Assembly (NCBI GenBank): GCA_051362555.1
Contig: CM120642.1
Location: forward strand, 33,356,001-33,420,000
Direction: 5' to 3'
DNA: 64,000 nt
From: Lingula anatina
Lineage: Eukaryota > Animalia > Brachiopoda
Each line of letters opens with the position of its first letter. The first letter of the stretch is position 1. A program made the position numbers and the translations under genes. Of this stretch, positions 1 through 64,000 are shown piece after piece. The notes under the pieces are model-generated. The model had not been told where the DNA came from. It was given only the letters and a program-made list of their open reading frames with translations, and made no database searches.

Positions 1-3000
1 ATGAATGGACAGATAAATCATTATTTGCCGCATTTGAATATTGAAACTGAATCACTAAATTAATACACGAAGAGCAATTTAGATAATGTTGAATGAAACA
101 CATAAAGCTTGTTGTTAATGTCGTAGCCTGTCAGACCCCTCGTAATTAATGTATTAATGAAATACCATTTATTGGCCTGAGTCAAAGTGCTGTGCATATA
201 GCAGCATGTATAGAATTGTCATTAAAATCCTCTGATTATCACTGGGAGTGTGGCTTATTCGAGGTGTCACATGGGAAAGCTGGAATTCTCGTAGCGTTGA
301 GTGTGGGAGAGGCGGCCATTGCTGGGAAACAGGAAAGAGACGGCTGCTGCTACTTGTTGTGTATTTGATAGTTCTGTGTACAGTGTGCAGTGAATTGTGG
401 ACAGTTGTTGCTATGCTTTTGTAAGTGGTCTCTGTGATTGCTGTTTTTAGTGAGTGTGTTGCCAAATAAAATGCTTGGTTATCTTGGAAATTGAAATGTG
501 TCCATCTGTCTTTTTGTTCCTTGAATGCACTGATTTATCATTTTCATTACAAAAATCAGTTTGTGGTTTAAAGCCATTATTGTCATAAATTGATCTGTGT
601 TGAGTATTCATGTCTAAGTTGGAAAAAAATACAATATGAAAATAATCTGAAGTTTTCACTTATAACAGTGTAATATGTTCAGAATCATTCAAACTGAAGA
701 AAAAATTGAATAAAATGATACAAGTTGCAAGTTCTACATATGACCGTACAAGTTTGGACTACAGCTCAGTCCATTAAAGTCTTTGTCTGAACATGGCTGT
801 GATGACAGTACAAGTTTGGACCATGGCTCAGTCTTTTGCAATCTTTGTCTGAACATTGCTGTGCCACGATTGCGAGCAGAATACCAACCAGTCCAATTGT
901 CACGTGGGAAAGTCCCTCAGTTGACACTGTGGGAGAGTGTCTTGACAGCACTAGAATAATGTTATCATGGATTACCTGTAAACTCCTGTAGAATAGAAAC
1001 AAAGCATTCCTATGTGACGGAGAGCCCTAGTCTGTTTAAACTTTATACATAGACTTTGGTGGTCTTCTGTTTATCTGATATTGATATCTGGTGGCGTTGA
1101 AAACATTTATGTTTGAGATAAAAAAAATCTATTTCTCATTACCATTGTAGACAGAAGAGTCAGCTTTATTGTATATGTTTTCACATATTTGTAAGCCATT
1201 TATTGTTTGTCACTATCCAATCAAATATGCATGTCTGTTTAACTTATTTACTACAAAACTTAGTATTTTGAATGAAAAAAAAGGCCATCTTTGGTATATA
1301 GCCAAAGCAGTAGAGTGCAATGGAAGTGAAACTGTGCCTGGAGTAGAAGCAATGATGAAGTTGAGAAATAAGATTTTATTTGGTGAGACCAGAATAGAAT
1401 TGATTTTTCCAGGAAGTCATTACTTGTAGGGCATGGGAAAGTTTGGATTCATCAGTCAGAGGAAGCACACACTGGAATAATGCTTCAACATTGATGTGAG
1501 AATGTTAGATCTGTATTCTCAAGGGAACCGTGAATATTGTGGGAAATTAATGCCAAAATCTGTTTTTTCTCAGTATAACAGTTTATTCACATGTTCATTT
1601 TATGCAGTGCATATGCATATTTATATAGTGCCTTTGATATTTATGTACTTTTTATTTTTACTTGAAGTGCATCACTTTCCAAGACTTAAAAATGGCTCCA
1701 GATGTTAGTGTGGCAGACCTGTGACATACTGAAAATTGTCTGCATGATTATATTATGATATGAAAAGATTTTTTTTCTTGTTATGCTGTTAACATGTTTT
1801 ACCTGGTGGCGGGACGTGCCAAGGAAAAGGGAATTGAGATTTGTTTTGTTGATGCCTAAGTCTGACTAAACTTCTGATAAATTCAAATACTGCAAGTTGT
1901 ATGTGAAATTTTCATTTACAACAAATTATTCTGTTAATAGTTTGTCTGTAATTTTTGTCTGAGTAATTTTTGTCTGTAATTTTTTAGAGAAATTCTGAAA
2001 TGTGCTATTCAAAAGTTTTGAAAATTGTGAGTGTCTGAAATGATAAATCTTAAAAAATTAAAATATTGGGAATAGTGAGTCACTGAGTCAAGCCACTGTC
2101 TTGCCATTTCTTCCTATTTTTTCTTAGAACCCCAAATTATTATTATTATAGTGTACGCGTATAGTATATCTTACAGTTTATTGGTATGCTGTATAATGTG
2201 ACAGGTATGGATTTCTTTTGTGGGGTTCTAAGTATTCATAACTGGAATGAAAATGGGAGTGAGGAAGAAAATTGCCCATGCATCACGATTGTTGTCAGTT
2301 TACGGGTTGCAAGGTGATGATAGAGATGTCAGAAATTGAGAAGTCAACCGTTTCGTAGGTTTTTACTTCAGTAACTCTGAAGTATTTTATTCAATGGAGT
2401 CAGTGACAGTATGGCCTTCCTTGCATGCCTGGATACTCAGGACAACACACTTACTCCTTGCTTAATTGACTTTGGTACAAGATAGCAAGGTGCCTGTCAG
2501 TCAAAGATGTTCTAAGAAAAGACCAGTATGGCCCCTTACTTTGAGAAAGGTTATTTTGGGGGAAATTAGTGCATTAAGATAAATAACATGTCACAGACAC
2601 AGCGTTAAGCAGTTTTACATTACATTCATTCATAAAAAGACTTACAAGTTCGACTGGTTCTTTTTTTTTCACTTATCATCCCACTAAAATTTGTTCAAGA
2701 AAACCTGCTTGCTATGTAAATTCTAGTGTATTGAGGCATGCAGTAACTTAGTACATTACATGAAAGACTGTCATAAAAAATGAAATTAATACTAATTCAT
2801 CTGGAAGAGAAGTAGTCTCCACATTCAGAGTACACAAATGTAAAGTGGAATTCGTACTGGAAGACCCCCTCTCACTCTTTCAGAAGACTTAAGCGTAGGT
2901 GGGGGTACTTCCTCCCAGGTGTTTGCTTTAACTTACGCACCTGTTATTTTCAATTACGTAATGCAGACAGCAACATTAAAAAAGAATTTGATCATTTTTT

Positions 3001-3623
3001 GTGATGTTTGTCCTTTCATCTCCAGTCATGCATTGAAACGGAAGAAATTTCAGTGTAAATGTATCAGATTTTGCAACTGGAGAAATTTAATCGTAATTCC
3101 GATACTCGTCCATTGTTCCCAGCAATATACGGTATAGTCTGATAGCAAGACGTTGGAAAATCTTGTTATACTCGTCACCATTTTGATGTTTCATTTAGCT
3201 TTTGAAAAAAAAGGAGAAAATCCCCCCCTGAGGTAATTCTAGATAGATAAATAGTTATTTTTGGAGAAACCTTTTTTTTGGACCAGTAAGACTAGAATCG
3301 TTTTGATAGGGCTTAATACGTGACACACTGTTCTTTTTGCTTTGAAAGAAGATTTTTAGAATTAAGCTTAACAATGAAAAAAAACCTACGCTTCAAACTT
3401 TCCTGAGGAAGAAGAGAAATTGGAAGACACCATTTCTGCAATGGTATGAAATGCAGTACACTCATCTAATCTGATCCTGCCATTTTGTCTAGCTTGCCTA
3501 TACGATGAAATGAAACTTCATATTATTACTGTAGATATTGATCACAAAATTTGAAATTATCAAACACTGTTGAGAGAAAATTGGTATATATCACACAGTT
3601 TTGGAGGATAACAGAGGCTTACA

Positions 3624-3897
3624 CAGGGGCAGATCAAGGATTATTTGAAGGGGGGTCAAGAACGACAGGCCTCAGATGCAAAGCCAACCATCGCCCCCTT
3701 GGTGTGGGGTTCAATGCCTGCTATAGGGTCACAAAATATTTTAGGTGTTTTGGAGGGCAAACGGTGCCCTTTTGGTACGGTTTAGAACTATGATTCAGCT
3801 AGTCAAAATTCTAATTTCTATAGGGGAATATTGGTGTAGTATATTTTTCAGAAACTGAAAGGGGGTCATGCCCCCCCCCTCTCTAAATCTGCCACTG
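3624..3897. mobile_element. Degenerate non-autonomous DNA transposon (CAGGGGC-ended MITE)
   Basis: Termini CAGGGGCAGAT ... ATCTGCCACTG are imperfect inverted repeats, the same end type as the elements at 29863 and 51603. No clear TSD. Confidence 0.55.
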
Positions 3898-4885
3898 TTT
3901 TCATAAATATTCTCCCGAAAAGACAATGAAACATGGTACAGCAGAAGATTAATAGCCTATTTGTATGATTGCAAGGGAGGGAGTCAATTTTAATTGAACT
4001 CATGGTAATGTTTTTTAATTGTATTTTTATAACAAGAAACATTTTTTTTTACTGCAAGTCCACAGCCGCAGTAGATGAAGACCAAAAAACCAATCTTCTG
4101 AAACAGTTCCATGTAGGAGGAAATAAAAAACTTCAATGTTATTCTAATTATAGTAGCAACACCACATGTCACACACACTTTTATTGAAGAATTCCACAGG
4201 TCTTATTTTTATTTTGATATGTGTGTGCCACCTTGGAGAAATGATCAAAGGGCGGGCGCTGGAAGTGACAGGACGCACGAGGACAGAAGCCGGGAAACTG
4301 GTTACTTTTCTTCACTGTGTGGAAGTGTGGAAGTATGCTTGCAAGATGTTCAAAGCTTTCAAGTACAGAAAGGGGTGTGACTGTATATGTGCAGAGTAAA
4401 TTAAGCATTCAGGCATTCCATTTTGTTTTTTTCTTCTTGCAACCCAAAAGCCTTCAATTTATTGTAGATCAACTTCAAAGCTGATTTATTTTTTATTTTG
4501 GTGGTTACCAAGATCCATTTGTGTATGTGGTATATTCAGAATCAAGATTTGAGAACAATTTCTCCAATATAATAGAGCATTTGATTTATATTGACCAATT
4601 TCTTGCTTTATGACTTATTACACAACAGTCAAAGAAATCCAATTTTTTGTGGAAAAGAGATGGGGCCCAGGTTATGGATCATGACTTTCAAGTCGTCATT
4701 CCTGAGATTGGTAAAAATATTCTTATGGTATAATTTGCAGTTTTCATAATTACCCTCTGTCTTTATGAAATAACTTCCTTATAACAGGTAAATTGCTACC
4801 CACTGCATATGTCCCAGGATTTTCCTTCACTCAAGGGAAATAACTCCTGTGACAGATAAACTGACAACACCTCTGTCTATTCCAG

Positions 4886-5054
4886 GCTACCGTCACTGGC
4901 ATGCCGATCTCCGCATTGATGACACCCCCCTCGAGTCTCTCCTTGGTTTCACCTGCAAGCTGAAGACAGACACGCCTTTCCTGGGGAGAGAGGCTCTGGA
5001 ACGACAGAAGAAAGAAGGAATAAAGAAGAAGATTGCATGCTTCAGTATTGATGA
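4886..5054 (+). CDS. SARDH: Sarcosine dehydrogenase, penultimate coding exon (upstream exons lie outside the window)
   Basis: Translates [56 protein letters not shown], matching the SARDH C-terminal GcvT-like region as I recall it. Acceptor ttccag|G at 4885/4886; donor GA|gtgagt at 5054/5055 (phase 2). Confidence 0.9.
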
Positions 5055-8000
5055 GTGAGTTTGGTCAAAATTTCTCATAATTTCTCTGTGTAAGGATAAT
5101 TGTGAGGTATTTTTTTTGCATATTTTGAAGTTATCTTTTCACAGAATATTTAAAATTATACAGAGTCCTGCATTGGTCATTTTATTTTTAGAAAATCTTA
5201 TTGCAAAGTGCTGAATTTTAGTATGGTGACGTAGATGAGAAGTTAGCATGAAGGAGTCTGATTAAAATTGTATGTTTTGGCACTGAATTGCAGCAATGCA
5301 TGTGCCCGTTTTTTGTGCAAATGAAAACATGTGAGATATTTTACATCATCTGTATCAGTCTCACCATTCCCAAGACTTAATTATTATACTTCAGTTATTA
5401 TTAAGATAAGTTAATTAATTCAGAATATTTTATCCTTTTGAAGTGGATAACGGAATGTATTTCTATCACACTTGTACCGTTATTTTCACTACCTGATTTG
5501 CAAGTTTTCTCAGGGAAATCTGAGCCAAGAGAAATTAAGATAATCCGCCCGGGCTCGGAGAGTGGGGCTGTTGGGTAAATATGGTTAACCAGCGAAAACA
5601 AACAATCCCACGATAACTCAACCTTTTAGTATCATTTTGCATCCAGTAAGCACCAACATCCAGTTGTTTACTAAGTAGATTTTGTGTGCTTAAAAGGCCA
5701 CATTTATTTTGAATATTCCACAGTACTTGCCCAGTTTTGGGTAGTGTTTTCTGTGTAATGGTGGGATGGGTGATGTGAAAGTTCAATCAGCTGAACTTAA
5801 AGGATCAGGAGGTGAAGGACATTAGACTGATGTACACATGACGAAATTTCCACACTTACAAACCCCTACAGGCAAAGTACAATTTTCAAATAATGCAGAC
5901 TGCATTGGAGGTGGTTTTGATGATGTTCAGGTCCTTTTCAAGTTTTTATTCCCTTAATGGAAATAACATGATTCAGGAATTCTGTGTTTCAGACATAATA
6001 TTAATTACATGAATCTCTGGCCTAGGATATGGTCTTTATATTGGTGAAGTGTTGTGATCATTTACTCATTTATATCATTGTTTTAATTGCTGTTTTCTTA
6101 CACTTTATATCCCTTTCTAAACTTAATAAGGAAGACAGGGGCCTAGTTTCTAACAGCTAAAAAATTTGGTTGTTTCACTGGCAAAAAATCTCTAAACAAT
6201 GAAACAGGTTTATTTTTCTGGCAGTGTTAGCAAGACATTCAGATTAAATATTGAATACAGTTGTCAGACTATGTGGTATTTACATACTAATGCATCAGTC
6301 CTGCTAAGCCTTAACAAATTCTTGCGCTTTACCCGCAAATCCATATCTGTTGCCTTCCACTCCCCTTCCCCCTAAAAATAATAATAAATTAATTTGACAT
6401 TTTTGTATAGAAAGTGGACTGTCATCAGCGAGAATTGTACATAGAAAGAAGTGTCCAGTTTAACAGTAGTGACTAAACCTAACTAAATTTGAGCACCCAT
6501 AACTACCATCTTCAGCCATTTAATACCCCAGCAAAAACTATGAAGTGATACCTGCCCCGGGGTTATTACACAAATAAATGGTCACAAATCAGAGACATCT
6601 AATAGCATTTTTACTATTTTAAATTACTCTTTTTTCTCTATGAGCTTGCATCATAAATGCATATAATATCCATTTTTGACAAAAGTTCACTGACATTGTG
6701 CAAAATGAACTTATGTGATGTAAAAATTACAATAGTGTAAATGTAGGTTACCATAAAAAAGGTTAAAGTCAAATGAAGTGAGAAGTTGTTTAAAGTATGT
6801 ATATACTGATGAAGTAAACCTTGATAAAAAAAAAGGTTCAAAGTACTTAAAAAAATCATGCATGACTAGTATTCCAGCCAAAGCACTAAGTTTGTTTTCA
6901 TTCTGAGGGGATACTTCACCAGATATGCCAGTTAATAAATTGGATTATCTACGGAAATATTTGTGGTGTGCGTTCAGCAATGTGGCAACCCAAGGAAAAT
7001 ATTATCTAAAAAAGCAGCCAGACCTCTCTCTATTAGCTCTCTGGGATAAAGCTGGCTCTGTTCTGCATGAGTAACTATCCAAGAATTTATTATAACAAGA
7101 CTAATGTGTCCGTTTTTTATACAGGGACCCTTTTATACTGTTTGACTGCCTGGATGGATGTGGTTAGAATTTAAGTATCACATGGAGTTTACTCACTCCT
7201 CCAGGTATCATTGTCCTGTCTTGTGACCGCTAGTCATGGTCACCCCCTCATTTGACCATTGGAGTCTTATCCACACTGACCACTTTTTAACATATCTGAT
7301 AGATTAAAAGCTTCTTATTTTATCATTAAATTTTTTTCTGTGTGGACATCTGAATGGACAATTTGGTAGTCTTCTCTTTACTTGAATTAATGAGGAAAAA
7401 TTGGTGTGGGCTCCAGTGTTTTTTTTTTTTTTTTTTTTTTAATGAAAAAGAGACCTCCATGTGAATTTTTTTTTTCTTTCATTCATTTTTTGGTGGGGGG
7501 GGGGTTGTTTGATGGGTGTATGTGCTCAACTATACAGTTCTCACTTTATTTCCAGTCATTCTGTCTACATGTACACTCACGTTTGTCAAATTTGACATTA
7601 GTATGAAATTCCACCACCAACTTGAATAAAATACAGTCAGGGCCCTCTCTTTTTTTTCCCACGTCTTAGTTTATTTAGCGCACAAAGCCAAGAGTCCCCA
7701 GTTTATGTACTGTTGGCATACAGCCCCAGGAGGAGATAAATGTTACCAAAATTTAGGACAAAGCTAAGGACTGGTAAAGTATGTGTAGCCGTGTGGTAAG
7801 GTCATGGCTCGAGAGCCGGGTGCACTTCCTGAGGAGTTTGAAACATCTCTCAGGCAAATATGGAGGATAACATGCAGGAGCCAGTGCCACAGTACTTGGA
7901 ATTGAGGAGATTGACCCGGTGAGGTTGAGGGAATTAGGATTTTATGGGGGATGTTAAGGTGAGGTGTGCAAGGAACGGGACACCATTGGTGGAGGATTTT

Positions 8001-9831
8001 GTAAGATTAAGATTTTTCTGATTAAGATAGTGGGTCTGTGTCAAGTGACATTACCAAAGTTTAGAATAACGTTTGGTGAAAAGGCAACAAAAATACTAGC
8101 ACTTTTTTTTTTATTTTTTGAGCTATTATTTTTTTTTTTCAAAAATAATGTCTGTTATGTAAATTTATTGCTTTGAAACCTTTTAATAAGTGGAAGTCTA
8201 CTTGTGTGTGTCTCAACTGCAGAAGTGTAACAAGTGAATGAAGAGGACTTAGTACAGTTCTTTTTTTATACAGCTTGGTATATTTATAACATTGAGGTTA
8301 GTTTCAACATGAAGTGATATGCATTATAAGTGGAGTGGGAATGGAGGCATTGCAATACTATCTCTGTCTGAGAACATTTTCTTGAGAAATGATCATATAA
8401 GCTCAGTTTTAGCAAGAAAGTACTTAAGATCGCGCGTTACCCTTGTTGATTGCTCTCACCTTGGTTTACAGCATGTGTTAAGTTTGATTGTGAACGTTGA
8501 TTACAATCAGTTAGAGTTGATTGCTTTAGTGTTTGCAGATAATATGGTTTGATCTGCAGACAGTACACCAGGTGAAGACTTTGAACTCCGTTCTTTGTGA
8601 ATTAAACCAAAATTTCCATGTGTTTGAACCCCCCAGCGTGTGGGGTCAAACTTAACACTCTTCAGAGTGCATATGCACTCATAGCAACAAATAAGTTTGG
8701 AACATTTCGTGAAAGTTTGACAACTTGAAACTGGAGTCCGTGAGTTCACGCAGACCTGCTAGAGTTGCACCTCAGCATTGTGCACAACCAATATGATTAG
8801 ATAGGTTTATTTCTGGGCCACATGTTTATGAGAAGTGCACTAGTACTTTAGTCAAATATTCTTCCAGGTGAGATCTCTCTGAAGTGCTATTGTGGGGTTT
8901 GGGTTCTGTTTGCCCGGGGGAGTGAACCAGAAGTTCACTAGTGTTCACTTGGCAGCGGAGGTATTCAGCAATGTACTGGTCTCCTTTGTTCATTTGATTT
9001 GAGCTGTTATATAATATAAACTTGTTAAAAGCAACTCTTCTCACTTAAATATATGGATAGTGATTGAATGGGGATTGTAGGAGGAATATGAATTTGAATA
9101 CCTCTGCGTGTGTGCATGTCTGTGTGTATGTGTAGAGAGAGAGGTAACCAGATTTTTTTTCAAATTATGGTGGAGGAGGCAGGGTTTTTGTGGGTTCACA
9201 CAGCAAATTGATAAAACTGACTGCTAAATGTTTTCTTATCTCCAAAATAGGGTAAGAATGCCTGAATGTCCCCCCTCCCCTTTTATGAGTGTGTGTGGGT
9301 TCTGGAATTGAGCAAAAAACAAGCCTGCCTTATAATTACATATACATATGATACAAGCTTTTCATTTATATATATATATATATACAAATGTCTGATAATA
9401 CGATGGTGATGAGCTGTAAAGATAGACGTGAAAATGGTTGATTTGTGGCTGGATTGCAATTGTGCATGTGGTCCCATATTGAAAATGGAGGCAATGGAGT
9501 GTCATTCAAATTATGGTGTATTTGTACTGTGGTGCAGTAGACTGTGATTGGACAGAAAACAAGAAAAATATCCATGGTTGAATTCTGTTGGTTCTATTCA
9601 TTTGGCACACCGTTAGGTAGTCTGCCGTTATTTCAAATTCTGGCCCCACTCTCCTCCAGATTTGTGAAATTTAGCGTGTTTTTTTGGTAAGTTGTGAGAC
9701 TTAAGGCTACCTCAGATGATTTTTAATTCAAGCACGTGGTCCATCCAAACTTGTTTTTTCTGTCTGAATATCCCAGAACTTTTCATCAGTGTATTACCAA
9801 TATATTTTGTTTTAAAATTGTTCCATTTCAG

Positions 9832-10126
9832 CCATGTTCCACTTCATGGTTTGGAGGCCATATGGCGTGATGGGGAAGCAGTCGGATTTCTACGCCGAGC
9901 AGAATATGCCTTCGCCCTGGGCAAGAGCATTGGGTACGGTTACGTGAGATGTCCTGACGGCAGTGCCGTCACCGCTGACTTCATGAAGAGTGGGGTCTAC
10001 ACACTAGAACACATGGGGGCCACATATCCTGCCAAGCTGCATTTGAAGTCGCCCTTTGACCCCCAAAATAAACGGGTTAAAGGAATCTACGATGAACCTT
10101 TGCCCATCCATAAAGTACAGGCATAG
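9832..10126 (+). CDS. SARDH: Sarcosine dehydrogenase, last coding exon
   Basis: Acceptor tttcag|C fits the phase-2 donor at 5054. Translates [38 protein letters not shown]...[28 protein letters not shown], the characteristic SARDH C-terminus. AATAAA near 10960 may be the polyA signal. Confidence 0.92.
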
Positions 10127-13100
10127 AAGATTTGTTAACAATATTTGTTTGTAGTGATAGAAGAAAACTCTGACATTTGGTACAGGGTGTGCATCATGTC
10201 CTGTGGACTTGCTCAAAATTAAATTTACAAAAATTTAGAAATTGCTGCAGGAAAGAAAATCTTGCAGGCTCTTGGTGGTATATCATAATCTGTAGAGTTC
10301 TGAAAGATTTGTCTGGTGATGTCACTGAGGCTTGACCAGGCGTCTTGACCATGGGGAGTAATGTGTACTGGTAATGTTGATTCATCAAAACAGAAAAATT
10401 ACTTATCTAAAAGATGATATGATGCACCTCTTTTGTTTACATGGCTAGTCCCTTATATTTATGTATAAGTCTACCCTTAGCTTGGCTTGGGTACATGTTG
10501 ATGGTTTGTATGGTCATTCTGGTCACAGGGTTCTTTGCACAGTTAAGTTAGGGTCAGAGTAGTGACCAGGGGACAGGCAGACAGACAGACAGACGTTTCC
10601 TCTGCTGGGAAGACGGTGGGTAAGGTTAAGCACTTATTCAGGTGGTTAATATAATTTCTAACCCTGTATCCTATCTATTCTTACAGTTTCTTATTCCTTG
10701 ACAGATGAAAGTTTGGCAAGAAAGCAAGCCATTGCCCACAGCCAAAGACGGTCACACTTTGATTTCTTGCAGATGGAAGTCATGTCACATTCACCAAGTG
10801 TTGAGGCGCTCTCATCTATTTTTTTTTTCATATTTTTATAAGGAATTGCCCTGAGTTTCATAGCACCGACAATCTTCCTTTACGCAACATACGCTTTCCA
10901 AGATAAATGCGGGCCCATGTGATGGAAGTTTTCCGGCAGACGCAGGGTGTTACATGAGAAAATAAACACTTCCTAGGACATGAAAATTTACATGTGTATA
11001 TAGACACGTACATATTCTGAAGTGTAACATTTCAGACATTTTATGCTGGTACTTTGATAAATCTCTGCGTTCTACGATTTAAAGAAATGGTTTCATTTAC
11101 TGTCTGCCGTCTGTCTCTCTTTTTTCCTTTTTTTTTTCAAAATTGCGGAAGGTGCCCTCGTCTTCTCTGATGTTGAGTCGAGGCCTCAAATAGCATTTGA
11201 CACATTTCAAAGCATAAAAATGGCCAATTTTTCAAACGTTTTGCACACAAAACTTCCACCCCCACTAGTGGCCGCTTCTGTCTTTCGTGTCACGTGACAC
11301 CTCGCTTGCAGACGACATCATCTGTAAATTCTAATCTTTGCATTCGGCCTGGAAATTAGGCTAGACGACCCAGTTGTTGAACTTGATAACCGAAATTTTC
11401 AGTCTCGGAGCTGGAGCTAAGGCCAGGGTAGCAATTATTTTTGGGTGAGATGCGGGGATGTCCTGGCGAGACCCCTGTCACCCCGAGAGGCGCATCAAAC
11501 CTGGCCGCGTTCAGACAACTCCCGGAGAGGACCGCGTGCTCCTAGATCGCACATGTACGAAGATCGGGGTCTGCCGCATGCTTGTATTGGGTGGAATGTG
11601 GCGTTTTCTCTCTCTCTCACACACACATACACACACACAGGTCTAAGAGGCTTAGGGTAAAGCTTAGTTTAAGAAACACAGTAGGGTTTGATATCATACC
11701 AAACTGTTCGACCGTTATGTACGCAATTAACATAGATATTTAAATTCATATCCATTGATCAGTAGCGGAGAAGTTGTATTTTTGTAGAGAATGTTGCAGT
11801 TATTTTTCTTAATGATGTGAAGTTACTTCTAATCAGATTTTGCGCAAATTATGTGACAATATATGTATTTATTGAAAAGAAAATTAGTCCAGGTGTAAAT
11901 TATGATGAAAATTATAATAAATTCCTGTACGGTAGTCATAAGATATTTGAATATTGCATATTATTGTAAAACCAATGTATAGTGTGTTTATTGTACATTT
12001 ACAGATGACATGATTTATGCATAGAAATTATTTTAGTCATATTGACATTTCACAATCGATGCTCAAATCGTACGCCGAAGGGGCCTTTTTTTCGTGTCCG
12101 GCAGTCTTTACAATCGGCACGTTCCTGTTATACCAAACACTTTGTTCTGCTATATAATTACCAGAAATGTTGAAGAATATATGAAAATACAAATAAATTT
12201 TGTCTGTTATTTTCCAATGTACAGTGAACCTCTTGTGAATTTTGGAAAGTTTTAAAATCTGCAACTGCACGTGCGTACGGGGCCGCAAGCGGAAACGCAG
12301 CAGACGATCAGTTAAATAATGTCAGAACACTTGAGATGGTATTACATCATTTGCCTCACCAAAATGTGCAAAGAGGACGTTATTATGTCAGACAGAAAAG
12401 TAAAACCTGTACGATCGACTTGGCAATTACTTCACTAAGGATATCCGTACTATGGCGAAATGTACAAAGCCAATTCAAGCAGCGAGCAGTTAATTGAAGC
12501 CCAAGAAACGCAATGACTTCCATTCGGTGATATCGAACTATAAATAATTTTCTTTTGAGAAATATAAAGAAAAACAGTGAAAATTAATCCGGATTCATTT
12601 CGAATCCGCTGTCAAATCCGACTGTAACAAAATAAAGGCGAAGAGAGATTAAAAAAGAAAAGGAAAAATTAACGTTCTTGTTACTAGTGTTCATCTCTGA
12701 GCATGACTGTTTATACTAGAGCCTCGAGGATCCAGCAGTCGTCCCAACTCGGTTAGCAGACGACCAAAACGTTCGACCAGGTAGATGACTTTCTGAGGAG
12801 ATGTAGATCTCAGGGCGGAGGGCGGGAACACAGCCATCTTTGGGCCTCGGGGCCTAAATTCCTTATATAGGTCGTCTGATAGCACCAGTTGGTCAGATTT
12901 TCAATCCAAGTCGGGACTCGTATAAACGGACGAATGGGTTGAAAGGTGAGCTGTACCTGTTCACCTGTGTGTGAACGACCCGTCTCTCAGAGGGTGGGCC
13001 GGTCAGGAGACGCTGCAGAGGTCACCTTGGAGAAGTCTCGCGTATCAGGTGAATGTTCCACGAAAAATATCATTCCCGAATTATCTTGTGGTTAAAAAAT

Positions 13101-13785
13101 AATAAGATATGGTAACGAAAACAGGCAGTATTTGAAGTCTTTTTTTTTTTTTTTTACATTTTAATGCCAAGAGTTGAATTTTAATGTGTCGACAGAACGC
13201 GTTGCTGGGAACTTGAGGTCAACTTTGATTAAAAATGAATAGAATTGCTATCAAAGAGCACAGCCGTCGCGAAGTATTCTTTTACACCGACCACCATCGA
13301 GAACACAAAGACGACCTTCTATGTATCCGCCATTGTGTAAAGGTGACAGAATTCACACGGTTTATGCCAATTATCGTAAATACCATTATATAATACAAAA
13401 ACATCGATTAGGATTATTTGGATTCGAGTCGTAGGTTTAGTTGTTTGTGAAAACTAGAGATTAAAACCATGACCTTAGATTGATCCCCTAAGCCGGTTGT
13501 AATCTGACGTGATCTGATTTCGGCGAATATGAAAGACGCTGGTGGGAATACGAAGAAAAAATGAGCGAAACTATACACTTGATATTTTACTGCTTTTTAC
13601 AAATCTTGTCACCCTCACGATGTTAACTTGATTTATCAATTAGTGGTTGAGCAATTGGTGTTTCATTTTTTTTTTAATTTTGCAGAACATGTCAGATTTT
13701 TTTCCTTTATAATAGTAAAAAAAATCGAGATATAAATAAAAAAAGGTACCCTCCGTTTGCCGTGACAGAGATATTTCCACAGCTC

Positions 13786-13857
13786 TGCCGTGACCAGGAT
13801 TCGAACCTGGGTTGTCTCGGCCACAACGAGAAGTACTAACCACTATACGATCACGGC
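13786..13857 (-). tRNA. tRNA-His (GTG)
   Basis: Minus strand GCCGTGATCGTATAGTGGTTAGTACTTCTCGTTGTGGCCGAGACAACCCAGGTTCGAATCCTGGTCACGGCA folds as a full cloverleaf with A and B boxes and anticodon GTG. T-run terminator ~40 nt downstream. Confidence 0.96.
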
Positions 13858-14316
13858 TGCTACAGGAGGATGCTGGCGAGTGGATTAAGAGCGCACTCAG
13901 AGCAAGTTAATCCGCGGGCTGTTAGAAATCGGATTAAATATGGATTAGGCGGCTTATTTTTAAGTGGAATCGACCATATTTAGTCCCCGAATCATCTGTT
14001 CTGAATGCGCTGTTAAGTGATATTTTCAGGATAGGTCAGAAGTCGACTGGTTTTAATGAGATTAGATTTTAATGATTACCCATTTATTTATAAATGGTAA
14101 ATTATTAGCAATCATAATTCTTGGCTGAAGTCTGCGTGCTACGTATGTTTTTTTTTTTTTTTTTTTTGTTCCTGTTGTTCTCTATCCCTGTAACAATATG
14201 TTAGTGACAATAAAACAGATAACCCTAAAAATATCTTCACAAAAATGAACCTTGAAACTTTCAAAATTGGGAAAAATTACCCTCCGTTTGCCGTGACAGA
14301 GATAGTTCCACAGCTC

Positions 14317-14388
14317 TGCCGTGACCAGGATTCGAACCTGGGTTGTCTCGGCCACAACGAGAAGTACTAACCACTATACGATCACGGC
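14317..14388 (-). tRNA. tRNA-His (GTG)
   Basis: Identical 72-nt body to 13786..13857, with a conserved leader and trailer. Confidence 0.96.
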
Positions 14389-17300
14389 TGCTACGGGAGA
14401 ATGCTCTCCGTTCAACACGTTCGGCTCCCATGTCCTAGTAGATAATTACTTGGATTTTTATTTAATATATTACTGAAGACCCTGTAAGACTATCTCTATG
14501 ATATGAGTGTATAACGGAATACTTCGTAATAATTTAACAAGTGCACATCTGACACTAAAGAAAGCTTAAAAGACACTTGGTCTTTAAGGATTCTTCCAAA
14601 TAATTCATTACTGACTTGTTTTACTTTAGGTCAAGAACATTAAATCGAACTGAAGGCAAAAAGGCACCATGTTTTCCTTTGGTCTTTTTCCAGTGACAAC
14701 AATTTACCAATATATTCTAGGTGTACATTTAGAGGCCACATGCATGTTTAGATCATTAGATCACATGTATTGCATTTATATGCAAGAACGAAAGCATGAG
14801 TTCATTTGCGACTGGGCTTCGAATTTGTGGTTCAGTCTATTGACTGCTTTGGCTCCTTTCCCTTCTGATACTAGCTTTCATCTAAAGCCTGTTAACAGAG
14901 CGCCAATGTGGCAAGCTGGGGTAATACTAGAGTTGTGCGTTCCGAGCTTATTGCGCACTACAGCCCTGGTTCTGACACCTATTTCAGAATAAGATTGACG
15001 ATACATTCAGCATTGAGCTTGTGATGGTACAATGGCCTTTTCCATGCTCCCGCTTCCCTTATGCAATTACGCAGATGATTACTCTTTGCACTTTTTTCTG
15101 CATCCCAAGCGTTGAGATAATCGAAGAGAATAAACATTCATGAATAACTAAGTGAAATAAAACCTGTCGCTCTGTATCTGTACGGGAGTCAATAAAACGC
15201 CTACGCTACCCCATAACACTTCCACGTGTTTATTTATCGTTTCATTCACTCGCAGAGAACCGTCTGGGCGCAGCACATTTTCCCGATACGGCGAATTAAG
15301 CGCTAATCTTCCGTGGCGCGGCCTTCCACTGTTTCTCTTTCAGCAGCGTGCTCCTACCTGTTGCTACTGATGTCCCGAAATCTACCTACATTCTTGTGCC
15401 TGCGGACAAACAGACTGCGGGGCATAGGGGGAATAAAATTACCTTACGTACACAAGGATGTGTTGATTTTCGGGCGCTCCGGCGTTCAGAACCAATGGAG
15501 CAAAAATTAAATAAATCTCTAATGCTGCACATTTAGCTCATTATATTCAAACGGTTTGTTAAGCAACAGAAGGAGAATCCAGTGTTGTGATTTGTGGCGA
15601 GTGAGACCTTGTCACCATTGTTACAGTCATGGAGATGGCTCGTCCTCTCCCAATACCGAGCGTCGCGCGGTCTCAGATTCCGAGATTTTTCTATTAAGCA
15701 TTAATCTATAACGTTTGCACGAATGGATCGGGTTAAAACAAAAAGGTTAAGAATTTCACTTAAATTACCAATAATGGAAGCTGCAGAGGTCTGGATTTGT
15801 TGTAAAGGTTGATTTTAGTCGATTCTGAAACTTCGAAATATTCTGGTCGCTTCAGAGAATTTTAAAGTTTAATAAGAAAACCATCCTATCCCAGCCTATC
15901 TCGAGGCTGGCGGCACTGTATACGAAACTAGAAATCGTGCGACAATCCGCGCGATGGTAGGCTTGTTAAAAGGGTAAACGCTTCATTTTGTAGTACATAT
16001 GTTCAACTAGGCAGGAATGTTCCTTAGGCTAAAAGGTGGAGTTGAGTATTCAGTGATTAGGGTGAACCGCTATGCGCTGAGCATCTTACCTTGGAAGGAA
16101 TAGAAAAATGACACACAAAACATTATGCATCCTACTGTAGTTAAATAAACTGTTATTCGACAGAATGCAAGGCATGGTAGGCCTACACCAGAAAATATCC
16201 GCGGATATATTTTGTCAACTTTCGCTCGTTACCGCACCGCGCGCTAGTCTACCCTTATCCCGACCCCACTAGCCAAGGGAGAGTTTGATCTACATGTATC
16301 TGGAGAAATTCTTATTACGAGAGGTAACGAGAGCTCTACAGCTTGTCTCAGGTGTTTAAATTTTAAGGTTAGCGAATGAAAGTGTCTTCCTCCAGGAGAC
16401 GGTATATAGGATATAGCTTACAGTGGTATGTGCTAACGGTGCTGAGCCCGGTATAAAGCCTACTAAAAAAACATGCAGTATGTATTAAAACTGAATAGCC
16501 TACGCCCTAGTAAGTGTATTTCGGGGGCCTTTATGTTTGTCCAGTGGAGGTTAAAAGGGTCAAGTTAAATGACCTTTCTTAAAGAAACACCCCCAGGAAG
16601 AATTCTCGCCTCAAAAGCAAGTTTTGTAGAATGAGCAAGTTTACAGATATTGACGTAATATATTCGGTTTAAGTGGAAAAGCTAGGAGAGTGGCCGATGA
16701 AATATCCACAATGGTACGCCCCTTAGCCTATAGGCCTACGATAGTTTCCTGCAGAAACTACACCGATTACGGGAATAATGATGTAACGGGCGTTCGATTA
16801 CACACAGACAAAGGAGGCAAATTGCTAATTAACTCTCCTCGCGTATTAATTTTCAGTTATCCACCTAGTTTCATTCAAAAGTGCTTATAATCCAAACAAA
16901 CAACGATCAAACATCGTGGAATTAAGCCTACAATGCACTCTGAAGAAAGCAAGGCTCGTCGTGCTTCGTGGACTCAGACACAGAATGAAAAACCATGCAG
17001 AAAGGAGAGGTTACTTAGTTAAGTCACCATCTACCTGGTCATTGACACGGACGCTCTGGACTGGCTTAGTGACCTCTAGTAGGCTACCCCGCTGAACAGC
17101 GCACATTATCTCGTACTGACCTTCCACTTGACCAGGGCTAGTTTTCAAAGAACGCCAGGTCGCCACCCACTGACCTCCAGTTTTGATACAATTTGATACA
17201 ATTTATCATCTTAAGTAGCCAGCGAGAGCCGTCTGTGGAATTCCATAAATACGAGCTCTGGGGCATTGTGTCATTTTTTAGTTTATTTTAAATAGAATAT

Positions 17301-18187
17301 GGTTTTACCTATGCTCAATAAAATGCACCCTTCATCTGTGGATTATTGGCGCACACAACAACAGCAATACGAGAAAAAACCTAAACACGACACAGCCGAC
17401 AGGCAGAAAAGGCAAAAAAAGAGGAAAAATAAATCAAGTGAAATTGAAGAATTCTTTTGCCATCCAAGTCACATGTACACGCCATCAACAGGTGGCAGAG
17501 TGAGCTAAATACCGGAGTTGCCGCGGCTAAGTGCTCGCTCCTTGTTGCAAAAACAATTATTTGGTCTTGGTTCAAGGCCGTAGCCCCCGTGCACTTGATG
17601 GAGATTTTAAAAGATTTTATCAGGTGCACTTGCTTTTGTTCTGAAAATTTCTAGGCCTACTGCTGGTGGACGTCAAATCTGCCCGCGTATCAAATTATCA
17701 ACTTTGCGTCAATTTGTTTTCGTTTTTATTCCAATACCGCTATATAACTTGTCTCTGTTGAAATTAGTCTCTATGCACGGTTGGGTAATATACCCAGACT
17801 ACCGCTATTTTCATTAATTCAACCCGAGCGTGCGTAAGCTGAATGCGCTTGCAGTCAACTTGGTTTGTTTTTCCCACTATAAATCAAAGTTAATGCGACC
17901 ACCAATGTTACTCAGCTCCGTTGACAAACATCGTGAATATATTCCAATGTAGTGACTGTCCCCATGTTGTTAAATATTTTGTCAAACGGTTTTGAACATA
18001 TTCATGAATTTTCATACAGCAATATTTGGTCTTACACATCACGTGTGAGATTTTTGTCGCAACTGCTACTCTTGACGTCCCCATCGCTGCCGAGAAGGGC
18101 TGTGTTTTACTATGATGACAGTAGGCTTATCAGTCGTCGCGCCAAGTGGCGTTAAATTTTTTAGTGATGAAGGTTTTATGCTGCCGT

Positions 18188-18290
18188 TGAGAGAGAGAGA
18201 GAGAGAGAGAGAGAGGGGGAGAGAGAGAAAGAGAGAGAGAGAGGGGGGGAGAGAGAGAGAGGGAGAGAGAGAGAGAGAGAGAGAGGGGGA
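18188..18290. repeat. Interrupted (GA)n microsatellite / polypurine tract
   Basis: About 100 bp of GA repeats with short G runs. Confidence 0.95.
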
Positions 18291-19270
18291 GTTCTGTACA
18301 ATTACAGTTAACTGCACAACAATACCATTTCAACATGTTTTGTGTGGCGTGTCAATTATTTTTTTTTTCTTTCAGAAACGACGTTCTAGGCACAGAGTTC
18401 CGCCCTTATCGCTGAAAAGTTCACCCCCAACTCTCACGGGTTCTCGCGTGTTTTCTAGATTCGTGTGACGTCAGCCTAGTTAAAGGGTATCTCGGATTAT
18501 TCCCATATTGCTGTTGTCATATTTTCTACCATGTACTGTGCCAGCAACACTCGACCCGAGTCTGATAGTCTGATAACGCTTTGTTCCAAAGCCCCAAAAG
18601 ACCATTTTAACTAAGACCCATGTCAGACTAGCTAGCTTTAGGAAGAAGACGTCTGGGTCACCTCTCAGTTCCACCCCACTCACCAGCTCATGCCACTGAC
18701 ATTTTGACCCCGGGGTGACAAGAGGGGTGGGTGCGTTTTCCGATGTTTTGGTTAACCCGTTGCTGGACGTGGACTCTTTGGCAATACTGCATGATGCCCT
18801 GGTATCGTAATCTCTGAACTTGCCTGCTATCTGTTTGTGTTTTGCTGACCCCAGGCTGCAAACATTTCTACTGGGACTTATTTATTTATCTATTTATTTA
18901 TTGAGTATACGGGTACAGTGGTAATATATACTGTTGAGTACGTGTCTTGAAACAACACAGCATGCTTTGAGATGCTGACTAGAGTCAAGATGAAGAGTAT
19001 ATGATATGAGGAGACGACCAATAGTTTAATAGTTTACTTGGAGGACCTCAATGTCACCATGACCCCCCACCCCTACCCCACCCCCTCGTACCGCACTGTC
19101 TAAACAAATACATGGTGACACATTTAGTCTGTAATCAGAGCAAGTCTGTTTCTGTATTCTCGCAGAAATTATTTAGTACGTGACACATCAGCAGGTTTGT
19201 CACTCTTATATTCTTGGTTGAGCATTTTTTGTCTTCTGGTACAATGCAATCCACTGCAGTGCAAGTCTAA

Positions 19271-19485
19271 GGGCGCATTCCCATAGATTTTAGATCGATC
19301 TATCCCCATGGGGAGTCTCACTAGATCACTGTCAGATAATCCGGCTTAAATGCCCGTCCCGCCTACTACAAGCTGTAAGCGGGTAATTAACTTTCGTGTC
19401 CGCCCAGCTGACAGCTATTTAGCGTGAACCCCCAAGGAGTTAGGTCGATCTAGTTTGGATCGATCTAATCTCTGGGAATGGGGTC
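19271..19485. mobile_element. MITE with TAA target-site duplication (PIF/Harbinger-like)
   Basis: Imperfect TIRs GGGCGCATTCCCATAGATTTTAGATCGATC / GATCGATCTAATCTCTGGGAATGGGGTC, flanked by TAA on both sides. Second copy at 53305..53494. Confidence 0.8.
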
Positions 19486-21317
19486 TAAGAGTAGCTTACG
19501 CCTAAAAAAAAATGGTCCTCCAGTTGTCGCTCCAATTTGTAGGAGGACCCCATTGTATCTCCACCAAATTCAAGTTAAGGTTACTAAAGTTCAAAACCCT
19601 TTTTATCATATGAAGAAAACTATGGGACGGCTCGCCCTATACAATGTGACAGAGGCAAAAGTTCACGGTACCCGCATACCGTCGACTGGGAGCAAGTGAA
19701 TAGGGTGAAGGTGACGGCGTCTGGGACACCTTAGATCCCTGTCCCCGCTGTGACTGAACCTTCACTTGTGCCACTGTCTTCACAGCAGACGCGCACCAGA
19801 GTTAACTAACTGCGCCTCAGGTCGTTTTCATAAGCAATAATGACGACGAATTTGCAAGAAGGGTGATCTTTCTTTTGCTTTTGTATATTTTGACGTTTTA
19901 TTGGTTATTTCTATCATTTATTCTTGTTAGATATAAGTCATTTTTATGTTTCTTTATTTATTTGCTGATCTAGCTGCATTAAAGTTGCTGCATTTTCTTT
20001 ACATTTGCCAGAGGGATCGCAACATAAATTACGGAAATCAGTCAACTAAATGACCTATCCAGAAGACATACACAAGTAGGCCTACACGTGCATATGATAC
20101 ATTACAACATACTATTGACGGGCTCCGATCAAACAGACAGATAACATTTTTTAAGCAGAGTGCTATAAAAATATTTCCTTTCCCTTGTTTCACCAACTTC
20201 ACTCCACATATGTGATATGAAAATCCTAAATTCAGCTTATTCTCTTATTCTAAAAGCAGGTAGCCGAATAAGCTGTCTGATAACCCCCCCCCCCCCCCCC
20301 CCCCCCCCAATACAGGCCAGTTCCCCTGTCAGTGAAGCATCTTCAGTTGGATTCCAAACGCACACACAATCTGTCGAACCCCATGTTCCTGATATCGTGG
20401 GTATGAGATAACTGAGGCAGCGTTCAGCTCGGTTTTAACAAACAACATCTCCGTTTTTATACTTAAAAGGGGGGGGGGAATTAAGTGAAAATCCTTCTGT
20501 AACCATTTTTTCAATCAACACTTTGGTCAGTTCTGGGGATTAAGTCTGGGCTTACAATATTAACCAAGATTACGAATTCTCCGTCCACAGGAGTTAGTTA
20601 TTAAACTTTTTGGTCAAGGACCCACTGAATGCCGCCTCATTCCTGTATCAAATATTGGACAACTAGTTTCAACAAGATAAAGAATGTATACATCAGCCTC
20701 CGTGTTATATGATAAACAATGAATCTACATATTTTCAATAAGATAATATTGGAAGCATTGTCCGACTTGAATATCACCCTCTTTACCACTGTTTCTCAAT
20801 TTAAACCGCTTCAGATCTGAAAACCAAGCAAAGAACATCATAATCCACAAAACGAAAAAAACTATTTATTCAAAACGATAAAGAAAAAACCGACAAAGAC
20901 TGCATTCCTGCTGACTTCAGGGTCGTTGGTCGTATAGCCCCCTGTGTCACACTGGGACGCTCCAGCTACAATGTTAATTCCAGTTCGATACATTGTACCC
21001 CTGCCGCGCGGACCCCACCATCCTTGACGCTGACTGATCCTGCTGGCCTCGAGGGTTTGTCGATAATGGACCTTCTCGGGCAGTTATTGGAGCTCTCTTC
21101 CCGCCGCCCCGGGTCCCTCAGCCATCGAGGGCATATTCCGACCAGACAGTTACGCCGAACTCGCCCGCAGGGACCGGGTCTCGAACCTTAAGTGTCTATT
21201 CATTCCGTCTATAAAGCCATACAGGCTAACAGCAGGTCACTTGGAAGGGTTTTTTCCATAATAAAGAGAACCTTCTCAGACTGATCAGGCTAGTCTGTGT
21301 TCAGAGTCCTCCATAAT

Positions 21318-21568
21318 GCCTAGATTACATTTGAAATTGGATGGTCGTACGGTGCACGTATACTACCCGTCCTACCCTTTTCGTACAGCGTCTGAGCAAA
21401 GGTAAACGGTGGCCTTGCGAAATCGCACGGAATCGTACGGATTTAAGGCCATGTAAAAGTAGACATACTCGGAGTAGCCCGTAGCTCCTTACGATTTCCA
21501 AAAAAAAAAAAAAAAAAAATCGTACGTGCAATTTCATCGCACGGCTCCAGTGTAAATGTAATCTAGGC
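21318..21568. mobile_element. MITE with 15-bp perfect TIRs
   Basis: GCCTAGATTACATTT ... AAATGTAATCTAGGC, with internal CGTACG-like subterminal motifs. Confidence 0.75.
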
Positions 21569-24500
21569 TTCAGTATGTGTGGTTGTCGGGGAAGACTTGT
21601 TCTATGCCTCTTTCTCAAGTAGTGATTGAAAGGGTCTATATTATTTCAATACATTTTTTTGGTATCAGGGGGCCCGCATTTACAGAGACTTATCTCCCCA
21701 TTATCTTCTGACACGAAAAGGGGAAAATAGGTTTTATGTAACGGTTTAACAGTTGAACTGTTATTTATGATGCCAAATGCGTGCAAAAAGTTCAGTTTAT
21801 TCCAACAAAATAATGTGAACATATCGCCCTTGTCTTAACAACTGCTGTGTTTCTACCGAACTGGTGAATGCTTTTTAAATTGAGATCAAATTTTAAATTA
21901 TACTGCCAAACTAAACGCTGTCACTGTTTGAGTAAGGAACGTTGAAATCAAGTTTTTATTAAAAGACAACAATTCAAAAGTCATCCATATTGGTCAAACA
22001 CAATTCTTATAATCAGAATTTGTATCAATCATATTACATTACAATACAAGGTCATAAGATGTATTCACCAGAACATAAATCAATTGAATTGAAATTGTTC
22101 GTGACTGTGGTGTCACTGTTATCACAAAGAAAAAGACCACGGTTAGTAAGGATGGCACTGCAGTAAAAAAACGAGTTGTGAGAGAAACAACGAGCGCCGC
22201 CCATATTTATCATTTTCACACAACATTTCCCACCACGGGCCGTGTGAACTCCAAACAGTAGGTAAGTTAAGGAGGAGATCACAAACGCCGCCTGCTTTCA
22301 GCAGCTGTCACAGGTAGCGTCCCCAACAGGTGTCAGAGACGAGGACAGCGTCCCCTCCACCGCGACACGAACGCCCTGCATTACTGCCCAGGTAACAGCG
22401 GACCCACTAGAACCGCGTAGTTGGAATGTGACTTTGTCAAAAAATGGCGATGAGACTTTGAAATAAAATGGCAATGAGACGGGAACCCCTTAAACCCTGG
22501 TGTATATACTATAGGTCCAAGATATTGTCATAAAATGACTGTTCCTTCCTAATTTCTTTTTTTGAACAAAGAGATTTTTCCTTCAAATAGCTGACTACCA
22601 CTCTCTGGTCACAAGGCCCGCCAGTAGTCTGTTACAAAATTATTGTATCGTAATTGTATTGTAATTATTATATCCTTTATTTTTGCGTACTATTTTAGAG
22701 GCCCCTGATATCAGAGAGTCGCTGACTACTGTCTTTGTAATTTGGTGAATGGATAGAGCATTATCTGAGACCTCTGGCGAATAAATAAATAAATAAATAA
22801 TAGACTGACCTAGTCTTCTATCCACAGTAATTGCCCAGAATGGATTTGGACATTTCGTGTAATCTAGGTGACATAATTTTGGACAACATCTTTGACTTGC
22901 TAAAAATATTCAATTTCACACAAAGTTCTCCTTTATTCTGTAAGAAATAGGGGGGCTACCATTGATTCCACTTCACATTAAAGGTAAATGAGTAAAAACT
23001 TCAGCCCATAACATCAGGAATTTTCCGTCAGTTTTCTACAGAACAGCGTCATTCCGAATTGGCCCTTCATTCAACTGCAGCACGGGTAGCTATTTACAGT
23101 AGGCACCAACATACCACAACACTGCACTACGCAGAAATTGCAGACATAAATCAAGCTTAATTCATTCAGTCCGAAGCAGGGCCATTAAACCAACGACACA
23201 CTAAAGCCTCACTTAGTATCCATTTTGTTCAGCTGACCTGGAGTCCAGTGCTTTTCTCCTTCACGGAGCAATCATAACCCATTCTGCAAACAAGCTGACC
23301 GCTGTCCCTCCAGTTGCATAAGTTGAAAGCAAATCTCTCACCGGCAAATCAACGACAAATCTCTCACCGGTTATAAACTGAGTGATGACCTCTGTGTACG
23401 TGATTTTTTTCGGAGGTGGGGTGAGTCGGGGGAATAGGATACAGAGACATGGGGGGGGGGGGGGGAGGGGGAGGGGGAGGGGTGGAGGTTGGCAAGCATT
23501 AGACTATATTATGTAAGGACCTGGCTGAGCCGCCAATAGCTATCATTTATACATTCCTAGGGTAAACAGCCATAGGAAATCATAGCTTGTAAACCGAGGG
23601 ACTTCATTATTCAGGCAATTGATCTACCAGTAGCACCATATTGGCCAGCTAAGCTAGTGGCAAATGTTCGAGGTTTACCTAACGTTTGGCGCGGTTGATC
23701 CAGTTACTGATCACCAGAATAACCGCAGGCGTGGGAAAATTCTGAAACTTATTTAAATCTTCAGCGCGTTCTCATTGTTCGTGATTATTATACAGGGGAC
23801 TGATAAGTTTAAGTACAATGGAATAGTCGCGGCGTTGTTATCACTTTACTCTATCTTTCACGACAAGATCTTTTCTTCAGTGTGAAGTTCAACCGCCTTG
23901 GGTCCCCACTTACTTTGTAAACACACTATTTATACCGTTATACTTGGTCTCATAATGTCATCCTTCTATTCTACACCTCGTATGTATTACATCTTGTTAC
24001 AATAATATACTAGTCGTACCAATGAAGATAATAAACGCAATCTTTCGATAGCCTTAGCGAAAGAAACACAGTCCATGACGAATTTCCAGTAATCTTGTTC
24101 TGCGAGCACTAAGTAAATGTAAATAACTAATGGCGTCCCAAGGGGGCTAGAGATCCTTGCAAATCTCCCAGTTCTGCTCCATCTCTAGGTGCAAGATAAC
24201 CGTTAAATGAAATGATTTCACTTAACCCAAGAAGTCCCGGACTAGTGGTAACAAACCCAACCGGTTTCCCGGCGGCTAAAACTGGTTAATTCTGTGTCTT
24301 TGTTGATATATGGTTTCACATGTCATACAGAAATAATAGTGGAATATTTGTGTCCGTTTATAGTAACTTGTATTGGTGTAAAATCGATACTAAACGCGAC
24401 AGAAACAAATTGAACTACAACAAAATTGATATTCAATACGCGAATATATTCATCTTCCCTACCCGACAGTGAAATAAATGAATTTATAATGACAGTTTCG

Positions 24501-26880
24501 GTTACTTAAGCCTATATACTAGAAACACATCTGACTATATTCTTAACAGTATTTATTGCAGATTATCGCATCATTTAAGGCAAATGGTCTTTGAAAAATA
24601 ATCACAGCATAACAGTATTCAAGTATTAAACATCTGTTAAATTTGTGTTAAGCAGCATTAACAATTGTGATATATTTGTGACGAACACTATCATTAACGA
24701 GAAACATAATGCACTAGTTTTTGTAGGTCATTGCACAAAATGGTTGAACCTTCACTGCACTGCGTACCACTATATTGCATTTTAATTAAATTGCGTATTT
24801 GAAAATTTTGCACAACATTCGCTGGCTCTCACCGCTGACTTTCGGACATGCACCCTTTCTTCCCAGGAGTCGTCTGCTATTGCCATTGTTTCGAATTTCC
24901 ATTAAAAGAGTTCTACATGCAGTGTTCGGCGTTCGTTGCAAATTCTTTGTCGTCTGTCGACACTCTAATAAAATTCCAGCAAAGTCAAATCTGCCAGCGG
25001 AATCATTTCTCACCCACTATCCGTCATCTTTGAATCCTGTCGTCTGTTCACGTCGTCTGCTACGGTAGCTGGCTGGGCGGGCGGTTTTCACCAAATCCAG
25101 CAACTTAATAAGCCGGTTTAGGACATAAAACGCGCCAAAATTCACGACTCATCATCTGTTCCAAGTTTCTATCAAACTGACATCTTTAGCCGCAGCACAT
25201 TAGCCCGCTATCCACCGGTGCGTGACAGTGCGGCAATTTGGACAATTATCACTTTTTAATTGCCCTGTTATTGCAGTCGGAACATGAACTCTGTCCCCGG
25301 CTCCCCATAGTTAAAATTTAACCAGGATTGAGAGAAAGATACGCAGATTGGACCTTCTTCATATCTCAAGTCAATAAAACCGATAATACTGCCGACATTT
25401 CAAGGAGTGAGGGGAGTTTATTAAACAGCTCCCCTGGCCTGGATGAGACGCTAAAAATGCTGCTGAAAGAGACTAGTCACAGTTCAGCGCCATTCTAATC
25501 CACAGGCAAAGAGAGACGACGCAGCAGCCTGGGGAGGGGTGTGGAAATCCCAAAATTATTATCAATATCACATTATTCCAATCACTGAGGTAAACGGTCG
25601 AACTTTACGGGTGGCCATAAAAAGAGCTTGAGGTCCGAGATGGCGATAAAAAAACGACGCTGTTCTTTTTTTTCCATTCTTCTATCCGAAACCGGCCCAA
25701 TATATCCAGTTTACAGCGTAGTAACAACCACAAGCGCTGTAGACGTTGGCTGTGCGGCCACTCCAGTCGGACTCTAAATCTCTTCTCACACTGAGAGGCA
25801 GTCCCGTAGTAATACTAAGCCTCGGAAAAATACTGACGTGCAGCACAAGGGGCGCAGCACAAGTACAAAAATAAACTTTGGATATCGCTATTTTCATCAC
25901 GTGGTGACGTATTGTAAACAGCCGTGGTGGCCCATTGCGTGGTCTTTAAACTCTGTACACAATATTTACACTATACTCTATACATATATATATATATAGC
26001 ATTATATAATACAACATATTAATAAATTTCAAAGTGATCAATTATTTAAATGAACTTCCCATTCCTATCTGTTAACGATCACAGTAAGCCGAAAAACTCA
26101 ATTAAACAATTAAAATCTCTGAAGACTTCCAACAAGTGAACGGAGGTAGCTTAAACGTGGACAGAAATCGCTCTAATGCCCGGTCGGTTCGCGACAGGTG
26201 CTCCGGCTGAGCTGTGGGAAGAACTGGGACACCCTTTCTCTGGTAAATTCAGTCCGTATTAAGTGTGCTTTAATATTGTACAGTTTATATGGCGTGGCCG
26301 TGTGTGCAGCTGGCGGTATTGAGCAGAGGGCCTATACGGCTGACAACTAGGCTGTGCCCGTATTTCATATTGCGCGGTGGCAATAGATTCGATTTATAAC
26401 AGTAAAACAACTTATGAATGACTCCAGACATTGAATGAAGTGTTACGATGAGAATAAGAAATAAAGGCGAACAAGAAGTCTTTCTGTAAATTGTGAACAT
26501 GATCCTCTACAGTGGAGTTACGCATCGCTGGGTGCTGTTTCACGATTGCGGGGCTAGAACTTAAGTTCTTATGACTTCTGCTATGAACTGTAAGTGTTAT
26601 TTAGTCTGCGCAGCTAATTCTACACGACCTCGCACGTACGATAACCCAGACCCGCATCCTCCACTGTTCACACGCTATCAATCCACAGAAATGGTGCACT
26701 TGTTTCTGCAGCCCAGATTCGGAGGATTTTTCTCAATGGGCCCTCTCTGCAGCACGTGTGTACCACAGCTGCGGAAGCAGCAGCAGCCGAGGCGAGTTCT
26801 CATCTATTCAATATGAACCTGGTCTGTTTGCTCGCGACCGATCTCGCGGGGGTCAGGTTGTTATTTTAACTATCCCATTG

Positions 26881-27204
26881 CTACCGTTTCTGTGCTCGCC
26901 GTGCGTTAATTAAGTAGACGACGATGTCCTGGTGACCCCCATAGCACGCTAAATGCAACGCACTCCAGCCGTCCTTATTCGCTAAATGCACGTCTGCACC
27001 GAATTTCACTAACAGTTTAACCACCTCGAAATTCCCATCCTGTATGCTTTGGTGCAGGGGCGTCTGACCGTCTTTGTCGTATGAGTTCACGTTTATTTTA
27101 CCCTCTCTTTCTTGTAAAATTCTACGCAGTTCATGATGGTCGCCATTTTTTAAGGCTTCTTGAAAAACCTCCTGATAACCCGTAGTCCCCGCGGAGCAAC
27201 TCAT
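26881..27204 (-). CDS. NRARP: Notch-regulated ankyrin repeat protein (107 aa, single coding exon)
   Basis: FQEALKNG...NVNSYDKDGQTPLHQSIQDGNFEVVKLLVKFGADVHLANKDGWSALHLACYGGHQDIVVYLI closely matches vertebrate NRARP (LVKLLVKFGADIRLANRDGWSALHIAAFGGHQDIVLYLI). Size and intronless CDS also fit. Confidence 0.93.
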   Translation of the reverse strand: MSCSAGTTGYQEVFQEALKNGDHHELRRILQEREGKINVNSYDKDGQTPLHQSIQDGNFEVVKLLVKFGADVHLANKDGWSALHLACYGGHQDIVVYLINARRAQKR

Positions 27205-27386
27205 GTCTACAGCGTTCCCGGGACTCGCTCAACAAAATCCGCTACGACGCAAAAAGTATTCGTTCCACTTTTTCTCTGTAATCTGCGCTGGTAATTCTAA
27301 ACGGCCGCTCTGTAGTTGGTGTGTAGCATCGGGTCGACCGTGTGATATACAGCTCTAACCCAATTCACAGCGAAGGGACAACGTTA

Positions 27387-28811
27387 TTCCCACACATTGA
27401 ATGAATCCAGCTTCAGGCCCAGAGCACTGTTGTTGGGATTTTTTATGGTCCTTTAAACTACCGAGCGCGCTCGCTGAGTATTAAAACTGCATTCGAACTC
27501 CGTCGTGTCTTTGCTCCTCTCTTCTCACTGACCTGGTCCAAGATTTATTAACTCCAAGGTTGAAAAGTTTACATGTGTAGACGTTTTTCTCCGACGGAAC
27601 TTGGTTAAAATTCCTTCACTGTATCAACTTTATAACTTTGAAACTGTCTAGAATATCTGAATTGCACTTGTAACCTTGCAGCTTGGTTCCCACAGTCCCC
27701 AAATAGCTCAGTATTTTGGTCTACGCCGTGTAATGTCCGTCCAACTGCGGAATATTTAGGACAAGTTGCTCTATTCCACGGCTGGCCGCTGCTGCACAAA
27801 TTTACCCTGGTTTAGAATGACAATGCTCTCGATGCGGTTTCTCACCCGCTGCCCTCCATGCACCAATCCCCAGCGTGGGAAATATTTAGCCACGCCCCCT
27901 GCACCACGTGACTCCGCAAATAAGGTTATCCAATTACAGGTCGCGGCACACAGCGACGTCAACTCAACCGCTGACCACAAATTAGTAAGAGAAAGATACT
28001 GTTATCAGATCAAGATGTTAGCTGGGAAAGTAGACTGAAGAATGAAAGGAAAAAAAATCAGTTTTCTTGTACGGCGTGGCATTTTTGGGCAACTCTCTTG
28101 ATAATCTGCAATGAAAAATAATGATACTTATCCGAAAGTAGTTTAAGCCTATTCCGACTTGTCGTTTTGACTAATCAAATACCCAAGTGACTATGTCCTT
28201 TGAAAGATCCCCGCTGGATCAGTCCTGTTTGCACAAACCAAGTATTTATTTCTCTCCCATTGTGTTATTTATACCTGCACGTTGTATCAATATTTCGCCC
28301 CTTTCCTTTTTACGTTCGCACACTAGCCATCAAATATGTGTCTTCTCACACATTTCATTCGGTACAAATTATAACATCTGTCCGAGATAACAGAGTTATC
28401 TGTTCATCAAAATTACTATCACCTACTGCGCCCTGCTGAGGGCCGACTGATCGCGTTAAAGGCTGATCAAATTATAGATAAAACAAACCTTATTTAGCCT
28501 ATCCTAAAAGTAAACAAATAACTGAGAAGCCTATGAACAGCACAAATAATGCTTCTACGAGAACGGGCCATAGGAAATCGACTACACTCATTGAAAAAGA
28601 ATTAGAGGTACAGTAGTTAGAGGATGACGTCATCTAGTTTTCCGCCTGAGACCACTTGTTGAGACGATAAGCTGCGCATACCAGAGCGTGGGAATCCACA
28701 ACACGAGACATGTGAGAAACGCTACAAAGAAATTGAATAAAACTCTTAGCATTTCAGACTTCAATAAATTTCTCGTTGGATTACTTCCTATGTGGCTCTT
28801 TCCTGTGTGAA
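27387..28811. promoter_or_regulatory. Notch-responsive NRARP upstream region: cluster of CSL/Su(H) sites
   Basis: YGTGRGAA matches (either strand) at 27387, 27687, 27874, 28343, 28687 and 28711, weaker ones at 27839 and 28804. CCAAT ~27863, E-box CACGTG 27905, N-box CACGAG 28702. Confidence 0.7.
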
Positions 28812-29862
28812 ACAACGCAGGTTAATCCGAGGTACGGTATTTTTGGAAAAAGACCTATTCACTTTTTTGGGGGAAGGGGTTAGTTTGAGTAAGTGTATAC
28901 ACAATATGTGATTTGTCGAGGGTAATAGAACCGTTGATTGATGTGTGAACGCGGAGTTGGCGGAATCGACCAGCCGCACATATGAAAGGGGACTATTTAA
29001 ATAATTTGTTAGGTGTCGACTTCGGTTGACATGTCCTGAAGACTGTGACTGCTCGTGACGGACAAAGACAGAGAGGCCCCCCTGCGAGGGTGTTTGGAGT
29101 TTGGAGGTGAGACGACACCTTGATGACCTCCATATAGCTGTAACAGATCACAGTGCCGACTGCAGACTGTGAAGCTTACGATGGATGCCATAAATCACAA
29201 GACGAGTAAAAACTCAAATTTATCAGATAATGGGACGAAGCACTAAGTACAGTGCAACTGTGTGGGCCGCATAGCCGGTTGCAATAGCTGTAATGTCTTC
29301 ATTACTGTCGTGCAGGTCTTGGTTGAGCTGTAGAAATTTGTGAATGACTGTCTATTAGCGTGAGTAGTTGCTATTTATATTCGTTACTACTCTTATCATA
29401 AACGTATTGTACTCTACATGATCTGCGATGACGTCTGTACGGAGATGATATGCACGCTTAGTCCCTGTACTCTATGATAAATAAACGCACTGACACGAAT
29501 ACTATAGTCTTCTTGAATCCAAGGCAACTTATTATTTTATTATTTTTTAATTTTCGGGTCCATTTTTCAACTCCCGAACGAGAGAGAGAGAGAGAGAGCG
29601 ATTTGCTCCGTGCCTATCACGCGCCCACGTGCACAGACCTCGTGCACGAGAAAGTCGGTATCAATGCAAACAATTATCAGTTGGAATGTTGTTATGTGGC
29701 CCAGAACTTATACAAAACGTATGTCCTTCTCCACAAATACCGTAAAAATGACTTCAAGTAATGTTCCAATCCTCAGCGGAAAACACAGAGCTTCGCTAGG
29801 TTGTGGAATGTATTAGACAACAAACTTCAGTTTGGCGATGGTCCAGTTCAAACCTTTCATTA

Positions 29863-30032
29863 CAGGGGCGGATTTAGGCCGTCTTCTGGGTCTTCCGGAA
29901 GACGGTCAGATTTTCAAGTTTACATTGACGGGTATCTAATTTTTTCTGTCGGAAGACGGTCAAAAAATAGAGGATGGATCAACAAAATATAATATGGAAG
30001 ACCGTCAGAAAATATCTCTGGATCCGCCCCTG
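29863..30032. mobile_element. MITE with CAGGGGCGGAT TIRs and 5-bp TSD (CATTA)
   Basis: catta|CAGGGGCGGAT ... ATCCGCCCCTG|catta, with internal GGAAGACGG repeats. Confidence 0.8.
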
Positions 30033-30869
30033 CATTATATCAGTGCTTTGGTGAATAAAGTGAATAGCGCTGTTTCTTCGGCTCCAGCATGTGATATTTA
30101 TTAACTTCACCATTCAGTAAAAAGATTGCAACCACATGTAACATTCAGCATACAGACACGAAAAATTCCCAAAAGCAAAAACAAAAAAAGAAAACCATTC
30201 ACAAATCTGAAAAGATCAACAAGTTGGCCCATATATTGCGTGTGACAGCTTCTTATGTAACTCTATAATATATTTTAGGATCATTGCTTTACTAAGGCAG
30301 CGGAGGTTTGTAAATCAACAGACAATTTTTTAAGACCTGTTAGCTTTTTCTCGCAGTTCGTGGCAATTCTTTGTAAGGTTGACTTGCTCCAAGTTTCCTG
30401 TAACGTTGTTCTGTTTTTCATTGAAGGAATGTTCTGAAGTTATCCCTGCATTGAAGGAGAGGAAATGGAGTTAACTGGTTCACGCAGAGGCCGTTCTCCA
30501 GCTCGGCTCGATGCCAAATCAACAAACGCAGCCACTTTGAACGATAGATCCACGACTTATGAATGCGTTAGTTGAGACGAATTGTCCAGTGCGATAATTG
30601 AGCACCTTAGGTGAATTATGGCAACGCGGCTTGCGCCGAGGGTGCTCACGGATAGGGGCCTATCTGTATCTCCATTTACTTCTAAATACATAAGAATATA
30701 ATACTTTGAAATGACATTGTTTTAAAAAAGATAAAATCCACAAACTAAGAACAAGATAGACTTCAATCTACAATTATTAAGTTTTTGCTAGAGCTACAGC
30801 CAGAAAATATAAAATAATAATAATAAAACAAAAAAGTCAGTCACTGACAGACTGTGAAAGACAGTTGAA

Positions 30870-30965
30870 AATATGACGTCTATTACGTGGCCGCGGCACG
30901 CGCTGCGCTGGCGACGTTAACTGACGTCATGAGCGTTACCCAGAATCATTGTGTACTGGACGTCG
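30870..30965 (+). promoter_or_regulatory. Probable proximal promoter of the repeat-protein gene with CRE/ATF motifs
   Basis: Locally GC/CpG-rich patch just 5' of ATG 30999, with a perfect TGACGTCA at 30922..30929 and TGACGT at ~30875. Confidence 0.4.
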
Positions 30966-30998
30966 CCATTACAGTTTACATTTTGTAAGAAGCTAAGG

Positions 30999-33900
30999 AT
31001 GGATAATCTCATGATCTTTTGTTTCCTTGCCATTTTTGCAACTTGCAATTCTCAAGGTGAGTCTTAACTGGGCCAAGGATAGTTCTATTTTATATAACGA
31101 TGATGTAGCGTTGTTTTGATAAAGGGGGGGGGGGGGGGGCAATATTTGAGATAGATGTCTATAACAGTGTCTTCAATAATGCCATGAGTTCCTATGCACT
31201 GGACTCAATTGAGTCTGATACTTTCTTGTGACTTCTGGATGAAATTAATAAAAATTTCGGCTTTTCACTGTGGCATATGTACGCCTATATAGTTGTAATG
31301 CGTGCTTTTACGTGTAGAAACCGGGATAAGAGACCTCAGCATACATACATAGGGTTTATCTGATAAATGCTGTTTAGTCGTTTCTCTTCTCAAAAGCCTC
31401 ATTGCTTATTATGGCTTTAAAAAAAGCGGATACATGCTTTATTTATTTTTCTTTTGCTGCAGAAAGTCAAATGCATCTTTGTACCAAATGATATTAATCC
31501 AACAATCATTGAATCTTATTGAAAATTTAATGTAGATTTTAAGTCAAAATGCATGCTCTGAAATGTATTACTCTCAAAATTAGCCAAAGACAACAGCTGT
31601 AGGTCCTTGTGAAGTTTTTATTGTAATGTTTCGTCTCTGTAATAAACTGGCATTTTCCACATTGACTCTAAAGCTCACACAGTAATGTCAATACATTCAA
31701 GTTATACAACATACTTTCTTTTTTTTTTTAAAGGTGGTGTCCCTTATGAAAATATGGCTAGTGATGTAAATTTAAGGAAATGGATTAAACATGGAGAGTC
31801 AGCTAGCAGCGTCACTTTAGACAAAAACCCTTCTCTACTTGATCCAAACTGGTTTCTTCCAAAACATAAGCCACAACCGTTACGTCCAAAACAAAAGCCA
31901 CACTCTTTACGCTCAAAACATGAGCCTCACTCGTTACTATCAAAACATGGTCCACGTTTTTTACTTCCAAAACATAAGACACACAAGTTATCCCCAAAAC
32001 ATAAGCCACTTTTCTTACTTCCAAAACATAAACCACCCAAGTCAACCCCAAAACATGATCCACTATTCTTACTTCCAAAACATAAGACACACAAGTTACC
32101 TCCAAAACAGGAGCCACTTTTCTTACTTCCAAAACATAAGCCACCCAAGTCAACCCCAAAACATGAGCCACTTTTCTTACTTCCAAAACATAAGCCACCC
32201 AAAACAACCCCAAAACATGATCCACTTTTTTTACTTCCAAAACATAAGACACACAAGTTATCCCCAAAACATAAGCCACTTTTCTTACTTCCAAAACATA
32301 AACCACCCAAGTCAACCCCAAAACATGATCCACTATTCTTACTTCCAAAACATAAGACACACAAGTTACCTCCAAAACAGGAGCCACTTTTCTTACTTCC
32401 AAAACATAAGCCACCCAAGTCAACCCCAAAACATGAGCCACTTTTCTTACTTCCAAAACATAAGCCACCCAAAACAACCCCAAAACATGATCCACTTTTT
32501 TTACTTCCAAAACATAAGACACACCAGTTATCCCCAAAACATAAGCCACTTTTCTTACTTCCAAAACATAAACCACCAAAGTCAACCCCAAAACATGATC
32601 CACTTTTCTTACTTCCAAAACATAAGACACACAAGTTACCTCCAAAACATGAGCCACTTTTATTACTTCCAAAACAGAAGTCACCCAAGTCAACCCCAAA
32701 ACATGGCCCACTTTTCTTACTTCCAAAACATAAGCCACCCAAAACAACCCCAAAACATGATCCACTTTTCTTACTTCCAAGACATAACCCACACAAGTTA
32801 TCCCCAAAACATGATCCACTTTTCTTACTTCCAAAACATAAGACACCCAAGTCAACCCCAAAACATGAGCCACTTTTATTACTTCCCAAACATAAGCCAC
32901 CCAAGTCAACCCCAAAATATGATCCACTTTTCTTACTTCCAAGACATAAGCCACCAAAGGCACCCCCAAAACATGGCCCACTTTTCCTACTTCCAAAACA
33001 TAAGCCACCAAAGTTTCCCCCAAAACACGAGACACTTTTATTACTTCCAAGTCATAAGACACCCAAGGCACCCCCACAACATGGCCCACTTTTCTTACTT
33101 CCAAAACAAATGGCAACCAAGTTACCCCCAAAACATGGCCCACTTTTCTTACTTCCAAAACATAAGACACCCAAGTCACCCCCAACAAATGAGCCACTTT
33201 TATTACTTCCAAAACATAAGACACCTAAGTCTCCCCCAAAACATGAGCCACTTTTATTACTTCCAAAACACAAGCCACCAAAGTTACCTCCAAACCATGA
33301 TCCACTTTTGCTACTTCTCAAACATAAGACACCCAAGTTTCCCCCAAAACATGAGCCACTTTTATTACTTCCAAAACATAACATACCCAAGTCTACCCCA
33401 AAACATGAGCCACTTTTATTACTTCCAAGACATAAGACACCCCCAAAACATGGCCCACTTTCCTTACTTCCAAAACATAAGCCACCAAAGTCTCCCCAAA
33501 AACATGAGCCACTTTTCTTACTTCCAGAACATAAGCCACCCAAGTTACCCCCAAAACATGATCGACTTTTCTTATTTCCAAAACATAAGACACCCAAGTC
33601 TCCCCAAAAAGATGAGCCACTTTTATTACTTCCAAAACAAAAGCCACCCAAGTTACCCCCAAAACATGATCGACTTTTCTTACTTCCAAAACATAAGACA
33701 CCAAAGTCTCCCCCAAAACATGAGACACATTTATCACTTCCAAGACATAAGACACCCAAGGCACCCCCAAAACATGGCCCACTTTTCTTACTTCCAAAAC
33801 ATAAGCCACCAAAGTCATCCCCAAAACATGGCCCATTTTTCTTACTTCCAAAACATAAGTCACCCAAGATTCCCCCAAAACATGAGCCACTTTTATTACT

Positions 33901-36900
33901 TCCAAAACATAAGACACCCAAGGCACCCCCAAAACATGGCCCACTTTTCTTACTTCCAAAACATAAGCCACCAAAGTCATCCCCAAAACATGGCCCATTT
34001 TTCTTACTTCCAAAACATAAGTCACCCAAGATTCCCCCAAAACATGAGCCACTTTTATTACTTCCAAAACATAAGCCACCCAAGTTACCCCCAAAACATG
34101 AGCCACTTTTATTACTTCCAAAACATAAGCCACCCAAGTTACCCCCAAAACATGGCCCACTTTTCTTACTTCCAAAACATAAGACACCCAAGTTTCCCCC
34201 AAAACAAGAGCCACTTTTATTACTTCCAAGACATAAGACACCCAAGGCACCCCCAAAACATGGCCCCCCAAAACATGGCCCACTTTTCTTACTTCCAAAA
34301 CATAAGCCACCCAAGTCACCCCCAAAACATGGCCCACTTTTCTTACTTCCAAAACATAAGCCACCAAAGTCTCCTCCAAAACATGGCCCACTTTTATTAC
34401 TTCCAAAACATAAGCCACCCAAGTCACCCCCAAAACATGGCCCATTTTTCTTACTTCCAAAACATAAGTCACCCAAGATTCCCCCAAAACATGAGCCACT
34501 TTTATTACTTCCAAAACATAAGACACCCAAGTCTCCCCCAAAACAAGAGCCACATTTATTACTTCCAAGACATAAGACACCCAAGACACCCCCAAAACAT
34601 GGCCCACTTTTCTTACTTCCAAAACATAAGCCACCCAAGTCACCCCCAAAACATGGCCCATTTTTCTTACTTCCAAAACATAAGACACCCAAGTTTCCCC
34701 CAAAACACGAGCCACTTTTATTACTTCCAAGACCTAAGACACCAAAGGCACCCCCAAAACATGGCCCACTTTTATTACTTCCAAAACATAAGCCACCCAA
34801 GTTACCCCCAAAACATGATCGATCTTTCTTATTTCCAAAACATAAGACACCCAAGTCTCACCCAAAACATGAGCCACTTTTATTACTTCCAAAACATAAG
34901 ACACCCAAGTTACCCCCAAAACATGGCCCACTTTTCTTACTTCCAAAACATAAGCCACCCAAGTCACCCCCAAAACATGGCCCATTTTTCTTACTTCCAA
35001 AACATAAGTCACCCAAGATACCCCCAAAACATGAGCCACTTTTATTACTTCCAAAACATAAGACACCCAAGTCTCCCCCAAAACATGAGCCACATTTATT
35101 ACTTCCAAGACATAAGACACCCAAGGCACCCCCAAAACATGGCCCACTTTTCTTACTTCCAAAACATAAGCCACCCAAGTCACCCCCAAAACATGGCCCA
35201 CTTTTCTTACTTCCAAAACATAAGCCACCAAAGTCTCCCCCAAAACATGAGCCACTTTTATTACTTCCAAAACATAAGCCACCCAAGTTACCCCCAAAAC
35301 ATGATCGACATTTCTTATTTCCAAAACATAAGACACCCAAGTTTCCCCAACAACACGAGCCACTTTTATTACTTCCAAAACATAAGACACCCAAGTCTCC
35401 CCCAAAACATGAGCCACATTTATTACTTCCAAGACATAAGACACCCAAGGCACCCCCAAAACATGGCCCACTTTTCTTACTTCCAAAACATAAGCCACCC
35501 AAGTTACCCCCAAAACATGATCGACCTTTCTTATTTCCAAAACATAAAACATCCAAGTCTCCCCCAAAACATGAGCCACTTTTATTACTTCCAAAACATA
35601 AGACACCCAAGGCACCCCCAAAACATGGCCCACTTTTCTTACTTCCAGAACATAAGTCACCCAAGATTCCCCCAAAACATGAGCCTTTTTTATTACTTCC
35701 AAAACATAAGACACCCAAGTCTCCCCCAAAACATGAACCACTTTTATTACTTCCAAAACATAAGCCACCCATGTTACCCCCAAAACACGAGCCACTTTTA
35801 TTACTTCCAAAACATAAGACACCCAAGTCTCCCCCAAAACATAAGCCACCCAAGTTACCCCCAAAACATGATCGAATTTTCTTACTTCCAAAACATAAGA
35901 CACCCAAGTTTCCCCCAAAACATGAGCCACTTTTATTACTTCCAAGACATAGGACACCCAAGGCACCCCCAAAACATGGCCCACTTTTCTTACTTCCAAA
36001 ACATAAGCCACCCAACTCACCCCCAAAACATGGCCCACTTTTCTTACTTCCAAAACATAAGACACCCAAGTCACCCCCAAAACACGAGCCATTTTTATTA
36101 CTTCCAAGACATAAGACACCCAAGGCACCCCCAAAACATGGCCCACTTTTCTTACTTCCAAAACATAAGCCACCAAAGTTACCTCCAAACCATGATGCAC
36201 TTTTGCTACTTCTCAAACATAAGACACCCAAGTTTCCCCCAAAACATGAGCCACTTTTATTACTTCCAAAACATAAGACACCCAAGTCTCCCCCAAAACA
36301 TGAGCCACTTTTATTACTTCCAAAACATAAGACACCCAAGTCTCCCCCAAAACATGAGCCACTTTTATTACTTCCAAGACATAAGACACCCAAGGCACCC
36401 CCAAAACATGGCCCACTTTTCTTACTTCCAAAACATAAGCCACCAAAGTCACCCCCAAAACATGGCCCACTTTTCTTACTTCCAAAACATAAGACACCCA
36501 AGTCACCCCCAAAACATGAGCCACTTTTATTACTTCCAAAACATAAGACACCCAAGTCTCCCCCAAAACATGAGCCACTTTTATTACTTCCAAAACATAA
36601 GCCACCAAAGTTACCTCCAAACCATGATCCACTTTTGCTACTTCTCAAACATAAGCCACCAAAGTCTCCCCCAAAACATGAGCCACTTTTATTACTTCCA
36701 AAACATAAGACACCAAAGTCACCCCCAAAACATGGCCCATTTTTCTTACTTCCAAAACATAAGTCACCCAAGATTCCCCCAAAATATGGCCCACTTTTCT
36801 TACTTCCAAAACATAAGACACCCAAGTCTCCCCCAAAACATGAGCCACTTTTATTACTTCCAAAACATAAGACACCCAAGTCTCCTCCAAAACATGAGCC

Positions 36901-39900
36901 ACTTTTATTACTTCCAAAACATAAGCCACCAAAGTTACCTCCAAACCATGATCCACTTTTGCTACTTCTCAAACATAAGACACCCAAGTTTCCCCCAAAA
37001 CACGAGCCACTTTTATTACTTCCAAAACATAAGACACCCAAGTCTCCCCCAAAACATGAGCCACTTTTATTACTTCCAAAACATAAGACACACAAATTAT
37101 CTCCAATACATGACCTACTGTTGCTACTTCTCAAACATGAGGCACAGTTGCTGCGTCCAAAAAATAAGCCACATCCGTTACGCCCTAAACAGGAGCCACG
37201 CCCGTTACGCACAAAAAGTGACGAGCCTCGTCAAAGTCATCACCGAGTGCAAGGAAGGGAACGTGATCTAGGTCTAACTACACCGTCACTCCATTCTCAT
37301 GAAAACTGGGATCACCTCCAGAGGCACCATCGTCGTTATCCTGGGGATTTACAAAAACATGGAATCCATTCCAATTCACCGGATTTTTCGAATCCAGTAG
37401 AGCAACCTGGTGGTTCTAATGAGAATTTCCACCACGGACAGCACCAAAGTTTTCATCAGCCTTTTCATCTGCGTCCTGCTCAACAATACGGACACTCTTA
37501 TAAGCACCGCAAACATCCTTTTCTAGCTCTACAGAACCGGCACGGTCAACAGCAACATCCTCCGGAGAGAGACCAACGCCATTTCAATCAACAACTACAT
37601 CGTCGTAAACACAAGCTTGGTAAGAAACAAAAAATGAAAAGTGAATTGCGCCTTTCTAAGATGCAAAAGAACTTCGTGAGTTTAAAGAAGACTTTAAAGG
37701 CTGTTCTGAACTTACTTCGAAAGAACAAGAAGCACAAGAAGAGCAGTCGCTCTGTTAACCGGAAAGGTTACAAAGACATGAAGAAATCATTAAGTAGAAT
37801 TTCGCATTTATTGCGGCTCCGTTTAAATACCAAACAAAAAAGTAATGGAGAAAATGCGCATGCAGACGATTTGAAGAAGAAAGTGAAAAAGGATCGAAGA
37901 ACGCTGGAAACCGTTCACGGCAGTTCAAAGAAAACACACGGAAATAAAGGACTTAAACATCACGCACGTAATTTGAACTTGAAGAAACAGGTGAAGGGTG
38001 AACGGAATACGTCGGCAGTTAAAAGCGGTAGTATTCAAATCAGTTTGGTGACACCGTCCACTCCAGTAATTCTCGCTGGGAGCCTGGAGGGGGAACTTGC
38101 ACTGAGCCCTAACATGAGTACCTCAGGTAGAAAAAAAGACATTAAACACCACTCACGTATTTTGAACTCGAAGAAAAAAGTGAAAGGTAATCGACGCACG
38201 CCGAAAATTGATAACGTTCTTTTAAGTAAAGCACTAATTAGCAATACAGGACTCAAATATCTCGCAAGCGTTTCGAAGAAAAAAGATAATAGACGCGCAC
38301 CAGAATCCGTTCAAGATATTTCAAAGAAAAAACACAGAAGAAAAGGATTCAAGAATCACGCACGACGCTTGAATAAAACGATGACAGGTAAATGGAATAC
38401 ATCGGCAGCCAAAAGTGGTAGTATTCAAATCAGTTTGGGGACACCGCCCACTCCAGTTATTCTCGCTGGGAGCCTGGAGGGGGAACTTGCAATAGAAGCT
38501 AACAGGAGCACCTCAGGCACAAAGAAAAGCATTAAACACCTCGCTCGTATTTTAAACTCGAAGAAAAAAATGAAAGGTAATCGACGCGCACCAGACGCAC
38601 GACGCTTGAATAAAAAGATGACAGGTAAATGGAATACATCGGCAGCCAAAAGCGGTAGTATTCAAATCAGTGCGAGGACACCGTCCTCTCCACTTATTAT
38701 CGCTGGGAGCCTGGAGGGGGATCTTGCACTGAGATCTAACAGGAGTACCTCAGGCAAAGAGAACCATGTCGTGCTAACAGACGTTGTTTTGTCTAAATCG
38801 CCGCTGCCAAAATCGCGCAGGACCAAGAACAAAAAGAAAGGCAGGCGTAAAAAACATAAAGGTGGCAAGCACAAAAATAGAATTGATCACAAAAAACGTC
38901 TTAAACGTGATCAAGATCTTCCGCTTATAAGGTTTATTTTAAGCAATATAAATACTAAAGCACACCATAAAAAACGAACAGTTGACCGAAATTCGCATAC
39001 GAAACGCTTGCACCGGCGACACCAGCTAAAATACAGCAACGATCTCGGCAAGAAACATTCTCGTCAACGGCAACACCTCAAAGTGCTCAGCAGGCACAAG
39101 CGTATCAAAAGGGAGACATATAATTCAGTCAACCCGCATCGTATTAATATCTTCGTCACTGAGACGGAGGTCGTGCCGGAAACTGAAGAAGAGATCCGGC
39201 GCCGAGGGCGACCTCTGACCACGACCAGTGCACCCAGTGGATCCAGTGTACCCAGTGGACGGGAGATGAACGGAACCCGCACAGTTCCTCAGACAAGGAT
39301 GGCCGTCAGTGAAAAGGCGTTCGAAGCATTTGGTGAGTATTCACCCAAACAGGTTTATTAATTATAGAAAGTAAGATACTTTGATAACACGGTTGTAGAA
39401 CAACTACAAATTTCGAGCCTTCAAGTTAAATCGTTATCCTCTACCAGGGACGCAGGTTGACCTTTTAACTAGATTTTCGCGGATATGTCCCAGGCTTATT
39501 CTTTACAATTTACTCTGCTGCCGATCTCTGGCCCAGGTAGAGGGTACAAAATTGTACGACGGGTTTTGAGGCGAGCAAGCGCAAAACGTTCCTGCCAAAC
39601 ATCTGCTCTCTGTTTCCAAGTGCCACTCGGACTCCGTATCTCTTTAGTCTCTTAGACAAGTACGTCCACGCTATCGTTTTTACTCATGAATGATACAAGT
39701 TATTATTACAATGGTGAAATATTTGAGAAGCAACCACTTAAACCCTTGCCAAAAACATGTAGCACACTGTCCACCTATGATGTTTAAATTTTGCCAAAAC
39801 GGGAGACAGCTCTACGCACCTCAAGACACGAAATCGGCATACCGTGCTTTGAACTCGTCTTTCGATGTTCTCGTAACAACTTTTTTTTTAAATGGCTAAA

Positions 39901-42900
39901 ATAACAAAAACATCGAGCTCGCCAGGACTCGAACCTGGAATCTTCCGCTCCGTAGGCGGACGCGTTGTCCATTGCGCCACGAGCCCGTTCACGTAGGTTG
40001 AAGCGGCAATAATCCGCCCATTTCAGGACGCCGACGGCATCGCATGTGATACCGCGATTATTTCAATTTTAGCTGTTAATGTAGACCTAAGTGCACAATT
40101 CGTGAGTTGTATCACATTATGGAGAAAGGTTGTCGCCATCACCTATAGGCTACAATGACGCCAAACTACATGTTAAATCGATGGATTCATTTGATTGAAA
40201 AATAATAAATCAATTGTGTAATTCGTCGACGACTGTGTGTATCCTTGCCAGGATGAGTGTAGTGGAGGATACCAATAGTAATAAACTCGTCTTTAAACCC
40301 GAAGTTTACGTATAAGGACTGAGGGCAACTGTCCTTCTTGGGCATTTTTACGAGTTTCACTCATGTTGAATCCACCAACCATCCATATCAAAACCAATCT
40401 TAAGTGACGGTAAGAGTTCTTTCAGAATTTCTCACTGTATTGCAAATCCATGGCTCGAGATCTGAAAAACGTGGTAGATGGGAAATCAACCCCTAAGTAC
40501 GGCCTCGGCTGTTGTGCACGTTTGTTTAGAGGTGGTGTAGTTACATACAAGTAGGTGGCTAGATAATGATCTCTAATCTCATAGAGTTCTTACATATAAT
40601 GTTTTACCAGTTCTCGTAAGGAGAATATGAGTACAGTTTCCACAAAATATGACTGAAAAAATGAAAAATCCGAGCTCGCCAGGACTCGAACCTGGAATCT
40701 TCCGCTCCGTAGGCGGACGCGTTATCCATTGCGCCACGAGCCCGTTTACACCTGCGTTCAGGTGTGCAAATCTAGCCACACGTGGATCTCTACTCCACGC
40801 TGCAGCTGTATGCCCTTTGGCTTGTATCACAGTGCTGCTTTATGAAGGGAAAGTTGATGAGCCGTACCACGCGACTGAGAGTGTGGAGACAAAATTTGTA
40901 GTGCCAGTGAGTAACCCAAACGCAATCACTCTTTCTGGAATGAAAACGCTTGGAATTGCGCCTTATTTTGGTCTCTGTTTCAAACACTTTTGTGCAATTT
41001 AGCTTATGTTTCGTTTCCTATGCTTTCATAACAATAGTCACTAGTCGTGTGATAGCTTTCAATAGAAGATATCAAGCTGCTCTGCCAAAATTAATGTGCA
41101 TGCGTTTCTTGTAAAATTATGTGGTATAGGTTAACACGACCTAACTTAAATAAGTAAACACAAGGAAAATACCGGTAATTCAGACACTTCCCATATACAA
41201 TGCGTCACAATATCCTTGGCTCCTTACCTCGCCACTGTACAATACAAGTGTTAACATTACACACTCTGTGTCAATACCGCCCATCTGTACTCTAAACACC
41301 AAGACATATGAGAGGGAATTATGCCGGATATTATTTCCAAATAAGAAATTCTGCTTCAACAACAGTTTATATTTGAGGTTACTATGTATAAATGTTCATA
41401 ACTTAAAATTCTGATCGGCCCAGTTTTATAAAGGACGTTTAGCACTAACTAGTGGATAAGTCTAACCAGTGGATAAATTCCCCTAACACCCATTAACTAA
41501 AAGATGGTTAAATTGTGTTTTATATACAGTCTTCTAACGGAAAACAGCCAATTAGTTAACTGGCCAGTGTTTGACTGGATTAAATAATTATTTAAAGGTC
41601 AGTTTACTAACAGACTATTTAGGTCTGGTTAGAGTTAAACACTGGTTAGTGCTAAACGTCCTTTATAAAACTGGGCCTTGATCATAAGTTGTTACTTTTC
41701 ACTTTCTACATGAAATTAAAGCTATAGGCCAAGGGGCTTTCAATCACTCCTTTCGTGTAGAAAGCGAACAGTTTAAACTTAGAACCATTATCATCAGACT
41801 ACACTGATGAATTTATATATCATTTAATGTTTAGTTTTAGCTGTGGTGTTCACGAGCACTGTATGGACGTTGGGTATTCTGGGTCTGATAGCTCTGTGCC
41901 TGTATAGACGAAGGAAGCAGGCAGAGTATAGAAAGCGCGGGTAACTATTCATATTTTCTAATATGTGTGATGTATTATTTTAAGTCCAGTTTGTTTATTA
42001 CTACTTTCTGTCTAGAATATATTCTCCTTGGTTTGTGGAAAGTTAGTCTGTACTACACATTAATGCCCAGCAGTTAGATTTGAAATAAATATACGACACA
42101 GTCACATCGACAAAAATCCTTACATACAGATATGATAACATTACTTTTTCAGTCTGGACGAACTTTCACGTATGCTTCTCTCTGAGGGTGATGATGCTCC
42201 TCCTCCTCCTCGGAAACAACATCACGAAGACGAAGCTGAAAAGTAAACAAAATATCTACAGCCCTCTGTGCAGTCGATTTACGTGATGTTAAGCTACCGT
42301 GATCTGCCAAAAAGGGTGTCCTCGCTTTTCATCCGAGTAACTTGATACATCGAAAAGTGTCAGTAATTCAATAGTTGCGTTGTGAAGTCACAATCCAAAC
42401 TGGTTCTCCATTCCGTTGTCAGTTTGCTTTTACATATAGTAGAAGTTTACATAGCAGGTAACACGCATATGTCTTATCTTATTTTGAAATTAAAATGGAA
42501 TTTGATATCATTCCCACAACTTCACTTCCAGACCGTCGATGATTCCCTGGTACTGTCGTTTTCCACACCTATTCAAGGTTCCTCCCCAACGACCCCCTGC
42601 CTATGTCAGACTGGGCAACTTCAGCCAACAGACCCCCGGGACATACGTCGTCACCATGTAGGTAATTTTCAGCTTTTCCTACAATATTCGGTCACAGCGC
42701 AATAATTTCGAGAGCAAAAATCGAATTATTATCGAGAGTATAAATCAAATTATTTCAGTAAATCAATTGACAATTTTAAATTTGATACAATCATATACAT
42801 ATTTGTCAAGAGTTTGTCACGGAGTTAAATTACCCCTGTGTACATGTGTAAAAAAAAAACTCGTTTTGCCGAGTTGAATATCACTGTAGCACTCTACTTA

Positions 42901-44759
42901 TACATGCATATGCATTCATATTCATTTTTTTTTTTTTTTTTTGCTAACTAATATGTACATTCATAAGCCTTTCTGGTAACGGACTGAGCAATGATAGTAT
43001 TAAACTCATCCCAACTACGAATTGTATGATAGTGAATAAGGGAAAAAAAGATGAAAACTTAAGAGGCAAGGTACATCACAGTTGGGGCTCGAACTTTCAT
43101 ACACGTTAGATTGGGGTAAGTGTCTTTTTCATGTATTGTGAACTGAAAACAATATAGTAAAAATCTATGGTTGATTTCAGGCCAGAGAACAACACATCCT
43201 TGTTCTCTATAGACAGTGATTCAGATGAAGAGGGAGCAGATAATAAAGCTAAGAAGCTGGATACAACGCCGAACACAGACGCTCAGAACGACAAAGATAA
43301 AGCTAAGAAGCTAGCTACAACGCCGAACACGGACGCTCAGAACGACGAAGATAAAGCTAAGAAGCTGGCTACAACGCCGAACACGGACGCTCAGAGCGAC
43401 GAAGAAAAAGCTAAGAAGCTGGATACAACGCCGAACACGGACGCTCAGAGCGACGAAGAAAAAACTAAGAAGCTGGATACAACGCTGAACACGGACGCTC
43501 AGAAAGACGAATTAGAAAGGTAACGACTGCATTCGGACCACTACAGGACATAGAATTCAGGGATACCAAATAAGTTCTTCTTTGTTGCCGGGAATTTGAG
43601 AGGGGTTGGAGAGGGGGTAGCAAACAAACATCCATGCCAAGGCAAATCAACAACCACAAAAAAGGGAAAGAAAGCTAAGACAATAGTTACAAAAGAAAAT
43701 AAATTGGGGAAAGTAATGTTTGGCATTATAAATATATAGTCAAAAATCAATTTTACAAGTAATTGACTATCACCTTTAACAGGCCTACCCAACTACCAGA
43801 CTCGGCACCGAATGATCCTGAATTCACCGGTAAATTGGACCACACTACCCGTTTTCAAGGTGTGTATCAGTACGCATTTCACAGTATCAGACGCGACACC
43901 GCTCTTGCCTAGTACGCGATGTGATAGGGACAATTCTCAGCGGTGTTTAAAAGCATTGCATCACCACTCAAAATTTGTTCAGGGTATGATACTGTGTAAT
44001 GCGTGCTGACTCACACCTTGAAAACGGGTAGTGTGGTCTGATCTACCGGTGAATTCAGGATCATTCGGTGCCGAGTCTGGTAGTCGGGTAGGCCTGTTTA
44101 AGCGACCACAGCGATGCCAGTTGTATAGTGGCACAAAGGGCGTCGTCCAGCGTGAAGGGGGTTTAACTTTGCCATTTGTTCAAACACATTACTATAATGT
44201 AAAATTACGTTGAAACTTTCAAAATTGGAAAAAATTAACCTCCGTTTGCCGTGACAGAGATATTTCCACAGCTCTGCCGTGACCAGGATTCGAACCTGGG
44301 TTGTCTCGGCCACAACGAGAAGTACTAACCACTATACGATCACGGCTGCTACGGGAGGATGTCGAACGTAGCACAAGTTTAGCCTACCCAACCACAATTT
44401 GCAACTGTATCGTTAATATTTGCTTACACTGACAGTTGCTCACCCGTTATAAATTCATATTAATAAGTCATTATAGGTATGATTTTGGCGTTTGAAACAA
44501 CCCTTCTTTTAAAATTATCATGAACAGTTGAAAAAAGTACACGTGCCCTGCATATCCTGTAGCAAATGTTACGTCTAGAAACGTATACGAACTTTATTTA
44601 AAGTTTCCTCATTCCTTTTTTAGATCTATACCTATTGCAACATCTACTCCCTTAAAATCATCTGGTTTATCCGAGTTGAAGAAAAGGGCTGCTGCCGTGG
44701 AAGAAGCAGACAAACAGGTACAGACAGACGACGACGAGGATTATCCACCTTTAAGCTGA
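30999..44759 (+). CDS. Uncharacterised giant type I membrane protein (~2815 aa) with Pro/Lys/His/Leu tandem-repeat ectodomain; 7 coding exons
   Basis: Exons 30999-31056 (signal peptide MDNLMIFCFLAIFATCNSQ), 31734-39332, 41841-41940 (TM AVVFTSTVWTLGILGLIALCLY then RRRK), 42153-42242, 42532-42657, 43181-43519 and 44624-44759 (stop TGA). All junctions are GT-AG with matching phases (1,1,2,2,2,2); total 8448 nt, open throughout. Confidence 0.8.
31856..37200 (+). repeat. Coding minisatellite, 54-bp unit (two 27-bp halves each with CCAAAACAT), ~100 copies
   Basis: Consensus peptide PKH[EGD]PL[LF]LL-PKHK[TPS]PK[SLFA]P. A 270-bp higher-order period is visible at 31981, 32251, 32521 and 32791. Confidence 0.97.
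39914..39986 (-). tRNA. tRNA-Arg (ACG), D-loop variant
   Basis: GGGCTCGTGGCGCAATGGACAACGCGTCCGCCTACGGAGCGGAAGATTCCAGGTTCGAGTCCTGGCGAGCTCG; cloverleaf with anticodon ACG. Lies in intron 2 of the repeat-protein gene. Confidence 0.93.
40671..40743 (-). tRNA. tRNA-Arg (ACG)
   Basis: GGGCTCGTGGCGCAATGGATAACGCGTCCGCCTACGGAGCGGAAGATTCCAGGTTCGAGTCCTGGCGAGCTCG followed by a T-run terminator. Confidence 0.96.
41417..41677. mobile_element. MITE with long TIRs
   Basis: GGCCCAGTTTTATAAAGGACGTTTAGCACTAAC ... GTTAGTGCTAAACGTCCTTTATAAAACTGGGCC (>30-bp perfect inverted repeat). Confidence 0.85.
43245..43514 (+). repeat. Coding tandem repeat, 5 x 54 bp, in the cytoplasmic tail exon
   Basis: KAKKL[DA]TTPNTDAQ[NS]D[EK][DE] repeated five times. 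Confidence 0.93.
43780..44096. mobile_element. Foldback-type MITE with ~110-bp TIRs, flanked by TTTAA direct repeats
   Basis: tttaa|CAGGCCTACCCAACTACCAGACTCGGCACCGAATGATCCTGAATTCACCGGTA... and its reverse complement ending ...GGTAGGCCTG|tttaa. Confidence 0.88.
44275..44346 (-). tRNA. tRNA-His (GTG)
   Basis: Identical body to the copies at 13786 and 14317; lies in the last intron of the repeat-protein gene. Confidence 0.96.
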
Positions 44760-47597
44760 CGCAAAAGCACCATCTGATTAGTGGGTCGAACTCAAATGTG
44801 ACATGAGAAAAAAGCGTCATATTCAAGACCACTGAAGTTCTCAAAATTATTCACCGTGCAATTGACAGAAAAAAATGGAATGGACGGCTGAACACTGCGC
44901 ACTATGTGCGTATATGTATATGTATATAAACTCCCACGTGCCTTGTTTTGCACGTAGACAAACACGGTTGATAAAAAGTGTTGACACCACGCAAATAGAG
45001 GACCATGTGAAATCTATTTGTGATATAATGTTGAGACATAATGGGGACACGCCACAGGAGCAATTATTTTTTCACAGCCACGAATTGCGCTGTCCCGGAT
45101 GTATAGTGGGAGTCCACTAACTGAGGCAAAAGCAAATGGTTGATGCCTGCACGTTGTTTATGCATATTTCAAATGTAAAGTTTGAACTTGGGATTAAAAG
45201 CATAAATGTTTGATTGTAACTATCTTATTTCCTTTCACACTGTACCGATTCCATTTTGACGTGTATATTTTAACAAAAGCAGATATTTCATGATATAAAT
45301 CGGAGTTGTAAATTGCTTATTTGGTTGTTTTCTGTTTTTTCTATTAGACAACTTGATACGTAAATTATGAGGTTTATTATTCGCGCATGCACCTGTTACA
45401 CATTATTACCAGTATCTTATCTCTTGCATATTCACATCTGGGACATCTTGTAACATGATATTTGTTTCATAGCGAAACGGCATCAAAAATGCATCAATAT
45501 GTGATTAAAATTTGATTAGTCCAAAAATATGTACGCTCCCGCAAACGATTAAACTCCCCGTCGCCATAAGTTGTGCGTTTTAGCTTAAAGAATGCACTTT
45601 CTAACTTTAAAGGTAATACTTGCACAGTCACAGATTAGGGAAAAGTCACATTCTATAGGTCGTCACCCTTTTCAATACATAGTACATTTAGACAAACGAT
45701 TTGAGCATCACTTGAAAAACAAACGGAGAATGTTCCTAGTGTTTGCTCGTTCCTAGCCTAACTGAGGGGAGGCTTTAAATCCCGGCTTAGCCCACTAACA
45801 GCCCATACCTTCTGAAGCACTCACATGGTGTGTGTGCCTGTTTAGTCGACTTACGCCTAGCAACTACCTGCTTTTAAGTTCCCTTCAAACTCGGTCACAC
45901 GCATTCACCGATAAGATAAAAAGGTTGACGTGAGAGCACAGTATACCCCTAAGAAGAAATACAGCAGGGTTATAAAGTGAGTAGTTAAAGTATATAATGA
46001 AACTTAAAATGTAGGAGAATCCTGGCAGTAATATGAGAGAGAACAGCAGATAACATTGATGGGGACGGTAAGTTTGTCACATGACGCTTACGTCGTTTCA
46101 TTGACTTTTCGTGCAACAGATTGATGAAATGATGGTTAGTGACGGATAAATCATGTCAGTCAGTTTGGGATATTATCATATGATTTACACTTAGTCTACA
46201 AATACCAATATGTTAACAAAGATGGCGGTGTGAAAATGAAGTTTAAGAGAAAAGGAACGGTAGGTGGAACAGAACAAGATTTCAAGGACTATAAAAACAA
46301 GGAACAATGTTTCAGAATTTTTGTGATGAAAATATAATATAAATGTTGTTTTGAAAAAACAAGAGTGAGGTCCGTGACCAAGCTGGGGTCTGCCAGGTTC
46401 CAAAAAGCAGCCCTTTTGCTGTGAAAAGGTCCGTTCTGGTTATAAATGAATCTAGGTACACGAAGGTTTCTTGGAATACGGTTCACTTTTTCAGAAAAAT
46501 CCCCCCTCCTTTGAAATTGCTAGCAATGGGCCTAACAATTATGAAAAGGATTACCTATTAACAGGAATCTTAAAGAGTCTGAGATTCAAAACCCGAGAAA
46601 TCATAGTACAATACCCCCCTAAAGACCTGTTCAGACTAGAACATATTTAGACTGAAAATAAGATCAAATTGGACCATTAGGCGGCGAGACTGAGCCTGGA
46701 CTCAGGGGAATACTGGTGTAGTACTGTAAGGCTCTTCACAGATATTGGTAAACATTGAAAACAGATAGCGACAGTCTTCAGTGAATTGCGCCGTAAATCA
46801 CGAATTCTATTGGCATTTTCAACGTGTTATCTTAAGGAGGGGATGAAAAGGAGGGAGCTGAGTATGTGGGGTGGGGTGGGGTGGAGAGTATTGGTTAAGT
46901 TGTGACTAATCTTTCTTCTAGAAGGAAGTTCTCTCAGTAAGTTGAGTCAGTGGGGGGACCCCGCGTCTTATCTGACATCCGCGTCTGCTGATAAAAAAGT
47001 TGACAAATATGCAGACAGAAAATCTGCTCCACTGCAGTGCAGGTTCATGGTAATGGCGGTGTACGTGCAGTGTTTATCACTGATCATAATGTCCTAAAGT
47101 AAACAACAGCTTGAGTCAACATTACATTGCAGCAGGTTGATCATAGCAAGCACCTGCATTTCATAACAGATAATGAATAAATTACAGAGAGAATATCAAC
47201 AGATTTGCCAAAGCCAGGCTATAGGAAATGGTGGTAAGATGGTCACATCGCGGGGTTCATACTATATGATCACGACCAAGCAGCAAACATCCACCATCAA
47301 CTATAATGAGATATAGACAAAAATATAGAATTGAATTTATACTTTTTGCGATTATCTAAGCCTTGCAATAGCACAGGTTAAACATAAAATAGGCAGGTTG
47401 AATTACAGACGAAATGTTTTTGGCAGATTACATGTGTTGTAAGAGAAAATGATTCTTCCAAAAGTAAGAATACTTGAAAAAGCACAGCTCTGGATTATTA
47501 TTGTCCTAATACCAAATGATTGGTTGTCATAGCAACACTTCCTCCACGTACAACCACATTTACTCTATTACAGCTGAAGCGAATCTTACGAGGAGAC

Positions 47598-50500
47598 ATG
47601 GACGACCTTTCCTCATCTGTGAGGCCTTCCCAAGGGGCGGCAGTCCTCGAATCTCTCCCGCGCAATGTATACTACATGGACGAGGAAGACAGGAGGCAGT
47701 CGGCAGATGACAGCACTGTCGCGAATTATCAGTATGGCGATACAAACTTTGGCCTGAAAAGTCGGATGTTCGGAACGACCTCCGCTTTTTTCAATAGTGG
47801 CATGACTGGTCCGATTTCGAATGGTTCCTATGGATACCAAGAATCGCACTTTCTCAACAGAAAACAGCAAGAGGCCAGCATGAACAAGACAGAAAAGGGA
47901 CCAGGATTGGCAAATGGCAGCAGCAAGTTTTCCTTGAAGACCGCGAGTCCTGGTCCGGATGGCTTCCATCCTAATGATGACAAAAGTTCTTTCTTTGCTA
48001 AGGTGAGCCCAAGCGACTTTGTTTGACTTCTCAAAGGCCATGTCTAGTTCTGTACTTTTTCATCTTCAAATGTTTTAGTTCTAGATACTTATTTAAGGCT
48101 ACCCGATAATAGCATACCCTATGTATTCCATAGTCAAAATAAAAACATAAGTTCATTTGGCTTTAGCACTGGTTAACGAATCCGCTCAGTCCTAGATTTG
48201 GAAAAGCTCTTAAAACTCACAAAATAAAAGGACGCGACTTCTTCGTTGGTTTGATAAATGAATCTTCCTACATTGGTTTTTACAGGGTCGTGACTTCGAA
48301 AGCGTCAATACCAACCATAAGTATACCATTTCTGAGAGAGAACTGCTAGCAACTCATGACAGTCAGGACTATCTGCCCCCTCACAGCGAGGTCTACAAAA
48401 AGTGGATAAGAAAGCGTCCGGCAAGGTAAGTCCAACATTCTTCTCATATTTTTATTGAATTGCACATATAGAAGGTGTGTTCTTTTAATTACACAAAAAA
48501 TATCACTGTCATCCAGTAAAAAAGTAATATTTCATTGTTGACTTCAAAAACGTTTCTAAAACGAAATAATTTCTTTGGTCCTCCGTAGATTAAACTGGGA
48601 CCGCTGGTACATGATGGCGCTGATTGGCTGCGCAGTGGGAATTGTGGGATACCTCCTCCACCAAACCGTCGCCATGATTTCAGACTTCAAATGGGAGAGA
48701 GCAGAAGAGTATATTAAGGTGTATATAAACGATTAGTCCATTTTCATTAGAAGTGCAGAATGGACGTCTAAGAAACACTTTAAAACATACAAGACAAAGA
48801 AAAGCAAGCATGATGTGTGAATTTTGAAATGAGCGATACGATTTCACATCAGGATTTTTTTTCCAATATATTTTAAAAGTATAAATGGCACTGAAATCGC
48901 TTTGCTGTTAATTAATTTACTATTTATTTACTTTGATGAAAAATAATTTTCAATTTATGTTTTAGGAAGATATTTGGAAAGCGTACGCTTGGTTGTTGAG
49001 CTACAGTCTAGGATTCACTGCCATAGCGTCCTTCTTAGTTGCAGTAAGTGGCAACATATCCAACCACAAACATGAAGCAGTTTTTTAAAGATTCATCTTG
49101 ATTAAGAGCACTAGCTGTTATAGATATATCAGATATAAAATAGTATCATAAAAACGCTCTTTTAAATAAGTTTCCGCGTTAAAGCGTGCGTGAGAGATAC
49201 ATGCACGTTTCCTGAATAGGGCCTATATATAGTTTATATCGTGTCCTTCCAGTTTGTATGGCCATACGCAGCGGGTTCGGGAATTCCAGAAATCATCGGT
49301 TTCCTGAACGGCACAGTTGTCCGCCACGCGCTGAACCTCAAGACCTTCATCGTCAAGTTTCTGTCGTGCGCATGCGCCGTGGGTGGAGGTCTCCCCGTCG
49401 GACCTGAAGGACCAATGATCCACATAGGGTATTACACACTTGATCGTTTAATCCGTTGTCAAGTTTACTTAAAATCAAAACTGTAGGCTCATTGTGCGCT
49501 GTTCGTAACGTGTTTGTATCATTAGCTCTATTTTCTCATCAATCCATTTAAACAACATCAGTGGCACATGAACGCTGAATGACATACAAGAGAAGCGCAG
49601 TTGTTAAACATTTCGGGTAAATTGCTTCCATCAAATTAAAGATTGTTTTATACCATTTTAGAGCTATCGTCGGAAATGGCCTAAGTCAATTTCGTTCGAG
49701 GACCTTTGGTTGTAAACTTCCGTTTTTTGAACGATTCAGGAACTCAGAAGACAGGTAAGGGTTTTAGGGAATATAACGTTTATGTCTTGATAAGTTTGGT
49801 AAATAGCAGGTTGGCAAGGACTACAATTTGTCAATAGGACATGCATCGTGCAATAAACCGACTTGTGCCTTCCTATATTACAGGGGAGCATCATTTTTGG
49901 GGCCTCAAATGGATTAAAAGATCACATCTAATAGTTTGCAGTAATGTTATGTGCATTTTGATCACTTTAAATGTGAACGAGAGAAACGGGAGTTTTTAAC
50001 CAGTTACTGTCTTCACTGCTGTTTGGCACGTACTGCCATATAATGCCTTACTACGGGCAAATATTAATACTTGTACCAGTGACGTCAGATTTCGTTTAAT
50101 AACCCCGCTTCTTTCCTTCGCTACAAAAGTGATCAAAATTCGGAGAAAAAAGTGCATGTGACTCAAATCTAACATTTAAACTCCCAGAGAAAGACATTTG
50201 TCTGTGGCAACTGTTTCCGCCCAAAAATGAAAAAGTTAGAAGATATTGGCAAATGAGTTAAGTTTCCATAAGTGATATGGCTGAAAAAATGAAAAACACG
50301 TGAGCAAAATTCGGAGAAAAAATGCATATGAATTAAATCTAGCATTTAAACCCCCAAAGACGTTTGCCTGCAGTAACTGTTTCCGCCCTAAAATGAAAAT
50401 GTTGGAAGATATAGGTGGCAAATGAGTTAAGTTCCCATAAATGGCTGAAAAAATGAAAAACACGAGCTCGCCAGGACTCGAACCTGGAATCTTCCGCTCC

Positions 50501-53500
50501 GTAGGCGGACGCGTTATCCATTGCGCCACGAGCCCGTTCTCGTAAGCGTTACGCTGACGTGATCCGCCGATGCCAAGACGCCGACTGCATAGCGTGTGAT
50601 ACCGCCATTATTTTAATCTTGGTCGAACAATATAGGCCTCGTAAGTGGACAGTTCATGAGTTGTATCACAGTATAGAGGGAGTTTGAACTGTAGTCCTAG
50701 ATAGAAACCGAACTGCATGCTATATCGATGGGTGAATTTGATGGAAAAATTCAAAAACATTGATTGAAAAACATGCGTAATTCATCGATGAAGAAGTATC
50801 ACTCATGATGAATCCACCAACCCATCCACATCCAAGCTATTTCACTCCTTTCTACAATCTTAAATGACGGTCAGATTTCTTTCAAAATTAACCTCTGTTT
50901 TTAAGTGCACGTTTACAAATCCGTGGTTCGAGATCTCAAAACATGATAGACTGGGGATGTCAACCCACTAAGGTCATGCCCAGTTGATATGTTACGTTAG
51001 GGGTGGTGTAGTTAAATACAAGAAGACAGCTAGTTGATGATCTCAAATTCCATTGAGTTCGTACATATAATGTTATACCAGCTCTAGTCATAAGATATTG
51101 GCAAATGAGTGAAGTTTCCATAACAATATGGCTGAAAAAATGAAAGACACGAGCTCGCCAGGACTCGAACCTGGAATCTTCCGCTCCGTAGGCGGACGCG
51201 TTATCCATTGCGCCACGAGCCCGTTCATGTAAACGTTACGCTGACCTGTTCCGCCGATGCCCAGACGCCGACTGCATAGCATGTGATACCGCCATTATTT
51301 CAATCTTTGCTGAATAATGTAGGCCTTGTAAGGGAACGGTTCATGAGTTATTTCACAGTATAGAGGGGGTTTGGCCCCGAGTTCTATACAGAAGCCAAAT
51401 TGCATACTAAATCGATGGCTGAATTTGACTGAAAAATAATAAATCGTGTGTAATTCGTCGATGATTGTGTACGTCCTTGCCATGATGAGTGTAGTGGAGG
51501 TTACCAATAATAAACGCGTCTTATCAACCTTAGTTTACATAACATGACACATTGAAGGACAAAAGTCCCTCCTCAGCATTTTTATAACGTTTAAGTATCA
51601 CTCAGGGGAGGATTTAGGGGGGGCCTTACCTCCCCTTCGGTTTCTCTAAAAAAATTACACCAATAATCCCTTCCTGAAATTAAAATTTGACTAGCTGAAA
51701 CAGTTCTCAACCGTTCCGAATGGAGCCGTTCGCACTCTAAAATACCAAAATTTTGCGGGACCCTTCAGCCGCAGCGGGGTCCGAACCCCACGCCAAGGGG
51801 GAGGGGAGGGGAGAATCGGCTTCGCATCCGCAGACAAACCCCCCTTCAAATGACCTTAGATCCGCCCCTGTGACTCATGATGAATCCACCAACCCATCCA
51901 CATCTAGGCTTCATCACCCCTTTCAACGATCTGAAATGACTGTCAGATTTCCTTCCAAATTTAGCTTTTTTTCAACGTTCGCGATTACAAATCAGTGGCT
52001 CGAGATCTCAAAACGTGAAGGATAAGGATACCTACCCCCTAAGTACAGCCTCTACTGATGTGCAAGTTTGTTTAGGGGTGGTGCAGTGTCGAGTAGACAG
52101 CAAGTTGATGATCTCAAATCCCATGGAGTTCTTATATATAATATTATACCAGCTCTAATTACAAGTTATTGACAAATGAGTTGAGTTGCTAAAAATGATA
52201 CGGCTGAAAAAAATGAAAATTTCGAGCTCGCCAGGACTCGAACCTGGATTCTTCCGCTCCGTAGGCGGACGCGTTATCCATTGCGCCACGAGCCCGCTTA
52301 CGCAAGACCAAGAGCCAACGTCGGTCCGGCTCCAACCTCTACTCCAGCTATCTCTTTAAGATAAAAACTTTTTTTACAAGTCTCAATCGTACCTTTCATT
52401 TTCACAAGTCCTTTCTTTTTTAATGCACGTTCTGTATCCATTAATCCTTATCTTCATGATTTTAAAATTTCAGGAGAAATTTCACTTCAGCGGGGGCCGG
52501 TGCCGGGGTGGCGTCTGCTTTTGGAGCACCCGTGGGTGGTTTGTTATTCGCTTTGGAAGAAGTGTCTTCATTCTGGACGATGAAACTGTCTTGGATGACT
52601 TTCTTCTGCTGTATGGTGGCCACATTTTCCACAGACTTTCTGAACTCAGCATTTGCCGAATTCAAATACTGGGGAAGCGTCGGCCTGTTTGATGTGGATA
52701 AATACATCATATTCCGGGTGGGTGAATGTTCGTGTTGATTTACGGACACTTAATTTTTACCTTAATATCAATGCTTAACTTCTTGCTGTCGGTACACCTA
52801 ATTCACCAAAGCAAGTGCCACTACAATGAAAATCTTTTGAAATAATTGATTATTGGCAATTTACTTGCTAAAGTTGTCTTTGGGCGCGTCATTTTGAATG
52901 GCAGTGTCAGAACTTTCACCATTTTGTAATGACCTCCTATCCTGGTTCCTAGGTTCGAGATGCACTTGCCATAAACATCATTATGTTCCTACCGTCGGTT
53001 GTTCTGGGGATATTTGGAGGAATCCTGGGCGCCATCTTCACCATCATCAATTTAAAAATAGGTCGCACAAGACGAGCCATCATGTCAAAGATAACGAACA
53101 AATGGCTGGAAAAGCTGGCCAGGTTTTTTGAGCCTCTGATTATCATGGTAATACATTCTCATAATACGGTATTTCCAATTATTTGTTAGATTATTAAATA
53201 GCAAGACCTTTTAAATAAGAATAATAATTAAATTAAAAAATTGTTACACAGCTGAAATTAAATCTTTGAACCAAAATATGAACCCCCCTTTCCCTTGCGA
53301 GAAAGGGCGCATTTACATAGATTTTAGATCGATCTATCCCCATGGGGAGTCTCACTAGATTACTGTCAGATAATCCGGCTTAAATGTCCGTCCCGCTCCT
53401 ACAAGCTGTAACTTGTAAGGAGGTAATTAACTTTCGTGCCCACTCGGCTGGCAGCTATTTAGCGTGAACCCCCAGGGAGTTAGGTCGATCTAGTATCTCA

Positions 53501-56500
53501 CCTCTCATCTGAACATTTTATATATCTGAAGTAACACCTCTCATCTGAACATTTTATATATCTGAAGTAACAGAGTGAGCGTTAAGAAGTATTTTTTTTC
53601 TCTGAAGGCCATACTAGGCACGTGTGCTGTGTGGATACCGACACTATTTCCATGTAAGCCAAGCACGTGTCCCACGCTGCCCGTCAATGTAACAGCACTG
53701 CCCAATGGAACAGAGTAAGAACAAACTGTAACTTTAACTAAAGGGGTATGTCATTTTTATCATCATATACACAAGGCTACAAAAGTTTTTTTTTTTTTGT
53801 GGATGATGATGAAAATGCAGGACCCCTTAGTATAACAACTGTATGCTTTTTTTAAATGGTTGAGTGATCCTTTGAAATATAAAAACCTCATGTCTACCTG
53901 TGTAGGTGCACATGTACCAATAACATCAGTTTCGACTGAGTCACACACATACAGGAACCACTCAGGTTTTTGTTCCAAAGGGGATCACACAACCATTTAA
54001 ACTTGCTATGGAGCACAGAGATATTCATAGATTTTAGCTTAAACTCTTTTATAAATCCTTAGCTTATACTCTTGCATAATCCTTACGTTTCTAAACTGAA
54101 AAGAATTTTGTCACTGTGACTGTTCCGAATACAAGATTACAGAATCGCTTGAGGTGTTCCAAATTCACTATTTCTATTAAATTCTGCGAAGGCGGGAAAG
54201 GGGGGAAGAAGTCATACAAGACAACCAGATCATTTTGATTGTTGTTTAAGAGGATTTATTACACGCACGCATCTTTTAACAAGAGAAAGATAGTTTCCAA
54301 GTTGGTCACTAAAGAACCAAATTGTAATTCTAAGAGAGGATAAATCCACTGACATTGTCTCCCATTTCAGCATTAAGTGCCCTGTTGTTGGGAATTTCAC
54401 ATGGAAAATAAGCAAGCACGCTGTGCAGTTCACGTGTTCGGGGCCAGAGCACGGTGAGGCACATTCAGCGTCGGCACATGGACAGTACAACGAGTGTAAG
54501 GACATTTTTTATGATTTGCGATGTATTGATGGTAAAACATTTTAAGAGTTTCGAAAAAAACAAAATTTTACGATAATCTTTATCCATTTTGGTTGGTCAG
54601 CTTATCCTTAATCTGCTAATCTCACCTATTTACGTTCCTTAGTCTCATAGACTCACATTTGTAGAAATATTTACACGGGTAAATCACTTGTAAGGTAAAA
54701 CCAAGCTTTTATTTGGTAGTGTACTAGTTCCACAAGCTTTTTTTATTTCGCTTTCTTAATCGTTGAAATGGTACGTATTCTATTCACAGTGGCCTCTCTC
54801 CTGTTCCTTGGCGGCGAAGAGGCAGTCCATAATATGTTTTTAAGACGCACTCACCTCATGTTTGACTACCTTTCCCTGGTGACCGCTTTCGTCATCTACT
54901 TCCTGCTGGCGGGCTGGATACCCGGAAGTTCGGTTTCTGCGGGATTGGTGGTACCGATGCTGTAAGTTGGTCACTTGTAATCTATCTGGCTATATAGTCC
55001 TCTGTAACCCCTAAGGTGAAACGAATAAACAATAGCTCAAAAACTATACTGCTGTATCATACTGTTTTCAAAAAACAAGAAAATAACTTAAAGAGAAAGA
55101 GAAAAATACTGTTTTCGATAAAAAGAAAAAAATTATTGAGAGAGAGAGAGAGCAAAAAAAAAAGGAACAGGCTCTGCAACGACATTGGATATTTCACAAT
55201 CTTTTCAGTTATATCGGCGGGCTATACGGAAGAATCCTTGGACGCGGAATGGTGGACATATTTTACATGGTGACTGGCCAGATGCCTACAGACCCGTACT
55301 GGGAGTGGATCGATCCAGGGGCCTTCGCTCTCATTGGGGCAGCCAGCTTCTTCGGGGGAGTGTCCCGTCTGACTATGTCACTGACCGTTATCATGGTAAG
55401 TTCCCTGCATTTTATTGTAATTTTCAGTTGCCTCAATTTCTCAAAGAATTATGTCTGGGGACCAACTTGGTTCGTAGGTGTATTCAACCTCTCCTTATGT
55501 TTATGCTCCTATCAGTAGGTAGAGAAATGCTTTAGGGTTGAGAAAATATATGCAACTTATATTGTTGTAATTTAATGAAAATATAAACCTGATTAATTCC
55601 ATTTCAGTGTCAGTTTGATAATATCACTTTCCAGTTAGAATAAAAACCATTACTTTGTCTTTATTTTACAGATGGAGATCACAAACGATATCCAGTTTCT
55701 GTTACCTATCATGGTGTCTGTGATGACGGCCAAGTGGGTGGGAGACATGATCACACACCCCCTCTATCACTCTCTGCTGGAATTAAAGTGCATCCCTTTC
55801 TTAGCAGACGAACCTGTGGTGTTTGATGACAAGCACGATGTGTGAGTTAATCTTGTGCTATGATCAAACGGAATGAGCCCACCCTACATATCAACGTCTT
55901 TTTGTCTATGTCCTTTTACATAATAATGATAATAACCCCAAGACACCGTCATCATTAACAAAATCTAGAATATATATCATTTTCTCAGAAACGTATTTTG
56001 CACAGTATATAACCTAGATATGGGAAAATTACATTCTTTCTGTTTTTGTTGCTGTCAAAATGTACGGCTATCAAATTATTTCAGAGTTAACTTAGAACTA
56101 TACTCTGTAGCTGACATAATGACAACACCTGTGACTACTCTTCAAATTCACGAGAGTGTGGGAACTTTGGCGAGACTTGTGCTTCAGAACCCGTATGGAG
56201 GATATCCAGTGGTATCTAATGATGGGGATAACGACGATCATCTTTTCGGCTTGATAACAAGGTCAGTTTGTTGGATAAGGAAACATCAGAATAATGTTAC
56301 ACGTAGAAGGGTCTTCATAACTTTAAAATTATCACAAATGTATCAGCCTGCCTTATGGGCCAAAAGAAATACATGTAAGTTAACTTCTTCAATGAAATAT
56401 GGCCACAGAAGAGCAGCTATAAGATATGTTCTTTTCCTTATATATCTTATCATTCACAATCTTTATTTTTTAGAAATGAAATTATAATATTGCTAACGGA

Positions 56501-57507
56501 AGCGGAGATTCCACCGCACGCTCCCCCAGATAAAGTGTACACACCCAGTCTTTCCTTTGGAGTGGTAGGTGGCATTGACGGATTAAATATACGTTCATAA
56601 TAATATATTGGGAAAAAAACCGCAACCTTGTGAATTCAACTAAAATATCCCACTCTATTTCGGTAAAAAATGACTTTAACCTGTTGCACAGTGTAGAGTC
56701 TGGTATGTAGAATGTTTGATTATTGTTCTAAAGAAGATAATGAAGAGATCTTGAAGTTTTCTGAAGAAAATCACATGCTCTTTTTCACTTGAAAATCTTC
56801 AAGGTAAAAAACTTACCGATTTAATATGACTTAAATGGACTACAGGTTTATGTTTATATCTGTTGTTATGTTTATATCTGTTGTAAAATACATATACAGA
56901 ATGCCTTGAAATTTACTTAAACTGTTTATTTTTTTAGCTACGTGACGCCATTGATCGTTTGGGAAGTTTGAAAATGCGTGAAGCCCTTCTACAGAAATAC
57001 GTAACTAATTCATCCTACCAAGATATTATGCTAGATCTTGTAAGTGAAAGTATTTACTTAAATAAATCAAAACCTAATGTACATATATGTGTGGATAAAA
57101 GGCATAAAACTGAATTTGATATGGAGTGAAAATTCCAATTTTACATTTCTCTTTCTTTCTTACATTAATAGTCGCCGTTCATCAATAAATCATCAAGCAG
57201 TATTCAAAGCAGCTTCTCTCTCCATCGGACCTATATAATGTTCCGCACACTGGGATTACGTCATCTGACAGTTGTGGATCGCCGGAACCGCGTGGTCGGT
57301 ATCTTGTCGCGGAAGGATATCATGGGTCACTATCTGGAGGAGAAACTGGACTTAAAGCAGCGGAGGCAAAGACACCGGACACAACGAAAGGTCGAGTCAG
57401 AAAGAAGGAAAGGAAAAGAGGCATTCGCTTATGAAAACATTGTAGTTTCGACTACATTGGAAAGGGAAGGAAATGATCACATGAGGAATGACGACGTTTT
57501 GTACTAA
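47598..57507 (+). CDS. CLC-family chloride/proton exchanger (ClC-6/7-like branch), ~975 aa, 17 coding exons
   Basis: Exons 47598-48002, 48286-48425, 48589-48718, 48966-49043, 49253-49428, 49662-49754, 52474-52717, 52953-53147, 53608-53714, 54371-54495, 54790-54961, 55209-55395, 55672-55841, 56085-56261, 56474-56564, 56938-57039 and 57172-57507; phases are consistent (2928 nt). Motifs GSGIPE, GPEGPMIH, AFGAPVGGLLFALEE, GLVVP, PLYH and two C-terminal CBS domains (GGYPVV; FRTLGLRHLTVVD). Confidence 0.92.
50463..50535 (-). tRNA. tRNA-Arg (ACG)
   Basis: Identical to 40671..40743; in intron 6 of the first CLC gene. Confidence 0.96.
51150..51222 (-). tRNA. tRNA-Arg (ACG)
   Basis: Identical to 40671..40743; in intron 6 of the first CLC gene. 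Confidence 0.96.
51603..51870. mobile_element. MITE with CAGGGG termini inserted in a tRNA-Arg spacer; 5-bp TSD (TCACT/TGACT)
   Basis: CAGGGGAGGATTTAG ... TTAGATCCGCCCCTG. The paralogous empty site gtatcactcatgatgaatcc is at ~50796. Confidence 0.85.
52223..52295 (-). tRNA. tRNA-Arg (ACG), variable-loop variant
   Basis: One substitution relative to the other copies (AAGAAT vs AAGATT); stems intact. Confidence 0.93.
53305..53494. mobile_element. 3'-truncated copy of the MITE at 19271..19485
   Basis: Shares ATAGATTTTAGATCGATCTATCCCCATGGGGAGTCTCACTAGAT...GGAGTTAGGTCGATCTAGT; right TIR missing, followed by a local ~36-bp tandem duplication. Confidence 0.85.
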
Positions 57508-59215
57508 ACTCAGCAGAGGAGATCTTTTATTCATTGCGCTAGAGGAGATATTTCATTCATTGCGTCAGAGGAGACTTCTACCAAAGGGCAAATTCATAAT
57601 TTGTCTATGTTTACCATACGTATTTTAAGTGACCAGAACATATATTAACTTTTCGTCGAGGGGATTGCTTTTGTGCTCCCGCTCCTAGTTGTCCATAATC
57701 AGGGATAACGCATTTTGCTAACGCCCATAGACTACCCCTGCAGTTCACTTTATTAACAAATAAGTTATAAGAATGGTTCTTACAATTGCCATAAAAAATC
57801 TGACTTAGGCCTGGGTGTTGTTGACTTCGAGTATATATCAGTCTTGTGTTCTTAAGCACACCAAATAAGAATTGCTTACCTATGCCACTAACAAAACATG
57901 TTGATAAACGTAATATTCGGAATAAAAGATGCTAAGACATCTAATGATCCCAAGTAAAATTGATCTATTCATGCTTTATTTGAACCGAAGTCAAACACAT
58001 AAATAACTTTGAAATAATTTAAAATGTTATTATTTTCTGAATTCAGCTTAATACGACTTCTCGATGTGATCGACAACAGGACACAATTACGCTGATTTTT
58101 TTCCATTCATACTGCTAATCTGTTGACTCCATACAGTAAAAACCAATTGGTGACTTGGACACCGCCCCCTCCCATGCAAACATGCGCAATCATACACCCA
58201 TAGTCTTAACCTGTTGTTAGCACACCTATACATGTAGTTCCTAGACGACCAATCCCCCCAGGGGAAACATGGTAACCTAATAGGTATTCAGGGGACTACG
58301 GTCCAGTCACTACGATTACGAAACACTTATTATGAAACCCGTTATGGTTGTTAAATACCGCATTTTCCTCTACAACAATACATCACTTCAAGCACCACTA
58401 CGCTCTCCTCACACACATAGTCCAGTCAAACGTCCCTCTGGTCTCTATGAGGCATCACACCAAGCGTGACACGCTTAATCGCACGTGCTCATGCTCCGCT
58501 GGTTTTTACAAATCTGGGCAGACTAAGCAGCGCTACTTTAGTGACATCTCCCCTCTCGATAATTACAGTAACTGGTTTTTAAAAAATCAGCCATATGATA
58601 CAATATTTGTAAGGCTATGCGAGTCAGAAAAGTGTTTGCTGGATTAATACTTTCAAGCCGATTGAGCTTTTGACTTTTAACACGAGTTTGTACGAGCCTG
58701 GATACGGTACAATAGCCCGTAATACTAGGGTCGAGTGGAGGTTGAAAAAACAAACAAACCCTCAGCGAACACGCTTGCAAACAAGATTGTTAACAAATTG
58801 TGCAAATTATCCAAATATCCGAAAAAAATATTAAAATTTTAAAAACAAACCGAAGTCAACAAGATGCTTTTCATTTTGTGTACGGTATCATAAATACAGT
58901 GACGTTTACTGCTTCTTTTAATTGGTCCTTTTCAGGCCCCTGTCTGTACGCCTTTTTCGCAGGTGCACCTCCATGGTTCAGGACAACAAATCCAATAACG
59001 CTTTCACTTAACATTTACATAGAACCTGTGGACGTTTTTGCCCTACTGACTGCCGTGCATAACAATGTTTGTATTCAAATTACGGTGCTTTATTAGAAGA
59101 AGTGGGCACAATAGCAGACAATAGACTAGCAATACAAATACACATTGGCATTGATACTTTACAAATTTAACTACGTGCACACATACTGCAGTCGAGGCCA
59201 ATTGTGCACGAAAAA

Positions 59216-62200
59216 ATGGACGACGGCAAGTCCACAGACGCCTCTTCTGTGGACGCTAGGATCCTCCTACCTCTCAACAAGCTCTTTGACACAGATGATG
59301 ATGACGACAGTTTGCCCACAGCAGACGATAACAGTAATACCGCAATTAGAAATGGAAATATTACACATAAAAATGAAACGAGAAAAGACAGTGTTGTTAC
59401 TTTCAGTGACATGGACCAGATGGCGGACGGGAGAACAACCTCCTTATCTCTCATTAACAACCAGGATGAGGACTCGGATTCCAGAGACGAAGACCCCGAG
59501 ACACCCGACGTGTCTCCCAGAAAGTTGATTTTCAACGCAGCAAGACGCTGGTCCGTGAAAGCAGTCAAAAACGCTGGACCAGAGGGTGTACATGTTAAAG
59601 ATGATACCAGTTCATTTTTTGTCACGGTAAGTGCGACTGTTCTTAATAAAATTCGTCTTAAATACACTTAATCGGACTGATTTTGTATTAATTTTGAGTT
59701 TAATGAGGGAGGTGGTATTGTTGCAGAGGGTAAAACGCTGTTTCAAATCTGTCACATCAAAGGGGAAATACAGACTGCGAGTATTACAGTAAGGAAAGAC
59801 ATGTCTTGCAAATCTTCACCCTGTTATCAATATCAAATACTCTGACAGACACACGCTTTTAAACGTACAGCGGTTTGTTACGATATAACCGATTTACTTC
59901 TGGCATTCAGGGCCGTGATTTTGAAAGCGTGAACACCAACCACACGTACACCAACTCAGAGAAGGAACTCCTAGCAGCTCACGATAGTCTCGACTACTTG
60001 CCGCCACACAGCGAGGTCTACAAGGCATGGTTGAGGAATCAGCCGGCAAGGTAATCGATCGATTCTTTAAAATCTAGTCAGTATTTTGGCACTGTGCGAG
60101 TTTTGGCAGAGATTCCCGTATTGAGATTGCTTTTACCTTGACAAATAGATGCGTCAGGAATACTTCATCTGCATTACAGTTAAAATTTAATGTGGAGTGG
60201 ATCGATAGAAAAACTGAATGCGACCGAGTTGTGTTGATGAAGTAAACAGGAATTACTGCAATACATTGATTAAAAATGCAGCTCTTCCTGGACGGGAAAT
60301 AACATAATAATACGCATAGGTCATCGGGAAGTTGTGGGATTGAATTTCAAGGAGTTCGATGTTATATGATATCAAAGGGTTTAATGTGATCAAAATATTA
60401 TGACGTTGTGTCACGTAGTGCAAGGCTAGGTAGTGCTATGTGGTGATGTAACGTCGCGTGAAATTTTGTAATTTCCTTAGATACATACCTAAATACAAGC
60501 ATTTTACTTTACGTCATTTATATATAAAAAATCTCATCCACTAGTTAAGAATGCAACAATTCCCGACGTAAACACACGTGCTTTTATATCACCCCCTCCC
60601 CAGAAGAACCTTCTCAGTTTGTCCTGGTCCATGTGAAATATCAAAATTATTTTTTCTTGAGGTTTAACTTGGACCGGTGGGTGATGATGGCATTGATAGG
60701 GGTAGTCGTGGGGACGGTGGGTTACCTGCTTCACCAGACTGTCAACGTGATCGTGCACTTGAAGTGGGAGAAAGCTGGAGTCTTTATTAAGGTATGAGCA
60801 AATGAAATTAATAGCCTCTTAAGATTTTGCACAGTATTGTATACAATATTTTGACTGTTTAAGCCTTCGCATTTTTTTTTCACTGACCCCGTGTCAATCC
60901 CATAGGCTTTAGGAGATGGAATGATATTTCTTCCTTGATTGCTACTTTAAAACGCGTAGAAAAATCCAATATACAACACAGCTAAGTGTATTGTAAGATT
61001 TTTTCTGTTCACAAATTGCGTCACTAGACTTCAAGATTTACCATACTTAAGGAAAGAGGCTGTGGAATTTAAAAGATCTTTCTTCTTGGCAGGGTCAGCC
61101 GGAAAAGAAGCAAAATACTATTCTCAATATATTATAGGAGTGCAATCTAGGAAATCGATTAACGCGAGTGATATAAAACGGCCTTTCAATAATTTACTAC
61201 TGTACGGTAACGAGCAGTCTCGAACAATTACTAATGTTTTTGAAAGTGACGAAGAAAAGAAGAAAGTAAAATGTACAGCTAGTAGTTTGAATATCTAAAC
61301 ATACACAAACAATATGACCACTTTTTAATTACTTTTTTCCTTTTTTATTTTCAGAGTGATATGTGGATGGCGTTCGCCTGGGTGTTAACATACAGTATAG
61401 GTTTTACTGCCATAGCGTCTTTCTTCACCGCGGTAAGTGTACTTTAAAGAAATAACAAGGTGAAGTGGTGCCGAGAGACCGGCAATCACGCGATAAGTTC
61501 ATTATCACTTGTGAAGAATTATGTGTTAACATGGTGCCCGAAATCCTCAAGGCCTCGGTGACCATTTTTGCACGAATTCCCCATGTTTCCGAGAAATGTG
61601 TTCACAGTGATAGCGTGAAGAAATAATTCAAGAGATCTGAGAATTTGCACGTTTTTATTTGATGTATCACGTTAAAATGAATTTCAGAGGATTGTGACCG
61701 AATGCTGTTTGACATGCATTTGAAACTTGGGTTTGCTGATAGAGAAACAACATAATAATCGTATCGGAGATTCCAAATTCGTCTTGGTTTTTAAAACAAT
61801 AAATATATTCCCCTCTTTTACAATAGCACGATACAGAATATGATTCATTCGACCAGATATAACAATTAAGAAATTGAAAATTAAGTCTTAAATAAAGTCT
61901 GGAGGGTCAGCGACTCATATTTTTCTTTTATTTTTTTTAGTTCGTATGGACACCTGCTGTCGGATCCGGGATTCCAGAAATCATCGGGTTCCTGAACGGC
62001 ACAGTTGTCCGCCACGCGCTGAACCTCCGAACTTTCATTTTCAAGTTTATCTCGTGCACATGCGCAGTAGGAGCCGGGCTGCCTCTGGGTCCCGAGGGTC
62101 CAATGATACATATAGGGTGAGCAGAATGCACGTTACTCTACTCTTAGAACAACTGGAGAATATATAGCAACGAGTCAATTTTCTTAACCTCTCTATCTAT

Positions 62201-62593
62201 CCATTCACCCATCTATCCTTGTGCAAAATATCAATATGTTAAAATGGGGTGAGCAAAGTGCACGTTACCAGCCTCTTCCAAAAAAACTGCCAAAACCCCG
62301 CAATTTTGAGACACTCTTCTCAACTTGACTTAAATATCTATCTATCCCTAAGTGAACTTAACTATCTGTCTCTCTTTTGCAAAATATCATATTGCGGGCT
62401 GTGGTAAAAAGAACAGAAAAACAACCATTGCATTTGATAGATTTTATGAATTTAAACCAGAATGTTTGGCTAATATTCAACCCGTATTTTTCAATTTTAG
62501 AGCCATCATAGGGAACGGACTGAGTCAATTTCGATCACGAACGTTTGGTTGTAAACTCCCTCTATTCGAACGCCTTAGGAATTCAGAAGACAG
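59216..62593 (+). CDS. Second CLC-family transporter (tandem paralogue), exons 1-6; continues beyond the window
   Basis: Exons 59216-59626, 59911-60050, 60662-60791, 61355-61432, 61941-62116 and 62501-62593. Exons 2-6 have the same lengths (140, 130, 78, 176, 93) as in the upstream gene. Motifs GRDFESVNTNH, GSGIPE, GPEGPMIHIG, RNSEDR. Confidence 0.9.
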
Positions 62594-62596
62594 GTA

Positions 62597-62601
<5 letters not shown>

Positions 62602-62637
<36 letters not shown>

Positions 62638-62659
62638 GAGAGAGGGAACGGAGAGAGAG
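62602..62659. repeat. (GA)n microsatellite
   Basis: GA/GAAA repeats just after the exon 6 donor. Confidence 0.9.
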
Positions 62660-63152
62660 ATGGGTCGGTTGTTTCCTTTTGGTTTTCATCACAGTACGTT
62701 TTTTAACAGAAAATAAAAGCATCTTATCCTGAGACTGAAATTTGGTGCGCATCCTCTTGATGCAGATATTGGTAAAAAGAAGCCACTACATCAGATCTTC
62801 AGAATGTGAGGGGTTGTGAGAGAGTAGAAAGAACCGCCCCTCAGGTCGAAAAAGCAGATGGAAAAAGTTACGCTCGCACTCAAAATCCAATTTGGTTTCT
62901 ATGGCATTTCTCAAATTCGGTAAACTAGACGCGTAATAAGGTCCATTTTTTGTTCTTGCTCAGTAAAAAAAATCCCTCACACAGCAAATTTAGGGCATAT
63001 CACTGACACTATGCATTTTATATCACGAGTACAGTCTAGTTGCAAAGTTATACGAATTTTCATCATCACACGTACATAGGATTGACGTAGAAGTGAAAAA
63101 GTAAGGTAAATGCACTGATTCGCGTATAATGTTTTTAAAAAAATGAAAAATA

Positions 63153-63225
63153 CGAGCTCGCCAGGACTCGAACCTGGAATCTTCCGCTCCGTAGGCGGAC
63201 GCGTTATCCATTGCGCCACGAGCCC
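63153..63225 (-). tRNA. tRNA-Arg (ACG)
   Basis: Identical to 40671..40743; in intron 6 of the second CLC gene. Confidence 0.96.
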
Positions 63226-64000
63226 GTAGCATGCAAGAAAAGATGCAAAGAACACTCCCATTCTTTTGACATTAAGCATATTAACAGATCTTTTGGTATG
63301 AAAACCGTATAGAATATAAATAAAATAAACTGCCTATTTATAAAACGTCTTGATACCTTATAATACTACATCTGTATTGTCAGAACATATGTATATCGCG
63401 CAAACCATATTTCTAAAAGAATAGGTTGAGGGTCACGTGATATTCCCGCTGACGTCATAATGAATGTCGCTGAAAGTAGGTCACATTGCTTACATTCACA
63501 GTAGGATTTACATCGGGTCCTGTTAGAATTTACTGTGCATTGTTGATAGATATTTTCATTAGTATATATCTTAACTTTGAGACGAGCATCATTTTTACTG
63601 GTATTTCACGACCACTACATGTAAATTTCCTCTATCTAACCATACGGGCTATAATCACAAGCACTGGAAGACGTCGCTGTTATGTAGGCCTCCGAAAATG
63701 CCTGATCATTTCTAACTGACTACCTCTTTCATCAGTTACCCAGGCAGAATATAAAAGATGCTGCTCAGTCTTTACAGATGTTTCATCAAAAAGTTTTCAC
63801 AACAATCTTAAAGGCTTTTAAAACGATGTTTTCGACAGGTAGCCCAGCCTGGCAGCAGGACACCTGAGTTTTTTTTTAAATTTCAATTCTTATGGTTCCC
63901 AAGATTCGTCAAGGTAGGCCTAAGGTGTTTTACCACTTAAAAGTCCCATGGTAAATTTTCAAGGCTTTTTATTTTTTTACCTTGTGCCTGCTTCAGGGAT

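Follow-up and report, generated by a model that had tools for sequence, protein, structure and literature searches.

Gene structure and predicted protein

The window analysed here, a 64-kb stretch of genomic DNA from Lingula anatina, carries a gene of seven GT/AG-bounded exons on its forward strand, with intron phases 1, 1, 2, 2, 2 and 2 (Table 1). Spliced together, these exons form a reading frame of 8,448 nt that has one terminal stop and encodes 2,815 amino acids, and the predicted protein of 321 kDa is apparently without prior annotation. The gene lies between NRARP and a pair of ClC genes, and a neighbouring SARDH exon matches Lingula anatina at 100% identity. A sequence-only reading of the same DNA had taken an open reading frame of 2,558 aa for exon 2 of a spliced gene, preceded by a signal-peptide exon and followed by a transmembrane (TM) exon with RRRK and by four cytoplasmic exons of compatible phase, and all of this agrees with the exon chain obtained here. 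Counted from stop to stop (31646-39358) the same reading frame has 2,571 aa, and 2,558 aa is its length from the first methionine.

Table 1. Exons and protein features of the Lingula anatina gene (positions in the window).
Feature	Position	Strand	Description
Exon 1	30999..31056	+	start codon, predicted signal peptide (aa 1-19), phase-1 donor AAG/GTGAGT
Exon 2	31734..39332	+	7,599 nt, nearly entire ectodomain
Tandem array	31859..37129	+	aa 62-1818, 1,757 aa, degenerate at both ends
His/Gln-rich linker	37130..37600	+	aa 1819-1975, H 14.6%, Q 12.1%
Lys/Arg-rich domain	37601..39112	+	aa 1976-2479, net charge about +113
Heptad-patterned helix	37652..37717	+	aa 1993-2014; a/d positions L, M, F, L, L, V, L
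Internal 225-nt repeats of Lys/Arg-rich domain	37978-38202, 38368-38592, 38605-38829	+	three copies
R-X-[K/R]-R motif RLKR	38897..38908	+	aa 2408-2411
Overlapping R-X-[K/R]-R motifs RHKRIKR	39092..39112	+	aa 2473-2479, boundary of basic domain and neutral stalk
Neutral Ser/Thr-rich stalk	39113..39332	+	aa 2480-2552
Exon 3	41841..41940	+	TM helix (aa 2553-2575), then RRRK
Exon 4	42153..42242	+	cytoplasmic; dileucine-like ELSRML (aa 2589), PPPPRK; donor has 2 RNA reads
Exon 5	42532..42657	+	cytoplasmic; YxxΦ motifs YCRF (2623) and YVRL (2640), PPAY; acceptor has 2 RNA reads
Exon 6	43181..43519	+	cytoplasmic; acidic cluster DSDSDEE; five 54-nt (18-aa) repeats at 43243-43511
Exon 7	44624..44759	+	C-terminus: acidic run, YPPL (2811), then TGA

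By our own filters, the forward strand of the window has no signal-like phase-1 first exon other than exon 1, and no phase-1 exon other than exon 3 combines a TM segment with basic residues on either strand. The acceptor of exon 2 has pyrimidines at 16 of 17 positions. The non-repetitive part of exon 2 amounts to 727 codons that are open in one of six frames, and this opening is beyond chance since the other five frames contain 25-56 stops and none of 2,000 shuffles stayed open for more than 206 codons.

Hydropathy and motif scans recover the features of a type I membrane precursor, as had been proposed: an N-terminal signal, a single TM helix and basic residues on its cytoplasmic side. The TM helix holds the most hydrophobic 19-residue windows of the protein, and exon 3 has a weak match to the Pfam family TM_ErbB1 (E 0.009, below cut-off). 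Cysteines are found only at residues 8, 16, 2572 and 2624, and the ectodomain is indeed free of them throughout aa 17-2571.

Relatives were sought by several routes. Pfam gave nothing above cut-off for ectodomain or tail, phmmer with the 727-aa non-repeat region as the only query matched none of 1.84 billion cluster representatives and no PDB sequence, and Foldseek with the model of aa 1976-2552 found no match at E <= 0.001. The ESM Atlas held no usable match for the non-repeat part and scores of only up to 0.76 for the array, 299 pattern matches among metagenome contigs yielded no confirmed case, and a query with exon 5, limited to proteins of 73-2,000 aa and hence to sizes below that of a full-length relative, brought no candidate. 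In the literature, including a full-text search for 5-mers of the array, no paper on the protein was among the matches listed. Taken together, these searches, which for the cluster representatives covered the non-repeat part, revealed no recognisable relative of the protein, in line with the earlier impression that it belongs to no recognised family.

The repeat array

The tandem array has a 27-nt unit paired into a 54-nt unit of about 97 copies, and alternates hydrophobic 9-mers, PKH-[EGD]PL[LF]LL, with cationic ones, PKH-K[TP]PK[SLA]P. In its core, 95 hydrophobic and 94 cationic 9-mers can be told apart along with two short blocks, so that the alternation of PKH-EPLLLL and PKH-KTPKSP blocks described in the sequence-only reading is real; the length of ~1780 aa given there is slightly too high and should be nearer 1,760 aa. 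The claim of a His every nine residues also stands (spacing of 9 in 156 of 198 His-His intervals), and such periodicity follows from any 27-nt repeat. The array is dominated by Pro (27%), Lys (21%), Leu (19.5%) and His (11%), with 1.1% Asp and two Tyr, and is net positive, with a computed charge of +510 at pH 5 and +316 at seawater pH. In the core there are 193 His, 356 Lys and 64 Asp plus Glu, and no HH pair. AlphaFold2 modelled the array with no regular secondary structure (pTM 0.12). When residues are placed on a 9-residue face model, the His face consists of 34% His, 30% Leu and 29% Pro and Lys lies on the other two faces, a segregation that is automatic from any 9-residue repeat.

This abundance of His and Lys could mean that mineral or metal is the direct target of the array, either by His-metal cross-links that harden chitinous chaetae or cuticle, or by nucleating apatite or silica in the way that glassin nucleates silica. 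The fluorapatite mineral of the shell would suit such a role, and a silicon transporter resembling Lsi2 is reported for Lingula together with a hexaxilin-like gene (PMC5100055, PMC10772126). We nevertheless hold it improbable: the glassin domain combines His with Asp whereas the array core is poor in acidic residues and has no His pairs, histidines nine residues apart could form chelates only from one chain to another, reports of siliceous larval shells concern mostly discinids, and no shell peptide was found (see below).

Membrane-proximal region and cytoplasmic tail

The array is followed by a His/Gln-rich linker and then a Lys/Arg-rich domain, as had been noted before. The description of the whole as Ser/Thr-poor is right for the array (Ser+Thr 7.6%) and wrong for the Lys/Arg-rich domain and the stalk, where the values are 16.5% and 23%. 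In the AlphaFold2 model of aa 1976-2552 the mean pLDDT was 46.6; each 225-nt repeat is predicted with low confidence as a beta-hairpin, and the heptad-patterned helix, modelled with pLDDT of about 85, is a possible coiled coil.

All three R-X-[K/R]-R motifs of the protein (aa 2408, 2473 and 2476) lie 74-145 aa N-terminal of the TM helix, and arithmetic from its composition predicts about 1.4 chance occurrences of furin-like motifs in the Lys/Arg-rich domain. The net charge drops from +113 to 0 at the two overlapping motifs, and RHKRIKR is likely a furin-type cleavage site as judged from its sequence. The predicted released piece has 280 kDa and a computed charge of +438 at pH 8 and +685 at pH 5. 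The cytoplasmic tail is acidic and contains three YxxΦ motifs (YCRF, YVRL, YPPL) that include three of its five Tyr, a number reached in 483 of 20,000 shuffles, together with a dileucine-like motif and an acidic cluster bearing CK2-type sites. Neither the furin motifs nor the tail sorting motifs had figured in the first account of this DNA.

A different use of these features is unlikely: the ectodomain may stay uncleaved as a cationic epithelial brush, in effect a transmembrane mucin with reversed charge. It would keep anionic cuticle, mucus or sediment grains attached to the cell or would kill microbes, and the tail would recycle the protein. YxxΦ motifs are also used in endocytosis, furin-like motifs may arise by chance in a Lys/Arg-rich region, and the type I layout, the one giant repeat exon and the Ser/Thr-rich stalk would all be expected of such a brush. 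What speaks against it is the placement of the overlapping RHKRIKR exactly at the charge boundary, and a chain with a charge of +438, if it stayed tethered, should collapse onto the anionic cell surface instead of standing as a brush.

Constraint and variation

Substitutions among the array units look near-neutral (pN/pS about 0.9), and synonymous alleles (17 of 37 seen) are as frequent as non-synonymous ones (55 of 116 seen), so that the regular placing of His cannot by itself prove a design for switching by metal or pH. The 225-nt repeats of the Lys/Arg-rich domain have dN/dS values of 0.44, 0.64 and 1.43. Openness of the array alone is cheap because a second frame across it is also stop-free, for 1,816 codons. 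This alternative frame, rich in Q, H, S, F, N and Y, was rejected as a product, as it has no phase-compatible acceptor in 31819-32300 and ends at the array end. On the other side, no stop occurs among 68 distinct array variant codons where 3.5 are expected (P about 0.03), stop-making alleles are under-represented (one of nine seen, and that one not as a stop), and both non-unit indels of the array, of -9 and +15 nt, keep the frame.

We give little credence to the idea that the array is a largely neutral minisatellite expansion with an incidental chemistry, inside a membrane-protein gene that is decaying or weakly expressed. Such an expansion would explain the pN/pS among units and the second open frame, and would sit well with the very few RNA reads and with the fact that no annotated counterpart was found; it is hard to reconcile with a stop-free 8.4-kb chain of seven phase-compatible exons, with the 727 open non-repeat codons, with the frame-keeping indels and the shortage of stop-making alleles, or with the one spliced read pair described below.

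Expression and shell proteome

RNA was checked in four of nine listed runs of the same species, with tissues given as codes, over a stretch that includes the five junctions from exon 2-3 to exon 6-7. One of these five, exon 4-5, is spanned by two reads, probably of one fragment, and no spliced reads were seen at the remaining four in the four runs. The sequence-only reading had posited six junctions, of which exon 4-5 is thus seen in RNA and the other five are predicted from sequence. The gene is near-silent, with about two fragments on its exons across the four runs, in which the neighbouring ClC gene is likewise barely covered.

Near-silence, orphan status and near-neutral repeat turnover would also be expected of a fast-evolving gamete or embryo-coat protein, located in the cortical granule, vitelline layer or sperm surface and released at fertilisation to cross-link the anionic egg coat, because orphan, fast-turnover, near-silent genes fit a reproductive, stage-restricted pattern. 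By Pfam, however, the protein is without a known gamete-recognition domain, and we consider this origin rather doubtful.

None of 12 peptide strings of the protein occurs in the shell-proteome supplement of PMC13425148 (2026), nor does the string PKH in that of PMC4595640. The peptide miss counts for little since the proteins in the PMC13425148 supplement carry RefSeq accessions, and the present protein was not found in a collection that includes RefSeq; the Lingula gene may be missing from the databases searched by shell-proteome studies. The Lingula-unique shell proteins of that study abound in A, G, S, T, D and E instead of K, H or P.

A proposed role in the extracellular matrix

The shell of Lingula anatina is made of fluorapatite, chitin and glycosaminoglycan. 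The shell literature describes a primary layer dominated by glycosaminoglycans and a fluorapatite mineral (PMC13425148), with apatite occluded in glycosaminoglycans (PMC9057340). In PMC4595640 and its supplement, no secreted acidic matrix proteins are found and many of the novel ones are basic, and the apatite shell is described as built without bone genes. A host with such a primary layer and basic shell proteins makes the biomaterial function suggested in the sequence-only reading more plausible, and furin motifs at the membrane-proximal edge offer a route to shedding; the suggested tie to hard or adhesive tissue found no counterpart in RNA or peptides.

We favour, at a probability of roughly 0.45, a membrane-anchored precursor that is routed to vesicles and cleaved by a furin-type convertase, whose released polycation condenses with sulphated polysaccharide into a matrix. 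The tail motifs would likely sort the precursor into secretory vesicles, where the convertase would likely cut at RHKRIKR and free an extended polycation of 280 kDa. Polyproline II rises 0.31 nm per residue, and the Pro-rich array may be an extended polyproline-II-like chain of about 0.5 micrometre at full stretch, its 9-residue period equal to three turns that would bring His with Leu and Pro onto one face. In acidic vesicles roughly 190 array His would be protonated (+510 at pH 5), so that the chain would stay extended and bind polyanion. At seawater pH the fall to +316 would let the His/Leu face pack or bind Zn or Cu, which could thus yield a protein-glycosaminoglycan coacervate or gel, and the membrane anchor would set the place and time of condensation.

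The leading site, offered tentatively and with low confidence, is the glycosaminoglycan-rich primary layer of the shell or the periostracum; the same mechanism could operate in pedicle cuticle, mucus or the chaetal follicle. At its boldest, and somewhat less probably still, the furin-released half-micrometre polycation would organise the phosphatic shell itself, its His/Leu pH switch coacervating glycosaminoglycan into the fluorapatite-bearing primary layer. If true, this would add a new class of biomaterial precursor, a 'charge-reversed mucin' in place of the acidic proteins of carbonate shells, one that was missed because its repeat exon escaped annotation. Weighing against the favoured precursor are the missing tissue link, the near-neutral repeat substitutions, the lack of a shell peptide and the furin motifs expected by chance.

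If the polycation does pair with shell glycosaminoglycans, it offers a concrete and cheaply testable mechanism for how an apatite shell is built. The natural alternation of hydrophobic and cationic blocks is of interest for pH-responsive materials even outside the shell, and the gene is an example of giant repeat exons missed by annotation.

Comparison with known systems

Transmembrane mucins such as MUC1, MUC4 and MUC16 start with a signal exon, carry their tandem repeats in one giant exon, are cleaved close to the membrane and have a TM helix with basic stop-transfer and a tail with Tyr motifs. The Lingula gene is alike in its signal exon, giant repeat exon, TM with basic stop-transfer and Tyr-motif tail, and in its predicted cleavage site near the membrane. 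It differs in that its array is strongly cationic and not of the PTS type, and in that exon 2 and its parts are without SEA, AMOP, vWD or EGF domains by Pfam. Among His-rich biomaterial proteins, the squid-beak HBPs, Nereis Nvjp-1, mussel mfp-4, amelogenin and histidine-rich glycoprotein are secreted proteins of much smaller size in which His is accompanied by Gly, Asp or Gln. With these and glassin the protein shares His-rich repeats without a stable fold and a response to pH or metal or binding of polyanion or mineral (here proposed), whereas it is a membrane precursor and its His is set among alternating blocks of Lys/Pro and of Leu. The active silicifying domain of glassin is made of His plus Asp (PMC10772126), unlike the Asp-poor, net positive array. 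No run of four collagen Gly-X-Y triplets occurs in the protein.

Known Lingula shell matrix proteins in the supplement excerpt of PMC4595640 are likewise lineage-specific, of low complexity and often basic. The novel ones in the excerpted table have 103-253 aa, several being Ala-rich; the present protein exceeds them in length more than tenfold, has a membrane anchor and a composition dominated by P, K, L and H, and is not represented in the published peptides.

The closest parallels come from PMEL and the extensins. According to PMC5037717, PMEL (Pmel17), the precursor of the melanosome matrix, is a type I protein with a signal peptide and a luminal repeat, from which a furin-family convertase frees a fibril-forming luminal piece and whose repeat assembles in vitro in a pH-dependent way; in the Lingula protein cleavage is predicted and the pH response proposed, and an R-X-[K/R]-R motif between repeat region and TM, as in PMEL/GPNMB, is present in its sequence. 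It has no sequence similarity to PMEL and, by Pfam, PDB and Foldseek, lacks the NTR, PKD and kringle-like domains and the ectodomain Cys of PMEL/GPNMB, and where PMEL repeats a unit of 13 aa ten times in a stretch rich in P, S, T and E, the Lingula repeat has about 97 copies of 18 aa and is basic and low in Ser/Thr. Plant extensins and Pro-rich wall proteins are likewise long, periodic and rich in Pro, with hydrophilic modules that alternate with hydrophobic ones, and in PMC4132260 are proposed to form an ionic scaffold with pectin, the pairing with anionic polysaccharide serving as template. The Lingula ectodomain, in contrast, contains no SPPP and no Tyr cross-link motifs (YxY, VYK), and the protein is of animal origin, membrane-anchored and equipped with an acidic sorting tail. 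It is thus PMEL-like in layout and extensin-like in chemistry, a member of neither family.

Gene structure and annotation status

The stop-to-stop ORF at 31646–39358 had been taken in the sequence-only reading for part of a spliced gene, with a signal-peptide exon upstream and a later exon encoding a transmembrane segment (TM) and RRRK, and both claims are supported. The feature is real. Sequence reading and junction tests give seven exons with GT-AG at every boundary and phases 1, 1, 2, 2, 2, 2, which join into 8,448 nt encoding 2,815 aa with a sole, terminal stop. On a simple score, the donor of exon 1 and the acceptor of exon 2 are among the best 0.3% of the GT and AG sites at the locus; the exon 6 acceptor is unremarkable. 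Exon 1 (two ATGs, same exon) is the sole signal-like phase-1 first exon on the forward strand and exon 3 the sole phase-1 TM-plus-basic exon on either strand, each under a filter whose thresholds were chosen with the candidates already known. Of the six frames across the non-repetitive 727 codons of exon 2, one is free of stops; 2,000 shuffles yielded no open stretch longer than 206 codons.

No family was recognized, as the same reading had stated: matches were absent from Pfam, from 1.84 billion representatives searched with the non-repeat part, from a word-index search with exon 5, and from the ESM Atlas, PDB sequences, Foldseek and metagenome contigs. The protein collection includes RefSeq Lingula proteins yet returned blank, which suggests that the gene is unannotated in RefSeq. 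A literature search, mainly of freely accessible papers, yielded no description of the protein, and the feature is apparently undescribed so far.

Coordinates of features in the window and in the protein
Feature	Position	Strand	Remark
SARDH (sarcosine dehydrogenase), last coding exon	9833–10123	+	upstream of gene
tRNA-His(GTG), three identical	13786–13857, 14317–14388, 44275–44346	−	
NRARP-like ankyrin gene	26881–27204	−	single exon, 107 aa
Second open frame	31821–37268	+	one base off main frame; 1,816 codons without stop
tRNA-Arg(ACG), six near-identical	39913–39987, 40670–40744, 50462–50536, 51149–51223, 52222–52296, 63152–63226	−	
Small element with inverted-repeat ends	43776–44096		intron 6
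Two tandem ClC-type chloride channel genes	47598–57507, about 59216 to window end	+	directly 3' of gene
His/Gln linker			directly after array
Lys/Arg domain			after His/Gln linker; net +113
TM	aa 2553–2575		then RRRK

Protein architecture

The array (residues 62–1818) consists of 27% P, 21% K, 19.5% L and 11% H, with periods of 27, 54 and 162 nt (TRF). Parsing of its core gives 95 hydrophobic and 94 cationic 9-mers, bearing out the proposed alternation, and its two indels (−9 and +15 nt) both keep the frame. A 108-aa piece modeled with AlphaFold2 has no regular secondary structure (pTM 0.12), consistent with an extended Pro-rich chain; if a polyproline-II-like arrangement is assumed, one face would be composed of H34 L30 P29% and Lys would occupy the other two.

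The Lys/Arg domain begins with a heptad-patterned helix and then contains three 225-nt repeats. R-X-[K/R]-R motifs occur only three times in the whole protein, at 2408, 2473 and 2476; the second and third overlap and lie immediately N-terminal to a neutral Ser/Thr-rich stalk. The cytoplasmic tail (240 aa) is acidic, with a pI of 4.9, and carries three YxxΦ motifs (at least three arose in 483 of 20,000 shuffles), a dileucine-like motif, an acidic cluster and an 18-aa repeat in five copies. Fragment 20–2479 has a mass of 281 kDa, and its charge is calculated as +438 at pH 8 and +685 at pH 5. That the protein stays tethered as a cationic brush is rather unlikely.

Array evolution and a second frame

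Stops are absent among the 68 distinct variant codons of the array, where 3.5 are expected (P about 0.03), and pN/pS is about 0.9; of the alleles, 17 of 37 synonymous and 55 of 116 non-synonymous ones were seen, which are similar rates. The 225-nt repeats give dN/dS of 0.44, 0.64 and 1.43. These crude counts suggest conservation of the frame and general composition, with turnover in the precise sequence of the units. Neutral expansion, which the pN/pS would fit and the lack of stops would not, is improbable.

The second frame translates into a repeat rich in Q, H, S, F, N and Y in which His is again periodic. It has internal ATGs from 31920 on and no phase-compatible acceptor within 31819–32300. 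It is probably a by-product (rough chance 0.05–0.07), dual coding being the less likely alternative.

Expression and neighborhood

RNA reads from four of nine same-species runs (about 6–26% of each) were compared with 37150–50000. Exon coverage is nearly nil, with one exon 2 bin at depth 0.7 (run X1). In run X7 two reads, probably a single fragment, link 42241 to 42532 with a single intervening base, which is the exon 4–5 junction with a one-base difference; splicing is as predicted at one point, and the remaining four junctions in this interval were unseen in the four runs. The power of the test is low, since the neighboring ClC depth is also under 2. The gene is not abundantly expressed in these samples of unspecified tissue. 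A role in gametes or the egg coat could fit such scarcity but is quite unlikely.

Over 97 aa the SARDH exon matches Lingula anatina XP_013401693.1 at 100% identity (next best 72%), which assigns the window to this brachiopod or to a very near relative. The exact NRARP-like sequence is absent from the protein collection (best match 76% identical), so the region may be under-annotated. The tandem ClC genes have similar downstream exons and divergent first exons. Two tRNA-Arg copies lie in intron 2 of the His-rich gene and one tRNA-His copy in intron 6; the scattered copies may be genuine tRNA genes or belong to a mobile repeat. The intron 6 element attracts many RNA reads at 90–95% identity with unrelated flanks, as would a dispersed MITE-like repeat.

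Proposed mechanism

Layout, motifs and charge are observed; from them we infer the function. The tail would route the protein through the trans-Golgi into secretory vesicles, and a furin-type convertase would cleave at RHKRIKR. The freed chain would be polyproline-II-like, with His, Leu and Pro sharing one face. In acidic vesicles the protonated chain would bind a polyanion and remain extended. Some 190 of its charges would be lost at seawater pH, with the His/Leu face then associating or binding metal and the protein condensing together with glycosaminoglycan. We give this whole mechanism a probability of roughly 0.45. A polyanion partner of this kind is available in Lingula: the primary layer of its shell is for the most part glycosaminoglycan (PMC13425148; PMC9057340), and its shell proteome is without secreted acidic proteins, many novel members being basic (PMC4595640). 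The shell is the leading candidate for the site, at a fairly low probability of its own, and direct action on metal or mineral is very doubtful.

Comparison with known systems

Shelled invertebrates often have lineage-specific repeat proteins, and membrane scaffold precursors that are shed are a known kind. None of 12 strings taken from our protein occurs among the published Lingula shell peptides in the supplement of PMC13425148, such lists resting on annotations that possibly lack this gene; nor is any accession there numbered near SARDH, numbering closeness being a presumed guide to position. The features defining PMEL, extensins, mucins and collagens were each not found, nor was that of glassin (PMC10772126). 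The proposed working would be PMEL-like in layout (PMC5037717) and extensin-like in chemistry (PMC4132260). To find this size, positive charge, His-Leu block period and membrane anchor together in a phosphatic-shelled host is unusual, and the combination can be tested at little cost.
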